From an uncultured Lachnospiraceae bacterium (GTDB lineage: Bacteria; Bacillota; Clostridia; Lachnospirales; Lachnospiraceae): 64,000 nt of DNA. Positions 1-64,000 of this stretch are shown piece by piece (positions within the stretch are counted from its first letter, which is position 1; every line of letters starts with the position of its first letter). The DNA lies in the NCBI GenBank assembly GCA_947630805.1, contig CANRIV010000008.1, positions 4,458-68,457 on the forward strand. Reading direction: 5' to 3'. Both the position numbers and the translations under genes were made by a program. Below the pieces are notes generated by a model that saw only the letters and a list, made by a program, of their open reading frames with translations, had not been told where the DNA came from and searched no databases.

Positions 1-494
1 TTCGCTGTTGTAGTTCCTTCATCCCCATCTCCGGGACTGCTGGTTTCGCCTGGATCTACTGCTTGTTTTCCACTGATTGTCAGTGGGACAGTCTCTACCT
101 GGCTGGTAAATTCCCCTGTTCCGGTAAAGGTTACCGTATACTCTCCGTTATCCAGTTCAGAAATATCTGTCAACCAGATGGACATACCGTTGTTCTGTTC
201 TTTCATATCTTTTACAACAGATCCTTCTTTCTGAATAACTACTGTGGCTTTCTGAGAAGTCTGATCCGCTGCACCAGACCATGCGAAGCCAAATCTCTGC
301 TGGTCAAAAGCTCCCTGGCTGACAAATCCAACATAATTACCTGATGGCTCGCCAACCGTATAACTTACTCCGTCTACTTCAATCGTGTAGGATGCGGCGC
401 TGACTACTGCTCCTGAGCCTGCCAGGCCTGCCACTACCATTGCGATAGCACAGATATAAGCCACGAACTTTTTCATCGTTTTGTTAAGTTTCAT
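1..494 (-). CDS. Secreted protein, 5' part only (runs off the left edge); not in the supplied ORF track
   Basis: ATG at 494-492 with SD GAAAGGAG upstream. Open frame to the window edge: MKLNKTMKKFVAYICAIAMVVAGLAGSGAVVSAASYTIEVDG..., a Sec-type signal peptide, then a beta-rich domain and a P/T/G/D-rich linker (DPGETSSPGDGDEGTTTA). Confidence 0.8.
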   Translation of the reverse strand, partial: MKLNKTMKKFVAYICAIAMVVAGLAGSGAVVSAASYTIEVDGVSYTVGEPSGNYVGFVSQGAFDQQRFGFAWSGAADQTSQKATVVIQKEGSVVKDMKEQNNGMSIWLTDISELDNGEYTVTFTGTGEFTSQVETVPLTISGKQAVDPGETSSPGDGDEGTTTA

Positions 495-560
495 GCTTAA
501 CTCTCCTTTCTTAATTTTTATCTGTTCATTTGCGAAAATAAACGCAATAATGATATTATT

Positions 561-589
561 ATATTATCATAGACATATGTACAATTCAA
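561..589 (-). promoter_or_regulatory. SigA-type promoter of the secreted-protein gene
   Basis: TTGAAT-17 bp-TAATAT with extended -10 TG; spacer begins TGTACATA as in the promoter at 23646-23674. Confidence 0.6.
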
Positions 590-691
590 CTAAGAATTTT
601 TGAAAAAAATTTCTTTTTTTGATAATTTTTCACAAATAAATACTTTTTTATAAATAAAATTAAGAATCTGATTACCTTTCCTTGACATATT

Positions 692-733
692 AAAGGGTAT
701 TTCAAAATCATCAGATTTTTTGAAATACCCTTT
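692..733 (-). terminator. Intrinsic terminator at the end of the glucan operon
   Basis: Perfect 16-bp inverted repeat AAAGGGTATTTCAAAA/TTTTGAAATACCCTTT, 21 nt after the GH17 stop. Confidence 0.75.
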
Positions 734-754
734 GATAGATTCTTTCTTTGCAGA

Positions 755-1657
755 TTATTTCAAAAGCAGCTTCGGCGTTCTGTCTACTCTGTAGATTCCC
801 CAGTTCTTTTCTGCTTCATTTGGTCGGTTTCCACCTTTCCATGGCTCATCAAATGCCTCAAACATATAGGCAATGATTTTTTCACTGTCGGTCCACGCCC
901 AGAATTCTTCATAATATTTTTTCTGGCTTTCCTCGCTAGCCTGACCTTCTTTCATCTGTGTAAAATCAGCACAGTCTGTAGCCCATCCTACTTCAGAAAA
1001 CAGAACAGGTTTTTCCGGATACATTTCTTTTATTTTATAATACCATTCTTTGTTGACCTGTAACGCTTCTTCCACAGTATTTCCATACCAGAGCGGATAG
1101 GAATGAATACTGATAATATCCATATACTGTGCAAGTTCCTGTAATTTTACCCACTCTAATGCTCCCTCATTAAACGTTACCGGTTTTCCTGTTCCTTCTT
1201 TCAGACGCACGGCAAAGCCAATCAGTCTTTGCACCGGCACATTGTTAGCGCCCCATTCCGGAGTATTTTCATTTCCAATGGAAACGGCATTAATGACATC
1301 AGGATATTTATTTGCTATGGCAATTAAATCATCAATCCTCTGATCGTTCCACGCAGCACGTGCTTTCAGTTCTTCTTCCGAATAATTTGTCTGCATCCAT
1401 GGGCAGCCCGGATTGTTTACTTCCGACTGTAATCCCGGTCCCAGCATCATTTTGATATTCAATCCCATATCCCGGATTACCTGACACGTCATTTCTGCAT
1501 AACTGATTGGATCATACATCCGGATATACCGGAATCCCAGATTGTTGATAATCTGTAAATCTTCTTTTATCTGCTCATAAGTCGGATAAGTACAGGTTTT
1601 TGGACTCTGCCCCTGTCTGTATCCGGAATAGCACACGGCTCTTCCCCATTCAAACAT
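755..1657 (-). CDS. GH17-family beta-1,3-glucanase, no signal peptide
   Basis: 300 aa; YSGYRxGQSP N-terminus, IRMYD, acid/base motif IGNE, nucleophile motif FSEVGW, C-terminal EAFDEPWK...AEKNWGI typical of bacterial GH17. Confidence 0.85.
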   Translation of the reverse strand: MFEWGRAVCYSGYRQGQSPKTCTYPTYEQIKEDLQIINNLGFRYIRMYDPISYAEMTCQVIRDMGLNIKMMLGPGLQSEVNNPGCPWMQTNYSEEELKARAAWNDQRIDDLIAIANKYPDVINAVSIGNENTPEWGANNVPVQRLIGFAVRLKEGTGKPVTFNEGALEWVKLQELAQYMDIISIHSYPLWYGNTVEEALQVNKEWYYKIKEMYPEKPVLFSEVGWATDCADFTQMKEGQASEESQKKYYEEFWAWTDSEKIIAYMFEAFDEPWKGGNRPNEAEKNWGIYRVDRTPKLLLK

Positions 1658-1737
1658 TCTTAATTACCTCGCTCTTTCTTTTCACAAAATATCGTTTTTC
1701 GAAGTCTCTTTTCCCTCTATCTGTTTTCCTCGTCTCT

Positions 1738-4434
1738 TTATCCGAGCACTGCTGTAATCTGGCTTTTATCTCCCAGTTTATCCACTTCTTCTTTTGCAAT
1801 CGTATCGCCATCGCAATATTTTTCGCCGTCAATATATATTTCTTTGACCTGATACTGACCGGCTTCCAGAGCAAATGGATTTTCATAAGTTACTGTGATA
1901 TCTACACCGCGGAAAATACAGTTAGCGCTCGCTCTGCCTCCGGAAAATTGTTCCGCTAACAACTGCGGACATAATTTCAGGGCTCCCAGTTCGCCGCGGA
2001 TTCCATACATTTCATTCAATACAGTAAGCAGTAACCAGCTTGCCGCTCCGGTAAGATAATGATACATACCTCTTCCCCTCTGATTTACATATTCCGGCAC
2101 TCCCGGATAGATGCTGCTGCGGCTATAATCATTACAATGCTGATATAATGTATGGATTACTTTGTAACCTTCTTTGGCAAACCCTCTCTGGTAAAGAGCA
2201 TTGGCATACATGACAGCCATATGAGAAAATACTGCGCCGTTTTCTTTGTGTCCAAAAGCAAATCCAAACAGTCTTCCCAAATCTGTTTTCACTTCTTTAA
2301 AATCTGTATTCAACCGGTAACCGCCGATTTTTTCATCATAGAGATATCGGTCTGCAGCTTTGACAATTTCTGCAACCTGTTCTTTTGTGGCCACTTCTGA
2401 CATCACGGCAAACACCTGCCCGGTCAGCATCATCCGCACGCCGTTCTCAAAATCACCTTCTACTGCTTTTCCACTATTATCATAATATCCGTTAAACCAG
2501 GAGTATCCTTCTTTATCTGTCGTCCATTCTGTATTGCGGATATGACATGCAATCCATTCTGACATTCCATCCAGGATACTGCACAGCCTGTCACAGCTTA
2601 CACTGACTTTTTCACCGGAAATAATATGGCGCACTGCATCGCAATACTGGTCCAGCACTGCATTTTTCTCTCCGACATTGTCATAAACAGCAGAATCGGC
2701 ATCCAGAAGAATCAGAATTTCTTTTGCCAGTTCTACAGTATCTTTCCCTGTTTTTTCTTCGTAAGCTCTGATATCCTTGGACAGGTTTTTCAGATTGCCG
2801 CCATACAATGCCGTAAATGCAACACTTTCTCCACGCTCATCTGCCATATCCAGTCCGTCGTTCCAGTCAGCGCCACGCAGCTTAATGTGATTATGTTCTC
2901 CTACATCATAAAATGCCGTCAGATGCTGTACCAGCAAATGTTCCAGAACAGTCCCCCGATATGGCTCTGCATCTGTTGTCATCTGCTTATTTCCCCTGGA
3001 ATCATTCCATCTCGTATCTCTGTCTTCTCCTCTGCAGATTTGTGCATCTTTAAAATATGTATTTTCTTCTCTTAAAAATTCAATGTCACCTGTCTGGTGT
3101 ATATATAAACTGGTTGTAAGATAAGGCCATGCTCCATGGTCCATCCAGACACGTACGATATTGTTTCTGTCTGCAATAAATTCTCCCTGCTTCGCACCGA
3201 TAATCGTAGCATTTGTCCCATCCAGTCTGACTCCGCCAAAATTATCTATCAGCATCTGACGTACTTTTTCCGGCTCCATAATCAACAACGCCAGACAATC
3301 CTGCCACAAATCTCTCCATCCTCTTCCGCCTTTTCCGTAATCGTGATGCGGAAGAAAAGAACATCCATAGATTCTCCGAAGCATCGGCTGGAAGTTTACC
3401 CAGTGCATCCAGTTATCAAAATCGGTATCTGCAGAATGATAACTTACATTCAATTTATTTTGCCAGAATTCTTTCGTCTCTTTCAAATGCCGGTCAAAAT
3501 GTTTTGTAATCAGATATTTTTTACCAAGTTCCGTAATTTCTGCTTCCGACTCTCCATATCCCAGCGCCACAATATATGTTCTTGTCTCCTGAGCTTTTAT
3601 TTCACATGTATTAAACTGAATTGCCGCTACGCTTTCGTATCCGTCTACTTCTTCTCCTGCGCTGTACGGCAACGGTTTATTTTTTATAATATAATATGGA
3701 TTTTCAAAATTGCCTCCGTCTCCGATAAATTCTTCCGTGACCGGACAGAATCTAACCGGAGATACCATCTCCTGTCCGATTTCTTCTTTCGCAAGGGCGC
3801 TATAATAAACTGTATTTTTATTGTGTCCTCTCTCATCAAAAGTGAGTGTCGGATAGATAATAATTCCATTTTTTACTGTGCGTGTTCTGTGCAGAAGAGA
3901 CGTTACATGTCTGTGATCTCTAATATTTGACGCAGAGCGGGCGTACAGTGGAATAGCTACCGTAGATGTGATTTTCTGCGGTTGGTCAGAAATATTGGTA
4001 ATCTCAATTTTTGTCAGTTCCACTTTGTCTTCCGTATCTGGCACAAAAGAAGTAATCACGGATTTTAATCCCATCTGCTGCGATATTCTCTCCACCTGAT
4101 GCCACATGATGCCGGCTGTCAGTTTTACCTGTTCCTTATCTTCATCGAAAAGTTTTGCCTGCTGTTTTGCCGATTTTCCGGTTGCGGACCACGCTCCCTT
4201 TCCGTCTACATACACCCAGAAATTACGGCTGGATTTGTTGTTGTGCAGATTTTCTGCGCTAACCGGCTCTAAAAGAAATGTATTCTGATTTAACTTGATA
4301 TCTCCTCCCAAATCCGGAGAAATGGAGCTCATCATTCCGGCTTCATTACAAAGCGGAAAATACATATATCCGGTCAGATCCGGATTGTCCAGCGTGAATG
4401 TTCCTTTTTTGTCCAAATATTTTAGTTCGCCCAT
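1738..4434 (-). CDS. GH94 phosphorylase, laminaribiose phosphorylase-like (898 aa)
   Basis: Start reassigned to ATG 4434 (SD AGGAGG). Motifs YFPLCNEAGMMS, RDHRHVTSLLHR, GGRGWRDLWQD and catalytic GADWNDGL match my recollection of the Paenibacillus laminaribiose phosphorylase rather than cellobiose phosphorylases. Confidence 0.85.
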   Translation of the reverse strand: MGELKYLDKKGTFTLDNPDLTGYMYFPLCNEAGMMSSISPDLGGDIKLNQNTFLLEPVSAENLHNNKSSRNFWVYVDGKGAWSATGKSAKQQAKLFDEDKEQVKLTAGIMWHQVERISQQMGLKSVITSFVPDTEDKVELTKIEITNISDQPQKITSTVAIPLYARSASNIRDHRHVTSLLHRTRTVKNGIIIYPTLTFDERGHNKNTVYYSALAKEEIGQEMVSPVRFCPVTEEFIGDGGNFENPYYIIKNKPLPYSAGEEVDGYESVAAIQFNTCEIKAQETRTYIVALGYGESEAEITELGKKYLITKHFDRHLKETKEFWQNKLNVSYHSADTDFDNWMHWVNFQPMLRRIYGCSFLPHHDYGKGGRGWRDLWQDCLALLIMEPEKVRQMLIDNFGGVRLDGTNATIIGAKQGEFIADRNNIVRVWMDHGAWPYLTTSLYIHQTGDIEFLREENTYFKDAQICRGEDRDTRWNDSRGNKQMTTDAEPYRGTVLEHLLVQHLTAFYDVGEHNHIKLRGADWNDGLDMADERGESVAFTALYGGNLKNLSKDIRAYEEKTGKDTVELAKEILILLDADSAVYDNVGEKNAVLDQYCDAVRHIISGEKVSVSCDRLCSILDGMSEWIACHIRNTEWTTDKEGYSWFNGYYDNSGKAVEGDFENGVRMMLTGQVFAVMSEVATKEQVAEIVKAADRYLYDEKIGGYRLNTDFKEVKTDLGRLFGFAFGHKENGAVFSHMAVMYANALYQRGFAKEGYKVIHTLYQHCNDYSRSSIYPGVPEYVNQRGRGMYHYLTGAASWLLLTVLNEMYGIRGELGALKLCPQLLAEQFSGGRASANCIFRGVDITVTYENPFALEAGQYQVKEIYIDGEKYCDGDTIAKEEVDKLGDKSQITAVLG

Positions 4435-4456
4435 GTCTTTCCTCCTAATACAAGAA

Positions 4457-4491
4457 ACAAAGGAGCAGGTCTCAAGTAACCTGCTCTTTGT
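4457..4491 (-). terminator. Intra-operon stem-loop between the GH161 and GH94 genes
   Basis: ACAAAG(G)AGCAGGT / ACCTGCTCTTTGT, 13 bp with one bulge. Confidence 0.6.
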
Positions 4492-4511
4492 CTCATTTAA
4501 CAATTATCATT

Positions 4512-7500
4512 TTACTCAAAGTAAACGGTAATCTTATCTACTTTTCCATCTCTGATGTCTTCTGCCAGACGGCCTGCAATCCGGCTGTCATTGGAAACAA
4601 CGTTTTCGTCTATCTCTATTCTGGAAACTTTCGCTCCATCTTCACCGTAAGTGTTCTTTCCTGTATTATTGACATAAGTCACGTCACAACAGGACAACAG
4701 ACGGAATGTAACTTTTCCTTCATCGAATAACCAGTTTGCAATCTTTGGCTCAAAGTTCAATACCAGGTTTCCATCTTCACAAGTAAAGACTTTACCACCC
4801 ATGAACATTTCAATCCACATAGACATCATCTCTGTCGTAGAGCCGGACAATCGTGCCACAAAACCTCTTCCATGAATGTCTTCATTTGGATTTACGCTGG
4901 ATGCCAGGAAAGAAGAGTTTTCCAATGTACTTCTTCCATACATGTTTGGATCCAAAAATGGAATCAAGGCTCTTGTGATTGTCTCATAGTACTCATCATA
5001 CAGACCTGCTTTTATCATTGCAAGGATATATTTATACTCCATGTGAAGGAAAACATTTTCTCTTTCCTGCCATCCCGGAGTAAAAGCACGGCAGCGTCCA
5101 TTTTCCATGGAACAGTCTTCAATAGAAGCAGATGTCTTATACATCGCAAGTTTCTGGTCAAAAAGACCTGTCTCCTTTACTTTCCTGTACATTGCTCTAG
5201 CCGTATCTGTATCTGTATATCCCATCATTCTTGCCGGTCCTTCCAGGAAATATGGAAGCGGAACGGTCTTAAATTCTTTTACTTTCGCTTTCTGCAGACC
5301 ATAATGGCTGATAACAGGATTTCCATCTGCATCTGTCACAGGCTCAAAATCCACCACTTCATGCGTCAGATAAGTAGGAACAAGACCATCGCCCATTGCG
5401 ACTGCTTTTTCTATTCCTTTTTCTATTTTTTCTGCAAATGCGGCAAATACATCATGAACATGTTTTCTTGTCACACTTACTTCTTTGCCGCTCAGATATA
5501 ATTTTACAGATTCTCTGTAACTTTCTCTGATTGCAGCTACTTTATCCCAGTATGCGAAATCAGAAAGTACTCCTGCATTATATTCATCCAATGCAGTTTT
5601 TACGTGATCCATATAATCTGCAATCTCTGCAGGGATTACGATATCTTCTTCTCCCACAAAATTGTCCGTAATAAATTGAATCAGACGTTTCAACTCAAAG
5701 GTTTCCGGAGTTCCTGATCCGAACAAACCCGGAAGTCCGTTCATCGCATCATTCCATCCCGGTTTTCCACCTTCCATTTCTACGCCGATACCGTCTACAT
5801 CCAACTGAGCAAACTTGCTGAGTGCCAGTGTAATCATCTTGACTGCCAATGTGGTATGATAAACCTTCTGATCCGGTGTTTGCAGCCAGTTTGTTGCCCA
5901 TTTATTGAAACCTTTTCTAGCAAGTTTTTCCTCATCTTCTACTTCCATACCGTACTGGCGTACTGCGCCTTTTTTGTTGATGACATATTTTTCATCTCTA
6001 GGCACTACGAAAGCTACACTGTCATAAAATTTGTAGGATCTGTCCTGAAACAGGAATTCTTCCAGTTTATCCGGGAATATAGAAAGATAATTGTCTACCA
6101 GATCCATATTGTAATCCCAATGGTCACTCCAATATCCTTCGCCAAATCCCGCCTCAATATTCTGCTCACAATGTTCCAGAATCTTGGCAATAAATTCGCC
6201 GTCGTCTACTTTCAGTTCAAGCTGAAGTTTGGCAATCGTATTGGAAATCTGACCCGGAGTAAATTTACCGGAAACTACTTTTTCAATGGCAGAAGCATCT
6301 CCTTGAATACATTCCTCCACATAAGATTTGACGGTATCCTCTTTTCCTTCTTTTACCTGGAAAAGACTTGGTCTTACTTCCAGTGGATTGTATCCGTCAG
6401 CCTGTACCAGACTGAAAAATGTCTTTACGTTAAATTCTCCCACGTCTTTATTAAAGAACACATCATTTCTTCTGTTCTGTGACACATCACGGAAATTTCC
6501 ATTTCCCTGAGAATAATATTCAGCGGCGATAGAAAAGAAATTGTAATCTCTTTCCGGATCACCATGCTTGCGGCTAAACAGATGAATAATGGATTTGTTT
6601 CCATCTTTGTTCAAAACATATGGATATCCGCCCCGTAAAAAGTTGTCCAAATAGCACTGTTCCACATACTGGTCAAATTTTCCCGCAGCTGTATGGGTCT
6701 TTACATCGGATGTAAAGCTTTCTGCAAGTGCTTCTGCTTCTTCAAACTTTCTGTCTGCATATCCTGTTTCACAAAATACAGGTGCCTTTGCATTAATCTG
6801 CTCTATGGAGCCTGCAAAACCTATCATTGTATCAAATCGAATCACATCGCCATCAGCTATCGTTTCTTTTATTGGTGTAAATCCACAAGGAACTTTATTT
6901 GCAAAACACTGTTTTTTTGCCATTACACCCTGAATTGAGCCGTCAATGAAATTTACCGGTGTCATTAATGACAGGTCATAGCCAAAAACGGTATCTACGT
7001 CATAAATAACATCCAAAAGTTGTCCATCTCTGACTGTAAGATAATAATATCCTCCTTCTACATCAGATACTTCTGCAGAATCTTTTGTAGAAGCTCTCAA
7101 AGTGTAATATGGAACTTTATTATCAATATTTTTAATATATGCCCAACTCTTAAACAGATTGGACATTTCCTTAAATTCCCCATTGGAAATTCCGTATGGA
7201 ATAATCTTTGGAAGTCCGTCAATCACTTCAATTTCCCGGTGCTTTCCACTCACATTTTTTATGGATACCTGTCTTACCAGTGCACCAATGCTCTCATTTG
7301 GCAGAACATAGTAATTCACAGCTATCTCAATTCCGTATTTATCGTTTTTTTCAATGACCTGAAAGCTGTTCTTATTCATTCTTATCTGTCGTTTTGCTTC
7401 TGCTTCATAGCGGAAAAATGGCTCATAGTATTCGCCATCTATTTTTAAGAATGTACGAAAGCCTTTCACGGTTGTATTTTCAAATGCGGTATTGGCAGAG

Positions 7501-7691
7501 TTGAACTCCATTATGGCATTCCCTTTATTATCAATGCCAAAGCTGTTCATTCCCTGTCCTCTGTTTGTGTAAAAAGTCCACATCGGAATCCCTTTTACAC
7601 CTGCCAATCCAGGTAAAAAACTGGAAAAGGCGGGTAATCTGTCATAATCATCTATGACAAATGTCTTTCCCTCGAGTCTGTATTTGTCCAT
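4512..7691 (-). CDS. GH161-type beta-1,3-glucan phosphorylase (1059 aa)
   Basis: Start reassigned to ATG 7691 (SD AAGGAG). N-terminal FSSFLPGLAGVKGIPMWTFYTNRGQ, catalytic GWNDAMNGLPG, C-terminal GWQERENVFLHMEYKY (GH149/GH161 signature); size and adjacency to GH94 fit GH161. Confidence 0.8.
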   Translation of the reverse strand: MDKYRLEGKTFVIDDYDRLPAFSSFLPGLAGVKGIPMWTFYTNRGQGMNSFGIDNKGNAIMEFNSANTAFENTTVKGFRTFLKIDGEYYEPFFRYEAEAKRQIRMNKNSFQVIEKNDKYGIEIAVNYYVLPNESIGALVRQVSIKNVSGKHREIEVIDGLPKIIPYGISNGEFKEMSNLFKSWAYIKNIDNKVPYYTLRASTKDSAEVSDVEGGYYYLTVRDGQLLDVIYDVDTVFGYDLSLMTPVNFIDGSIQGVMAKKQCFANKVPCGFTPIKETIADGDVIRFDTMIGFAGSIEQINAKAPVFCETGYADRKFEEAEALAESFTSDVKTHTAAGKFDQYVEQCYLDNFLRGGYPYVLNKDGNKSIIHLFSRKHGDPERDYNFFSIAAEYYSQGNGNFRDVSQNRRNDVFFNKDVGEFNVKTFFSLVQADGYNPLEVRPSLFQVKEGKEDTVKSYVEECIQGDASAIEKVVSGKFTPGQISNTIAKLQLELKVDDGEFIAKILEHCEQNIEAGFGEGYWSDHWDYNMDLVDNYLSIFPDKLEEFLFQDRSYKFYDSVAFVVPRDEKYVINKKGAVRQYGMEVEDEEKLARKGFNKWATNWLQTPDQKVYHTTLAVKMITLALSKFAQLDVDGIGVEMEGGKPGWNDAMNGLPGLFGSGTPETFELKRLIQFITDNFVGEEDIVIPAEIADYMDHVKTALDEYNAGVLSDFAYWDKVAAIRESYRESVKLYLSGKEVSVTRKHVHDVFAAFAEKIEKGIEKAVAMGDGLVPTYLTHEVVDFEPVTDADGNPVISHYGLQKAKVKEFKTVPLPYFLEGPARMMGYTDTDTARAMYRKVKETGLFDQKLAMYKTSASIEDCSMENGRCRAFTPGWQERENVFLHMEYKYILAMIKAGLYDEYYETITRALIPFLDPNMYGRSTLENSSFLASSVNPNEDIHGRGFVARLSGSTTEMMSMWIEMFMGGKVFTCEDGNLVLNFEPKIANWLFDEGKVTFRLLSCCDVTYVNNTGKNTYGEDGAKVSRIEIDENVVSNDSRIAGRLAEDIRDGKVDKITVYFE

Positions 7692-7715
7692 AATAATCTC
7701 CTTGTTTTTTGTAAC

Positions 7716-7782
7716 CAATCACGAAGTGATTGATTGCCTGCTCGCACGCCAACGCGCAGCGTTCTTTTTTGCGTGCGGGCAG
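7716..7782. repeat. Double hairpin element between the lacI-type gene and GH161
   Basis: CAATCAC-GAA-GTGATTG (7716-7732), then CTGCTCGCACGC...GCGTGCGGGCAG (7738-7782). Confidence 0.6.
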
Positions 7783-7797
7783 ATAAAATATATTTAC

Positions 7798-8799
7798 TTA
7801 GTTTTTTCGTTTTCCACAAGAACTCCTGTAGACCATCTTTGGAGAGAGTTTCGTCACGGTACCGCTCTTATTTCCCTCATCATTCAACAATCTGAAAAGT
7901 TCGTTTGCGCTGGCGCTTCCCATTTCCGTAATCGGACTATGTACTGTGGTAAGTGGTACTGCATAATATGCGCTTAGTGTGCTGTCATCATATCCGATAA
8001 CACTGATTTCTTCCGGTACCTTAATACCAACATCCTGCAGCGCCTGAATACATCCCCATGCCATCTCATCATTTGCACAGAACATTGCATCCGGAATTTC
8101 TATTCCACTGGAGAGCAGAGAACGCATCTCACTGTAAGCCAGCGTCTCCTCATAATAACCTCTCAACACAATGTTTTCATCGATTGGCAGATTATTTTTC
8201 TGCATCATCTCGACATATCCCTGATAGCGGTGCTTATCATCACCCGTATCATTTCCGTGCATATATCCGATTCTTTTGTGCCCCAGTTTAATCAGATGAT
8301 TTACTGCCATGGAAGCTCCTAACTTATCATCCACCAGCACTCCGGAAATATTTTTGCCTTTACTGTTTCTGTCAATAAATACCATTGGTATATTTACCGT
8401 AGCAATTCTTTTTACATAGTCACCAGTTAAATCTTCATGATATATAATGGCTCCCGCAACACCGGATGCAATAATCATTCTGTATATTTCATCCGGCGAA
8501 TTATCATTACTTACATAGATATTTAACAGATAGTTATTCAACTTACATTGTAAATGAATTGCCTGAGTCAATACTTTATAAAAATCGCCCTGTAAACTAG
8601 TTAAAAAGAGGCCTATTGTATTTTTTCTGTTAGACTTTAATAATTTTGCATTCATATTAGGAATGTAATGAAGTTTCTCTACTGCAGCCAGAACTCTCTG
8701 TTTTGTTTCTTCACTTACAATATCTGCATTATTAAAAACATTAGATACTGTAGAAATGGCTACGCCCGCTTCCCGGGCAACATCTTTGATTGTAACCAT
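7798..8799 (-). CDS. LacI-family transcriptional regulator
   Basis: Start ATG 8799 (SD GGGAGGT). VTIKDVAREAGVAISTVSNVFN helix-turn-helix, PN hinge, sugar-binding domain (AMFCANDEMAWG, SVIGYDD, LTTV). Confidence 0.95.
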   Translation of the reverse strand: MVTIKDVAREAGVAISTVSNVFNNADIVSEETKQRVLAAVEKLHYIPNMNAKLLKSNRKNTIGLFLTSLQGDFYKVLTQAIHLQCKLNNYLLNIYVSNDNSPDEIYRMIIASGVAGAIIYHEDLTGDYVKRIATVNIPMVFIDRNSKGKNISGVLVDDKLGASMAVNHLIKLGHKRIGYMHGNDTGDDKHRYQGYVEMMQKNNLPIDENIVLRGYYEETLAYSEMRSLLSSGIEIPDAMFCANDEMAWGCIQALQDVGIKVPEEISVIGYDDSTLSAYYAVPLTTVHSPITEMGSASANELFRLLNDEGNKSGTVTKLSPKMVYRSSCGKRKN

Positions 8800-8817
8800 A
8801 CAATTACCTCCCTTAAA

Positions 8818-8847
8818 GTCTGCCATCGGTTTTATCCGATGGCAGAC
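8818..8847 (-). terminator. Intra-operon stem-loop between GH16 and the lacI-type gene
   Basis: Perfect 12-bp stem GTCTGCCATCGG-TTTTAT-CCGATGGCAGAC. Confidence 0.65.
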
Positions 8848-8870
8848 AACTATCATTACGTATTCTGTCT

Positions 8871-10214
8871 CTATTTGTATACTCTTACGTAATCAATATA
8901 ATAATAATCTTCCCATGTCTGAACTCCGCCGGAATTGGAAACCAGATTCCAGTCTTTTGTTGAAATCTGTCCTGCTGCATTTCCTCCGATTGCACAGTTG
9001 AGAATAAAGAAGAATGGATGGTTAAATACCCAGCACTGGTTGTAGATTGTTGGGCTATACATCGTTGGATCATAAGTTCCTACTTCTCTTCCATCAACAG
9101 AGAACTTGATATATGTGTCCGTCCACTCTGCGGCATAGGAATGATATGCTGATGCACACTGTGCCTGTGTCAATCCGGTAGTATAATACTTATTTCCATG
9201 AGAATTAGAAGAATTATTGAAGTATGGACAATGGATTGTCTGTGGCACTCCACCATTCATTGCTTCCAGAATATCAATTTCTCCACATGCAGGCCATGTT
9301 CCTCCTGTGCTTCCAAGCATCCAGCCGGCTGACCATGTTCCCTGGCCCTTTGCTGATTTTGCTCTAATTTCCATTTTTCCATAGGTAAACTCTTTCTTTC
9401 CTGCAGTTTTAATTCTTGTGGAAGTATATTTTGTACCTGATGATGATATTTCCATTCTTGGAATAATTACCAGATTACCATTTTCAAACTTAATGTTTTT
9501 ACCTGCAGTGTACTCCTGAGGCTCCTGATTTCCCCATCCGGTAGCTCCGGTCTCATAAGTCCACACACTGGTATCCAGACTATTTCCATTGAATTCATCG
9601 GACCACTCCAGTTTCCATGTCTTAACGCTGAGCTGGTCGCTTGCCTTAGAATAAGATTCACTTAATAAAGTTTTCTTGCCTGATTTTGCATAAGCTTTCA
9701 CTTTAAAGTAAACATTATATCCCATTGGAAGATTGGAAACGGTAGCAGATTTCTTTTTGGCTCCCTTTACTGTTTTTACTTTTTTATATTTTCCGTTTTT
9801 CTTTGTCGCTGTGTAAATGTAATATCCGGAAGCTCCTTTTGCAGCCTTCCATGTCACTTTTGCTGAAGTCTGAGATGTCAATACGACAGAACTTACTTTG
9901 ACATTGGCAGGTACAACTTTTACCGTACACTTTGCAGAGCTTGATCCAACTTTTACTGTAATCTTACAGGTACCGGCTTTCTTTGCCTTTACCTTACCGC
10001 TACTGCTTACAGTAGCAATTTTTTTATTGCTGGTTGAAAATTTAGCACCTTTCTGTTTTACGTAAATCTTATCTGTCTTTCCGACTACGATGGTCATTTT
10101 CTTTCCGGACTGAATTTTAACTGCTGCACTCACTTTTCCAGGATTCACAGCAGACAATCCTGCAACCATCGCAATCGCAACTACGATAGCTGTAAATTTT
10201 TTTAATCCTTTCAT
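8871..10214 (-). CDS. Secreted GH16 endo-beta-1,3(4)-glucanase with N-terminal Ig-like and FN3 modules
   Basis: Signal peptide; SSNKKIATV-like Big_2 motif (FSTSNKKIATVSSSGKVKAKKAG); FN3 (VTWKAAKGASGYYIY); GH16 WSDEF, FTYGKMEIRAK, WPACGEIDILE catalytic motif, YIDYVRVY. Confidence 0.92.
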   Translation of the reverse strand: MKGLKKFTAIVVAIAMVAGLSAVNPGKVSAAVKIQSGKKMTIVVGKTDKIYVKQKGAKFSTSNKKIATVSSSGKVKAKKAGTCKITVKVGSSSAKCTVKVVPANVKVSSVVLTSQTSAKVTWKAAKGASGYYIYTATKKNGKYKKVKTVKGAKKKSATVSNLPMGYNVYFKVKAYAKSGKKTLLSESYSKASDQLSVKTWKLEWSDEFNGNSLDTSVWTYETGATGWGNQEPQEYTAGKNIKFENGNLVIIPRMEISSSGTKYTSTRIKTAGKKEFTYGKMEIRAKSAKGQGTWSAGWMLGSTGGTWPACGEIDILEAMNGGVPQTIHCPYFNNSSNSHGNKYYTTGLTQAQCASAYHSYAAEWTDTYIKFSVDGREVGTYDPTMYSPTIYNQCWVFNHPFFFILNCAIGGNAAGQISTKDWNLVSNSGGVQTWEDYYYIDYVRVYK

Positions 10215-10222
10215 GTTTCCTC

Positions 10223-11179
10223 CTATTCACCCGTAATACCGGTGTTTTCAATACCTTGTATAAACTGCTTTTGTACTAAAGCATATAAAATCAACAATGG
10301 CGCAATCGCTATCAGAGTGGCCGCCATTCTATTTGCTTCGTTGACTGCATTTCCAGTTCCGCTCGCTGCTCCATTGTCAAATAATGCCAGTTTTCCCGGA
10401 AGCAGTTCTAACGCATCACCGAGCATAATGTTTGTTGTATAAGTCTCGTTCCAGTTAAATACGAAAGAAAACAGAAATACAACAAGTATTGTTGCCATAG
10501 ATAAACGGATTGCTACATGATAAAAAACTTTTATCGAGCCCGCACCATCAATCATGGCAGCCTCATCCAGTGATTTTGGTATCATATTAAAGAAATTGTA
10601 GAATATCAAAATCAACATCGTAGAATAAGTTCCCTGTCCCAGTAACGACATTAAGAACTGTGGCACAACAGAGTTAATCAGTTTGATTCCGATAATGTTC
10701 TCAAATGTACCAAATAAAATGATTCGTGGTACGGTAAGAAGTGGTACCGGAAGAATAAATGCCACGATAAGCATCACAAACCACAAGTTGTGACCCCGGA
10801 ATGTATAACGGGATAATGCAAATCCTGTGGTGGCGGACACTGCTGTCTGTGCCACTGCCAGTAATGCTGAAAATCCAATCGAGTTAATCAGGGACGTTGG
10901 AATATTCAACGTAGATATTGCATTTTTAAAGTTCTCCAATGTAGCATGCTTTGCAATCCATGTGATGGATGGATCAATTAAGTCCTTAGAGGTCATAATT
11001 GACTTGGACACCATTTCAAAAATAGGCTCCAGGAATATAAATCCAATACATATCAACAAAAAGTATATTGCTACTTTGGAAACAATCTGAACTATTTTCA
11101 GTTTCTTTAATTTGGCAAAGTTGATTTTCTTTACAGATGACAAACCAATTTTCTTTGCACTAATATTTTTATTTGCCAT
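10223..11179 (-). CDS. Carbohydrate ABC permease (MalG-like), second pair
   Basis: Six TM segments, SLDEAAMIDGA EAA loop, FSFVFNWNE motif. Confidence 0.9.
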   Translation of the reverse strand: MANKNISAKKIGLSSVKKINFAKLKKLKIVQIVSKVAIYFLLICIGFIFLEPIFEMVSKSIMTSKDLIDPSITWIAKHATLENFKNAISTLNIPTSLINSIGFSALLAVAQTAVSATTGFALSRYTFRGHNLWFVMLIVAFILPVPLLTVPRIILFGTFENIIGIKLINSVVPQFLMSLLGQGTYSTMLILIFYNFFNMIPKSLDEAAMIDGAGSIKVFYHVAIRLSMATILVVFLFSFVFNWNETYTTNIMLGDALELLPGKLALFDNGAASGTGNAVNEANRMAATLIAIAPLLILYALVQKQFIQGIENTGITGE

Positions 11180-12281
11180 ATAACTTTGCCTCCTTTGCCT
11201 GATGTCTTCTCTGGGCAGCTAATCTCTTCTGCTGCTGCTTTTCCAGTTTCTTCAGTTTCTTTTCCTGTTTCTGTCTTGCCTTGATATCTTTTGGTTTTCT
11301 GTCTTTGAAGAGAAGGAATACAATTCCTACGATAATCAAAACGACAATACTGTAAATCCATGCGTATGTGGCGGCATAACCCAGTCCGCTTCCGGTCTCA
11401 CCGGTTTTTTCTTCAATTAACTTATAAACCGGGTTGATGGAATTGAACATACCAATCTGGATTACTGTAAATACAGTGATAATCAATCCTATCTGTTTTA
11501 ACATTGGTATTGTAATCTTCCACATAATCTGCCAAGCATTGGCGGAGTCAATTTTTGCCGCTTCATAAATGCTTGGATTAATTTTCTGTAAACCGTTGAT
11601 AAACAATACAATCGGAATACCGGTAAACCAGAGAATAATGGATAACTGGTCAAATATGTCTGCAAGCCCTGTCGCCAATGCCGGCGAATAACTATGTATA
11701 ATCTGCATGATGAAAATATTGGAGTAAGCATTCGTTTTCATCACGGCTTCCGACACCTGCTCTGCAGCCGTTTCTGCTGCATTTTCTACCGCTAATATCT
11801 GTGTCATGACAGGACCGGACATAATAACTACCGGAAGGAAATAAATTGTTCTCAGAATTCCCTTTCCTGTTTTAATCTTACATAACAGGTATGCGATGAT
11901 AAATGATAATACAACTACAATACATGTATAAGGTACAATCATTTTCAGGTATTCCAGCAGCGCCGGAAGAAATTCCGTATTCTTTACGAACGCTTCAATG
12001 TAATTGGAAATACCTGTAAAGTCAATCTCGTATCCGAGTGTTGTCTTTTTTACATTTGTAAAACTCAAATAAATTGTAAATACAAATGGGAATAAGGTAA
12101 ACAATGCAAAACCTAAAATCCAAGGAGCCATGAACATATATCCTGTTCTGTCCTGTCTCTGCTGATAGGTACGCATCTTTTTCTTCTTCACTTTTTTCTC
12201 CTTCGTCAAAGCTGTAGTAGTCTCTGACGCTGTAGTAGTTTCTGGAGTTGTTACTGCTGCTTTTTTCTTGTCTTCAGCCAT
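11169..12281 (-). CDS. Carbohydrate ABC permease (MalF-like), second pair, with extended charged termini
   Basis: YMFMAPWILGF, RTIYFLPVV, SIYEAAKIDSA (EAA Gly replaced by Ser), basic C-terminal tail. Confidence 0.88.
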   Translation of the reverse strand: MAEDKKKAAVTTPETTTASETTTALTKEKKVKKKKMRTYQQRQDRTGYMFMAPWILGFALFTLFPFVFTIYLSFTNVKKTTLGYEIDFTGISNYIEAFVKNTEFLPALLEYLKMIVPYTCIVVVLSFIIAYLLCKIKTGKGILRTIYFLPVVIMSGPVMTQILAVENAAETAAEQVSEAVMKTNAYSNIFIMQIIHSYSPALATGLADIFDQLSIILWFTGIPIVLFINGLQKINPSIYEAAKIDSANAWQIMWKITIPMLKQIGLIITVFTVIQIGMFNSINPVYKLIEEKTGETGSGLGYAATYAWIYSIVVLIIVGIVFLLFKDRKPKDIKARQKQEKKLKKLEKQQQKRLAAQRRHQAKEAKLYGK

Positions 12282-14800
12282 TATTTAACACCTCCTTCTA
12301 AAACCTGGGCACTCATTGGAGCCACCGTTGTACCGCCTACAGTTACTTCTTCTTCTGTATAATTGATGACAATACTGCGTTTTGATCCATCTTTTGAATA
12401 ATTATTGCATATAATGCCATCCTGTAATACTTTTCTTCCATCCCACTGATATCCTATTACCTGGGAAAGTGGGGTGTTTACTGTATTGTATATAGTCTGT
12501 ACCAGCTCTTCATACTGCTCAAACTCTGTAGAATAATAATCCGAAGAAGTTGTAGCAGCCAACAGGTACGATGGCTCTTTTGTCAGAACAAAGGATGGTG
12601 AAATATTATAATCTATCATTCTCAGCATATCTGTCTGGGAATAGAAAGAGAAGTTCGCATATGGCGCATATACTTCCATTGTTCCGTAAAGCACCATCTG
12701 AAGGAATGGCACAGTGTCTGTCTCATATACGTATTGGGACGTTCCAACCGGTGACTGCAGGTATCGGTCTGTATATTTCCACAAATACTGATTTGGATTT
12801 ACCAGATTTACTTTTGTGCCTGCCTTCTTTATTTTTTCTATTTCTGTCTGGTACATCTTAATTGCCTGTGAAACTGTAGAATCCACACCATCACTGCTGT
12901 AGGAACTTACTAATACATTGGATGCACCTTCTATTGTAAATGACTTACTTAAATCTCCCAGATCTTCGTACAAATCAGAAATCCACTGAGCCGTTTTCTT
13001 TGGCGTAGCATATCCATACTCTGTAACCGGTACATTTTCCGGCAATACTCCGGATTTATTTACTTCTAGATACTGTGTATTCATATGCTTTGCTGCCGTT
13101 CCATAATATCCTACCATGTCTTCATTGATTGTCGTAAATTCTCTTGAGAAAGATATATCAATATTTTTCTTCTGGAACTCAGCCATCAAATCTTCAAAAT
13201 CACTCTTCTTTCCGATATTCGCTGAGAAATGAGTGCTGTTTGGTTTGGAGAGCGTCTGTCCGCCGCTCTGCCAGCCGATAATTCCTGAATTGATATTTTT
13301 TACTCCGTCATCCACCAGCTTGTTTAATATATTTCTCACATCATCTGCTGTAGTGACAACGACTTCCTGTGTAGAGAATACACCTTTTTTGGAATCTGAC
13401 ATCAGGAAATCAATCCGGATTGGAATATTTTCACCTTTCTCCTGCATTTCTGTCAGTGTTCCATTATCAATCAGATGCTGTCTGTAAGCTTTTGCCATAC
13501 CCGCATAATCTGCAGATGGCTTTCCATCGCTTCCGTCCCCACTGAGGAACTGATAGGTCATGGATATATCATATTTATTTGGATTGTCCTGAATCTTACG
13601 ATAAGATTCTCCTGCCTGGTTAATTACCTGATAAAATGCAGAATTAAATTTAAATGCAGGATATGCGTAAGTATATCTCATTTCTCCTTCTGCCGTGGAA
13701 GCAGGTGTCGCATTAATCGACATATATTCATCGCCGCTGTCTGCGTATGCCACAAATGCCGCCTGTGTACCATCACCATGGGAGATACCGAATACCGGCA
13801 TCGTTGGGTTTTTCAGTGGTACGACATCACTCATAGAAGAATAATATACGGATTGGATGGAAGGATCCTGTCCATAAACGCTTCCGGTATAACTGCTGAA
13901 TTTGGCTATATTTTCCGTAAATCTTACCAGGGCGCCGCTTCCGTCAGGAATTAATGCGTAACCCGGTGTAACTTTCTTTCCGGTCAATTTTACCCAGTCT
14001 TCTGCTTTTTTGTCATATGCCAGAGTAGCGCCGCCACTTGTTCCTAAGAACGGCGTGATCACAATGTTGGAAATCAGCCCTGTAGCGTCTCCTGTAATTT
14101 CTTCATATGGAATATCGTATTGAATGTTTCCATCTTCTCCAAAAGTAATATGTACATTAACGCCGAGTTCTTTATCTTCAATGTTGAATAAACATTTCAA
14201 AACATATTTTCCATTGGCGCTGTCTTCTTCTTCCATTCCTGAAGTTCCATCGTCCTCATCGTATGCAGCAGATGACACTCTCGTAGTGGTCATGCTGGTA
14301 CCTTCTCCCGTAAAATATTCTATTGTGATTAAGGAATTGGCAAAAGCTGCATACTGGTCATTGGCAAAAGAGGAATCCTTTGGCTCATTGGCAAGCGCTC
14401 TTACCTGTTCCGGTGTGATACCCAGTTCTTCTGCATAATCTTTCACTGCAGACGGATCATTGTCTTCCTTCGCACCGGCTACCACGTCATAAGCTTCTTC
14501 AATCTGGCTTGGCAGTGCAATATCTACACCTGTCTTCCAGATATATCCGCTTTTCGTATTTTCAATTAAAATAATATCTCTGTCATCACGGAAATAATAT
14601 TTGTAATCTCCTCTCTCACAGAGAAGTACATACGCGTTGCTCTTTTCAAGATGGGACGTTACCCTGTCCGGTGCAGGTCTTGTATCTCTGTTTGTGTTAA
14701 GAAACGCAGCTCCCACCGCTACGCCAAGTGAAAGGACACATAAGAGAGATACCACAAGTGCTGTTATTTTTAATTTACTATGCTTAGCTGCCTGTAACAT
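12281..14800 (-). CDS. DUF5696-like membrane-anchored extracellular protein (839 aa)
   Basis: One N-terminal hydrophobic anchor, acidic body; LIPDGSGALVRF and MPVFG segments and position between permease pairs match my recollection of DUF5696 proteins. Confidence 0.7.
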   Translation of the reverse strand: MLQAAKHSKLKITALVVSLLCVLSLGVAVGAAFLNTNRDTRPAPDRVTSHLEKSNAYVLLCERGDYKYYFRDDRDIILIENTKSGYIWKTGVDIALPSQIEEAYDVVAGAKEDNDPSAVKDYAEELGITPEQVRALANEPKDSSFANDQYAAFANSLITIEYFTGEGTSMTTTRVSSAAYDEDDGTSGMEEEDSANGKYVLKCLFNIEDKELGVNVHITFGEDGNIQYDIPYEEITGDATGLISNIVITPFLGTSGGATLAYDKKAEDWVKLTGKKVTPGYALIPDGSGALVRFTENIAKFSSYTGSVYGQDPSIQSVYYSSMSDVVPLKNPTMPVFGISHGDGTQAAFVAYADSGDEYMSINATPASTAEGEMRYTYAYPAFKFNSAFYQVINQAGESYRKIQDNPNKYDISMTYQFLSGDGSDGKPSADYAGMAKAYRQHLIDNGTLTEMQEKGENIPIRIDFLMSDSKKGVFSTQEVVVTTADDVRNILNKLVDDGVKNINSGIIGWQSGGQTLSKPNSTHFSANIGKKSDFEDLMAEFQKKNIDISFSREFTTINEDMVGYYGTAAKHMNTQYLEVNKSGVLPENVPVTEYGYATPKKTAQWISDLYEDLGDLSKSFTIEGASNVLVSSYSSDGVDSTVSQAIKMYQTEIEKIKKAGTKVNLVNPNQYLWKYTDRYLQSPVGTSQYVYETDTVPFLQMVLYGTMEVYAPYANFSFYSQTDMLRMIDYNISPSFVLTKEPSYLLAATTSSDYYSTEFEQYEELVQTIYNTVNTPLSQVIGYQWDGRKVLQDGIICNNYSKDGSKRSIVINYTEEEVTVGGTTVAPMSAQVLEGGVK

Positions 14801-16850
14801 TTCTTATAATCTCCTTTCCTACTGTTAATAAGAAGTCTGCCAACTGTTCCCACATGATAATTACTACAAGTACTACGATTGCTGCAATTAACATAAACGC
14901 TACTGTGATAATCAGACTAAGAACAGTACTCTTGAAATCGTAATCATGCACAGTTGAAAGTCCTTCAAATATGGTTGCAATACTCCAACCTACGCCAATA
15001 ATCATAATCACTGTAAGGATAAATGATTCATTGTATGTCAGTACATAAGACATTCCTATGGTAATCAGCATACATATCATCGCCGGAATACATCCATATG
15101 CCGGAATCATATATACCTGTTTTAATGTTCCATCACCGTCAGTAATCGATGTTACCAGATAATTACATACGATAAAGAGAATTAATATTGCAAAGAAACC
15201 TACAATAACGGCTCCCATATCCATATCTTCGACTTTCGTATACTGGTAAATAAATCCTTTTCCGGTCTGATAAAGCATATACACACCAAAGAATATAATA
15301 TATATAATCGTTGCTACCACTACCGAGCCGTTTTTATGAACTCTGATATCGTAATATCTGTCAATCGGATGTTTTGCACACTTAAAGGCGTATCCGATTT
15401 CTCCGATAATCGGCGTATTCTTTAATTTTTGGCCGATAGCTTTCTTCTTCTGTTTGATAACTTTATTTCTATCAACAAGTGTAATAACAATCTTTAATAA
15501 GATAAGAATGATAAGTACAATCAGCACTGTTCCCAACCACTTCTGGATAGATTCGTTTCTCACTTCCCAGAATGCGTCGGAATATCCGGAGCGGTTACCG
15601 GCAATTTCAAAATCTTCCATTGCCTTGTCATATACTTCATCATTGTAATATGCCTTTGCAACACCATTATGGGCCAGCACTGACATCTGATTCAGTCTTA
15701 ATACATAACTCCAGTCTTCCAGGGCCTCGTCATAATCACCATTTTCGTACTCCCGCAGAGCCTTATAGATTGTCGTTGCATATTCTGTCGGCGTAAAGGA
15801 CTGTAAAAATCCTTTCTTTCCATCTGCCGTCCAGATATTTCCTTCGTTGTCTATTGCGAGTGTTGTCAGAGATGAGAACAAACCTGAAATATCCGTATCC
15901 ATTGCCTGTTCACCCAGTGAGAAAATAACTTCTCCCGCATTTGTGTAAATCCAGATATAACCCTTGGAATCACTGGTATAAATAATACCATTGTCATCTG
16001 TCGTGACATCCGTCAGGGATTCTGAGGCGATTATGGCATTGTTAAACATATTTGTACCATCCGTACTATGTTTCTTTAACAAATCGTCCCCTACACCCAT
16101 ACACGTGGAATATGCTGTACCTTCTTTATCTACATAGATATTAGAAAATGTAGATGGCAGTGTGTTCAAAATCTCCGATTTCTTTTCCTGCTCTTTTGTG
16201 TAAATAATTTTGAGGAACATCTGCTGTGGGGTAAGTCGAGACTTGTTGGAAGTAAAATATCCTAAAAACTCACCCGTGTTCGCCAGCTGGATGACACCTG
16301 CATACACACCCTCGGAAACAATATATAAATTATTTCCACTGTCTACGGCAATTTTACTTGGCTCATAGTTCGTACCCGCAAAAATTGGTGCCGTAGGCTC
16401 ATCATACTGTCTTACGTATTGATAGTCTTTTGTGAATCTGTATACTGTTCTTGCTCCTGCATCTGCAATATACAGTTCTCCTTCATTTGTTCTGTAAATA
16501 CCTTTTGGTGTAGTAAATCCTTTGAAATCTTTTGATTGAATTGTCTCGCCACTCAATATCTTAATGATTTTTTCCGTATTCAAATCAAAAACCACGATTC
16601 TCTTATTACCGGTATCTACGATATATAAATGGTTATTTTCATCAATCACCATGTCTTCCGGATCGGTAAGTCCCAAATCCGTAATTGTTCTGTCCGGCAA
16701 ATATGCATCCTGTGTTCTAACCAGATTTTCCTGGTCATCCAGCGTATAAGTATAGCTTGTCGCCTGTGAAGCGGCTACAGGAAGCACTGACATCACTACA
16801 AATATCAATGCCAGAAGCAAAACCAATGATTTTTTCCATAATTTCTTCAT
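14784..16850 (-). CDS. NHL/beta-propeller + TPR + Yip1-like multi-pass membrane protein (688 aa)
   Basis: Signal peptide; NHL-like blades (DPEDMVIDENNHLYIVDTGNKRI, TPKGIY...ELYIADAG, EPSKIAVDSGNNLYIV); TPR-like helices (AHNGVAKAYY); one TM, then five C-terminal TMs. Confidence 0.75.
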   Translation of the reverse strand: MKKLWKKSLVLLLALIFVVMSVLPVAASQATSYTYTLDDQENLVRTQDAYLPDRTITDLGLTDPEDMVIDENNHLYIVDTGNKRIVVFDLNTEKIIKILSGETIQSKDFKGFTTPKGIYRTNEGELYIADAGARTVYRFTKDYQYVRQYDEPTAPIFAGTNYEPSKIAVDSGNNLYIVSEGVYAGVIQLANTGEFLGYFTSNKSRLTPQQMFLKIIYTKEQEKKSEILNTLPSTFSNIYVDKEGTAYSTCMGVGDDLLKKHSTDGTNMFNNAIIASESLTDVTTDDNGIIYTSDSKGYIWIYTNAGEVIFSLGEQAMDTDISGLFSSLTTLAIDNEGNIWTADGKKGFLQSFTPTEYATTIYKALREYENGDYDEALEDWSYVLRLNQMSVLAHNGVAKAYYNDEVYDKAMEDFEIAGNRSGYSDAFWEVRNESIQKWLGTVLIVLIILILLKIVITLVDRNKVIKQKKKAIGQKLKNTPIIGEIGYAFKCAKHPIDRYYDIRVHKNGSVVVATIIYIIFFGVYMLYQTGKGFIYQYTKVEDMDMGAVIVGFFAILILFIVCNYLVTSITDGDGTLKQVYMIPAYGCIPAMICMLITIGMSYVLTYNESFILTVIMIIGVGWSIATIFEGLSTVHDYDFKSTVLSLIITVAFMLIAAIVVLVVIIMWEQLADFLLTVGKEIIRNVTGS

Positions 16851-16862
16851 AAATTTGCCTCC

Positions 16863-17732
16863 TTACTTGATACCCGAATGACTCATTGTGTTCATAACCT
16901 TAGACTGCATCGAAATGAATATGATTAAGTTTGGAACAAACATAATCAAGTTGGCCGCCGCGACCATACCGGATGCTGCCACCGCGTTATTAACACCAAT
17001 CGAGTTTACGTAATATGTCAATGTCCTTAGAGTTTCATTCGTTATGTAATTGTTTGAAGTCTCCACGTTCTGCCATACCTGCTGGAACGTCAGCACTACC
17101 GATGTGGCAAGTGCAGGTTTCGTCAACGGAATAATTACTTTTCTCAAAATCGTAACATCTCCTGCGCCATCTACAACTGCCGCTTCAATCAGTGCATCCG
17201 GAATACCGTCAACGAACTGTTTTACGAGGAACAGTCCTACCGGCATTGCAATCAGCGGAAGAATATGTGCAAACCATGTATTGTAAGCGCCAATCTTAAC
17301 AATAATCAGATATCTTGGAATTGCCACTGCTGTTGCTACGAACATCAGTGCCATCTGGTTTACTTCCCACAAAGCGCCTTTAATTTTAAATTTCTTTTTA
17401 GAGAAAACATAAGCCGCCATAATGGTAATAATTAAGTTTAATACAACGGTCAGTACCGTTACAATAACGGAATTTAACAGATATCTTGACATTGGGATAC
17501 CTGTAGAGCCCGCCAGATTCATCAAATTCTTAAAATTGTCTAACGTAGGATTCTGCACAAAAAGCGTTGGTGGGAATCTAAACAATTCACCAAGAGGCTT
17601 AAACGCATTGTTTATCAAATATACTACCGGAAGGATCATAAATATTGACAAAGGAAATGCGATAATATGAAATTTAATCTGACTCGAAGAAAATCTGGAT
17701 GGATTAATTCTGTTACCTTGAAAATTTGCCAT
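16863..17732 (-). CDS. Carbohydrate ABC permease (MalG-like), first pair
   Basis: NAFKPLGELFRFPP, ALIEAAVVDGA EAA loop, six TMs. Confidence 0.92.
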   Translation of the reverse strand: MANFQGNRINPSRFSSSQIKFHIIAFPLSIFMILPVVYLINNAFKPLGELFRFPPTLFVQNPTLDNFKNLMNLAGSTGIPMSRYLLNSVIVTVLTVVLNLIITIMAAYVFSKKKFKIKGALWEVNQMALMFVATAVAIPRYLIIVKIGAYNTWFAHILPLIAMPVGLFLVKQFVDGIPDALIEAAVVDGAGDVTILRKVIIPLTKPALATSVVLTFQQVWQNVETSNNYITNETLRTLTYYVNSIGVNNAVAASGMVAAANLIMFVPNLIIFISMQSKVMNTMSHSGIK

Positions 17733-17748
17733 TTATTTCTCCTCCTTT

Positions 17749-18693
17749 CTAGTATTCATCTTTTTCTGTAAACAGTTTATTTGCTACTTTACTGCACAAC
17801 CACACTAACGCTAATAATGCAACAGATACTGCCGCTGCATATCCCATTTCGTAACGGACAAATGCATAGTCATCAATATGGTTTGCAATCAACTGTCCGG
17901 AATATTCCGGCGTTGGGTTTGCGCCTGCAAGGGCTACACCAATCCAGCCCATGTTGAACGCGTTTACAATCGCCATAACCGCACCGAATAACATCTGCGG
18001 TTTCATGGAAGGAACTGTAATGTAAATAATTTCCTGCGCCCTGTTCTTAATTCCGTCCACATATGCTGCTTCATATAATTCCTGATCAATGTTCATAATA
18101 CCGGAAAGCATAGACAAAAATCCGATACCCATGGATGACCATAAGGATACAAAAATCATAATCAGCATAAAGTAGTCCGAACTAATCAGCCATTGGATTG
18201 GCTGGCTTATAATACCGAGCTTCTGCAGATAAGCATTGGCAAGACCGCTCTGGTCGCCGGAAAAGATGGTTTTCCAGATAACCTGAATCATAAGCTGACC
18301 TACCATGGAAGGGGTATACATTGCCAGCGCATATAATGTTCTTGCCCTTGGTGTTACCTGAGCCAGTATCCATGCCATAATGAATGACAGGACATATCCG
18401 CCCACACCTACGACCAGCGCATACAATACTGTGTTCGGCAATACATATTTCATGAATACTTCATCCCCTGTAAGCAGTGTTATGAAGTTGTTCATTCCTG
18501 CAAAACTTGGTGTATTGATAACGTCAAAATATGTAAATCCCAAACCGATTGCTATTATAATAGGTAATAATATAAAGGTAAAAAACAATAATCCATAAGG
18601 GAGCATAAGCACAAATGAATGAAATGCTTCTGTCTGAAAGAATTTTTTACCTGTCCGGGCTTTTGCCGGTTTTACAGCAGCAGTACTACTCAT
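17749..18693 (-). CDS. Carbohydrate ABC permease (MalF-like), first pair
   Basis: MLPYGLLFFTF, ELYEAAYVDG EAA loop, GYAAAVSVAL. Confidence 0.92.
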   Translation of the reverse strand: MSSTAAVKPAKARTGKKFFQTEAFHSFVLMLPYGLLFFTFILLPIIIAIGLGFTYFDVINTPSFAGMNNFITLLTGDEVFMKYVLPNTVLYALVVGVGGYVLSFIMAWILAQVTPRARTLYALAMYTPSMVGQLMIQVIWKTIFSGDQSGLANAYLQKLGIISQPIQWLISSDYFMLIMIFVSLWSSMGIGFLSMLSGIMNIDQELYEAAYVDGIKNRAQEIIYITVPSMKPQMLFGAVMAIVNAFNMGWIGVALAGANPTPEYSGQLIANHIDDYAFVRYEMGYAAAVSVALLALVWLCSKVANKLFTEKDEY

Positions 18694-21600
18694 TCTTACT
18701 TACCTCCTCTTCCGGATTTGCTTTCGCCTTATCCTGATTTTCTTTTATCCAATCGTATCCACGAAGCTTAAACTTCTTAACCATCTTTTCATTATCGTCG
18801 TAATATCCCAATTCCTGCATTTTACGTACGATTTCTTTGTTTACGTCGTTCTTCGCTTCATCTACGGCTACCTGTCCTGCCGTACCGTCGAATACCATTG
18901 TGGTCCAGATATTGGAAATTGTTCTTTCCAACAAATACTGTCCCGGTGTTCTGGTTACATCTGTTACATAATCAATCTGTTCTGTTACAACTTTCTTGTC
19001 CGCCTCGTCCATTGGATTGTTTTCCAAAGCGGCTCTGTTTGCAGACAACCAGAAGAATGTTTTTCCGTATGTGGAACGAAGTGTGTAGGTATACTCTGTC
19101 TGTACCTGTTTGCTGGTCCACCATTTGAGGAATTCCCAGGACTCATCTTTCTTTTCGGAATCTTTAAAGATAACGCCACCCGTTCCGTTTGCAACGAACG
19201 TTCTGTTGACTGTACCATCTTCCTGTGGTGTTCCGATATATTTTGAAATTGCCCACTTACCATCTAACTCTCTGGCACCGTTTTTAATCAGTGTGTAATC
19301 CTCCATACCGATAATACCTATCGGCAATACAGAATAACGGAATGAGTTAAAGAATGTATTTACTGAAGTTTCCAAGGAATACTTCGTAAATAAATCGCCA
19401 AGCAGCTGAAGTCCTTTTACGGAATTTTTGGAATCTATACCTGTAGTAACAATTCCTTCATCATCCTGTACATACAATTCACCCTTATTCTGTAAAATCA
19501 TTGGAGCTGTCTGATAAAACCATTTATAACCCGTTGTACCAAGAGAAATATTATGATAGAAATTCATTCCATATCTCTGGAGCGTTGGGAGAATCTGAAT
19601 TAATTCATCCCATGTATCCGGAACTTCCAGTCCCAGCTGATCCATAATATCTGTTCTGTAAACAACCGCGTTGAAGTCTGTTGTCTCCGGTATTGCATAC
19701 ATTCCTTCGTTATATACATAGGAAACAAAAGAGCCTGTTGGGAATCTTCTGGCTACAGTCCAGAAATCATCAAACTGTGTCAAATCATATAAAGCTCCAC
19801 GGCTGGACAAATCAAATGGAACATAAGACATGAGTCCCAATGCGATATCCGGTGTCTCATCTGCTGCAATGGCCAGTGTTATCTTACTGATATCCGGCAT
19901 TGTGGCAACTTTAACTTTAATATCTTTTCCGGTCTTTTCTTTATAATAAGGAACAAACTCTGTATCTGCCATCTTCTGTAACAGGTCTACATGGGTAATC
20001 GCTCTGTTGACCCAGATAGTAACAGTGTCTTCATCTTCCGTAGCCCCTGTCGCATATTTATCTGATGTAAATGTGTTTAAAAGAGTTCTTAAAGAAGTCC
20101 AGATAGAACTTGCCACGGATGGATTTGCCTTTTCCAAATTTTTCTCGTTGCCATGAATATATATTCTATCCAGTGTAAATTCATTGGACGTTACTTCTGT
20201 AGTAAAGTTACTCAGAGAAACGAGTATGGAGTTATCTGCTCCGGTCAAATCTTTTGTGTGAAGCGCAACTTCATCCGGATATTTCTGCATCTGATTGATG
20301 AATTCCTCTGCTTCATCCAAATATGCAAGCACTGCTCCGGCATTACCATTGGAAGAATATTTCTGAAGCATATATCTGATATGCTGAATCATTACTTCAT
20401 AGGCATCCAGATATTCCGGTATTTCTGGAATGTATTTTGTCATCTTCCAGTTACGCTCTGTATCTACATCGCTACCTGTAATCTTTGTGATTTCCAGTTC
20501 AAAATCCGTTATGTGCTGCTGTAGCAGTAAAGCATATCGGTATGCCTCCATAACAGGCTCATTTTCCTGCTTGATGGATATCGTATGCTTTCCTTCTGTC
20601 AGATAGAAATTATAGTAATTTCCATCTTTGTCGCTCAGCGTCTCGTTCTGATATCCTGAAGATACCGGAGCAAAAGCATAGTTGTACATTTCTTTAAAAG
20701 GTACCTGTCCATCAATCTTTATTGTTTCAAATGTCTGGAATTCTTTTTTGCTGTTCTGATAATGGAATGCGATATTATAATTTCCGCTCTTCTTTACATT
20801 AAAAGTATATTCTACTTCAATTCCTGCCGCATTCCATTTTAATGTATTTAATTTTTCATGATCTATGTTGAATCTTGTAAGTGAAGTTTTTGTCTCTGTG
20901 CCATAAATAGCATCCGTAGAATTTTTCCGTGTATAATATACGCCGTCTATCTGAAGTGCATCTTTCTTATCAGTAACCAGCTCTGCATCACTGTGCTGTG
21001 CTGCGTATTGCTCATAAGAAACAATATCTGTCGTTCCTTCCTGCACTTTCAATGCTCCAAGTGCCAACCCACCGGAGGAAACATTTTCTATTTCAATGGT
21101 ATTGTTTCCTTTTTCCAGGTAGAAGCACAATGGCGTACTGGATACATAAGTATTGTTATATAAATATGTATTTGTCCATACCTGAATTCTATTCTGGCTT
21201 GGAGGCATTTCATCTCCATAACTGTCTAATGGAAATTCTTTCCGGGCATCGCTGCTGACATAAGTATCTTTGTCCACATCTGTCCAGAGAATTGGGAGAG
21301 CAATTGTTTTCATTTCTGAATACTGCTGTTTTCCGTTTACAGCAACATTTACCGTGTAATCAGATAATGACTCTCCTACCGAAATATAATCTACAGACAG
21401 ATAATAAAGCCCTGCTTTTTTTACACTGACCTGATATTGTGCTTTGTCAGTATAGTCCAGTTCTACCATATCTTCGCTGTAGTCTTTTACAGCTTCCGGT
21501 ACTGTAGTGTCTGAATTTTCTTTCTTTTTACTTGTATAATAGTCATTGACATTTATGCCATTTTTTAATGTGGCCTGATATGAGCCGCTTCCGATATCCT

Positions 21601-21814
21601 TATTATCCTGAATAAAATCCGTGTAATAAACTTCCGGTTCTTCGCCCTCATTAAGATAAGCACTGGATAACAGATTATAAGCTTGCTCAAGCTTCTGGCT
21701 GTCTGCATCTTTTATGTATGTCGCTTCTTTTTTGAATACAAACTGATTCAGACAAACAGCCACAACAATGACACATATGACGCCTATTATGATTCCAATT
21801 ACTTTCTTTTTCAT
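18686..21814 (-). CDS. Very large membrane-anchored solute-binding protein (~1042 aa) with N-terminal CBM-like domains
   Basis: Start ATG 21814 (SD AAGGAAGGA). TM anchor KKKVIGIIIGVICVIVVAVC; two beta-sandwich-like blocks (VKKAGLYYLSVDY, VKKSGNYNIAFHY); C-terminal family-1 SBP (VVYRTDIMDQLGLEVPDTWDEL, SWEFLKWWTS). Confidence 0.8.
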   Translation of the reverse strand: MKKKVIGIIIGVICVIVVAVCLNQFVFKKEATYIKDADSQKLEQAYNLLSSAYLNEGEEPEVYYTDFIQDNKDIGSGSYQATLKNGINVNDYYTSKKKENSDTTVPEAVKDYSEDMVELDYTDKAQYQVSVKKAGLYYLSVDYISVGESLSDYTVNVAVNGKQQYSEMKTIALPILWTDVDKDTYVSSDARKEFPLDSYGDEMPPSQNRIQVWTNTYLYNNTYVSSTPLCFYLEKGNNTIEIENVSSGGLALGALKVQEGTTDIVSYEQYAAQHSDAELVTDKKDALQIDGVYYTRKNSTDAIYGTETKTSLTRFNIDHEKLNTLKWNAAGIEVEYTFNVKKSGNYNIAFHYQNSKKEFQTFETIKIDGQVPFKEMYNYAFAPVSSGYQNETLSDKDGNYYNFYLTEGKHTISIKQENEPVMEAYRYALLLQQHITDFELEITKITGSDVDTERNWKMTKYIPEIPEYLDAYEVMIQHIRYMLQKYSSNGNAGAVLAYLDEAEEFINQMQKYPDEVALHTKDLTGADNSILVSLSNFTTEVTSNEFTLDRIYIHGNEKNLEKANPSVASSIWTSLRTLLNTFTSDKYATGATEDEDTVTIWVNRAITHVDLLQKMADTEFVPYYKEKTGKDIKVKVATMPDISKITLAIAADETPDIALGLMSYVPFDLSSRGALYDLTQFDDFWTVARRFPTGSFVSYVYNEGMYAIPETTDFNAVVYRTDIMDQLGLEVPDTWDELIQILPTLQRYGMNFYHNISLGTTGYKWFYQTAPMILQNKGELYVQDDEGIVTTGIDSKNSVKGLQLLGDLFTKYSLETSVNTFFNSFRYSVLPIGIIGMEDYTLIKNGARELDGKWAISKYIGTPQEDGTVNRTFVANGTGGVIFKDSEKKDESWEFLKWWTSKQVQTEYTYTLRSTYGKTFFWLSANRAALENNPMDEADKKVVTEQIDYVTDVTRTPGQYLLERTISNIWTTMVFDGTAGQVAVDEAKNDVNKEIVRKMQELGYYDDNEKMVKKFKLRGYDWIKENQDKAKANPEEEVSKNE

Positions 21815-21839
21815 TGTTGTCCTTCCTTTTGTCATAAAA

Positions 21840-21866
21840 GCGGAACTACAAATCAGGTAGTTCCGC
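21840..21866 (-). terminator. Stem-loop downstream of the first SBP gene
   Basis: GCGGAACTAC / GTAGTTCCGC, perfect 10 bp, followed by TTTT on the minus strand. Confidence 0.65.
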
Positions 21867-21895
21867 AATTACTTATGTGATTAAACCCTTAATAT

Positions 21896-23572
21896 TTATT
21901 TTAAGTCTGCGTCTGTCTTTCCATAATATTGTTTTAAGGCTTCTTTTAACTGCGTCTGTGCTGTCTGAATACGCTTATTACATGTCTCGTTCCAATCAGA
22001 TAATCTTGATTTAACATTATCTGCCCAGTCTTTGTCTGTAAACCATGCGCCTGCTACTTCTTCCTGACCACAGTTAACCCATTCATATAAGGTGTCCTTT
22101 GTCTCGCCATTTTCAGTTACTGTACTGGTCCAGCATTTGTCGATGTAATCCCATGTCTTTCCTTCCTGCCAAATCTTCAGTACTTCCTGGAATCCTTCTT
22201 TGTCTTTGTAAACTTTATGTGCTGGAAGACTGTTCCAGATTTCCATCTGCTCATCATAAGCATCACCGGATACTACTGGGAAAGAATCTCCTGCTGCAGA
22301 CTTAATCTGTCCGTTTTCTGCCCACTGCTGGTCAAATACTGCCTGCTTTGCAACAGTACTTGCAGTCCAGAAAGATGCAAATGTGTATGCGATATCTAAT
22401 TTCTTCTTTTCTGCGTCACTCCACTCAGGATTTTTGTCATCCAGAGCATAATTGTGAAGACAGATAGGATCCATGATTAATTTAATTGTATTTTCACAGT
22501 AATCTGTAGATGGGTATGGATAAATATCCCAGTCAGATGATTTTATGTAAGCATCACTATCTTTTGCCGACTCATCTGCCCCTGCTGTCAAAAACCAAGG
22601 ATCTTCAAAGTTTACAAGAGAACGGTTGTTTGTAAAGTAATACCAGGAATAATCCGTACATTCTTTTACGATATCTACTGTGATATTCTTTGAGCCTTTT
22701 GCCACATCAATAGATTTCTCAGCCCATTTAGGGAAATATTTCAAAAGTGATTTTACTTCGTCGCTGTCCAGTTTTACTTCATTCTTTTCTGAAATCATTT
22801 TATTAATACTGTTTGTTCCAAGATTAACAATATTAACCGGTGTACCTTTCGCACCCCAGAATTCTTTTCCGTCTGCTTTTGTAACAAAACGTGTATATTC
22901 ATCAATATTCCAGTCAGGCTTTGGTACGTTGATGTTGTTATCCTGTGCCAACGCTTTATTTACCCAGATACCTCCCGGAATTGTATAAGATGGAAGTCCT
23001 GCCTGGAAACCATAATAATTCAGATTTTCCATCAGGGATTTGTTATATTTCTGATAATTTTCATCATCTTTATAAACAGACAAATCTGCAACAAGACCCT
23101 TCTTGATGTCGTTCGTAACATTTGTGGAGCCCCAGATATCAGGATATTTTCCATATTTTGCCTGGAAATTTTCCATCTCCTGCTCCCATGATGCTGTGTT
23201 GTACTGGTCAGGATCTCCTACTTTTGACCAGAGATTAATTTTAATATTTGGATATGACTCATGGAACTTCTGTGCCACTGCATATACCTGTGCTACATTG
23301 CTTGCAACAATTTTCTTTGGATCCGATAATTTCTTTCCTGCATCGCTGTCAGGATTTCCAATATCTTCATAGTATTCTCCATCACCGGACCATACCATAA
23401 TGGAAATGTCGCCCGCCGTATCTTTTGCCAATCCTGTTGTTATACCAAGTTCATCAGAGCTCCCACCCTTTGAATTTGATTTTCCTCCGCCGGCACATCC
23501 TGTCAATAACATAGATGTTCCAAGAACAAGAGAAAGTGATAAAGCTAATGCTTTACGGCCTAATTTTTTCAT
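21896..23572 (-). CDS. Lipoprotein solute-binding protein, family 1 (558 aa)
   Basis: Lipobox LLTGC, SD AAGGAGG; PDIWG, GIWVNKAL and PKPDWNIDEY SBP-like segments. Confidence 0.88.
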   Translation of the reverse strand: MKKLGRKALALSLSLVLGTSMLLTGCAGGGKSNSKGGSSDELGITTGLAKDTAGDISIMVWSGDGEYYEDIGNPDSDAGKKLSDPKKIVASNVAQVYAVAQKFHESYPNIKINLWSKVGDPDQYNTASWEQEMENFQAKYGKYPDIWGSTNVTNDIKKGLVADLSVYKDDENYQKYNKSLMENLNYYGFQAGLPSYTIPGGIWVNKALAQDNNINVPKPDWNIDEYTRFVTKADGKEFWGAKGTPVNIVNLGTNSINKMISEKNEVKLDSDEVKSLLKYFPKWAEKSIDVAKGSKNITVDIVKECTDYSWYYFTNNRSLVNFEDPWFLTAGADESAKDSDAYIKSSDWDIYPYPSTDYCENTIKLIMDPICLHNYALDDKNPEWSDAEKKKLDIAYTFASFWTASTVAKQAVFDQQWAENGQIKSAAGDSFPVVSGDAYDEQMEIWNSLPAHKVYKDKEGFQEVLKIWQEGKTWDYIDKCWTSTVTENGETKDTLYEWVNCGQEEVAGAWFTDKDWADNVKSRLSDWNETCNKRIQTAQTQLKEALKQYYGKTDADLK

Positions 23573-23593
23573 GTTTTTTATCCTCCTTCATCT

Positions 23594-23608
23594 TGAAAAA
23601 ATTTTTCA
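23594..23608. promoter_or_regulatory. Candidate operator downstream of the transcription start
   Basis: Palindrome TGAAAAA-A-TTTTTCA between the -10 box and the SD. Confidence 0.35.
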
Positions 23609-23645
23609 CCTACATTAGAATCCACATAGTGATATTCTTGAAATA

Positions 23646-23674
23646 ATTTTATCACAACACTATGTACAAATCAA
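23646..23674 (-). promoter_or_regulatory. SigA-type promoter of the glucan operon
   Basis: TTGATT-17 bp-TAAAAT with extended -10 TG. Confidence 0.7.
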
Positions 23675-23677
23675 CAA

Positions 23678-23703
23678 TTAAAAACGATTTTAAAACGATT
23701 TTT
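23678..23703. promoter_or_regulatory. Tandem LacI-type operator candidates just upstream of the -35
   Basis: TTAAAAACGATTTTAA (palindrome around CG, one mismatch) and a second AAAACGATTTT 11 bp further; both fit the AANCGNTT core. Confidence 0.5.
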
Positions 23704-23940
23704 CTTGTAGTATTTTTACAATTTTATCTTTCCCATTGTCAAAAAAACGTGTCATTTTTAACTATTTTTAACAAATCACATTTGTTAATTTATTCACAAT
23801 AACTATATTTGGAAAAATGTTTTTATAAAATACACGATATTGAGGTTGTTTGCGGACTCTCTCAAGGCATAAATCCGTAAGAACATCTGTCTTTTAAAAT
23901 CACTTCAATTCCCGACAGGGTATTTTTATCTTACAGAAAC

Positions 23941-23952
23941 GAAAGCGCTTCC
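23941..23952. promoter_or_regulatory. cre/LacI-like site
   Basis: GAAAGCGCTTCC with a perfect AAGCGCTT core. Confidence 0.35.
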
Positions 23953-23960
23953 TGCCAAAA

Positions 23961-23994
23961 TAAAAACCGCAGGAAATACGCCCTGCGGTTTTTA
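23961..23994 (-). terminator. Intrinsic terminator after the CBM-like gene
   Basis: TAAAAACCGCAGG / CCTGCGGTTTTTA, 13-bp stem. Confidence 0.8.
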
Positions 23995-24027
23995 GAAAAT
24001 TATTTTTTATTTTTTTATTTGTATGTA

Positions 24028-24825
24028 TTATTCAGAATCTCTCTTTCTGGCAAATACAACGATTACTGCTGCTGCAAGAATTGCTGCGGCTCCGCATGCT
24101 ATTGGTGCAAAGTCACCAGTTGCTACTGCAGAACTGCTTGTTGATGTAGATGTGGATGTACTTGTTGACGTACTTGTACTTGTAGATGTACTTGTGGAAT
24201 CATTTTTGTCTGAATCCTGTGTGCTGTTTGCTGCTGCAGGCTCACCCAAAGAGAATCCTGTACATTTAATTGTTGTAGAGAATGTAGCGTCTTTATCATC
24301 AATCGCAGATGCTCCACCAGGTGCAAACTTATATGGCTCTTTTTCGTCTTCTCTGTCACCAAAGTCTCCGCCTAATCCAAAATAAATGGAGTTTGCATTT
24401 GCTTTTGCTGTAAACTTCTCGTCTACTGTTGTAGCTTTACCTTTCTTTAAGTGTACCCACTTACCATATGCAAAAGTATCTTTTGTTGCAATCTTAATAA
24501 ATACCCATTTATCGCATCCTGTTGATGTGAGAGTACATTTTAACTCATATTCTGTACCTTTTTTGATGTCAACTTTTCCATTGCCTGTTTCATTGTTCTG
24601 GAATACCTGGCATCCCCAGATACCACCCCAGCCGATTGTGTCCATCTTTGCCGTCCAGCTGTCGGCTGACTGTGAAACCATCTTTCCTTCTGATCCTTCG
24701 TACCAAAGTCCATCTGTTAAACCAAAATAACTTCCCCATGTACTTGCAGCAAAACAATTTGAGTACATGCCGACAGTAAGAGCAAGTGCAGCAACTACTG
24801 CTGCAAGTCTTTTCAATGTCTTCAT
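24028..24825 (-). CDS. Cell-wall-anchored protein with a CBM4-like domain and Ser/Thr linker
   Basis: Signal peptide (AVVAALALTVGMYSNCFA); aromatic-rich beta domain (WGGIWGCQVFQ, IKKGTEYELKCTLTS); (ST)10 linker; sorting-like signal VATGD + hydrophobic stretch + RKR. Confidence 0.7.
   Translation of the reverse strand: MKTLKRLAAVVAALALTVGMYSNCFAASTWGSYFGLTDGLWYEGSEGKMVSQSADSWTAKMDTIGWGGIWGCQVFQNNETGNGKVDIKKGTEYELKCTLTSTGCDKWVFIKIATKDTFAYGKWVHLKKGKATTVDEKFTAKANANSIYFGLGGDFGDREDEKEPYKFAPGGASAIDDKDATFSTTIKCTGFSLGEPAAANSTQDSDKNDSTSTSTSTSTSTSTSTSTSTSSSAVATGDFAPIACGAAAILAAAVIVVFARKRDSE
24139..24198 (-). repeat. (Ser-Thr)10 coding repeat
   Basis: Ten ST dipeptides with mixed codons (TCC/AGT/TCT/TCA; ACA/ACG). 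Confidence 0.9.
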
Positions 24826-24871
24826 TTTAAATCCTCCTCTTAAAAATGCGAATTATCGCTTATATAACGTG

Positions 24872-24900
24872 AGTATAGCACGAACGCCTATTTTCTTCAA
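24872..24900 (-). promoter_or_regulatory. SigA-type promoter of the CBM-like gene
   Basis: TTGAAG-17 bp-TATACT with extended -10 TG. Confidence 0.65.
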
Positions 24901-25086
24901 TAATTAAAATTTGTTTTATTTACGTTTCTAACACTTTTTACAATATTTTAAAAGTATTACTGTATATTTTCACTAATGGCTGTTCATTTATTTGACAATA
25001 TGTGGTAACATATGTAGCGTAATAAAAGAATATGCAATAACAGGAAAAGTGCAGACGCTTTCCATTCCAACACCAGGAGGCAAATT

Positions 25087-25800
25087 ATGATAAGACTTAT
25101 TATTCTGGCGATAATGCTGGTAATATATTTTATTATTTCTCTGCCAATTCAGCTGGCAGAACTTATTATTGAAAAATTTAACATGGATTTGCGCAACAGG
25201 AGCAGTCTTTTTTTCGTGAATCTGGGATTGAAGTGTACCTGTCTGATTTCCGGAGTGAAATTAGAAGTCAGAGGGTATGATAATATCCCAAAAGACCGGG
25301 CGGTGCTGTTTGTCGGGAATCACACCAGTCTCTATGACATTATTGTGACATATCCCCTGATGAAACGTCCTACCGGTTATATTGCAAAAAAAGAAATCCG
25401 AAAGATTCCTTTTTTAAGCTGGTGGATGTATTTTGTCAACTGCCTGTTTCTGGATCGGAAAAATGCCCGGGAGGGTCTGAAAACTGTTTTAAAAGCTGCA
25501 GATATGTTACAAAACGGAATTTCTGTTTTTCTGTTTCCGGAAGGGACCCGTTCCAAGGACGGAAAACTGATGAAGTTCAAAGAAGGCGGCTTTAAAATTG
25601 CAACCAAAGCCAAGGCTCCGATTGTCCCTGTGGGCATTCAAGGTACCAGTGATTTGTTTGAGCGTCAGTTCCCGAGAATTAAATCGGCTAAAGTTGTCGT
25701 TACTTTTGGTCCGCCGATTGATACCGAAAATCTGGATAGGACACAGTTGAAAGAAATTCCACAGAAAGTACATGATGCAGTAGCGTCACTCATTCAATAG
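25087..25800 (+). CDS. plsC: 1-acyl-sn-glycerol-3-phosphate acyltransferase
   Basis: NHTSLYD (HX4D), YIAKKE, FPEGTRS, PIVPV motifs; SD GGAGG. Confidence 0.92.
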   Translation: MIRLIILAIMLVIYFIISLPIQLAELIIEKFNMDLRNRSSLFFVNLGLKCTCLISGVKLEVRGYDNIPKDRAVLFVGNHTSLYDIIVTYPLMKRPTGYIAKKEIRKIPFLSWWMYFVNCLFLDRKNAREGLKTVLKAADMLQNGISVFLFPEGTRSKDGKLMKFKEGGFKIATKAKAPIVPVGIQGTSDLFERQFPRIKSAKVVVTFGPPIDTENLDRTQLKEIPQKVHDAVASLIQ

Positions 25801-25874
25801 TTATCTTTTATCAGTTGTTTTTTTACTTTTGAAATGTTAAAATAGCACAAGATTACAAAATATGGAGGTATACA

Positions 25875-26336
25875 ATGATAATGAACACACCGATTTATGC
25901 TACCATAGCTCCCTGGACAATTGTTCTGATTGTTATTCTTGTTGTCCTGGTTGCTGCCGCGATTGCTCTCTATGTCTTCGGCAAAAAGGCAGAAAAGAAA
26001 CAGGCGGAACAGGAAAAAACATTAGCAGAAAACGCTCAGACGGTAAGCGTATTCGTAATTGATAAGAAAAAACTGAGATTAAAGGATGCGGGTCTTCCAA
26101 GCATTGTGATGGAGCAGGCGCCAAAATATGCCAGACGCGCAAAACTTCCTATCGTTAAAGTAAAGGCAGGTCCCCGCGTTATGAATTTAATCGCTGACGC
26201 TAAAATATTTGACCAGATTTTGCCAAAACAGGAAATTAAAGCCACTGTAAGCGGAATATATATTACTTCCTTTAAGCGAATCCGTGGACCAATCTACGAG
26301 CCGCCAAAAAAGAAAAAACGTTTTGGCCGCAAATAA
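25875..26336 (+). CDS. Hypothetical single-pass membrane protein with a basic C-terminus
   Basis: SD GGAGG; TM IVLIVILVVLVAAAIALYVF; Lys/Arg-rich cytoplasmic domain. Confidence 0.75.
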   Translation: MIMNTPIYATIAPWTIVLIVILVVLVAAAIALYVFGKKAEKKQAEQEKTLAENAQTVSVFVIDKKKLRLKDAGLPSIVMEQAPKYARRAKLPIVKVKAGPRVMNLIADAKIFDQILPKQEIKATVSGIYITSFKRIRGPIYEPPKKKKRFGRK

Positions 26337-26339
26337 TTG

Positions 26340-26386
26340 AAAATGACTGCATAGAAAATAATTTTATTTTCCATTGCAGTCATTTT
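26340..26386. terminator. Bidirectional terminator
   Basis: AAAATGACTGCA/TGCAGTCATTTT outer stem plus GAAAATAA/TTATTTTC inner stem between convergent genes. Confidence 0.75.
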
Positions 26387-26399
26387 ATTTTACCTTTTT

Positions 26400-26825
26400 T
26401 CAGGACAGAAACGGATTGATGTCTATTTCTATTTTGCTGTCCGATACTTTGCTGTTATTGGCATACAGTTCATAATCTATTTTCAGATTTACCCCTTCGG
26501 CGCTTTCTTCTAACATAACATCTTTTGTCATGATTTCTACCAGCAAATCTCCAAACGGCGTACTGTATAAAGATTGGTTGTTTTTCCCTTTATCAAACAG
26601 GAGTCGTCCACTGATATTTCCCTTGCGCAGCACTTCTGCGCTTGTTTTGTTAAATTTAATTGTATTTTTGGTCGTGCGTCCGCTTTCCTCATCAATATCA
26701 TCATAGAGTAAATAATGTTTATTATTTTTTATGTAATGTCTGCCGGGAGTAATTATCTCCACATTATCTCCCGTATTTTCTATGACCTGCATTCCGGATA
26801 TTTTTATAATTACATTGTTGTTCAT
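26400..26825 (-). CDS. DUF1934-family protein
   Basis: TPGRHY, YDD, TKNTIK, LYSTPFGDL, KIDYEL beta-barrel pattern; start placed at MNNNV (SD GAGG). Confidence 0.8.
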   Translation of the reverse strand: MNNNVIIKISGMQVIENTGDNVEIITPGRHYIKNNKHYLLYDDIDEESGRTTKNTIKFNKTSAEVLRKGNISGRLLFDKGKNNQSLYSTPFGDLLVEIMTKDVMLEESAEGVNLKIDYELYANNSKVSDSKIEIDINPFLS

Positions 26826-26826
26826 A

Positions 26827-27639
26827 CTAATATTCCTCAATATTTACGAGTCTAATCATCTCTGTCTTTACCGGCATAATGGAGTTTGCAAAACTTTTAA
26901 ACCGTTCTGCCGCATCACTGACATAATATTCATACACAGGGCTGTTCGTCTTATCTGCGGCAATGCCTTTCTGATTTAATAGTTCTCCCAGGCTGACAGC
27001 TGTCTCATAAGCCGGATTTACCAGATTGACCTTATTCCCCATAATCTTTCCCACAGTGCTTCTCAACAAAGGATAATGGGTGCATCCCAAAATCAGGCTG
27101 TCTATCTCCTGCTTTTTTAAATCATTCAGATATCTGGATGCGATTTCATCCGTTACGGTATCATGAAGCATCCCTTCTTCTACCAACGGTACAAACAGAG
27201 GACATGCTTTCCCCAAAACTTCTATATCCGGATCAATTCCGTGGATAAATTCTGTATACAATTCGCTTTTGATGGTGCCTTCCGTTCCAATGATACCGAT
27301 ACGTTTATTTCTGGTATTGGCGATAGCAGACTTTGCTCCCGGTTTTACCACACCGATCATTGGAATATCCAATTCTTTCTCGATGGTATCCAGTGCATAG
27401 GCACTGGCTGTATTACACGCCACTACGATTGCCTTGACATTTTTTGTCCGGAGAAATCTCACAATCTGTCTGGAATATCGGATAATCGTTTCTTTTGATT
27501 TTGAGCCGTATGGCACACGGGCCGTATCTCCAAAATATACAATACTTTCATTCGGAAGCTGCCGTATTATCTCTCTCGCCACTGTCAGGCCACCCACGCC
27601 GGAATCAAATACGCCAATGGGTGTATTATTATCACTCAT
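26827..27639 (-). CDS. murI: Glutamate racemase
   Basis: GVFDSGVGGLTV, GDTARVPYG, ACNTAS, LGCTHYP. Confidence 0.97.
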   Translation of the reverse strand: MSDNNTPIGVFDSGVGGLTVAREIIRQLPNESIVYFGDTARVPYGSKSKETIIRYSRQIVRFLRTKNVKAIVVACNTASAYALDTIEKELDIPMIGVVKPGAKSAIANTRNKRIGIIGTEGTIKSELYTEFIHGIDPDIEVLGKACPLFVPLVEEGMLHDTVTDEIASRYLNDLKKQEIDSLILGCTHYPLLRSTVGKIMGNKVNLVNPAYETAVSLGELLNQKGIAADKTNSPVYEYYVSDAAERFKSFANSIMPVKTEMIRLVNIEEY

Positions 27640-27758
27640 ATCTGTTATACACCTTTATTCCCTTTATTTTCTCGTCTTATTTTACCTTTTCTATTATAAT
27701 AATTCAAGAGTAACCTTATGCCTTTTCCCTGTTACCGTACAATTTATTTCCATTTTAT

Positions 27759-27787
27759 GTATAAATTAATTTTTTCCGTCAATAATC
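27759..27787 (+). promoter_or_regulatory. Possible sigF promoter of spoIIR
   Basis: GTATA-14 bp-GTCAATAATC, a partial match to GYWTA-N15-GGnrAnAnTw. Confidence 0.35.
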
Positions 27788-27850
27788 TGATTAAGTCCCA
27801 CAGCTGAAATCAAATTTAAAAAGCTGTGTATGATAAAAGGAGATTTGAAA

Positions 27851-28453
27851 ATGAAAAAGAAATATATCTGTACGGGAATTATTTTTATTTTGAGCTTATG
27901 CAGTTGGTTTTCTTATAAAAAAATAGAATCCCGCTGCGCCCAACATGTTTTATCCGACTGTGCAGTCAGATTTCATGTGAAAGCAAACAGTGATTCCGAA
28001 ACCGATCAGAATATCAAAATGAAAGTCAAAAATGCCGTAGTAGACTACATATGCCAAAATACCAGAAATTTTGATACGGTAGAGGAAACTAAAATATTTG
28101 TTACGCGAAATGATAGTACAATTCGTGAAATTGCCGGCCGGGTAATCCGGGACAATGGTTATGACTACCCTGTCACTTCTTATTTTGGAAAGCAGGATTT
28201 TCCTGAAAAAGCATATGGAGACGTGACGTTTCCGGCAGGAAATTATACATCCTATACGCTGTATCTTGGAAAAGGCAGAGGACATAACTGGTGGTGCGTC
28301 CTTTATCCCCCTCTGTGTTTTACAGATGCTTCCACCGGAACGCTGCCGGATTCTTCCAAGCAGATGCTTCGGGAATCTCTGACAGAGAAAGAATACGACA
28401 GTGTCGTCCGCTATCGGTTTAAATATTTTACTTTTCTCAATCAGTTTCTCTAA
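27851..28453 (+). CDS. spoIIR: Stage II sporulation protein R
   Basis: RFHVKANSDSETDQNIKMKVKNAV, FPEKAYG, GKGRGHNWWCVLYPPLC; ATG 27851 with SD AAGGAG. Confidence 0.95.
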   Translation: MKKKYICTGIIFILSLCSWFSYKKIESRCAQHVLSDCAVRFHVKANSDSETDQNIKMKVKNAVVDYICQNTRNFDTVEETKIFVTRNDSTIREIAGRVIRDNGYDYPVTSYFGKQDFPEKAYGDVTFPAGNYTSYTLYLGKGRGHNWWCVLYPPLCFTDASTGTLPDSSKQMLRESLTEKEYDSVVRYRFKYFTFLNQFL

Positions 28454-28478
28454 AAATATCAGTTGCAAAAGAATAAAA

Positions 28479-28559
28479 CAGCTCTGACTGACTGGAACGA
28501 CAAACACATTCATTTTCTTATTTTGCTGCATTGTTTACCGTACCAGTCAGTCAGAGCTG
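28479..28559. repeat. Long inverted repeat / bidirectional terminator
   Basis: Perfect 17 bp CAGCTCTGACTGACTGG / CCAGTCAGTCAGAGCTG around a 47-nt partly pairing loop. Confidence 0.7.
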
Positions 28560-28587
28560 CCCTCGACCGCAAGCATCCCCGTCTTAC

Positions 28588-29451
28588 CTAAACAAATTTT
28601 GTAAGATAGAGCTGCTCTGTATATTTTTTGTCTTTTAACTGTCGTATCGTATCTTCCGCTTTTTCTTTTGATTCAAATAATCCAAATACCGTCGGTCCGC
28701 TTCCGCTCATAATAGAATTTAATGCTCCTCCTTCCAGCATAACATTCTTAATATCTCGGATAATCGGATACTCTGGCACTGTTACATCTTCCATAACATT
28801 ATAAAGAAGCATGGAAAGCTGCTGTATGTCCCCCTTTTTGATTGCTTCTGCCATGCCTTCTATATCCGGATGCTTTGTAATCTGTTCCGGTCTGATGTGT
28901 CCATATACATAGGCCGTTGACACTGACACCGGCGGTTTTGCTATTACTACATGACACTGGGGAGGTGCCGGCAGAGGTGTGAGTTCTTCCCCGATTCCAC
29001 GTGCAATCGCTGTACCTCCCAGAATACAATACGGCACATCTGCACCAAGTCTGACCCCCCGTTCCATTAACTGCTCCATGGTAAGATTTAACCGGAACAT
29101 AGTATTTATCCCCTTTAATACCGCGGCACAGTCAGCGCTGCCTCCTGCCATGCCCCCTGCAATAGGAATTCTTTTATGAATATAAATCTCAATTCCCTGA
29201 TGAATGTCAAATTCATCCATCAGCATTTTTGCCGCCATATATGCAAGATTTTCTTTTTCGTTTGATAAAACCATCATATCTGTAATTACTTTAATTTTTT
29301 CGGAATGGTCTGTTTTGGAAATAACAATATCATCATATACATCTACCGTCTGCATAATCATATCCAAATCATGATATCCGTCTTCTCTCTTTCGCAGAAC
29401 ATCCAGTCCTAAATTTATCTTTCCATATGCTTTTAACTTAATTTTATCCAT
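28588..29451 (-). CDS. ispE: 4-diphosphocytidyl-2-C-methyl-D-erythritol kinase
   Basis: AYGKINLGLDV, KRIPIAGGMAGGSADCA, LGADVP, MSGSGPTVFG; start 29451 (SD GGAG) or 29463. Confidence 0.96.
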   Translation of the reverse strand: MDKIKLKAYGKINLGLDVLRKREDGYHDLDMIMQTVDVYDDIVISKTDHSEKIKVITDMMVLSNEKENLAYMAAKMLMDEFDIHQGIEIYIHKRIPIAGGMAGGSADCAAVLKGINTMFRLNLTMEQLMERGVRLGADVPYCILGGTAIARGIGEELTPLPAPPQCHVVIAKPPVSVSTAYVYGHIRPEQITKHPDIEGMAEAIKKGDIQQLSMLLYNVMEDVTVPEYPIIRDIKNVMLEGGALNSIMSGSGPTVFGLFESKEKAEDTIRQLKDKKYTEQLYLTKFV

Positions 29452-29559
29452 TGTTCTCTCCATTTCATTTTTCAGGCATTGCCGTCTCTCATATATCGCT
29501 ACATATCACTTTCTTTTTCAGTATACTTTTTTTATTATTTTTGTGCAATGCAATCTTCA

Positions 29560-31113
29560 CTACATACAGGATTTCATAATCAGAAGTCTGTCTCCCTTTT
29601 TAATATGCTCTGACTGCAGCTCATTCATAGCCATAATATTTTCTATTGTCGTATAATTTTCTTTTGCCAATTTCCATAAAGTATCTCCCGGCTGTACCAC
29701 ATACCCCTTAATTACCGGAGCGGCATTTACTTTTTCCATATCGATTTCTTCCTCATCAATGCGGGAAATAAATTCTCTCTTTTCTTCCTTGAAGACAATA
29801 ATCTCCAGCACGATTGCGGCTTTTACTTCTATTTCGTCCGTACTCAACATGTTTGCATTGACCTGCTCTACCTGCCAGTCAATATAATATTTGTCCTTTT
29901 CTGAAATCCCTTCCGCATCTATCCGGTGTTCAAACTCTTCCTCTTTCCACTGACAGCATACCGGATGCGTATCATCAGAAGAAATGTACATGACACATAC
30001 TCTGATTTTTCCCACTGCTTTTAGTCCGTTGTCACTCACGGTAATATTTTCAATTTTCACTTCGGCCATACTATTACATATCTGTAAAATATGTCCTTTA
30101 GACTGGTCTACATTTATTTTTATATTATTTTTTGTGCGGGAAGCATTTTTTACCAGCAGTCTTTCAAATGTTTTCTCCTCCATTACCGGAATCAAATTCG
30201 CATCCGGTGCATATACATCTTCCAATATGTCAATCTGCTTTTCTTCATAAATTTTAATGTTCAGTTTTAACAGTGCGTTAATCCTAAGTTCCCTCATCTC
30301 ATTATCCTGGTCCATTTCAGCATCAATTGTTATGTTGTATAAATTGGTCGTTATGTAAGAAATAAGATCTTCTCTGGCTTCACTGATTTCCAATGTTCCA
30401 CCGAAATTCAGTGTGGTATCAATCCATTGTTGAGGCGCCGATTCCTCTTCCGGTATATACATAATAAACACCTGAAGTTCTCCGCTGATATGTATCACGC
30501 CCTCCAGCATTTTTGTATTAATATTTTTAATCCTCACATCTTTCCACACGATTTTTCCAATCGGCTGTTTGTTGTAAGGAATAATAATCTGTTCACTGAT
30601 TCGAAAGGTATCTGTTTTATCCGCCACGATTGCCAGACTATCCATCTGACCATAACGGGTCATCATATTATCTCTTTCAGCGTGTACAGCCGCCTGAATA
30701 TCTTCCATACACTCACCATTCAGATACGCAGTCAACTGAATTTTATAGATAAAACTTCTCTGGTCTATCAGTTTTACTGTTGCTGAGGATACTACAATTT
30801 TTGCACTGATACTGCAGCTGTCATCTATCCCGGATATTTTTATCGCTTCTTCAAACGGAATCTCCCCTTCTATTCCATTGGCTTTATCAGAATCATTGGT
30901 ATAATAAAGCAGTCCGTAAGCAATACTGCCGCTGAGAATTACCTGATTGTTTCTCAGTTCCACGTTGTCCACTGTAGCCATTTCTTTCTGATTAATAATA
31001 CTTACAATATCCGCATCTGATTCTGACAGTCTTTCTTCGTGGTTTACATAAAATGTAACTGTCTCGCTTTTCATTATTTTTCCCATATGAATATTATATT
31101 TTTCCAACTCCAT
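29560..31113 (-). CDS. sipL: DUF3794 (SPOCS) repeats + C-terminal LysM; SipL-like spore coat morphogenetic protein
   Basis: Three GEIPFEE/LNFGGTLE/EFEHRID-type modules, LysM YVVQPGDTLWKLAKENYTT; next to ispE; start ATG 31113 (SD GGGGAG). Confidence 0.8.
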   Translation of the reverse strand: MELEKYNIHMGKIMKSETVTFYVNHEERLSESDADIVSIINQKEMATVDNVELRNNQVILSGSIAYGLLYYTNDSDKANGIEGEIPFEEAIKISGIDDSCSISAKIVVSSATVKLIDQRSFIYKIQLTAYLNGECMEDIQAAVHAERDNMMTRYGQMDSLAIVADKTDTFRISEQIIIPYNKQPIGKIVWKDVRIKNINTKMLEGVIHISGELQVFIMYIPEEESAPQQWIDTTLNFGGTLEISEAREDLISYITTNLYNITIDAEMDQDNEMRELRINALLKLNIKIYEEKQIDILEDVYAPDANLIPVMEEKTFERLLVKNASRTKNNIKINVDQSKGHILQICNSMAEVKIENITVSDNGLKAVGKIRVCVMYISSDDTHPVCCQWKEEEFEHRIDAEGISEKDKYYIDWQVEQVNANMLSTDEIEVKAAIVLEIIVFKEEKREFISRIDEEEIDMEKVNAAPVIKGYVVQPGDTLWKLAKENYTTIENIMAMNELQSEHIKKGDRLLIMKSCM

Positions 31114-31153
31114 GACTCTCTCCCCCATTTCTATTTTTCCATCAGCTTTTTAC

Positions 31154-31181
31154 ATTGTATGTTCTCATTCATCAAATATTA
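31154..31181 (-). promoter_or_regulatory. Likely sigE promoter of the sipL-like gene
   Basis: -10 CATACAAT (31161-31154) with TAATATT 13 bp upstream, inside the 3' end of the preceding gene. Confidence 0.5.
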
Positions 31182-31578
31182 CATTTTTATCACTATACTC
31201 AATTTTTATGACAATATATGGAAATGACGCTATCTCCTGGCTGTTAGGTTCCTTTGGCCCCCTGAATTCCGTCTTTACAAAAATTGCATTTTCTGTCTCA
31301 TAGATACTTTTTACCTGAATACTATATCCATTATATTTTTGTTTTCCGTATCCTACGATAATATATGTATACTGCTGGTCTGAATATGTAACTTTAAATT
31401 CCTTTTCCTTTCTCTCTTCAACAATCTGATTGACTTCCTGGGGTATCTCATTCTCCGCCACCACTGTAAAATCTATATCTCTGGTTTTATTTTCTGATAT
31501 TTTTTGAATTTTGCATCCCATGACAGCAGCCGAGACCAAAACGATAACCAGAAGAAGTATCATCACATTTTTTTTCAT
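31165..31578 (-). CDS. PrcB C-terminal-domain lipoprotein
   Basis: Lipobox-like AVMGC; YIIVGYGKQKYNGYSIQV and PYIVIKIE motifs. Confidence 0.75.
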   Translation of the reverse strand: MKKNVMILLLVIVLVSAAVMGCKIQKISENKTRDIDFTVVAENEIPQEVNQIVEERKEKEFKVTYSDQQYTYIIVGYGKQKYNGYSIQVKSIYETENAIFVKTEFRGPKEPNSQEIASFPYIVIKIEYSDKNVIFDE

Positions 31579-31584
31579 AAAAAA

Positions 31585-31622
31585 ACACCATAATATATCT
31601 TTATTAAAATATATTATGGTGT
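31585..31622 (-). terminator. Terminator after pgm
   Basis: Perfect 14 bp ACACCATAATATAT/ATATATTATGGTGT followed by a T run on the minus strand. Confidence 0.7.
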
Positions 31623-31671
31623 AAAATTTTTATTCTTTTATTTTTCTAAGACCGTTTTGATGTGACGCACA

Positions 31672-33405
31672 TTACAGCATGGCATTTACCATTTTAACCA
31701 TGTAGTCACCCAGCTCCTTTAACTTTGCATTAGCATCATCAAAGCTGCTTCCTTTCACGCCATAGTAAAATTTCAGTTTTGGCTCCGTTCCGGAAGGTCT
31801 GATACATACCCAGGCATAATCGCTTAAATCATAGTAGAGGACATTGGATTTTGGAAGTCCTGTGGAAGTCGTTTCACCTGTTTCCATATCCCTTATAACA
31901 TCCAGCTTATAATCACGCTCTGAGAGTACTTTATAACCGGCAATTTCCTTTGGAACGTCATTGCGAAGTTTTTCCAGTGTGTTCTGGATTTTTTCAATTC
32001 CTTCTTTTCCTTTCAGAGTAATTGCCTGAACGCCGTCTCTCCAATATCCATATCTCTCATACATTTCTTTCATCTTATCCCAGAGAGACATTCCCTTCGT
32101 CTTATAGTAGGCGGCCGCTTCACAGAGCGCCATTGTAGCAACCACGGCATCCTTGTCTCTGGCATGCGTACCAATCAGACAGCCATAGCTTTCCTCAAAA
32201 CCAAACAGATATGTTCCCTGATTGGTTTTTTCAAACTCCAGCATTTTTTCACCAATATATTTAAATCCGGTAAGAACCTCTATCAGATGAATTCCATAAT
32301 AGTCCGCAATATCATTGGCAAGGTTTGTCGTTACAATACTCTTGATTAATGCTCCATTTTCCGGAAGTTTTCCTGCTTCCTTTAACTGACTGATTTCATA
32401 TTCTGCCAACAAACATCCGGACATGTTTCCTGTCAATATATGATAAGTGCCTGGTTTGCTTCCTTTAATATAAACGCCCAGTCTGTCTGCATCCGGGTCC
32501 GTAGCCAAAAGAATATCTGCCTCGATTTCATCTCCCAGCTTAACAGCCAGTTCAAATGCCTCTGCCGATTCAGGGTTAGGATAGCTAACCGTAGGGAAGT
32601 TTCCGTCAGGAAGCTCCTGTTCTTTTACTACATAAACATTTTCAAATCCCAGTTCTTTTAACAGTCTTCTTACCGGAACATTTCCCGCACCATGAAGTGG
32701 TGTATACACGATTTTAATGTCTTTTTGCACTGCTTTGATTGCTTCCGGATTTTTTACCAGTTTTTTCAATGCTGCAATATATTTATCATCGATTTCTTTT
32801 CCAATCTGCACATAAAGACCCGCTTTGACGGCTTCTTCTTTTTCCATCGTCTTTACGTTTGCATAACCTGTAATTGCAGATACTGCTGACATAATTCCGG
32901 TATCATGTGGAGGTGTAATCTGTGCCCCATCCTCCCAGTATACTTTATATCCGTTATACTCTGCCGGGTTATGACTCGCTGTCACATTAATACCGGCAAT
33001 ACAGTTCAACTCTCTGACAGCAAAAGAAAGTTCCGGTGTAGGTCTGAGGGAATCAAATACATAAGCCTTGATTCCATTTGAATTCAGACACAGCGCTGCT
33101 TCATCCGCAAACTCCGGCGACATACGTCTGGAATCATATGCAATGGCAACCCCTCTGTCCTGCCCGTTCATCTTGATAATATAATTTGCCAGACCTTGGG
33201 TGGCTTTTCTAACGGTATAGATATTCATCCGGTTTGTACCGGCGCCGATAACACCGCGCAGACCTGCCGTACCAAATTCCAGATTTTTGTAGAATCTGTC
33301 TTCTATTTCCTTTTCATCATTTTTGATTGCTTCCAATTCTTTCTTTGTATTATCATCAAAGTATGGATTTGAAAGCCATTCCTCATACAACTCTCTATAG
33401 TCCAT
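31672..33405 (-). CDS. pgm: Phosphoglucomutase / phospho-sugar mutase
   Basis: FGTAGLRG, TASHNP, DPDADR, GFEESYG, RPSGTEPK; start ATG 33405 (SD GGAGG). Confidence 0.93.
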   Translation of the reverse strand: MDYRELYEEWLSNPYFDDNTKKELEAIKNDEKEIEDRFYKNLEFGTAGLRGVIGAGTNRMNIYTVRKATQGLANYIIKMNGQDRGVAIAYDSRRMSPEFADEAALCLNSNGIKAYVFDSLRPTPELSFAVRELNCIAGINVTASHNPAEYNGYKVYWEDGAQITPPHDTGIMSAVSAITGYANVKTMEKEEAVKAGLYVQIGKEIDDKYIAALKKLVKNPEAIKAVQKDIKIVYTPLHGAGNVPVRRLLKELGFENVYVVKEQELPDGNFPTVSYPNPESAEAFELAVKLGDEIEADILLATDPDADRLGVYIKGSKPGTYHILTGNMSGCLLAEYEISQLKEAGKLPENGALIKSIVTTNLANDIADYYGIHLIEVLTGFKYIGEKMLEFEKTNQGTYLFGFEESYGCLIGTHARDKDAVVATMALCEAAAYYKTKGMSLWDKMKEMYERYGYWRDGVQAITLKGKEGIEKIQNTLEKLRNDVPKEIAGYKVLSERDYKLDVIRDMETGETTSTGLPKSNVLYYDLSDYAWVCIRPSGTEPKLKFYYGVKGSSFDDANAKLKELGDYMVKMVNAML

Positions 33406-33508
33406 AACAATCCTCCAATTCAATTTTCCCACATACTAGTTTATTGTAATACAAAGTGTCCTTAATGAAAAGCGATAAAAACATTTTTTTTGGAATTTTA
33501 TTACATTT

Positions 33509-34492
33509 TTACATATTTTTTATAAAATTCCACCGTAAATTTTCCTGTTTCTTGAATTGTTTCAATTTTTCTTCGTTTTTTTCGGAATACCACGCTTTAT
33601 TTGAATTGTAATAATAATTGATTATTTTCCAGAATTTTTCAGGATAACGGAACATTGTTTTCAATATTTCATATTCTCCTGCTGATATACTTCTCACTTT
33701 TCCATAAGATTCCAGGACATCATCCGCAAAATGAATATCCCAGTTATTTTTTTCCATAATTTTTCTCAAATAATCATACAAATCCTGTATTTGAGGAGCA
33801 TAGTTGATTTTCATCATATTCACCATAAATACCTGATTATTATTCATCATAATATTGTGATAATTATAACTGCCATGATTCAGTGTCTTATTCTTCACTG
33901 CGCTTTCATATAACACTTCATAATCTGACTTTTTCAGTACATCGACCGCATTTTGTGCCTGTTCGTAATATCTGTCTATAATATTATGGAGTGACATTTC
34001 AAAATAATTCTTATTTTTCCGTTTTTTTATATAATTTTTAATACGGACTATCTCATGGTTATGTCTTTGATAAGAATTTACGATATTTTCACCGGGATGA
34101 AACCCTCTGGTGCCCTGACAGATTTCCGCCACATTCTGACAGCATTGATGAAAATTTCCCAGATTTTGAGCGCCCAGACACATGTGCCTGAGATTGTTAA
34201 TACTGCTCTCTTCCGCAAAAAGCCATCTTTTCAATATATACGTATATCCGTCTTCACTGACGGAAACATACTCTCCATCTTTATTTATAATCACATAATC
34301 TGTGCAAAATCCTTTGCCTTCCAAATAATCATAGAGTTTTTTCATTACCGCCATTTTTTCATTGCTGTTATTATATTCCTGTAAGATGTATTTTCCGTCT
34401 TTTGTCTCGCATCCGTAGTTTCCTTTAACCCGATAAATCTCTTTCACTTCCAAATCATATTGCTCTAACACAGTTAAAGATTTCTCATTCAT
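33509..34492 (-). CDS. cotS: CotS-family spore coat protein
   Basis: Kinase-like fold, LNHGSYNYHN, IQDLYDYLRKIMEK, YPEKFWKIINYYYN; SD AGGAGG. Confidence 0.85.
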   Translation of the reverse strand: MNEKSLTVLEQYDLEVKEIYRVKGNYGCETKDGKYILQEYNNSNEKMAVMKKLYDYLEGKGFCTDYVIINKDGEYVSVSEDGYTYILKRWLFAEESSINNLRHMCLGAQNLGNFHQCCQNVAEICQGTRGFHPGENIVNSYQRHNHEIVRIKNYIKKRKNKNYFEMSLHNIIDRYYEQAQNAVDVLKKSDYEVLYESAVKNKTLNHGSYNYHNIMMNNNQVFMVNMMKINYAPQIQDLYDYLRKIMEKNNWDIHFADDVLESYGKVRSISAGEYEILKTMFRYPEKFWKIINYYYNSNKAWYSEKNEEKLKQFKKQENLRWNFIKNM

Positions 34493-34626
34493 CCGTCCGC
34501 CTCCTATCCTTTCAGTGCAGTGCCAAAACCCACTTTTAGATTTTGCTTAATCATTTTAAAGATATGAATTTGTTACGGTGTGTAGAACAAAAATAGGAAC
34601 ATTCTACGGTCAGAGATATCTGTATT

Positions 34627-36021
34627 TTATTGTGCTGTCCCGGATATTAAATCCAGGGCACGCCTTTCCAAATCAATTTTATTATTTTTTTCCGGATCTT
34701 TGAGAACTTCATCCAAAAGAGTATCCAGTATATCACCAATAGCGGCACCTGTAGGACAGCCCAGGGCAATTAAATCCTTTCCGCTAATCTGTAATTCTTT
34801 CGTGGAAGTGCAGATATGATTCTCTATGATTTTCTTATACTGACTGCAGGTATACAGATATCCATCATATCCTTTTTCTTTTCCGTAATCACTTTTTCCC
34901 TGGAAATCTGCATAGACAAGCTGCAGGTACAGTTCATAAATATCTTTTCCGATTTTGTGCACACTGCGCCTTACCGCCTCAGGCGTGCATTCCCTGCTGA
35001 CAGGTCTGTCGTCATGACATGCTACCAGCCTGGTCACTGTTTTTATGGTTTTATTATCCATTTTCAACCGACGCATAATCTGCGGTGTCATCTCGGCACC
35101 CACTTTTGCATGACCATAAAAGTGCATCCTGTCGGAATCTTTTTTATCATAGGTAATAGAATAAGGTTTTCCAACGTCATGAAACAATGCCGCCAGACGC
35201 ATCTCCTTTGTATTGGGTACATTTTGCAGCACTTTTACTGTATGGACTCCCACATTATATTTGTGATAAGGTGTGTTTTGTGGACATTCCATCATGCGGT
35301 CAAACTCCGGCAATATCACTTTTGTAATTCCGGTATCATAAGCAGTAATCAGTTTTTCCGGATGATCTGACATAATCAGTTTTTCCAGTTCTACACGGAT
35401 TCTCTCTGCACTGATATATTTCAGTGTAGCAGCCATTTCAGTAATGGAACTCAGTGTGTTTTTCTCAATTTCAAATCCAAGCTGCGCTGAAAAACGTACA
35501 GCTCTTAAAATTCTGAGCGCATCTTCTCCAAATCTTTCTCTGGCATCTCCGACACATCGGATTTGTCCTCTTTCAAGGTCTCCCATGCCATCAAAAACAT
35601 CTATCAGACCTACCGTAGGATTGTACGCCATTGCATTGATTGTAAAATCTCTGCGTTTTAAGTCCTCGACTAAATCGGAGGTAAATTCTACAGATTCCGG
35701 ATGCCGGTTGTCATTGTATTCTCCGTCTATTCTGTATGTGGTAACTTCATATCCGATATGTCCCAGCATCACTGTAACCGTACCATGTAAAATTCCGGTA
35801 TCTATCGTTCTGTGAAACAGCGCTTTTACCTGTTTGGGCAGTGCAGATGTCGTGATATCCCAGTCCTGAGGCTCTCTTCCCAGAATGGTATCTCTCACAC
35901 AGCCTCCCACTGCAAATGCTTCATACCCGTTTTGTTCCAGAATTCCCAGAATCATCCGCACATGCTTTGGTATATTTATTTTAAAGTCTTTATTTTCTCT
36001 GTAACTGCTCATATCATTCAA
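34627..36021 (-). CDS. cca: CCA-adding tRNA nucleotidyltransferase with HD domain
   Basis: VGGCVRD, DWDITT, EVTTYR, RRDFTINAMA, EDALRILRAVRF, LFHDVGKP. Confidence 0.93.
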   Translation of the reverse strand: MNDMSSYRENKDFKINIPKHVRMILGILEQNGYEAFAVGGCVRDTILGREPQDWDITTSALPKQVKALFHRTIDTGILHGTVTVMLGHIGYEVTTYRIDGEYNDNRHPESVEFTSDLVEDLKRRDFTINAMAYNPTVGLIDVFDGMGDLERGQIRCVGDARERFGEDALRILRAVRFSAQLGFEIEKNTLSSITEMAATLKYISAERIRVELEKLIMSDHPEKLITAYDTGITKVILPEFDRMMECPQNTPYHKYNVGVHTVKVLQNVPNTKEMRLAALFHDVGKPYSITYDKKDSDRMHFYGHAKVGAEMTPQIMRRLKMDNKTIKTVTRLVACHDDRPVSRECTPEAVRRSVHKIGKDIYELYLQLVYADFQGKSDYGKEKGYDGYLYTCSQYKKIIENHICTSTKELQISGKDLIALGCPTGAAIGDILDTLLDEVLKDPEKNNKIDLERRALDLISGTAQ

Positions 36022-36056
36022 GCCTTTCTATTTTATACTTTTCAGGTCATTTCCAC

Positions 36057-37475
36057 TTATTTTTCATCCAACGCTTCGTTCATAACTGCCAACGCTTTTG
36101 TTAAATTTTCTTCCGGCACGGCAGAATAATTGATAATAAACTTATGACGAAATTCCTTCTGTTTATTATAGCAATAATCTGAAACGCTGGAAATATTTAT
36201 ATTATGATTTCTGAGAATTTGCTTTAGTTTTCCATCATCTGTCTCTTTCTGAATTCCCAGAATAAAATGAAGCCCCGCATTCTCCTCCTCGATTGTCACT
36301 TTGGTGTATAAGGGAGACTTCCTGATGGCTTTGATGATTTTATTCCGATAATCCCGATAGTAATTTCTCATTCTGTTAATATGGCGTTCATAATATCCCT
36401 CTGCAATAAAACTCGCCAGTGTATACTGTTCAAAACTGGACACCGTACCGGAATAAAAATTTAAATCCGTGTAGTATTTTTTTAAAAGATTATCCGGAAG
36501 AATCATGTATGCGATTCGAATAGACGGCGCAAGCGTCTTGGAAAATGTGTTCATATAAATTACCCTGCCAGGGTCCATACCTAATATGGAGGGAATCGGT
36601 TTTCCGGAAAAACGAAACTCACTGTCATAATCGTCTTCAATCAAAAATCCATTATTTTTTTCCGCCCACAAAAGCAACTGCTGTCTTCTGGATACCGGCA
36701 TGACTCTTCCGGTAGGGAAATGATGCGACGGAGAGATGTGCACCGCCTTTGCATTACTTTTCTCCAGCTCTTTTACACAAAGACCATCCATATCAATCTT
36801 TATAGGAAGGCATTGCACGCCATTGCTCTCATATACCCGGCCGATTTTATGATATCCAGGATCTTCCAGTGCAATGCAGGTATTTTTCCCCAGAAGCTGT
36901 ACAATCATACTGTAAAGATACTCTGTCCCTGCTCCCACAATAATATTATCAGGATTCACTTCCATCCCTCTAAAATGCAGTAAATGTTCCGCGATTGCTA
37001 TCCTCAATTCCTCTATACCCTGTGGGGAAGGGCTGGTAAGAAAATCTTTTTCCCGGTCTGACAGCGTCCTTCTCATGATTTTTGACCAAGTGGCAAAAGG
37101 AAAACTGTCATACATAATATGATTAGAATTAAAATCTACGAGCCATTCTTTCTTTTCTTTTTTCTTTTGAAATCTATTTTTTTGAATTGATTCAGAGCTT
37201 TTACTCCACCGGCTTACCGTCTCATATTGCGCGCCTAGTTTTCCTACAAAATATCCCTTTTTTTCTTCCGAATAAATATACCCCTCTACCATCAGCTGTT
37301 CATAAGCATTTTCCACGGTAATGACACTGATATTATGATTTTTTGCCATCTCCCGCTTTGAGGGCAGTTTTTCTCCCGCCTTTATTTTTCCGGATAAAAT
37401 ATCATTACGGATACATTGATACAGATAATCATAAAGGGAAGTTTTTCCTCTGTTTTCAAAATTGTAAGTCAGCAT
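36057..37475 (-). CDS. pdxR: MocR/GabR-family PLP-binding regulator (PdxR-like)
   Basis: GntR HTH (GEKLPSKREMA, TVENAYEQL), aminotransferase-like domain (SPSHHFPTG, EDDYDSEFR, TFSKTLAP); divergent from pdxK. Confidence 0.85.
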   Translation of the reverse strand: MLTYNFENRGKTSLYDYLYQCIRNDILSGKIKAGEKLPSKREMAKNHNISVITVENAYEQLMVEGYIYSEEKKGYFVGKLGAQYETVSRWSKSSESIQKNRFQKKKEKKEWLVDFNSNHIMYDSFPFATWSKIMRRTLSDREKDFLTSPSPQGIEELRIAIAEHLLHFRGMEVNPDNIIVGAGTEYLYSMIVQLLGKNTCIALEDPGYHKIGRVYESNGVQCLPIKIDMDGLCVKELEKSNAKAVHISPSHHFPTGRVMPVSRRQQLLLWAEKNNGFLIEDDYDSEFRFSGKPIPSILGMDPGRVIYMNTFSKTLAPSIRIAYMILPDNLLKKYYTDLNFYSGTVSSFEQYTLASFIAEGYYERHINRMRNYYRDYRNKIIKAIRKSPLYTKVTIEEENAGLHFILGIQKETDDGKLKQILRNHNINISSVSDYCYNKQKEFRHKFIINYSAVPEENLTKALAVMNEALDEK

Positions 37476-37676
37476 AATTTATCTCCATACCGTTTATTTT
37501 ACAATAACGTAATCTCAAATCTGGTATTATATTTTTTTCATAAAGTGGAAATATTAATAAGGTCATTTCAATATTATACTGTAAGAGGCAGAAAAAGTAA
37601 AATATCTGTCATATTTATGATGGAAAGGAGCGTGCGCATATTTTTTAACTTATTTCTATCGCGCACAACAAAACAT

Positions 37677-46276: not shown

Positions 46277-47569
46277 TCATCCCACTTTTAATTTAAATTT
46301 TCTTTCTTCTTTTTCTGAATCTACTTTAGCTATCTCAGCTCCCAGTCCGGCAAGTTTTTCCTCAAATCTCTCATATCCTCTTTGAATATACACGATATCA
46401 TCTATCACAGTAAATCCTTCTGCCGCCAAGCCTGCAATAACCAGTGCGGCTCCCGCCCGCAAATCCGGAGCTGCTACTTTTGCCCCTTCCAGACTTCCTA
46501 CGCCGGTAATAAGGGCGGTATTTCCTTCTACTTTGCTGATAGCACCCATTCTTGCCAGCTCCGCAATATATTTAAACCGATTTTCAAAAATACTCTCTGT
46601 TACGGTACTATTTCCATTAGCCATCGTAAGCACTGCCGTCATCTGTGGCTGCATATCTGTCGGGAATCCGGGATATGGCAGCGTTTTAATATTGGCGCTT
46701 CGGATAAAATCTCCGGCTTTTACCCGGACGGAATCATCATACTCTATTACCGTACATCCCATCTCTATAAGCTTGGAAGAAATACACTCCAAATGCTTTG
46801 GTATTACATTTTTTATTAAAATTTCTCCACCGGTAGCAGCTGCCGCACACATAAACGTACCCGCCTCAATTTGGTCCGGTATCGTAGAATAAACCGTCCC
46901 GTGAAGTTTTTTTACACCGTTAATCCTGATTTTATCTGTACCGGTACCTCTGATATCGGCTCCCATGCTGTTGAGCATATTAGCAACATCTACTACATGA
47001 GGCTCCTTCGCTGCATTTTCGATAACAGTTCTGCCCTCTGCCTTTACGGCTGCAAGCATTACATTAATGGTAGCGCCTACAGACGACACGTCAAAAAAGA
47101 TATGACTGCCCGTCAGGGCATCTGCCTGAGCGTTCAACATACCATGATCCTGTACCACATTGGCTCCCAGTGCACGGAATCCTTTTAAATGCTGGTCAAT
47201 TGGTCTTGCTCCAATCACACAGCCTCCGGGAAGTGCTACTTCTGCACATCCGAATTTTCCCAACAATGCCCCCAGAAGATAATAAGATGCTCTGATTTTT
47301 CTCATCTGCTCTTCTTCAACCACATGGGAGGTAATTGTTTTTCCATTGATAATAACACAATGTCTGTCAACCCGTCTGACCGTGGCACCTATATTTTCTA
47401 TTGCATCGATTAATTGATTTATATCACTAACATCAGGTAAATTTTCTATCGTCACGTCTTCATCTGCCATAATTGATGCGGCAATCAATGCCAATGCAGC
47501 ATTTTTTGCTCCGCTTACTTCGACTTCACCGCGTAAAACTGTGCCGCCCTTTATTATATAACGTTCCAT
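46277..47569 (-). CDS. murA: UDP-N-acetylglucosamine 1-carboxyvinyltransferase
   Basis: SGAKNAAL, PGGCVIGARPIDQH, SVGATIN, YPGFPTDMQ, DLRAGAAL, IQRGYE. Confidence 0.96.
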   Translation of the reverse strand: MERYIIKGGTVLRGEVEVSGAKNAALALIAASIMADEDVTIENLPDVSDINQLIDAIENIGATVRRVDRHCVIINGKTITSHVVEEEQMRKIRASYYLLGALLGKFGCAEVALPGGCVIGARPIDQHLKGFRALGANVVQDHGMLNAQADALTGSHIFFDVSSVGATINVMLAAVKAEGRTVIENAAKEPHVVDVANMLNSMGADIRGTGTDKIRINGVKKLHGTVYSTIPDQIEAGTFMCAAAATGGEILIKNVIPKHLECISSKLIEMGCTVIEYDDSVRVKAGDFIRSANIKTLPYPGFPTDMQPQMTAVLTMANGNSTVTESIFENRFKYIAELARMGAISKVEGNTALITGVGSLEGAKVAAPDLRAGAALVIAGLAAEGFTVIDDIVYIQRGYERFEEKLAGLGAEIAKVDSEKEERKFKLKVG

Positions 47570-47741
47570 TATCCACCTCTGCTATCTATGTAAATTTCAT
47601 TGTGGCAAGCATAAACTTACCACAATTATATCACAATATCTTTCTTTGTAAACCTTATCAAACCACCCTCTATAGTAATATGTTATGACTGAATCTTCAA
47701 GTGGTTACTGAATTTTATTTTACAATACACCGCAATACAAC

Positions 47742-47854
47742 TTTTGAAACGGTATAGGATATAGGATGACCGTTTCAAAACTTTGCTCCGCAAAGCACGC
47801 TCCTATCGGAGCTGGTTAAATACGATTATGAAACACTTGATGTGTTTCATAATC
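47742..47854. repeat. Composite four-hairpin intergenic element (REP/BIME/MITE-like)
   Basis: Hairpins at 47742-47780 (12 bp), 47781-47795 (6 bp), 47799-47812 (5 bp), 47824-47854 (13 bp); four alternating GTTTCAWAA units. Confidence 0.6.
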
Positions 47855-48546
47855 TACTTCAAAAAGGGGAGGGGATTGACCCGCACATGATTTTGAATCA
47901 TTTCAAAGTGCAGATGAGGCCCGGTACTATCTCCTGTACTCCCGCTCAATCCAATCAACTTTCCCTTCCATACCCATTGTCCGGGGGTTACTTTCAATTT
48001 TGACAAGTGGGCATATCGGGTTTGAAACCCGTTTCCATGATTTATCAGAACGTTGTATCCATAGCTTTCACTATAATATGCCAACTCTACCATTCCACCC
48101 TCTGCTGCTGTTACTCTTGTTCCGACCGGCACTGCCCAATCATGTCCCTGATGCGCTGCTATCCTGGATATTTTATCACCAAACCCGGAGGTGGTTACCC
48201 CGCCCTTTATCGGTTTGACAAAAGAAAGCAACGGTAAACTTTCTGTTTCTTTCTCTTCTATGTTTGTATTTGTTACTATATTCTGTGCCGGCAATGCTTC
48301 CACCTGATATTGTACTTCTTCCTCCTCTTTCTGCAGTCGGAGTTTTTTCTCTTCTGACTGGTGCAGTATCCGGACTTCTTCTATTTTCTGGATTTTAACT
48401 GTTGTCTCCTCCACTTTCTTCTCCGCAATAAATTCATAAGCATATATTTCCATGGAAAGCTGAGAAAATAAGATTATTATCATCATTAGTAATAAAAATC
48501 CTGCAACTGGGGCAAAACATCTTTTGCCCGCTTTAATCCATTTCAT
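47854..48546 (-). CDS. Membrane-anchored M23-family metallopeptidase
   Basis: N-terminal TM, coiled region, HQGHD (HxxxD), YAHLS, STGPHLHFE (HxH). Confidence 0.88.
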   Translation of the reverse strand: MKWIKAGKRCFAPVAGFLLLMMIIILFSQLSMEIYAYEFIAEKKVEETTVKIQKIEEVRILHQSEEKKLRLQKEEEEVQYQVEALPAQNIVTNTNIEEKETESLPLLSFVKPIKGGVTTSGFGDKISRIAAHQGHDWAVPVGTRVTAAEGGMVELAYYSESYGYNVLINHGNGFQTRYAHLSKLKVTPGQWVWKGKLIGLSGSTGDSTGPHLHFEMIQNHVRVNPLPFLK

Positions 48547-49067
48547 TTTTTCTGTTTTCTTTCCTCCAATTGATTTACGATTCTGTTTACTGTTTTCTGA
48601 ATTGTACTCTGACGTTCATTGATAGTAATATCCGCATATTTTTCATAGAGGGGGATTCTCTCCTCATACAGATTTTTCAGACTCTGACCTTTCCTCAACA
48701 CAACTCCTCGTTTTTTCAAGCTTCCCAGACGTCTGGAAAGTGCAGGAAGTTCCAGCTGAAGATAAATGATTGTTCCGATTTTGGACAAATGCTCCATCGC
48801 CTCTTTGCCATACACCACACTTCCACCAGTGGCAATCACGGCATTGCGGGGATTTAATGTCCTGTTGACATCATTTTCAATCTGCATAAATTTTTCTATT
48901 CCATCTTCTGCAATAATATCTTTGAGAAGTCTCCCGGTCTGCTCCTGTATTACCAAATCAGAATCAATAAACTGATATCCTAATATTTTTGCAAGTACTA
49001 CGCCGATTGTACTTTTCCCGACTCCCGGCATACCAATTAATACGATATTTTCCTTCGTATCTCTCAT
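48543..49067 (-). CDS. aroK: Shikimate kinase
   Basis: GMPGVGKST, FIDSD, IATGGSVV, ERIPLYEKYAD. Confidence 0.93.
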   Translation of the reverse strand: MRDTKENIVLIGMPGVGKSTIGVVLAKILGYQFIDSDLVIQEQTGRLLKDIIAEDGIEKFMQIENDVNRTLNPRNAVIATGGSVVYGKEAMEHLSKIGTIIYLQLELPALSRRLGSLKKRGVVLRKGQSLKNLYEERIPLYEKYADITINERQSTIQKTVNRIVNQLEERKQKK

Positions 49068-50350
49068 TTTGTTCTCCTTTGTTCTTTCGCATTATCTGTT
49101 CCATGTGTATTGTCACGTTTCAATAAACTGGCTCTTTCCACAACATTCTCCCCATATTTTTCCTTAATCTGGTCCAATGCTTTATCCAATTTTTTTAACT
49201 TATCTCTTGTCACAGACGAAATGCCCGTCTGTTCCATAGTCTCTGAATTTTCTTTTGACAACAGCTGTAAAATAGACATCTGCTCAGGCTCTCCCTCATC
49301 AACAAGGTTTGCCGTCCTTACTCCCAGCAATCTGACCGGTATCCCATTCCATAGTTCCTTAAAAAGGGTTTTCACGATGCCATAAATTTCAGTTCCTGAG
49401 TCTATCGGTATATCTACAGTTGTCTGCCGGGAGGCCTTCGTAAAGTTATTATATTTTACTTCTACAGCCACTGTTTTTGCCATCTGGTGTCCGCTTCTCA
49501 GCCTGCTTCCTACTTTTTCTGAAAGTTTTAGCAGAGTAGCCTCAATTTCTTCTATTTTATCTACATCATGGGATAACGTCGTAGAATTTCCCACACCTTT
49601 TAACTCTTCTATCTGACTGTTGACCGGAGTTTCGTCAATTCCATTTGCATACTCCCACAAGATTCTTCCATGGCTCTTTAGGTGGGATTCCAGAATTTCT
49701 ACCGGACTTTCTGCCAGCTGTCCAATCGTAGAAATTCCAAGCTTATGCAGTATATTTACGCTGGATTTCCCCGCCATAAATAAATCTTCTACCGGAAGAC
49801 CCCACATTTTCTGTTGTATTTCACTTTGATATAACGTGTGCACCCGGTCCGGTTTTGTAAAATCCGATGCCATTTTTGCCAGAACTTTCACATCTGAAAT
49901 TCCTACATTCACAGTAAATCCAAGATTTTCCCGAATTGTATCTTTTATGGCATACGCTCCCTCTATAGGAGAGGGGAATTTGTGTTGTATTCCTGTAAAA
50001 TCTAAATAGCACTCATCAATGCTCACCTGCTCAATATCCGGCGTATAACCTTTTAACAGACGGATAAAGCGTTCACTCTGCATTTCATAATAGTCCCTCT
50101 GCGGGGGAACAATCTCCAGATTCGGGCATTTTCTGAGGGCATTGACGATTGGCTCTCCGGTGACAATTCCATATTTTTTTGCTGCAACCGATTTTGCAAG
50201 TACAATGCCGTGCCTGCTTTTCCGGTCTCCTCCAACAATCGCCGGAATCGTTCTGATATCTCTATCGCTTCCCTCCTCCAGCATTTTCACTGCTGTCCAA
50301 CTGAGATAAGCCGAATTTACATCAATATGAAATATAACTGTATCTTTCAT
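49064..50350 (-). CDS. dinB: DNA polymerase IV (Y family)
   Basis: FHIDVNSAY, SIDECYLD, VLAKMASDFTKP, VRLLGV; start ATG 50350 (SD GGAG). Confidence 0.93.
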   Translation of the reverse strand: MKDTVIFHIDVNSAYLSWTAVKMLEEGSDRDIRTIPAIVGGDRKSRHGIVLAKSVAAKKYGIVTGEPIVNALRKCPNLEIVPPQRDYYEMQSERFIRLLKGYTPDIEQVSIDECYLDFTGIQHKFPSPIEGAYAIKDTIRENLGFTVNVGISDVKVLAKMASDFTKPDRVHTLYQSEIQQKMWGLPVEDLFMAGKSSVNILHKLGISTIGQLAESPVEILESHLKSHGRILWEYANGIDETPVNSQIEELKGVGNSTTLSHDVDKIEEIEATLLKLSEKVGSRLRSGHQMAKTVAVEVKYNNFTKASRQTTVDIPIDSGTEIYGIVKTLFKELWNGIPVRLLGVRTANLVDEGEPEQMSILQLLSKENSETMEQTGISSVTRDKLKKLDKALDQIKEKYGENVVERASLLKRDNTHGTDNAKEQRRTK

Positions 50351-50404
50351 AAGAAACTCCAACTTTACCCTTATACATTTCTACTGTACTTTTATATTTT
50401 GTAT

Positions 50405-50983
50405 TTAATTTTTCTTCCTGCTTTTCTTTTGTACAGAATATCCAAACTTTCCCACCTTTTTTCCCACTCCATAGTACTGACCGTGAGAATATACCAATGG
50501 GTCTGCTTTTGATAAATGAAATTTTCCATTGCGGTCCATATACTTTTTGTCAGCATGAACACAAAGTATTTTTGCCATAAACATATCGTGCGTTCCCAAA
50601 TGCGTCACGTCAACGACCTGACACTCTATATTGACCGGGCTTTCTTTAATCAGGGGTGCTGATACAAATTTTGCCGGCTCTCTCGTAAGTTTTGCAGCCT
50701 CAAACTTATTTTCTTTTTCTCCGGATTTGACACCGCAATAATCTGTCGCATATGCCAGTTGTTCTGTTGTCAGATTGATAACAAACTCCCCTGTCTCTTT
50801 CAGCATAGAGTAGGAATGTCTTGATGGTCTGACAGAGATGTATACCATCGGAGGATCGGAACAGACCGTTCCCGTCCACGCAATTGTCAGCACATTATCA
50901 TTTCCTTTTCCGTCAGATACTGTAACAAGAACTGCCGGAAGAGGATATAGCATATTTCCCGGTTTCCAGATTTCTTTTGCCAT
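50405..50983 (-). CDS. Flavin reductase-like FMN-binding protein
   Basis: YPLPAVLVT, GEFVINL, ESPVNIEC, GTHDMF; start ATG 50983 (SD GGAG). Confidence 0.9.
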   Translation of the reverse strand: MAKEIWKPGNMLYPLPAVLVTVSDGKGNDNVLTIAWTGTVCSDPPMVYISVRPSRHSYSMLKETGEFVINLTTEQLAYATDYCGVKSGEKENKFEAAKLTREPAKFVSAPLIKESPVNIECQVVDVTHLGTHDMFMAKILCVHADKKYMDRNGKFHLSKADPLVYSHGQYYGVGKKVGKFGYSVQKKSRKKN

Positions 50984-51033
50984 ATTTGTCTCCATTCCAC
51001 CGCCTGCTGGCGGCTCAAAATTATAAAAAATTG

Positions 51034-52179
51034 TCATTCATCATCTTTTTTGTTTTTATTCTCCAGTTCTATTTTGCGAATCACAAGCTTGTCCTTTTGT
51101 AATCCATACGTTATGCTAAGCTCTGATTTACAGGTCCCGGAAAGACGATATACATAACTTGTGTAAAGCGCCGTATCCGTAGAGGATACGTAATTATATT
51201 GATAAGAGCATACGACCTGATATGTCTTATCTTTCTGCTGATACCGGATATCATACCCGATTTTTCCAATCTTCATATCAATGACTTTATATTTATCAAT
51301 ATTTTTTCTCTCCGGCCAGTAAACTATTTCCTGAGATTTTTCTACCAGCTCTTTTATCTTTTCTTTTATTTTTTTTGTCGTAAATATCTGCTGCAGTTTT
51401 TTTCTGTCCGGATTTCTGTCCCGGACTGCTTTATAAAACTGGTTAATCACAAGATTTACATTTTCTTTGATTTCTTTTGTATATTTTTCATTCGCGGTCT
51501 TTTTTCCTTTGGTCAAATCTATCCGGGTATCTGCTTTTTTGAGATTCAATGAAGTATTTACAGCATAATACGGGTTTGTAGCGGAAATCTCATAGTCTCC
51601 GAAAAGCGCTCCTTTCATGCGATAAACTTTGTTACCGGATTTGTCCCGGGTAATATCTGCCATTTTTTCCGTAATTGTCTCCCCATTCAGCTGCAGCTGT
51701 TCTTCTGAAGATACCACGACGCTAAAATTTTCTACCATCATCTGTCCGGGGCTTATATAATAATCTGGAACAATCTGAAGTCCTTTGCGCCGTTCCTGGA
51801 TATATATGATAAAGGCACGGCTCTCTTTGGTCTGATTGTTCTCACAATTTACAGTAACTGTAGTTACGCCGTTTTCTTTTTCCGGATTTTTTATTTCATA
51901 AGTATCAATCACATAACTTTCTCTCATCTTACGAATTGTATCGCAAAACATTTTTTTGTTAATATAGTACCCTTCTTCTCTATCCAGACTTTCATACATC
52001 TTATTGTAATCTTTTTGGACAAATGCCCTGAAATACTGCACCGCACACTCTGTGGGATCTGCCTCATGTTGGACATATGCCGCAAACGCACCTACGCCGA
52101 TGCACACTGCAATAAATAAAAGAATACCAAATAAAGAGAGAATTCTACTGTTTTTTATCTTTTTCAGTTTTTCTTTCAT
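51034..52179 (-). CDS. Hypothetical membrane-anchored extracellular protein (381 aa)
   Basis: N-terminal basic stretch + TM, then an NTF2-like start (AVQYFRAFVQKDYNKMYESL); Lys-rich body. Confidence 0.7.
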   Translation of the reverse strand: MKEKLKKIKNSRILSLFGILLFIAVCIGVGAFAAYVQHEADPTECAVQYFRAFVQKDYNKMYESLDREEGYYINKKMFCDTIRKMRESYVIDTYEIKNPEKENGVTTVTVNCENNQTKESRAFIIYIQERRKGLQIVPDYYISPGQMMVENFSVVVSSEEQLQLNGETITEKMADITRDKSGNKVYRMKGALFGDYEISATNPYYAVNTSLNLKKADTRIDLTKGKKTANEKYTKEIKENVNLVINQFYKAVRDRNPDRKKLQQIFTTKKIKEKIKELVEKSQEIVYWPERKNIDKYKVIDMKIGKIGYDIRYQQKDKTYQVVCSYQYNYVSSTDTALYTSYVYRLSGTCKSELSITYGLQKDKLVIRKIELENKNKKDDE

Positions 52180-52329
52180 GTTTTCTCCTTTTTGTGTGGT
52201 GTCACGTACTTTAAATGTTACCCATTATCCTTGATTTTTGCAAGGCTTTTATGTATGATTTATTTATCTATCGAAAGGAATAAAGTCAGTTCTTGTCACA
52301 TAAAACAGTAACCGGCTTTTTTGTTTATT

Positions 52330-53112
52330 ATGGACCAGAAAATATTATTTCAGGAGGCGCTGACTTCTCTGGTAGAGTTTGCCGCCACAAAAGGAAACTA
52401 TATAACACCGGAAGAAATAAATCTTCGAATGAAAGAATTCATTACTTCCGACAGTCAATACCCTTTTATCTACGATTATCTTTTGGCAAACAAAATCACA
52501 GTAGAGGGATACAAGAATATTAAAGATTCTTCCGCACAAAATAAAAAACAGACGGAATCTACGGAAAAAGAATCCACGGAGGAATCCGCTTTTATCGAAA
52601 TGTATTTGTCGGATATCAGCAGCATACCGCCTGCAGAAAACGGAGAGATTGAAGCTCTTCTGGAAAAACTTCTCCATGGAAATACCGATGTTGTCAACCG
52701 TCTGGTAGAATGTCATCTTTCCATGGTGGCAGACCTTGCAAAAAACTACCGTTTGAAAGGGGTCTCTTTTGGGGATTTAATCCAGGAAGGTAATATCGGT
52801 CTGATGATTGGTATTTCTGATTACAATGAGAATTGTGGTGATTTTTCAGATTTTATTTCCAAAAGAATATGCAGAGCGATGGAGGATATCATTCAGGAAC
52901 AGACACACTCGGATCAGATTGGCACACACCTGGCAGATAAATTAAATCAATTAGATCATGTGACAAAACAATTAAACGAAACACTGGGAAGAATTCCTGA
53001 GATTTCAGAAATTTCAGAAATGATGGCCATCCCCGAGGAACAGGTTTCCCTGCTGCTAAAACTCTCCCTGGACACGTTATCCGTCAGTGAGGATGCCCCG
53101 GAAAATAAATAA
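52330..53112 (+). CDS. Truncated, degenerate sigma70-like protein (regions 1.1-like, 1.2, 2, 3; no region 4)
   Basis: FIEMYLSDI (1.2), LVECHLSMVADLAKNY (2.1), GVSFGDLIQEGNIGLM (2.2), LGRIPEISEISEMM (3); ends shortly after region 3.1. Start uncertain (TTG 52321 or ATG 52330). Confidence 0.8.
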   Translation: MDQKILFQEALTSLVEFAATKGNYITPEEINLRMKEFITSDSQYPFIYDYLLANKITVEGYKNIKDSSAQNKKQTESTEKESTEESAFIEMYLSDISSIPPAENGEIEALLEKLLHGNTDVVNRLVECHLSMVADLAKNYRLKGVSFGDLIQEGNIGLMIGISDYNENCGDFSDFISKRICRAMEDIIQEQTHSDQIGTHLADKLNQLDHVTKQLNETLGRIPEISEISEMMAIPEEQVSLLLKLSLDTLSVSEDAPENK

Positions 53113-53141
53113 GGCATTGTACACAAAATTTTGCAATGCCT
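53112..53141. terminator. Bidirectional terminator-like hairpin
   Basis: AGGCATTG / CAATGCCT between convergent genes. Confidence 0.5.
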
Positions 53142-53174
53142 GACAATATTATATGGATAAATTATGCCCGGATT

Positions 53175-53801
53175 TTAATTTTTTCCGGGCATATATTTTT
53201 GAAATATTTTATTAAAAATAATGGAATTCAGATAAGCTCCTCCAGAAAACCAGACCAGAAGTATCAATAAAAGTTCCAAAGAAAAATATTGTCTCAGACA
53301 AACTAGTGAGAAAAATGGAGAAAGGGCAATGAAGACAATCAGGGCAGACCACGGTAGGTGAGCTATCGAAATCAACAGCGCATTTTTAAATGTATTTTTT
53401 ATCTTATTTTCAAATGTGCTCTGCAATGCCATTGTGTAAATCAGCAAAAACAGAACAATGATAACTGCCAGAAGGATAAAAGCTTCATATAAAATCTGCA
53501 GGATATTATTTGAAATAAAAGTACCTGCATACAAATCTGCGGACAATACTCCAATCGCAAGCAACAGCAGAAGCCACATGGCTGTTGCCTGTCCGAAATT
53601 ATTTTTCCACTGTCTGAAAAATTCTGCGACAATATATCCCTCTTTATCTACTGCCATTTTTTTGGTCACTCCATACAGGGCTGTTATGGACGCCCCAATC
53701 GTTACAATGGGAATACAGCACACGATAAACAGAATATTTAATATGACTAAATCTCCAAACTTTGATATTGCGGCAAATAACTTTCCATCAATGCAAAACA
53801 T
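53175..53801 (-). CDS. YesL/DUF624-family membrane protein
   Basis: DLVILNILFIVCCIPIVTIGASITALY, FFRQWKNNF, KNALLI pattern; last gene of the sugar ABC operon. Confidence 0.88.
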   Translation of the reverse strand: MFCIDGKLFAAISKFGDLVILNILFIVCCIPIVTIGASITALYGVTKKMAVDKEGYIVAEFFRQWKNNFGQATAMWLLLLLAIGVLSADLYAGTFISNNILQILYEAFILLAVIIVLFLLIYTMALQSTFENKIKNTFKNALLISIAHLPWSALIVFIALSPFFSLVCLRQYFSLELLLILLVWFSGGAYLNSIIFNKIFQKYMPGKN

Positions 53802-53808
53802 ACGCTTT

Positions 53809-55335
53809 CTATGCTTTTCTCTCCTCCCTCAAAATAGATAATCCGGTATTTCTTCCATATAAAACAGTATCTTTTTTTATTCTCTCCATCAGTTCTTCAT
53901 CCATCTGTGACGGCAAAACTCTCCATTTCCAATTATTTCCCAAAGTAGAAGGCGTATTGATTCTTGCTTCACTTTCGAGATAAAGATAATCCTGTAGCGG
54001 AATAATACATATCTGCGCCACAGAAGCATGGGCAAGCCTTATTATTTCACGGGCATATTGCCGGTTATTTTCGAATTCTTTCCCCACATATTCACAGATT
54101 GCTCTTTTTTCCTCCGGAAGGATTTTTTTCAGCCATCCCATTAAGGTATCATTGTCATGGGTCCCTGTATATACAATACAATTTTTATCATAATTATAAG
54201 GAAGGTATTCTGCAGGTCCCGAAGAATCTTTGGTCTGAAAAGCAAACTCCAGCACTTTCATATTGGGAAATCCGGTATTTTTTACCAATTCTTTTACAGA
54301 GTCTGTGATATAACCCAAATCCTCTGCTATAATAGGTATCTTTCCGAGCCTGTCCCAGACGGCATGAAACAAGTCTATTCCTGGTCCCTTTTCCCAATGT
54401 CCATGGATAGCATCCACAGCATCTGCCGGAATAGAATAATATTCGTCAAAACCTCTAAAATGGTCGATGCGGATTACATCATATAACTGATGAGATTTTT
54501 CTATCCTGCGAATCCACCAGTCATATCCGGTTTCTCTATGATAATCCCATCGATACAGGGGATTTCCCCAGAGTTGTCCCGTATCGGAAAATTCATCCGG
54601 CGGACAGCCGGCTACCGCTTCCGGTTTTCCTGTTTTATCCATTTGAAACAGTTGTGGGTGAGACCATACATCTGCGCTGTCATATGCCACATAAATTGGA
54701 ATATCTCCAATCATACGGATTCCCTTACCATTCGCATATGTCTTTAACGCCTCCCATTGGCAATAAAATTCATATTGAACAAACTCATAAAATTCTATTT
54801 CAAAATAATATTTTTTTTGATAATATTCCATAGAATATTGCCACCGGTATCGAATATCTTCCGGCCATTCATGAAAACTCTTTCCCTGAAATATATCTTT
54901 GACTGCCATAAATAGAGCGTAATCTCTTAACCAATATCTGTTTTCTTCCCTGAATTTGTGAAAGTCTCTATTTTCTGCAATGTTGCTTCTCTCATATGCT
55001 TTTCGAAGAAGCCGAAATCTGTTTTCATATAATTGTTTATAATCGATAGCATCCTGTTGGCTGCACCACTCCGACGCTTCACACTCTTCGGGAGTGAGCC
55101 ATCCATATTTTATCAGCTTTTCCAAACTGATAAAATATGGATTTCCGGCAAAGGTAGAAAAAGACTGATACGGCGAATCTCCAAATCCTGTAGGACCTAT
55201 GGGCAGTATCTGCCAGTAAGTCTGCCCTGCCTTCTCCAAAAAATCAATAAATTTATATGCCTCCTGCGAAAAACAACCGATTCCGTATTTCCCCGGCAGA
55301 CTGAAAATGGGAAGCAGAACTCCACTTGCTCTCAT
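53809..55335 (-). CDS. malQ: 4-alpha-glucanotransferase (GH77)
   Basis: SGVLLPIFSLPG, WQILP, GDIPIYV, GQLWGNP, RIDHFRG, IAEDLG, YTGTHDN, RINTPS. Confidence 0.96.
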   Translation of the reverse strand: MRASGVLLPIFSLPGKYGIGCFSQEAYKFIDFLEKAGQTYWQILPIGPTGFGDSPYQSFSTFAGNPYFISLEKLIKYGWLTPEECEASEWCSQQDAIDYKQLYENRFRLLRKAYERSNIAENRDFHKFREENRYWLRDYALFMAVKDIFQGKSFHEWPEDIRYRWQYSMEYYQKKYYFEIEFYEFVQYEFYCQWEALKTYANGKGIRMIGDIPIYVAYDSADVWSHPQLFQMDKTGKPEAVAGCPPDEFSDTGQLWGNPLYRWDYHRETGYDWWIRRIEKSHQLYDVIRIDHFRGFDEYYSIPADAVDAIHGHWEKGPGIDLFHAVWDRLGKIPIIAEDLGYITDSVKELVKNTGFPNMKVLEFAFQTKDSSGPAEYLPYNYDKNCIVYTGTHDNDTLMGWLKKILPEEKRAICEYVGKEFENNRQYAREIIRLAHASVAQICIIPLQDYLYLESEARINTPSTLGNNWKWRVLPSQMDEELMERIKKDTVLYGRNTGLSILREERKA

Positions 55336-55362
55336 AATATGCCTCCTTTGTATTTAACTGTT

Positions 55363-56247
55363 TTAACCTTTTACTGCGCCTGCCACAACACCTTTAATGA
55401 TATGTTTCTGACATGCAATATAAAATATAATAATTGGAATGATGGCCAGTACAAGCATCGCCATCATTGCGCCCCAGTCCACAGAGCCGTATCCGCCCTT
55501 CAAATACTGAATCGCGATTGGTATGGTCTTATATTCTGTGATATCCAGGACCAGATAAGGAAGAAGATAATCATTCCATATCCACATTGCCTGCAGAATC
55601 GCCACGGTAATACATGTTGGCTTTAAAATGGGAAGGACCACGTGAAAAAATGTCTGAATCGGATTACATCCGTCAATCATTGCCACCTCTTCTATTTCCA
55701 ACGGTATTCCCTTTACAAATCCCACAAACATAAATACAGCCAGACCGGCGCCAAATCCCAGATAAACAATAATCAGACCCGCCGGCGTGGTGAGCCCCAG
55801 CATATCAGAGAGTTTTGACAACGTAAACATAACCATCTGAAATGGTACAATCATAGAAAATACGCAGAGAAAATATAATCCGGAAGTGAATATATTTTGA
55901 ACTCTCGCAATATACCATGCACACATCGATGTGCAGATAATGATTACAAACACAGAACAGACTGTAATAAAAAGTGAATTTTTAAACGCGTCAAAAAAAC
56001 CGATGGTCTCTATTCCTCTCGTATAATTTTCCCATTGGACAAAAGTTTCTTTTGTGGGAAATGTAAACGGAGTCAAATTAATAAACGATTTCATTTTAAA
56101 AGAATTCATAAGGACAATAAATATCGGACTGACAAATATCACTGCAATGACTGAAAAAATAATCGTCCAAATCCACCCGTTTTTTGCCTCATTCTCCTCT
56201 TTTGCATTTACAACAGATTTTTTCTGCCCGGAATATTCTTTTTCCAT
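55363..56247 (-). CDS. Maltodextrin ABC permease (MalG-like)
   Basis: EIEEVAMIDG, WIWNDYLLP, six TMs. Confidence 0.92.
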   Translation of the reverse strand: MEKEYSGQKKSVVNAKEENEAKNGWIWTIIFSVIAVIFVSPIFIVLMNSFKMKSFINLTPFTFPTKETFVQWENYTRGIETIGFFDAFKNSLFITVCSVFVIIICTSMCAWYIARVQNIFTSGLYFLCVFSMIVPFQMVMFTLSKLSDMLGLTTPAGLIIVYLGFGAGLAVFMFVGFVKGIPLEIEEVAMIDGCNPIQTFFHVVLPILKPTCITVAILQAMWIWNDYLLPYLVLDITEYKTIPIAIQYLKGGYGSVDWGAMMAMLVLAIIPIIIFYIACQKHIIKGVVAGAVKG

Positions 56248-57089
56248 TACTGCTGCACCTCCCTGCTCCTTGTGATTCTCAACTGGATTACCGCGATTGC
56301 TGCAACAATCAGGAAAAATATAACTGCTTTTGCCTGCCCCACTCCCTGGAATCCGGCTCTTCCATAAAAGGTGTTGTATATATTTAATGCCAGCATTTCT
56401 GACATTTTTGATGGATTTCCCGCCGTCAGCGCCAGGTTTTGGTCAAATAATTTAAATCCATTGGTCAGAGTCAGGAAAGTACAAATGGTAATAGAAGGCA
56501 TTACCATTGGCAGTGTTACATTCTTTAGTACCTGCCAGGAATTCGCACCGTCAATTTTTGCCGCCTCCACCAGCTCAGTAGGAACATTTTGGATTCCGGC
56601 AATGTAAATAATCATCATATATCCTATTTGCTGCCAGTTCATAAGAATTAAAAGTCCGATAAATCCGTATTTTGCATCATATGTAAGCGTTACGCCCATA
56701 TTTGCAAGAATACCATTTAATATAATCTGCCAGATATATCCTAATACAATTCCTCCAATTAAATTGGGCATAAAAAATATTGTACGAAATAAATTTGTGC
56801 CCTTGAATCCCTTTGTGAGAAGCATAGCGACAATAAAAGCAAAAAGATTGATGGTTATGACTGACGCTACGGTAAACAGCGCTGTAAACCAAAGGGAATG
56901 AATAAACGTTCCATCCCGAAACACTTCAAGATAATTGGATATTCCCACCCATTTAGAATCCGTAACAGTAGTAAATTTACAAAAAGACAAATAGATTCCG
57001 AGAAAAAATGGAACGATGAAGCCAATAATAAAGGCTGCTATCGTAGGCAAAATAAATATAGGAAAATATTTTCGAATTGATTGATTCAT
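56247..57089 (-). CDS. Maltodextrin ABC permease (MalF-like)
   Basis: Start ATG 57089 (SD AAGGAG); RTIFFMPNLI, ELVEAAKIDGA. Confidence 0.92.
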   Translation of the reverse strand: MNQSIRKYFPIFILPTIAAFIIGFIVPFFLGIYLSFCKFTTVTDSKWVGISNYLEVFRDGTFIHSLWFTALFTVASVITINLFAFIVAMLLTKGFKGTNLFRTIFFMPNLIGGIVLGYIWQIILNGILANMGVTLTYDAKYGFIGLLILMNWQQIGYMMIIYIAGIQNVPTELVEAAKIDGANSWQVLKNVTLPMVMPSITICTFLTLTNGFKLFDQNLALTAGNPSKMSEMLALNIYNTFYGRAGFQGVGQAKAVIFFLIVAAIAVIQLRITRSREVQQ

Positions 57090-57108
57090 TACAACTCCTT
57101 CTTGATTG

Positions 57109-57148
57109 GAAAAGTGGTGGGCAACCATTTTTCTGCCCGCCACTTTTC
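57109..57148 (-). terminator. Stem-loop between the SBP and permease genes
   Basis: GAAAAGTGGTGGGCA / TGCCCGCCACTTTTC, 15 bp with one non-WC pair. Confidence 0.65.
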
Positions 57149-57162
57149 TGAATTTTTTAATG

Positions 57163-58506
57163 TTACTTCTGCGTTGCCTGATACTCCGATGCCCATCCGT
57201 CTACAAATGCTTTTTTTACCTGGTCCCATTTTCCTGTTCCCTGGGCATACTCCAACAGAGCATTTCCCAGACGGTTTTTCCATTCATCAGACGGAATCGT
57301 AGAAAAGTTCCACGACACGGGGGTTTTTCCGGAAGCAAGATAATCTGCATCTGCACGAATCAGAGGATTATCTGCCGCATACTCATCTGTAAACGTATCA
57401 AACGGTGTCACAAATCCCATTTCTTTTGCGATAGATTTTCTTCCCTCATCGCTGGTAATGCACCAGTTTAAAAAATCAAGTGTCGCCTGAATATCTTCTT
57501 TCGAGGAATTTTTATTGATACACCAATAATTTTCTGAGCCGGTGCAGAGTCCCTGATTTTCTTCTCCTTCCACACCAATATAAATTGGTAACATGCCAAG
57601 GTCTTCTTCTGTCAGACCATTCTTTGTAATATTTGTATATTCCCATGTACCATTCTGATAAAATACGGCTTTTCCCGTAGCAAACTCAGCGGTTGCGTCA
57701 TCCGATGTTTTACTGGATAACAGCTTAGGATCACAAGTAGAATCTGTAATATAGAGATCCCATATTTTTTTATAATTATCCAGATAAGTTCCTTTAATTG
57801 CCTTGGAAGAAGTGATTCCTTCATCCTTATATTCATAATATATTGGAATGTTTGCTAAATGTGTTTTAAATCTCCAATCAGAACTTGAATCCATACCTGC
57901 GGAGGTAAAGGCTCCATCCACACCTAAATCTTTTTTCTTTGCCTGAATATCATCAGCTACTTCTTTCAATTTATCAAAACTGTTAATTTCAGAAGCATCT
58001 TTTATTTTTGCCCCATCCATTTCACAATATTTTTTCAATATTTTTTTATTGTATATCAACCCATACGTTTCAATGGCGTATGCGATACCGTAAACACCAT
58101 CTCCCTCTTTCAAAACAAAATCATCGCTTGTGACATGTTTATAAAGCTCTGAATCCTTTAAGTCATAGCAATAATCTTTCCACGTATTCAAACCGATTGG
58201 TCCATTGACCTGAAACAGAGTAGGCGCGTCGCTTTTTGCCATCTCAGAAGTCAGTGTCTGCTCATATGTTCCCGAAGCTGCCGTGTTGATTTTTATCTGA
58301 ACACCCGTTTCCTCCTGATATTTTTTGGCCAGTTCTTTCCATTCATCTCCCTGTTCCGGTTTAAAATTTAAATAATAGACTGTACCCTTTGCATTTTCCG
58401 TACCGGAATCCTGTGCATTGGATTCTTCTTTTTTTCCACCACAGCCTGTCAGAAGAACTGTTGTCAATGTCAGTCCCAATAACATGCTTAATACTCTTTT
58501 ATACAT
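57163..58506 (-). CDS. Lipoprotein sugar-binding protein (maltodextrin, by operon context)
   Basis: Lipobox LLTGC, YYLNFKPEQ, YGLIYNK, FYQNGTW; start 58506 or 58524. Confidence 0.9.
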   Translation of the reverse strand: MYKRVLSMLLGLTLTTVLLTGCGGKKEESNAQDSGTENAKGTVYYLNFKPEQGDEWKELAKKYQEETGVQIKINTAASGTYEQTLTSEMAKSDAPTLFQVNGPIGLNTWKDYCYDLKDSELYKHVTSDDFVLKEGDGVYGIAYAIETYGLIYNKKILKKYCEMDGAKIKDASEINSFDKLKEVADDIQAKKKDLGVDGAFTSAGMDSSSDWRFKTHLANIPIYYEYKDEGITSSKAIKGTYLDNYKKIWDLYITDSTCDPKLLSSKTSDDATAEFATGKAVFYQNGTWEYTNITKNGLTEEDLGMLPIYIGVEGEENQGLCTGSENYWCINKNSSKEDIQATLDFLNWCITSDEGRKSIAKEMGFVTPFDTFTDEYAADNPLIRADADYLASGKTPVSWNFSTIPSDEWKNRLGNALLEYAQGTGKWDQVKKAFVDGWASEYQATQK

Positions 58507-58725
58507 ACCTTTCTCCTTTTTCATACTCTTTTTAGATTTCTTTGGCTGTATAAATATTGTATTCCAAAAAATGAAAATTATTTATTCCAAAAGAAATTTC
58601 AACATTTTATTTTCTATAGAAAATTACAAAATAATTTTTAATAAAAAAAGAAGCCGGTGTTTTGCCACCAGCCCCTTTTTGAGATTAAGTAAAATATATA
58701 TTTAAGAACAGAGTTCTAAATATTT

Positions 58726-60396
58726 CTATTTTTCATTGATAAGAGCATCATATCCCATTTCACCGGTACGAACTCTCATAACATCTTCCACATCAGATAC
58801 AAATATCTTTCCTGCACCTCTGTGTTCACTGTTTAAAGCCTTTCTTGCTGCCGCAACAACCAGTCCCGGATCAACAGTGGATACTACAATGTCTACCTGC
58901 AGCTTTGGATATAAGTTCATACTTGTAGGAACACCTCTGTATCTTCCCAAATGTCCTTTTTCTACGCCGCAGCCCATTACCTGACTGACTGTCATACCAG
59001 ATACACCGATTGCTTCCATTGTGTCACGCAGCACACCGAAATTCTCTTCCGGACAGATTACAGTTACCTTTGTATATTTTCCTGTTTCTTTCTGTCCAAT
59101 AGATAATTGTACAGGAGAAACATCTGACAAGTCTACTGCGCCTGCAACTTCACCCGCATAAGATGGAGCTGTTGGAAGGAAATCTGCATAAGCCGATGCG
59201 AGACCATGCTCTGAAATGTCCATACCAATAATTTCGTCTTCTGCAGATGCTCTTAATCCGATGGTATGCTTAATAATTGTATATACAATAATCATTGCTA
59301 TCGTAGTATAGGTTGCAATGCAGACAATTCCAAGTAACTGTATTCCCAGCTGTCTGAATCCTCCGCCATAGAAAAGTCCTATAATACCATTCTGTCCTTT
59401 TCCGGTTGCAAATAAACCTGTTGCGATTGTTCCCCAGATACCATTGACACCGTGTACTGCAAAAGCCCCGACAGGGTCATCTATATGAAATACCTTATCC
59501 ACAACTTCTACTGCGACATCAACCAAAATTCCGGCTATAATTCCAATGATAGCGGCTCCTAAAGCATCCACATCTGCGCAAGGAGCAGTAACTGCTACCA
59601 GACCTGCCAGAGAAGCATTCAGACACATACCAACATCCGGCTTTTTATCTTTTATCCATGTGAAAATCATACAGGAAACGGTTGCCAATGCCGGTGCAAC
59701 GGTTGTTGTAAGAAAAATCTGTCCCATTCTTGTAGAATCTGCTGCTGCCGCACCGTTAAAACCATACCATCCAAACCAAAGAATGAATACACCGAGGGCT
59801 CCCAATGTCAGGGAATGTCCTGCGATAGCGTTTGACTTAATCGTTCCATCTTTCTTTTTTGAGAATTTACCAATACGCGGTCCTAACATAATCGCACCAA
59901 TCAAAGCGGCAATACCACCTACAGTATGAATACATGCGGAGCCTGCAAAATCAATAAATCCCAACTGTGCCAGCCATCCCTGTGAGTTCCACGTCCATCC
60001 TGCTTCAATCGGATAAACAATCGCACTGATGACTGCAGAATAAACACAGTAAGCACTAAACTTTGTTCTCTCTGCCATAGCGCCAGAAACAATCGTTGCC
60101 GCCGTAGCACAGAATACTAACTGGAATACAAAACTGGAAGAATTAAAATCTGCAAAATCTGTAAATATCTGCATATTTGGAACACCAATGACTCCAAACA
60201 GATAATTTTCAGACATCATAACGCCATATCCCAGTAAAATAAAAGTTACTGTACCAATACAGAAATCCATCAGATTTTTCATAATGATGTTTCCTGCACT
60301 CTTTGCTCTGGTAAAACCTGTCTCTACCATAGCAAAACCACACTGCATGAAAAATACCAGCGCAGCGCCAATTAAAAACCAAATACTCATATCCAT
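58726..60396 (-). CDS. amtB: Ammonium transporter fused to a C-terminal PII (GlnK-like) domain (556 aa)
   Basis: Start ATG 60396 (SD GGAGGAG). FMQCGFAMVETG, SGAMAERT, DFAGSACIH and AVHG (twin His), GWYGFNG; PII block GMTVSQVMGCG...YRG...PK...GKIFV...RVRTGE. Confidence 0.93.
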   Translation of the reverse strand: MDMSIWFLIGAALVFFMQCGFAMVETGFTRAKSAGNIIMKNLMDFCIGTVTFILLGYGVMMSENYLFGVIGVPNMQIFTDFADFNSSSFVFQLVFCATAATIVSGAMAERTKFSAYCVYSAVISAIVYPIEAGWTWNSQGWLAQLGFIDFAGSACIHTVGGIAALIGAIMLGPRIGKFSKKKDGTIKSNAIAGHSLTLGALGVFILWFGWYGFNGAAAADSTRMGQIFLTTTVAPALATVSCMIFTWIKDKKPDVGMCLNASLAGLVAVTAPCADVDALGAAIIGIIAGILVDVAVEVVDKVFHIDDPVGAFAVHGVNGIWGTIATGLFATGKGQNGIIGLFYGGGFRQLGIQLLGIVCIATYTTIAMIIVYTIIKHTIGLRASAEDEIIGMDISEHGLASAYADFLPTAPSYAGEVAGAVDLSDVSPVQLSIGQKETGKYTKVTVICPEENFGVLRDTMEAIGVSGMTVSQVMGCGVEKGHLGRYRGVPTSMNLYPKLQVDIVVSTVDPGLVVAAARKALNSEHRGAGKIFVSDVEDVMRVRTGEMGYDALINEK

Positions 60397-60437
60397 AATT
60401 ATCTCCTCCATTCTTTCTGTCCTGTTCTTATCAAAAC

Positions 60438-60476
60438 AAAAAAAGAGAGCAAAACCGTTACGTCTGCTCCCTTGCA
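60438..60476 (-). terminator. Leader terminator/attenuator upstream of amt
   Basis: Stem GGGAGCAGAC...GTTTTGCTCTC + T7 between promoter and SD; overlapping TGC-AAGGGA-GCA mini hairpin. Confidence 0.6.
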
Positions 60477-60494
60477 TTTCGTTCAACAGAGATT

Positions 60495-60522
60495 AGTATA
60501 GCACTCATATTTGAGATTTCAA
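60495..60522 (-). promoter_or_regulatory. SigA-type promoter of amt
   Basis: TTGAAA-16 bp-TATACT with extended -10 TG; spacer contains CTCA-AATA-TGAG inverted repeat. Confidence 0.6.
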
Positions 60523-60648
60523 CCTATCGTTTCCGTTTACTAACAAAATAAACTTGATTATTAATAATTTTAGCATATGCCTTTAATATATTAACTTCAT
60601 GATTAATTTATTTAATACGTTTATGTATTTGAATCGTTTTATAGCGGC

Positions 60649-61587
60649 TTACTGCATAATTTCTTTAACCTGTCCATAAATTCCTGTCGTATCCAGTTTG
60701 AATTCTTTCAATAATTCCAGGGCAGGACCTGAATGTCCAAAAACATCCTTTAATCCCAGTTTTGTAACCGGTACAGGATATTTTTCGCTGAGGCAGTCAC
60801 AGACTGCGCTTCCCAATCCACCGATAATAGAATGTTCTTCCACTGTAATCACTCTTTTGGTTTTCTGTGCTGATTTTATAATCAGTTCCTCATCAAGCGG
60901 TTTAATCGTATGAATATTAATTACCTCTGCATGAATTCCATCCTGTGTCAGTTTTTCTGCAGCTTCTACTGCATAAGAGACCATAAGTCCTGTTGCAACA
61001 ATCGTCACATCCGTTCCCTCTCTCATGAGAACGCCTTTTCCTATCTGAAATTCATAATCTTCCCTATTGATAACCGGAGCTGCCAGTCTGCCAAACCGAA
61101 GATAAACAGGTCCTTTCATCGCATAAGCTGCTTTGACCGCAGCGCGTGCTTCTATGTCATCACATGGATTAATTACCGTCATTCCGGGAATCGTCCGCAT
61201 CAGTGCGATATCCTCATTGCACTGATGGGTTGCTCCATCTTCTCCTACGGAAATTCCCGCATGCGTTGCTCCTATTTTTACATTCAGATGAGGGTATCCC
61301 ACTGTGTTTCTTATCTGTTCAAAAGCCCGTCCCGCTGCAAACATGGCAAAGGTACTGGCAAACGGTACCTTCCCGCAGGTCGCAAGTCCTGCTGCAATAC
61401 CTATCATATTTGCTTCTGCTATTCCACAATCAATGTGCCGGTCCGGAAACTGTTTTTTAAAAATATTCGTTTTCGTTGCCGCCGCAAGATCAGCATCCAA
61501 TACCACCAGATCATCATGCTCTTTTGCCAGTTCGACAAGTGCATTCCCATAACTTTCTCTTGTTGCAATCTTTTTTATTTCTGACAT
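60649..61587 (-). CDS. tkt: Transketolase, C-terminal (pyrimidine-binding) subunit
   Basis: ATRESYG, GIAEANM, STFAMF, GEDGATHQ, EEHSIIGGLGS. Confidence 0.93.
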   Translation of the reverse strand: MSEIKKIATRESYGNALVELAKEHDDLVVLDADLAAATKTNIFKKQFPDRHIDCGIAEANMIGIAAGLATCGKVPFASTFAMFAAGRAFEQIRNTVGYPHLNVKIGATHAGISVGEDGATHQCNEDIALMRTIPGMTVINPCDDIEARAAVKAAYAMKGPVYLRFGRLAAPVINREDYEFQIGKGVLMREGTDVTIVATGLMVSYAVEAAEKLTQDGIHAEVINIHTIKPLDEELIIKSAQKTKRVITVEEHSIIGGLGSAVCDCLSEKYPVPVTKLGLKDVFGHSGPALELLKEFKLDTTGIYGQVKEIMQ

Positions 61588-62414
61588 AATGCTTCACCTG
61601 CTTTCTCCAAGTCTTCCATTGCCACAGCATACTGCTCGTCATTTGGTGCAGCTCCATGCCATTTTACCTCATTTTCCATAAAGGAAACTCCCTTTCCTTT
61701 TATGGTATTCATGACAATCGCAGTTGGCATTCCCTTTGTCATTCTTGCTTCTGACAATGCTTTTCTGATTTCATCAAAATCGTGTCCGTCTATCGTAATT
61801 ACATGAAATTGAAATGCTTCCAGTTTTTTGTCTATCGGGTATGGAGAGCATACCTGCTCTACTGTTCCGTCTATCTGAAGATTATTATTATCTACAATGA
61901 CGACCAGATTGTCCAGTTTTCTGTGACCGGCAAACATTGCCGCCTCCCACACCTGGCCCTCTTCAATTTCACCATCTCCTAACATTGTGTACACTCTGTA
62001 ATCTGCATGGTCCATTTTGCCTGCCAGTGCCATTCCCACAGCAGTAGAAATTCCCTGACCCAGCGAGCCGGCGGACATATCAACTCCCGGCGTATGCTTC
62101 ATATCCGGATGTCCCTGAAGATATGACCCTGTCTTTCTCAATGTGATAAGGTCCTCTTTTGGAATATATCCTTTTTCTGCCAGCACGGCATAGAGTACCG
62201 GAGCAGCATGTCCCTTAGACAACACAAATCTGTCCCTGTTTTTATCCTCCGGATGGTCCGGACTGATATTCATTTCTTCATAATATAAAAATGTAACCAT
62301 ATCCGCTGCCGATAAAGAGCCTCCCGGATGACCTGATTTTGCACTGTGTAAGCTTCTTATAATGCTTTTTCTGATTTCATTTGCTTTCTGTGCAAGCTGT
62401 AAATTTTCCATCAT
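61575..62414 (-). CDS. tkt: Transketolase, N-terminal (TPP-binding) subunit
   Basis: SGHPGGSLS, DRFVLSKGH, LQGHP, GSLGQG, GDGEIEEG...N TPP motif, WHG. Confidence 0.94.
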   Translation of the reverse strand: MMENLQLAQKANEIRKSIIRSLHSAKSGHPGGSLSAADMVTFLYYEEMNISPDHPEDKNRDRFVLSKGHAAPVLYAVLAEKGYIPKEDLITLRKTGSYLQGHPDMKHTPGVDMSAGSLGQGISTAVGMALAGKMDHADYRVYTMLGDGEIEEGQVWEAAMFAGHRKLDNLVVIVDNNNLQIDGTVEQVCSPYPIDKKLEAFQFHVITIDGHDFDEIRKALSEARMTKGMPTAIVMNTIKGKGVSFMENEVKWHGAAPNDEQYAVAMEDLEKAGEALCQK

Positions 62415-62429
62415 TACTTCCTTTCTGTA

Positions 62430-64000
62430 TTAAATGTTAAAGTCTGATTCTTCTAACAGAATTCGTCCGTCCTCATCTTTTTGTGACGAAAAAATCCCCT
62501 TTACCTTTCTTCCCAGCTTTTTGGAATTTGAAATTGCCTGGTCCACAATATTTTCCACATCTCTTTGTCCGATTCCTTTGTTTGCCCCAAAGAAATCATC
62601 TATCGCTTTATAAAATGCAAGATTTGCCAGTTCGTCTACTCCATATCCCTGTTTCATCGCATATTGCTTGCCATACTCGACCCATTCCCTGATATCATAT
62701 TCTCTAATTTGAATTACATGGTTAAACACCTGTTTCATTCTTGAAGAAGTGTCCAGCAATGTTTCCATACCATCCGTATGTCCTTCCAGTACTATCAGCA
62801 TATCATCCGTAAACATTCCGGTAGCGTCAATCATCTCACTCAGTGTCATAACGCCTAACTGATGCGCATTTTCTATAATCAAATCGCTTCCCAGAAGCTT
62901 ATTCAATGAATTTCTAAATCCACGGCGGTTTAACGCTGCGGCTTTAATTTTTGCAAGACGTCTGCCTCTTCTGCCGCGCTTTTTGTTGACTAACTTAATA
63001 ATCTCGAGTGCAAGTGTTGTCTTCCCTGTCTTATCATTTCCCATGATAATGATATTTCCGTTTTCCGATTTTCCATTTGGCATATAGTTATTTACCAAAT
63101 CATAGACAATCTTACGAAGATTATTTTCCAGACCTTCTACATTCAGATAATTTTTAAATGGTATCAAATCCTGTTCTGTAAGAGTCATTCCCGGACCTTT
63201 TGTCTTCACATCTTCTGAATGATCAGCTTCTTTTGTCTGGGTTTCTTCTCCTTTGGAAACAGTTTCCGTCTCTGTATCGGCGGAAGTTTCTTTTGATTCT
63301 TCCGCATTGGCTTTAGAACTATCTTCTGTCTCTGTATCAGTAGCTGTTTCTTTTGACTCTTCTTTATCTTCGCCGGAAATATCATCCGCTGCTTCCACTG
63401 TATCCGATGTTTCCTTATCTACATTGTCCATATCATCCACTCCTGAGATAATTTCTACCTTTGTAGAAGAATTTTCCCGGATATGGAGCTGTGCATTTTG
63501 AATTGCCTTTTCAATTTCCTCACGGGTAGGAAGCTGGTCCGTAATTTTGCCCAGTTCCGAATTTGTGACAATACTCTCGTACATCGTTTTCTGTCCTACA
63601 TCATTGCTGGTATCCCTCTGTGGAATATCCAAAGATAAGTCAAACATCGGTGGTACGGAATTATCTTTTCTTTCTTTTGCTACGGTGGTTACTTCTTCTG
63701 CCGGAATCTGTTTCGTTTTCTTTTCATCCTCAGCGTCTGCCTCTTGAAACGAAACATCCCCTACATTTGGAATAATCTTTGTCTCGGCAGAAACAGTCTG
63801 ATTTTCCGGCTCTTTTGTCTCTTTTTCTTCGGTTTTCTCATCAAGTTCTTTTTCTACAGAGAGTTCCTCCGATTTCTCCTGCGTTTTTACCGGTGTGTTA
63901 TCTTCCTCCCAACGCTCCAGAGTACTGATATTTTCCTCCGAAACAGTTTCTTCTTCTAAAACTTCTTCCTCTGAATTCTCCTCTTCCAATTCTTCTATAT
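62430..64000 (-). CDS. Large acidic protein with a degenerate C-terminal AAA+-like domain; 5' end beyond the window
   Basis: Frame open to position 64000; long E/T/D-rich low-complexity region; Walker A GNDKTGKT, Walker B-like LIIEN. Confidence 0.75.
   Translation of the reverse strand, partial: IEELEEENSEEEVLEEETVSEENISTLERWEEDNTPVKTQEKSEELSVEKELDEKTEEKETKEPENQTVSAETKIIPNVGDVSFQEADAEDEKKTKQIPAEEVTTVAKERKDNSVPPMFDLSLDIPQRDTSNDVGQKTMYESIVTNSELGKITDQLPTREEIEKAIQNAQLHIRENSSTKVEIISGVDDMDNVDKETSDTVEAADDISGEDKEESKETATDTETEDSSKANAEESKETSADTETETVSKGEETQTKEADHSEDVKTKGPGMTLTEQDLIPFKNYLNVEGLENNLRKIVYDLVNNYMPNGKSENGNIIIMGNDKTGKTTLALEIIKLVNKKRGRRGRRLAKIKAAALNRRGFRNSLNKLLGSDLIIENAHQLGVMTLSEMIDATGMFTDDMLIVLEGHTDGMETLLDTSSRMKQVFNHVIQIREYDIREWVEYGKQYAMKQGYGVDELANLAFYKAIDDFFGANKGIGQRDVENIVDQAISNSKKLGRKVKGIFSSQKDEDGRILLEESDFNI
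63268..63362 (-). repeat. Imperfect 60-bp-period coding duplication
   Basis: EESKETATDTET / EESKETSADTET; 35-nt blocks at 63268-63302 and 63328-63362. Confidence 0.75.

Follow-up and report, generated by a model that had tools for sequence, protein, structure and literature searches.

A well-preserved beta-1,3-glucan gene set in a gut Lachnospiraceae bacterium with a small genome

The window, a stretch of 64,000 nucleotides, carries a well-preserved set of beta-1,3-glucan genes from a gut Lachnospiraceae bacterium with a small genome. We consider it very probable that a locus of approximately 23 kb serves the utilisation of beta-1,3-glucan by the mechanism proposed below, and that the region at 755-10214 is its enzyme half. 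This mechanism is built on the protein families and the gene layout, from which we infer the activities and their order of action. An ORF check identified five intact open reading frames on the minus strand of the region, encoding GH16, LacI, GH161, GH94 and GH17 proteins. The four enzyme families named in the first-pass annotation were borne out by Pfam and solved-structure matches and, for GH17, by AlphaFold and Foldseek. The catalytic motifs described there as intact (EIDILE, ADWNDG, GWNDA, GNE and SEVGW) are all present, at the residues given below.

Sequential phosphorolysis by GH161 and then GH94, together with the tandem arrangement of the genes, was proposed in 2019 (Kuhaudomlarp et al., J Biol Chem, PMC6484121), and the pathway concept itself is thus not new. 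The new points are the recurrence of GH17 in GH161 loci, a GH161::GH17 fusion, and the conservation of the locus from the Eubacterium clade to Roseburia.

Organization of the transcription unit

The region is part of what is probably a 14-gene transcription unit of approximately 23 kb. The genes of the unit are located on a single strand with intergenic gaps of 0-80 nt, and the sole good promoter/terminator pair, spanning positions 23674 to approximately 690, brackets all 14. The enzyme genes form the distal third of the unit, behind an eight-gene uptake cassette, with 8 bp between the stop codon of the last ABC permease gene and the start of the GH16 gene. The earlier description of 755-10214 as one operon is thus too narrow.

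The candidate main promoter (23646-23674, minus strand) consists of TTGATT, a 17-nt spacer and TAAAAT, with a TGTACATA block directly after the -35 element. This block is seen again at 576-589, and 3 matches were found as compared to 0.24 expected by chance. The gene upstream of the unit closes with a clean terminator at 23961-23994. At the other end, a terminator-like 20-bp stem (688-737, minus strand) lies directly after the GH17 stop codon. It is an inverted repeat with 95% complementarity and a folding energy of -20.2 kcal/mol (z -4.6), and the gene following it has its own promoter.

Stable hairpins were observed in three internal gaps. They may end or process the transcript and so count against a firm assignment of a single operon. 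A perfect 12-bp hairpin in the GH16-LacI gap (8818-8847, minus strand; -23.7 kcal/mol, z -5.1) is followed by UUU and the LacI ribosome-binding site. A double hairpin is found in the LacI-GH161 gap (7713-7782, minus strand; -31.8 kcal/mol, z -4.05), and another hairpin, without a proper U-tract, in the GH161-GH94 gap (4449-4499, minus strand; -23.9 kcal/mol, z -4.1). If these were terminators or processing sites, and internal promoters were active, the enzymes would not be co-transcribed with the importer but would be expressed from two to four transcripts of differing abundance. We regard this as possible, although doubtful. The position of all four hairpins exactly within intergenic gaps, at -20 to -32 kcal/mol and z -4 to -5, speaks for separate transcripts, whereas the lack of a proper U-tract after any of the internal hairpins speaks for a continuous one. 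Promoter-like hexamers can be found within the region (8375-8347 and 10609-10581 are examples), but such sites are not in excess (69, as compared to 61.6 expected in shuffled sequence). Similarly, relatives tolerate unrelated ORFs between GH161 and GH94 while keeping the locus, but the permease-GH16 gap is 8 nt and LacI and GH161 are contiguous in relatives. The double hairpin at 7713-7782 is a lineage-specific insert, missing in most close relatives among the 23 loci compared.

The secreted GH16 and the LacI repressor

The first enzyme gene (8871-10214, minus strand) encodes a predicted secreted, laminarinase-type endo-beta-1,3-glucanase of family GH16, with an N-terminal signal peptide, a Big_2 domain (PF02368), a Lys-rich fn3 domain (PF00041) and the GH16 catalytic domain (PF00722, 74.5 bits). 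Its catalytic ExDxxE motif reads EIDILE (residues 312-317, window 9264-9281). The best 20 matches among solved structures were all laminarinases or beta-1,3(4)-glucanases, with 5wut in first place (E 2.4e-46); the laminarinases 4dfs, 3azx and 3iln are further solved relatives. Laminarinase-type GH16 enzymes often cleave mixed-linkage glucan as well.

Next in the presumed operon is a gene for a LacI-family repressor (7798-8799, minus strand), assigned by the Pfam LacI and Peripla_BP_3 domains and by NCBIfam LacI-family models. Translation probably starts at ATG 8799, giving 333 aa. The protein is 84-95% identical among Eubacterium-clade loci, and in five close relatives its stop codon adjoins the GH161 ribosome-binding site. 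No LacI operator was identified for the locus.

The two cytoplasmic phosphorylases

The putative beta-1,3-oligoglucan phosphorylase encoded at 4512-7691 (minus strand) is assigned by sequence comparison to GH161, as distinct from GH149 and GH94. It matched the solved GH161 structure 9qqk ('GH161A') over its full length (813.8 bits; ORF residues 17-1065 on chain residues 5-1035), and 9h8v is a further solved GH161 match. The match to the GH149 structure 6hq6 was weak (53.8 bits), the score against the NCBIfam GH149 model (115.9 bits) was far under that model's cut-off, and the Pfam GH94 model gave 18 bits. The catalytic loop contains GWND (residues 645-648, with D648; GWNDA, 645-649, at window 5745-5759), and the Arg-Asp sugar-phosphate motif of clan GH-Q, NFRDV, pairs with nfRDv of 9qqk. 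The 9qqk chain carries W-Y-D at the catalytic loop, and therefore only the Asp is universal in the GH161 loop. The length of 1059 aa, which the first-pass annotation had given correctly, assumes a start at the ATG at 7691 rather than the TTG at 7718. No signal peptide was found on GH161.

The characterised GH161 enzymes are so far beta-1,3-specific (PMC6484121; bioRxiv 10.1101/2025.04.05.647330). PapP shortens oligosaccharides to the dimer and stops there (PMC6484121), whereas THA_1941 phosphorolyses laminaribiose as well (bioRxiv 10.1101/2025.04.05.647330). The rule that GH161 acts on DP3 or more, which the first-pass annotation gave as established, thus traces to PapP and is not family-wide.

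The GH94 protein (1738-4434, minus strand; 898 aa) contains the GH94 catalytic and supersandwich domains (PF17167 and PF06165). Its likely start, the ATG at 4434, was chosen from the alignment with the laminaribiose phosphorylase PsLBP and from the ribosome-binding site. PsLBP (6ggy) was matched over the full length (residues 9-880) with 1059.7 bits; the two proteins are 52% identical over 867 positions, and the alignment contains four short gaps only. Other GH94 specificities scored at most 84.6 bits (cyclic glucan synthase 84.6, cellobiose phosphorylase 71.9). The ADWNDG motif is located at residues 522-527 (window 2854-2871), and the RGWRDLWQD and FGHKENG..FSHM segments are identical or near-identical to those of PsLBP, so that the WND, RD and phosphate-His residues of the GH94 active site are present. 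Judged by these alignments, the protein is an orthologue of the characterised laminaribiose phosphorylase and not of the cellobiose, chitobiose, cellodextrin or sophoro-oligosaccharide phosphorylase type. With 52% identity to PsLBP, laminaribiose is its likely specific substrate. A beta-hairpin 'gate' confines laminaribiose phosphorylase to disaccharides (PMC6771811).

Signal, anchor or lipobox sequences occur only on GH16 and the cassette proteins, and are absent from GH161, GH94, GH17 and LacI. This distribution agrees with the earlier proposal of a secreted endo-glucanase and cytoplasmic phosphorylases. The identity of the GH94 protein and the GH161 family also support its choice of beta-1,3-glucan as the most likely substrate.

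The cytoplasmic GH17 protein

The last gene of the unit (755-1657, minus strand) encodes a divergent GH17 protein of 300 aa that lacks a signal peptide and is predicted to be cytoplasmic. By sequence, it is the weakest family assignment among the enzymes of the locus. The match to PF00332 was marginal (28.8 bits at a cut-off of 28.2) and limited to residues 219-297, although its nearest solved relative, 6fcg, was matched in two stretches (E 4e-22), followed by 4wtp (E 3.5e-9). Relatives of the protein are named 'glycosyl hydrolase family 17 protein' by NCBI. In a Foldseek comparison of the AlphaFold model (pLDDT 95.8) with the PDB, the two top entries were both GH17 structures, 6fcg with TM 0.81 and 4wtp with TM 0.74. 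The motifs GNE (residues 128-130, window 1268-1276) and SEVGW (residues 221-225, window 983-997) contain the candidate acid/base E130 and the candidate nucleophile E222, both invariant across 40 sequences. E130 closes strand 122-129 of the model and E222 lies within strand 218-223; the predicted fold is a clan GH-A (beta/alpha)8 barrel, in which the acid/base Glu follows strand 4 and the nucleophile Glu follows strand 7.

GH17 was present in 19 of 55 GH161 loci, and none of the 23 locus-linked proteins (the window enzyme and 22 homologues) carries a signal peptide. A natural GH161::GH17 fusion was observed as a continuous ORF of 1367 aa in a syntenic locus. Sequence and model together suggest that the window protein is most likely an endo-beta-1,3-glucanase.

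The uptake cassette

The unit begins with a 558-aa lipoprotein (21896-23572, minus strand; lipobox LLTGC), which is presumed from its sequence to be a second solute-binding protein. A Pfam search with this protein gave no match, and a homologue adjoins the large binding protein in another locus (L048). The large membrane-anchored solute-binding protein (18686-21814, minus strand; likely start ATG 21814) contains SBP_bac_1 at residues 627-923, with approximately 600 aa of extra domains ahead of this fold, and is the conserved first cassette gene in distant genomes. Two CUT1-type ABC permease pairs were assigned by Pfam BPD_transp_1, pair A (16863-17732 and 17749-18693, minus strand) also by synteny and pair B (10223-11179 and 11169-12281, minus strand), directly upstream of GH16, also by UgpE-, MalG- and GlcT-like NCBIfam models. 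Pair B is syntenic in 37 of 61 GH161 loci. Between the two pairs are two further genes. The product of one (14784-16850, minus strand; Pfam NHL, TPR_11 and Yip1) combines a signal peptide and an NHL propeller with TPR repeats and a Yip1 membrane domain, and the other encodes a membrane-anchored DUF5696 protein (12281-14800, minus strand; PF18952, 477 bits). The predicted DUF5696 fold is glycosidase-like, with a TIM barrel between two beta-sandwiches (AlphaFold pTM 0.83), and its best Foldseek matches, with an identity of about 10%, were structures from GH129, GH101, GH31 and GH97.

DUF5696 was found in 50 of 150 sampled Clostridia genomes. The order of large binding protein, permease pair, NHL/Yip1, DUF5696 and permease pair was the same in all 16 distant Clostridia loci, at 21-44% identity, and the NHL/Yip1 gene was upstream of DUF5696 in each (16/16). 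GH161 or GH94 adjoined none of these 16 cassettes, the neighbours of which include GH9, GH106, GH43 with CBM6, GH31 and GH3. Thus, the cassette is generic in Clostridia, with a gene order independent of the neighbouring enzymes. This twin-ABC/NHL-Yip1/DUF5696 cassette is undescribed and forms, with the cytoplasmic GH17, the less ordinary part of the locus.

Conservation and genome context

The source genome is 1.84 Mb in size, of which the locus makes up approximately 1.2%, and its relatives carry the labels 'Eubacterium sp.', E. segne and E. album. The order permeases, NHL/Yip1, DUF5696, permeases, GH16, (LacI), GH161, GH94, (GH17) is conserved at 45-90% identity in Eubacterium-clade, Herbinix, Acetatifactor and Roseburia genomes. 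GH94 is present in 39 of 55 GH161 loci and the uptake cassette in 37 of 61. Relatives were sampled from the rumen and from rabbit, mouse and human gut. Since the locus takes up such a share of a small genome and is conserved across the lineages of these habitats, it is probably one of the organism's main routes to carbon.

Several accessory functions are encoded outside the operon. A phosphoglucomutase gene for the conversion of Glc-1-P to Glc-6-P (31672-33432, minus strand; Pfam PGM_PMM domains I, II and III) is located 8 kb upstream, a ROK kinase (glucokinase) gene is on the same contig, and the ABC ATPase would be the product of the genome's single MalK/MsmK-type gene. The locus contains no beta-1,6-active and no beta-1,4-active enzyme, and the genome no GH1. 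Sister loci carry GH30, GH3, GH5 or a small GH16; the single GH30 of the source genome, a candidate beta-1,6 debrancher that is cytoplasmic, is encoded on another contig. Because of the lack of a beta-1,6-active enzyme in the locus, the pathway, which had been called complete, is complete for linear chains only and not for branched ones, and it depends on an ATPase, a phosphoglucomutase and a glucokinase from outside the operon.

Proposed pathway and alternative explanations

In the proposed pathway, the secreted GH16 acts first and would release laminari-oligosaccharides from extracellular laminarin, curdlan, callose or yeast glucan. The released oligosaccharides would be caught by the two binding proteins and imported by the twin CUT1 permease pairs, powered by the unlinked MalK/MsmK-type ATPase. 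In the cytoplasm, GH161 would take glucose off the non-reducing ends as alpha-Glc-1-P down to laminaribiose, while GH17 would make new non-reducing ends, so that degradation can pass the beta-1,6 branch points that stall the phosphorylase. GH94 would convert the dimer into Glc-1-P and glucose, and phosphoglucomutase and the ROK kinase would supply glycolysis, sparing one ATP per phosphorolysed glycosidic bond. The embedded LacI protein probably represses the unit until imported oligosaccharide is present, and branched remnants are probably handled by the unlinked cytoplasmic GH30, GH3, or both. The earlier view that almost all depolymerisation is phosphorolytic and intracellular does not fit this scheme, as it leaves out the extracellular GH16 cut and the hydrolytic or transglycosylating GH17 step. 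The organism may, as the first-pass annotation put forward, be a selfish user of such glucans.

Cereal mixed-linkage beta-1,3/1,4-glucan or lichenan might instead be the true substrate in the cell's own habitat, with the GH16 acting as a beta-1,3(4)-glucanase, as in the mixed-linkage glucan (MLG) locus of Blautia producta. The BpGH16 of that locus cleaves both laminarin and MLG, its gene is paired with GH94 and an ABC importer (PMC10318527), and the gut habitats of the relatives are rich in cereal glucan. Nevertheless, we find this improbable. The window GH94 resembles laminaribiose phosphorylase at 1059.7 bits, as compared to at most 72 bits for cellodextrin and cellobiose phosphorylases; the GH161 enzymes characterised are beta-1,3-specific; and neither a beta-1,4-active enzyme in the locus nor a GH1 in the genome is available for mixed linkages. 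GH30 in sister loci fits beta-1,6-branched beta-1,3-glucans instead. It is far less probable still, to the point of being negligible, that the phosphorylases are chiefly synthetic and make, for example, intracellular or capsular beta-1,3-glucan from Glc-1-P. Either reaction can be reversed in vitro (PMC6484121; bioRxiv 10.1101/2025.04.05.647330), but the genes are linked across many genera to a secreted endo-glucanase, to two importers and to a LacI repressor that responds to sugar, and the locus lacks any glycosyltransferase or exporter, all of which argues for degradation.

The role of GH17 is a closer question. The protein may be a beta-1,3-glucanosyltransferase, which would supply GH161 with longer chains by disproportionating short laminari-oligosaccharides, as a counterpart of MalQ beside MalP. 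Well-known transferases occur within GH17, where hydrolases and transferases are inseparable by sequence alone, and the transferase RmBgt17A (4wtp) was second-best by both sequence and structure. The Formosa endo-laminarinase 6fcg is however closer on both counts (E 4e-22 versus 3.5e-9, TM 0.81 versus 0.74). A cytoplasmic location and a fusion to the phosphorylase in one lineage are expected of a chain-handing partner, and a GH77/MalQ-type gene in the maltodextrin cluster of the same window implies that the organism already uses this logic; yet with laminaribiose phosphorylase present, the dimer is finished without disproportionation. We therefore hold transferase activity to be rather unlikely and retain the endo-glucanase as the preferred reading. 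A broader suggestion, which we offer tentatively, is that GH161 has a dedicated partner in the cytoplasm in the form of the signal-less GH17, which would be either a branch-bypassing endo-glucanase or a MalQ-like beta-1,3-glucanotransferase and is covalently fused to GH161 in some lineages. If true, such a role has not been described for bacterial GH17 enzymes, and GH17-GH161 together with the generic NHL-Yip1/DUF5696 cassette would be a Gram-positive machine for long-chain import followed by phosphorolysis, and its beta-1,3-glucan form would lend itself most readily to testing.

Implications

Phosphorolytic use of beta-1,3-glucan spares ATP in strictly fermentative gut bacteria, and this may be why some Lachnospiraceae and not others respond when diets or feeds contain laminarin, yeast glucan or curdlan. 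The candidate GH161, laminaribiose phosphorylase and GH17 set from a gut Lachnospiraceae would be useful for producing beta-1,3-oligosaccharides from Glc-1-P. The natural GH161::GH17 fusion hints at a cooperation that has not yet been studied, and the locus provides a defined substrate for studies of the otherwise uncharacterised DUF5696/NHL-Yip1 cassette.

Comparison with known systems

The locus resembles the Gram-positive tandem GH94-GH161 loci (PMC6484121, Fig. 8) in that the two genes are adjacent and on one strand, with both proteins cytoplasmic, and in that ABC permeases adjoin while an ATPase gene is absent. The proposed roles are also the same, GH161 acting down to the dimer and GH94 yielding Glc-1-P and glucose. 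The window differs from these loci (PMC6484121) in that its GH94 is clearly orthologous to the laminaribiose phosphorylase that has been characterised, in that LacI lies between GH16 and GH161 and a cytoplasmic GH17 is added, and in its eight-gene twin-permease/NHL-Yip1/DUF5696 importer in place of a simple three-gene ABC system. Acholeplasma laidlawii PG-8A likewise brings together a GH16 laminarinase, GH161, a GH94 laminaribiose phosphorylase and ABC permeases (PMC6484121, Fig. 7). There, however, the genes fall into two adjoining clusters, GH161/GH16/GH3 and that of the characterised laminaribiose phosphorylase; a GH3 beta-glucosidase is included and GH17 is missing (PMC6484121), whereas the window carries a single unit without a beta-glucosidase.

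Bacillus weihaiensis Alg07, as cited in PMC6484121, has a laminarin-induced locus (GH30, GH1, GH16 and GH161) that also combines a secreted endo-enzyme with a cytoplasmic GH161. There, the dimer is hydrolysed by GH1, as compared to GH94 phosphorolysis in the window, and a beta-1,6-active GH30 lies inside the locus, whereas the only GH30 of the window genome is unlinked. The MLG locus of Blautia producta ATCC 27340, another gut Lachnospiraceae, shares a surface GH16, an ABC importer, a regulator and a cytoplasmic GH94 (PMC10318527). Its BpGH94 is however of the cellodextrin type and inactive on laminaribiose, and the locus lacks GH161 and targets beta-1,3/1,4-glucan (PMC10318527).

For GH17, the fold and the two catalytic glutamates are shared with Formosa FbGH17A (6fcg), an enzyme of a laminarin locus with GH30 (cited in PMC6484121). 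The identity is approximately 21%, and the 300 aa of the window protein compare to a 393-residue chain with extra length. The Formosa locus is a Bacteroidetes one, in which enzymes of this kind are normally exported, whereas a signal peptide is absent from the window GH17 and its 22 locus-linked homologues. In E. coli, the cytoplasmic phosphorylase MalP degrades ABC-imported maltodextrins from the non-reducing end, and MalQ helps on the same chains. Although the chemistry differs (beta-1,3 versus alpha-1,4) and the protein families are unrelated, the window would by functional analogy share with MalP/MalQ an importer, a cytoplasmic phosphorylase and a second chain-acting enzyme.

Gene content and family assignments

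Five intact genes were found on the minus strand at 755-10214, among them the four enzyme genes claimed in the first-pass annotation. In the order of transcription, they encode GH16 (8871-10214), a LacI regulator (7798-8799), GH161 (4512-7691), GH94 (1738-4434) and a GH17-like protein (755-1657). The catalytic motifs reported for the four enzymes were each located at a definable place: EIDILE in GH16, GWNDA in GH161, ADWNDG in GH94, and GNE and SEVGW in GH17. For GH161, GH94 and LacI, the listed TTG start codons probably lie further upstream than the true ones: ATG codons at 7691, 4434 and 8799, respectively, agree better with the ribosome-binding sites and with solved homologues in alignments. 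With the ATG at 7691, GH161 is 1059 aa long, in agreement with its earlier description.

The GH94 protein aligned over its whole length to the Paenibacillus laminaribiose phosphorylase PsLBP (6ggy), with a score of 1059.7 bits and 52% identity over 867 positions. It also keeps the WND, RD and phosphate-site stretches as defined in PMC6771811. Matches to enzymes of other GH94 specificities reached at most 84.6 bits, and on this gap a cellobiose or sophorose phosphorylase was rejected as the less likely reading. The 1059-aa protein matched the solved GH161 structures 9qqk and 9h8v over the full length with 814 bits. The GH149 enzyme 6hq6 was a weak match, and the NCBIfam model for GH149 scored 116 bits against a cut-off of 1150. 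Thus, the protein fits the sister family GH161 rather than GH149. Chain A of 9qqk has W-Y-D opposite residues 645-648 of the window enzyme, where the latter and the characterised GH161 enzyme THA_1941 have W-N-D, which shows that the Asn of the WND motif is not universal in GH161. In the GH16 protein, a signal peptide is followed by Big_2 and fn3 modules, and the best solved relatives of its catalytic domain are all laminarinases.

Pathway completeness

In the proposed pathway, GH16 would work outside the cell and GH161, GH17 and GH94 inside, and each linear chain would yield n-1 Glc-1-P and one glucose. A phosphoglucomutase (31672-33432), a ROK kinase further along the contig and the single MalK-type ATPase of the genome (contig 7) are encoded outside the operon. 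The pathway had been called complete. The gene set is sufficient for linear beta-1,3 chains, but no predicted cutter of beta-1,6 branches was found within the locus, and use of laminarin or yeast glucan would thus depend on unlinked genes.

In sister loci, GH161 and GH94 are followed by GH30 (~440 aa), a 250-aa GH16, GH5 and GH3. The only GH30 in the genome of the window is a 457-aa protein without a signal peptide, encoded alone at 2848-4221 on the minus strand of contig 12 (L131), between the genes for pyruvate phosphate dikinase and a nucleotidase. Its identity to the GH30 proteins inside the GH161 loci of other Lachnospiraceae is 38%, and it may be a debranching enzyme whose gene has been relocated. 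The genome also contains one GH3, on contig 3, and no GH1.

Extent and regulation of the transcription unit

The GH16 gene starts 8 nt past the end of an ABC permease gene, and eight genes separated by 0-80 nt lie 5' of it in the same orientation. Counted from GH16, these encode a permease pair, a DUF5696 protein, an NHL/TPR/Yip1 membrane protein, another permease pair, a 1042-aa anchored binding protein and a 558-aa lipoprotein. The preceding gene ends in a clean terminator (23961-23994), which is followed by a promoter rated as good on the minus strand (23674-23646). At the other end, a 20-bp stem (-20.2 kcal/mol) follows the GH17 stop codon, and a separate promoter serves the gene beyond it. 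The 8-nt junction, the short gaps and the bracketing signals suggest that the unit is likely to span about 23 kb and 14 genes, of which the 755-10214 region would be the distal third. This structure is drawn from sequence and synteny only.

Stable hairpins occupy three internal gaps, with folding energies of -23.7, -31.8 and -23.9 kcal/mol and z-scores of -4 to -5. They lack proper U-tracts and may attenuate or stabilise the transcript. The stop codon of LacI directly adjoins the ribosome-binding site of GH161 in five close relatives, which indicates that the hairpin between these two genes in the window is a lineage-specific insert and that co-transcription is ancestral.

The promoter region and the internal gaps were searched for palindromes that could be a LacI operator. 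One of 17 nt ahead of GH161, CAATCAC-TTC-GTGATTG, was rejected because it belongs to the lineage-specific insert, which most relatives lack. The pattern TTGWWT followed by TGTACATA, directly after the -35 element, was found on the minus strand at 23661-23674 and 576-589, with 3 matches where chance would give 0.24. The former copy belongs to the operon promoter and the latter to the promoter of a surface-protein gene 3' of the operon. The exact TGTACATA block was absent from all compared loci, and a near copy, TTGAATTGCACATA, is located ahead of the homologous surface-protein gene in the related locus L025. The block may represent an operator common to both promoters, to which the LacI repressor might bind.

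The gene directly 3' of the operon occupies 3-494 of the window and runs on into the flanking part of contig 8 (L084:1565-4951, minus strand). It encodes a secreted 1128-aa protein that carries a pair of F5/8-type-C (CBM32-like) domains and ends in a Lys-rich fn3-like tail, and its homologues come after GH17 in two of the compared loci (L025, L042). This protein may bind glycans at the cell surface and belong to the operon's regulon. Two small ORFs nearby (L084:700-1356 and 97-642) have similar Lys-rich tails, and GH16 holds a Lys-rich fn3 module in its N-terminal part. Directly upstream of the operon, a 265-aa ORF on the minus strand (24028-24825), described as CBM4-like in the first-pass annotation, has its own terminator and no match in Pfam.

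Conservation of the locus

The assembly comprises 1.84 Mb in 26 contigs and is 98.8% complete. The closest GH161 genes are 78-85% identical and were found in 'Eubacterium sp.' metagenome genomes, E. segne BX4, E. album LFL-14 and Eubacterium sp. AF36-5BH, and also in Lachnospiraceae metagenome genomes from rumen, rabbit, mouse and human. Of these, E. segne BX4 and E. album LFL-14 are cultured relatives with the same locus. Synteny was analyzed by tblastn of 14 window proteins against 80 GH161 loci. Throughout the Eubacterium clade the order is permeases, NHL/Yip1, DUF5696, permeases, GH16, (LacI), GH161, GH94, (GH17), and genomes labelled Herbinix, Acetatifactor and Roseburia share this arrangement at 45-60% identity. 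Where the flanks were long enough to judge, GH94 followed GH161 in 39 of 55 loci and GH17 was present in 19 of 55; the cassette preceded GH161 in 37 of 61, GH16 in 41 and LacI in 40.

In six loci (L010, L012, L015, L020, L026 and L043), GH161 and GH94 are separated by an insertion of 1.5-3.5 kb with unrelated small ORFs. These were rejected as missing pathway enzymes, since they are DUF6709, PD-(D/E)XK (PDDEXK) transposase-like or unknown proteins. The junction appears to be a hot spot for insertions. The DUF5696 gene of one Lachnospiraceae metagenome genome (L069:2858-5278) contains an in-frame stop, representing either a pseudogene or an assembly error.

A generic uptake cassette

In the structural model of the DUF5696 protein (pTM 0.83), a membrane anchor is followed by a TIM barrel with a beta-sandwich on either side. 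At about 10% identity the model resembles GH129, GH101, GH31 and GH97 enzymes. The family was found in 50 of 150 evenly sampled Clostridia genomes, with up to six copies per genome. The order of large binding protein, two permeases, NHL/Yip1, DUF5696 and two permeases was retained in all 16 distant copies, at 21-44% identity. None of the 16 adjoins GH161 or GH94; their neighbours include GH9, GH106, GH43 with CBM6, GH31 and GH3. The fixed order and the varied enzyme neighbours indicate that the cassette is a generic uptake module, coupled here to beta-1,3-glucan enzymes. Our literature search found no papers mentioning DUF5696 and none under the name 'GH161A'. The link of the locus to this widespread, undescribed cassette is a feature worth following.

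A cytoplasmic GH17, a candidate partner of GH161

By profile, GH17 is the weakest family assignment (Pfam score 28.8 bits, cut-off 28.2), and the Formosa endo-laminarinase 6fcg matches the protein at E 4e-22. An AlphaFold model for which 40 sequences were used (pLDDT 95.8) was most similar to 6fcg (TM 0.81), followed by the GH17 transferase 4wtp. E130 and E222 are invariant among the 40 sequences and lie where strands 4 and 7 end. All 23 locus-linked homologues have an N-terminus like that of the window protein (MFEWGRA[IV]CYSGYR...) and no signal peptide, indicating that the enzyme is cytoplasmic.

Since its nearest relative is an endo-laminarinase, GH17 is most likely an endo-glucanase, the cuts of which would create further chain ends and carry degradation past branch points. 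A role as a transferase, analogous to MalQ, is a less probable reading to which we still give appreciable weight. In one lineage (L070, L075, L076 and L079), GH17 lies directly 3' of GH161. The 120 matches listed in the protein-homologue search were all at least 74% identical, and diverse relatives were sought in 1.84 billion representative proteins. Here, a 1367-aa GH161::GH17 fusion was recovered, with 56% identity to the window GH161 in residues 1-1063 and 47% to GH17 in residues 1068-1360, separated by a linker of 4 residues. It is encoded in a metagenome assembly (L081:8001-12104), in the order permease, NHL/Yip1, DUF5696, two permeases, GH16, fusion, GH94 and a 247-aa GH16. A gene-calling artefact was rejected because the locus is syntenic and the contig shows no stop codon throughout the ORF; as only 2 samples contain this contig on record, a slight chance is left that a sequencing error lies behind the ORF. 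The fusion argues that both enzymes act on the same imported chains. No paper linking GH17 to GH161 in a Gram-positive locus was found in our literature search, and the cytoplasmic partner, including its natural fusion, is also worth following.

Other genes in the window

Four further features were observed, all on the minus strand. A 764-aa ORF (40411-42705) joins a complete isopropylmalate synthase (HMGL-like, IPMS_D2, LeuA_dimer) to a C-terminal AraC-type HTH, and a 586-aa ORF (58726-60486) combines an ammonium transporter with a P-II regulatory domain. In a 617-aa GH2 enzyme (42912-44765), the TIM-barrel domain reaches the last residue of the ORF. A maltodextrin-type cluster (53809-58524), with genes for a GH77 4-alpha-glucanotransferase, a binding protein and two ABC permeases, corresponds on the alpha-glucan side to the beta-1,3-glucan locus.

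Comparison with known systems

GH161 was defined by Kuhaudomlarp et al. 2019 (PMC6484121), who described tandem GH94-GH161 loci with ABC transporters lacking ATPase genes. The sequential phosphorolysis read from the window had already been proposed there. The characterised enzyme PapP takes laminari-oligosaccharides down to the dimer only (PMC6484121), but THA_1941 phosphorolyses laminaribiose too (bioRxiv 10.1101/2025.04.05.647330), so the earlier statement that GH161 enzymes require DP3 or more is not general. The core of the first interpretation stands, although it was overstated. The MLG locus of Blautia producta is the only characterised beta-glucan locus from gut Lachnospiraceae that we found, and its GH94 differs in being of the cellodextrin type and inactive on laminaribiose (PMC10318527). 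We conclude that the locus is a new, uncharacterised example of an already published locus type.

Follow-up and report, generated by a model that had tools for sequence, protein, structure and literature searches.

The gene at 14784..16850 of the analysed window (the whole stretch of 64,000 nucleotides; all genes discussed here lie on its minus strand) encodes a 688-amino-acid protein, termed E, which joins a beta-propeller, probable TPR motifs and a membrane-embedded Yip1 domain and belongs obligatorily to a fixed sugar-uptake module of seven genes, B, C/D, E, F and G/H, that occurs in many Gram-positive bacteria. We propose, with a probability of roughly 50%, that E serves as a membrane adaptor, stoichiometric and specific to its cassette, which would couple the DUF5696 protein F and the tethered substrate-binding protein (SBP) B to twin CUT1 importers. 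A literature search found no paper describing E, and the cassette B-C-D-E-F-G-H was likewise found in none of the papers searched and is unnamed.

E is a single open reading frame starting with ATG, and an AAGGAGG ribosome-binding site is located 8 nt 5' of this codon, immediately past the stop of the upstream permease gene. The architecture outlined by the first-pass annotation (signal peptide, about six NHL-like blades, TPR-like helices, one TM helix, basic loop and five-TM Yip1 domain) is confirmed by Pfam, hydropathy and AlphaFold2; the monomer model, based on 63 homologues, has a mean pLDDT of 87.3 and a pTM of 0.75. Residues 1-27 (16770..16850) form a Sec-type signal peptide with MKKLWKK at the start, a hydrophobic helix at 9-27 and VAAS/QA thereafter according to hydropathy; the pattern recurs among the homologues, and the peptide is presumably cleaved. 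Within the acidic ectodomain (28-440, hydropathy), residues 34-354 (15789..16751) build a six-bladed NHL propeller, detected by Pfam NHL (60 bits, cut-off 20) and SGL, by matches to PknD and Pizza and by the model, which contains six four-stranded blades. Foldseek aligned the model with six-bladed NHL domains (TRIM71, Thin, TRIM2, Pizza6) at target TM-scores of 0.72-0.83 and E-values of 1e-15 to 1e-12. Both a helical insert at 208-224, which is also present in the model, and the strand TQDAY.P (46-52) are conserved. The propeller is followed by four helices at 356-417 (15600..15785), probably two TPR motifs: TPR_11 reached 25.4 bits at 366-403, slightly below its cut-off of 26.8, and a consensus TPR matched with an E-value of 1.6e-9 in a sequence search of the PDB.

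A single long helix (420-462, 15465..15593; hydropathy, AlphaFold2 and conservation) continues into TM1 (441-459), and the protein's most conserved motif, GYSDAFWEVRN (422-432), lies in the outer portion of this helix. The basic linker at 463-507 (15330..15464), modelled as helices at 464-503, holds the conserved motif HP.D..Y (494-500), and hydropathy assigns 13 K/R to the loop 460-507, including KVIKQKKKAIGQKLK quoted by the first-pass annotation. The five-TM Yip1 domain extends from 508 to 665 (14856..15329). PF04893 matches residues 494-659 with 58.6 bits (cut-off 28.6; 61.9 bits in the whole-genome scan) and is covered from profile position 6 to 172 of 173. The TM helices were placed at 508-526, 548-566, 581-604, 610-628 and 647-665 by hydropathy and at 510-529, 545-569, 576-601, 606-635 and 639-686 by AlphaFold2, with the conserved motifs YLVTSITDGDG (564-574) and E.H.Y (633-637) on the predicted cytoplasmic side and LTYNE (604-608) on the predicted outer side. 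Homologue comparison and the model assign the remaining residues 666-688 (14787..14855) to a C-terminal helix, predicted to be extracytoplasmic, with an invariant E680. The order of signal peptide, acidic ectodomain, TM1 and K/R-rich loop fits the positive-inside rule, and the segment preceding the Yip1 domain is predicted to be cytoplasmic and the C-terminus to lie on the far side of the membrane.

The operon setting reported earlier could also be verified, as Pfam identified four BPD_transp_1 permeases, two binding proteins, DUF5696, GH16 and LacI, the last two encoded near the cassette. The first permease pair is formed by C (17749-18693) and D (16863-17732) and the second by G (11169-12281) and H (10223-11179; Pfam/NCBIfam). 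All four keep their EAA loop, which indicates two complete channels, and these permeases as well as the SBP domains are ordinary members of the families known from CUT1 oligosaccharide importers of the MalEFGK2 type with a common MsmX-like ATPase. Gene B (18686..21868) encodes a giant membrane-anchored binding protein of about 1000 residues with SBP_bac_1 at 627-923 (Pfam), described as CBM-bearing; as a hairpin covers 21840-21866, translation likely begins at the ATG at 21814. Gene A (21896..23572) encodes a 558-aa lipoprotein with an LTGC lipobox, a second binding protein that is optional in the cassette. F (12281..14800) is an 839-aa protein with an N-terminal anchor, whose fold resembles GH129/GH101 glycosidases and whose ATG lies 17 nt inside the 3' end of E. 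B and F are each anchored by one helix. No terminator was found between B and H in the window.

The gene order giant SBP, two permeases, E, DUF5696 and two permeases is not restricted to this genome. Each of the 79 genome-contig loci has E between D and F, and 60 of them contain the complete B-C-D-E-F-G-H arrangement; the other 19 are partial, as contig ends interrupt them or one gene is unlabelled. Together with 17 further cassettes showing the same position, this gives 96/96 inspected loci with E encoded between two permease pairs, ranging from Lachnospiraceae to Paenibacillus, Acholeplasmatales and Treponema. Frequent occurrence outside carbohydrate loci, which the first-pass annotation had named as evidence against a transporter-linked role, was not observed in a single one of these 96 loci, and E was never seen outside the cassette among them. 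E and full-length DUF5696 matches occur in the identical 32 genomes in a survey of 151 Lachnospiraceae genera (Fisher p = 1.7e-33), and all Pfam Yip1 matches in three Bacillales genomes (15/15) are cassette genes. The start of F overlaps the stop of E or lies within 20 nt of it in 72/73 loci. In 14 inspected cassettes, and in a fifteenth (L104), E is split within the cytoplasmic linker into two neighbouring genes that overlap, giving propeller-TPR-TM (E1) and Yip1 (E2; 205-222 aa, 64.9 bits with Pfam Yip1) products. Fission at this point implies that the two modules are separate building blocks which stay together. Close cassettes are flanked by GH16, GH161 and GH94 and distant ones by GH43, GH51, GH5 and GH3; thus, the cassette is not bound to one substrate but is a module combined with differing glycan-degrading enzymes across bacteria. 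Synteny and co-occurrence show a shared function of E with its neighbours, not contact.

An ATPase gene is missing from 76/79 cassette loci, and the source genome has a single MalK-type ATPase gene on another contig. The absence of the importer ATPase from the locus has also been described for GH161 loci, next to GH94/GH161 (PMC6484121). In contrast to the shared ATPase, a separate copy of E is present in every cassette, also in each of the 10 cassettes within one Paenibacillus genome, and E is therefore cassette-specific and not generic. Across five paralogous Paenibacillus cassettes the identity of E, B and F is 0.38-0.39, compared with 0.53-0.59 for C and D.

Additional evidence for a connection between E and F comes from evolutionary rate covariation, calculated for 21 gene pairs over 46 cassettes with cubic detrending. 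E-F ranked first of all pairs (r = 0.56; 0.63 within clades), above the physical-pair controls C-D (r = 0.43) and G-H (r = 0.42); B-F gave r = 0.47 and B-E r = 0.36. The pairs are non-independent, however, and r can be inflated by a common rate class, with E, F and B evolving fastest of all parts. The membrane half of E alone gave r = 0.50 with F, -0.06 with G and 0.03 with H. As G and H evolve at a similarly high rate, their low values speak against a pure rate-class artefact, without excluding one.

The idea of the first-pass annotation that E could be a scaffold linking binding proteins to permeases has gained partial support from the strict tie to the cassette, the co-occurrence with DUF5696, the cassette-specific copies and the rates shared with F and B; the physical link itself is what we infer. 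In the adaptor model, the intramembrane contacts of E would be made by its Yip1 domain and juxtamembrane helix, which would pack against the single-pass anchors of F and B and perhaps against the permeases as well, while the propeller-TPR platform would hold B and the glycosidase-shaped ectodomain of F above both translocation channels. Captured glycan fragments, in this locus those that GH16 cuts from beta-1,3-glucan, could then be handed on from the surface without diffusing off. More tentatively, E, the GH129-shaped F and the CBM-bearing B may constitute a single extracytoplasmic platform, bolted by Yip1 to two ABC importers. In the adaptor role, E would act like YknW, the controller of YknX assembly with YknYZ.

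This parallel also updates the earlier view that Yip1 proteins have no known role in bacteria. In Bacillus subtilis the Yip1 protein YknW modulates how the ABC exporter YknXYZ assembles (PMC4887032, PMC4338810), and BawG-type Yip1 genes go with ABC exporter genes in bacteriocin clusters (PMC10707071). Setting E beside YknW by Pfam family and published description, both YknW and BawG are, like E, bacterial Yip1 membrane proteins encoded in an operon with membrane subunits of ABC transporters. YknW acts on the single-pass-anchored extracytoplasmic partner YknX (PMC4887032, PMC4338810), F and B being anchored in the same way, and the 223 aa of BawG (PMC10707071) are close to the size of free-standing E2. 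However, the partner of YknW is a MacB-type exporter that has a membrane fusion protein, that of E would be CUT1-type importers with binding proteins, and the membrane domains of the two transporter types are unrelated; neither HlyD nor FtsX-like genes were detected in the cassette by Pfam, NCBIfam and comparison of related loci. Furthermore, E has, or pairs with, a 440-residue propeller-TPR ectodomain plus an extra TM helix and always occurs with DUF5696. As its partners are BPD_transp_1 permeases and SBPs, E may work like YknW but is not filed as its orthologue.

Beta-propellers are able to bind carbohydrates, and the propeller of E could bind glycan instead of protein. E would then be a surface lectin which catches polysaccharide chains and delivers them to the SBPs or F, with Yip1 as a mere membrane anchor. 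The presence of an own E in each cassette, a paralogue divergence approximately as large as that of B and a large acidic ectodomain resembling other surface proteins are in line with such a function. Nevertheless, we consider it unlikely, since a six-helix anchor with strongly conserved cytoplasmic motifs exceeds what anchoring needs (one helix is used by B and F) and the strongest conservation is found in the juxtamembrane helix 422-432 and in the intramembrane part with the Yip1-domain loops, not in any propeller pocket. Between beta-glucan and arabinan-type cassettes the propeller retains 32% identity and the Yip1 domain 27%, so that the propeller is not the more divergent part, and the longer variants of E carry no CBM-like additions.

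The position of three top-conserved motifs (HP.D..Y, SI.DGEG and E.H.Y) on the predicted cytoplasmic side would suit a regulatory or gating subunit controlling the engagement of the MsmX/MalK-type ATPase with one or both permease pairs, while the propeller-TPR part would report occupancy on the outside. As this ATPase is common and encoded elsewhere, a mechanism allotting it between the two channels is conceivable. We regard a gating function as rather improbable, because neither Pfam nor NCBIfam recognised a signalling or nucleotide-binding domain in E, its membrane half covaries with F and B and with no permease, and only the positive-inside rule places the motifs on the cytoplasmic side. 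TPR and propeller modules are frequent in envelope assembly factors, which raises the possibility of a membrane chaperone that inserts or stabilises F, B or the permeases and is absent from the mature complex. The description of YknW as a modulator of partner assembly (PMC4887032) points in the same direction. However, E is tightly embedded in the operon and translationally coupled to F, which suggests approximately equimolar synthesis, as for a structural subunit, and a generic chaperone would not need an own copy in each of 10 cassettes per genome, which leaves little room for this explanation. The further suggestion of the first-pass annotation, an additional channel or translocation component, could appeal to the six TM helices and the gene position between two permease pairs, but is highly improbable given that both pairs are complete with their EAA loops, that comparisons with Pfam, NCBIfam and the PDB revealed no resemblance to any transporter family and that, to our knowledge, the Yip1 fold has no transport role.

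The preferred adaptor reading can be placed among better-known systems. Eukaryotic Yip1/YIPF proteins (Yip1p, Yif1p, YIPF1-7) share PF04893 with E, which scores above the cut-off, and have five TMs with a cytoplasmic preceding segment and the C-terminus on the opposite side (PMC6682643), as predicted for E. They reside in ER and Golgi and interact with Rab GTPases through a cytosolic N-terminal region, whereas E belongs to a bacterial plasma membrane and a transporter operon, its N-terminal domain is extracytoplasmic and it possesses one TM helix more. Rab/Ypt binding or vesicle traffic is a trait of the eukaryotic Yip1 subfamily and not of the domain, and we know of no Rab/Ypt partners in bacteria. 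PknD of Mycobacterium tuberculosis (PDB 1rwi; E-value 2.5e-13) similarly exposes a membrane-tethered extracytoplasmic six-bladed NHL propeller, but connects it to a kinase in the cytoplasm; E lacks an output domain, and its propeller carries the conserved helical insert and precedes the TPR motifs and the Yip1 domain.

In comparison with a standard CUT1 system of one SBP and one permease pair, the cassette comprises two pairs, a tethered 1000-residue SBP, E and DUF5696 in fixed order, and no accessory subunit like E was found in the searched papers on CUT1 importers. As a functional analogy only, the cassette resembles the Sus-like machines of Bacteroidota, in which a modular uptake core is combined with varying glycan-specific enzymes and surface proteins beside the transporter. 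No parts are homologous: the Sus transporter is TonB-dependent, resides in the outer membrane and works with SusD, and the cassette uses ABC importers in the cytoplasmic membrane. If E, F and B do form a single platform on the two importers, single-membrane bacteria would possess in this cassette a glycan capture-and-import machine of several subunits, a functional counterpart of Sus, and Yip1 would be a previously unrecognised organiser of ABC importers.

Gene E is a single open reading frame in the window (14784-16850, minus strand, ATG start, 688 residues), which begins 12 nt behind the stop of the upstream permease gene, is preceded by an AAGGAGG ribosome-binding site and overlaps with its final 17 nt the start of the next gene, F. 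It is part of a long minus-strand operon, in which A encodes a 558-aa lipoprotein that belongs to the binding proteins, B a second, membrane-anchored one of about 1042-1060 aa, C/D and G/H two pairs of permeases, and F (12281-14800, minus strand) a DUF5696 protein (839 aa) with an anchor at its N-terminus; the genes 3' of H encode a secreted GH16, a LacI-type repressor, a protein of 1068 aa, GH94 and GH17. Only one strong terminator-like hairpin was found on the minus strand between 10.2 and 21.9 kb, and it is located between A and B. This hairpin (21840-21866, a 10-bp stem followed by a T run) overlaps a TTG-started 5' extension of B, and therefore the true start of the giant binding protein is probably the ATG at 21814.

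Pfam searches with E identified an NHL repeat (60 bits, cut-off 20) inside a broader propeller-type match, TPR helices at residues 363-417, whose top model stays slightly below its cut-off (25.4 versus 26.8 bits), and a Yip1 domain at 494-659 (58.6 bits, cut-off 28.6). Hydropathy analysis added a signal-peptide-like N-terminus with predicted cleavage, an acidic ectodomain of 413 residues, a TM helix at 441-459 of predicted topology, a loop with 13 Lys/Arg at 460-507, which contains the basic stretch quoted in the first-pass annotation, and five further TM helices behind this loop. The AlphaFold2 model, which is based on 63 homologues, is confident (mean pLDDT 87.3, pTM 0.75) and predicts six blades of four strands each (34-354) with a two-helix insert in the propeller (208-224), four TPR helices (356-417), one unbroken helix leading from the outside into the membrane (420-462), three cytoplasmic helices (464-503) and five TM helices, the last of which reaches outward to residue 686. 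A Foldseek comparison with the PDB retrieved, at target TM-scores of 0.72-0.83, six-bladed NHL domains, namely those of TRIM71, Thin and TRIM2 and the Pizza designs derived from PknD. A PDB sequence search is in agreement, as it matched only the propeller and the TPR part. The membrane/Yip1 half had no match in the PDB by either search, so that no solved structure informs this part of the protein. Taken together, these analyses recovered every element of the first-pass description, namely signal peptide, about six NHL-like blades, TPR-like helices, one TM helix, a basic loop and five TM helices. We also considered a sensor-kinase-like reading by analogy to PknD and rejected it, because E lacks an output domain and the operon already includes LacI as a regulator.

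Among the 63 homologues, the most conserved stretches of E include TGEFLGYFTSN in blade 3 (192-202), GYSDAFWEVRN in the juxtamembrane helix (422-432), HP.D..Y in the linker (494-500), YLVTSITDGDG in the loop past the second Yip1 helix (564-574) and LTYNE (604-608), and E680 in the C-terminal helix is invariant.

The full-length architecture of E is widespread, with 1108 clusters at E <= 1e-30 in a search of 1.84 billion representative proteins. Of the best 150, nearly all span 660-710 residues and can be aligned over their full length with 26-46% identity; in public databases the homologues are named only "YIP1 family protein". Scanning one genome per species with a 10-sequence alignment of E as seed yielded at least 382 loci, which belong to Lachnospiraceae, Oscillospiraceae, Erysipelotrichaceae, Acholeplasmataceae, Izemoplasmatales, Haloplasmataceae, Defluviitaleaceae, Paenibacillus, Evansella and Alkalihalobacillus, and which also occur in Treponema and Spirochaetales MAGs. 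The spirochaete MAGs L042 (Treponema sp.) and L047 (Spirochaetales) carry a complete A-B-C-D-E-F-G-H order with 38-39% identity to E; this suggests that the module was transferred as a unit to bacteria with two membranes, with contamination of the bins as another possible source. E was present in 32 of 401 genomes of a phylum-wide sample (about 8%) and in 32 genomes of a sample of 151 Lachnospiraceae genera, and full-length DUF5696 (E <= 1e-90) was found in exactly the same 32 genomes of the latter (Fisher p = 1.7e-33). The source genome itself has exactly one Yip1 gene over the family cut-off and one DUF5696 gene. A weak Yip1-like match of 16.8 bits inside a 566-aa ORF of this genome (G000:C5:59918-60106) lies below the cut-off and is probably a chance likeness of hydrophobic helices.

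For 79 loci of the scan we called the open reading frames and labelled them by comparison with the proteins of the window. The complete order B-C-D-E-F-G-H was present in 60 of them and the other 19 are cut by a contig end or lack one label; gene A is optional and stands before B or after H. The start of F overlaps or abuts the stop of E in 72 of 73 loci. Pfam Yip1 hits were also counted in three Bacillales genomes, Paenibacillus castaneae (10), Bacillus caseinilyticus (3) and Evansella vedderi (2), and all 15 appear to be cassette genes: eight short ones were seen in context, two long ones belong to analyzed loci and five more are frames of E length. A YknW-type Yip1 protein was sought in these three genomes and not found. 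The first-pass annotation had named frequent occurrence outside carbohydrate loci as an argument against its scaffold or channel proposal, but E was never found outside the cassette in the 79 loci, and the apparently cassette-borne Yip1 hits of the Bacillales genomes therefore do not speak against the proposal either. In the 6.3-Mb genome of P. castaneae DSM 19417 (loci L058 and L118-L122), each of the five short Yip1 hits lies in a cassette with split E, and one of the five long E-length frames was seen in a cassette (L058).

In many cassettes E is encoded by two adjacent genes in the same slot between D and F, often overlapping by a few bases. The cut lies within the cytoplasmic linker and separates a propeller-TPR-TM protein of ~490 aa (E1) from a Yip1 protein of ~210 aa (E2). 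The free Yip1 gene has at least 1150 matches in a homologue search, which are named only "YIP1 family", "DUF2070 family" or "hypothetical". E is an obligate component specific to its cassette, and its two modules are kept side by side both as one fused protein and as separate genes. Breaks at other positions were observed in a few MAG cassettes, in L023 (E as 263 + 409 aa) and L048 (565 + 115 aa for E, 694 + 139 aa for F) off the usual linker site and in L021 as a broken frame of B (705 + 282 aa); frameshifts, misassembly or gene decay could possibly explain them. A 1039-aa frame suspected to be a natural E-F fusion turned out to be a longer F beside a split E. The set of adjoining enzymes shifts as the cassettes become more distantly related. 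GH16, the 1068-aa protein and GH94 stand beside the cassette in close relatives, pointing to beta-1,3-glucan, and 61 flanking genes of cassettes at ~30% identity included 16 GH43, nine GH51 arabinofuranosidases and nine extra binding proteins as well as GH5 and GH3.

We compared five paralogous cassettes of one Paenibacillus genome. Mean paralogue identity decreased from C (0.59) and D (0.53) over G and H (both 0.43), B (0.42), E1 (0.39) and E2 (0.38) to F (0.34), and both halves of E therefore diverge with the cassette-specific surface proteins and not with the more conserved pair C/D. In addition, distance matrices of the seven proteins from 46 complete cassettes were correlated after removal of the common trend. 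Because rate classes might have shaped a first, linear version of this analysis, the trend was then modelled as a cubic function of the mean over the other proteins, and the residuals were also examined inside clades, across clades and by Mantel permutations. E-F tops all 21 pairs overall (r 0.56; 0.63 within and 0.35 between clades). The values were 0.47 for B-F, 0.43 and 0.42 for the positive controls C-D and G-H, 0.36 for B-E and -0.01 to 0.22 for E with C, D, G and H; these pairs are non-independent, and a rate-class effect is possible as E, F and B evolve faster than the other four proteins. A pure artefact of this kind is argued against by G and H, which evolve almost as fast without correlation to E. 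For the membrane half of E, the r values were 0.50 with F, 0.32 with B, -0.06 with G and 0.03 with H. This covariation points to F and B as possible partners of E.

We infer, with a probability of about 0.5, that E serves as a structural adaptor. Inside the membrane, the Yip1 domain together with the juxtamembrane helix would touch the anchors, single-pass in each case, of F and B, and the propeller-TPR platform would set the ectodomains of both proteins over the two importers. An alternative that we consider unlikely has the propeller acting as a lectin and the membrane part as its elaborate anchor. In E variants of 720-850 aa the extra length comes only from more propeller, and Pfam matched NHL/propeller, TPR and Yip1 in them but no CBMs or other added domains. 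Between the beta-glucan-type and arabinan-type groups the propeller retains 32% identity and the Yip1 domain 27%, so the propeller is not the more divergent part; for a substrate-specificity domain a faster divergence would be expected.

No ABC ATPase is encoded at the operon, and an ATPase-like ORF was found near the cassette in only three of the 79 loci. The 1.84-Mb source genome contains one MalK/MsmX-type ATPase on another contig (G000:C7:23021-23197, OB_MalK domain with 65 bits), which is presumably the energy source for the two permease pairs as well as for further CUT1 systems, if there are any. E could act on this shared ATPase as a regulator from the cytoplasmic side, where its basic loop is predicted, a function that we regard as quite improbable; it is the ectodomain-bearing proteins F and B that covary with E.

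The closest precedent for a Yip1 protein attached to an ABC transporter is YknW, which modulates how YknX, a protein with a single-pass anchor, assembles with the YknYZ ABC transporter (PMC4887032, PMC4338810), and BawG-type Yip1 genes accompany ABC exporter genes (PMC10707071). By analogy, E may work like these proteins. However, their partner is a MacB-type exporter, a defining feature which is absent from E, and we therefore do not file E as a YknW orthologue, but place it among the Yip1 accessory subunits of ABC transporters, from which it differs by its importer partner and its ectodomain. The assembly role of YknW would also be compatible with E as a transient assembly factor, a reading to which we give little credit. 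The extra channel component of the first-pass annotation is extremely improbable; all four permeases of the window cassette have kept the EAA loop and thus form two complete membrane channels.

AlphaFold2 also produced a confident model of F (pLDDT 90.3, pTM 0.91), in which the N-terminal anchor precedes a beta-sandwich, a (beta/alpha)8 barrel and, at the C-terminus, a second beta-sandwich. Foldseek assigned the best matches to the GH129 enzymes 8rzk, 5opq and 5wzn (E = 1e-28 to 1e-23, target TM-score about 0.72), followed by GH101, GH36 and GH31. Conserved acidic columns are D286, D464, D469 and D730, and position 554 is D in 51 and N in seven of 63 sequences. As no obvious invariant catalytic pair emerges among these columns, we leave the activity of this GH129/GH101-like protein undecided. 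Shorter DUF5696 relatives of ~630 aa (range about 560-700) are present without E in 16 other Lachnospiraceae genomes of the 151-genus sample and directly match GH101, GH129 and DUF6259 in Pfam, e.g., L101:1412-3295 (minus strand) and L102:1675-3354 (plus strand) in two cassette-free loci. They may represent a free-standing enzyme family from which the cassette protein was derived.

Full-text literature searches retrieved no paper on DUF5696, none describing the E protein or the seven-gene cassette, and none linking Yip1 to NHL and permeases, to ABC transporters and glycoside hydrolases or to polysaccharide utilization. A study on GH161 draws Acholeplasma laidlawii PG-8A with two adjacent clusters, each with permeases and with the ATPases missing; according to the text on its Fig. 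7, one comprises GH94, a binding protein and permeases and the other GH161 and two permeases without a binding protein (PMC6484121). Judged by this published gene content, which matches that of the Acholeplasmataceae cassettes L032, L037 and L044, the two clusters are probably one cassette of the E type, and E and F would correspond to the genes without names that lie between the permease pairs. The analysis adds to what is known of E its exact count of co-occurrence with DUF5696, the site in the cytoplasmic linker at which it is split, a map of its conservation, the ranking of paralogue divergence and the rate covariation indicating F and B.

Oligosaccharide import in Gram-positive fibre degraders of gut, rumen and soil is thought to be simple, with one binding protein and two permeases, whereas seven or eight parts make up the cassette, and E is always one of them. 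The cassette reaches about a fifth of the Lachnospiraceae genera and up to 10 copies in one Paenibacillus genome. The Yip1 fold is ancient and common to the eukaryotic secretory pathway, and solving the function of E would assign this fold a role in a bacterial importer and would reveal how monoderms organize glycan capture, processing and uptake at the membrane. As the cassette is modular, with beta-1,3-glucan and arabinan versions, understanding it would also allow better prediction of dietary-fibre use by gut bacteria.
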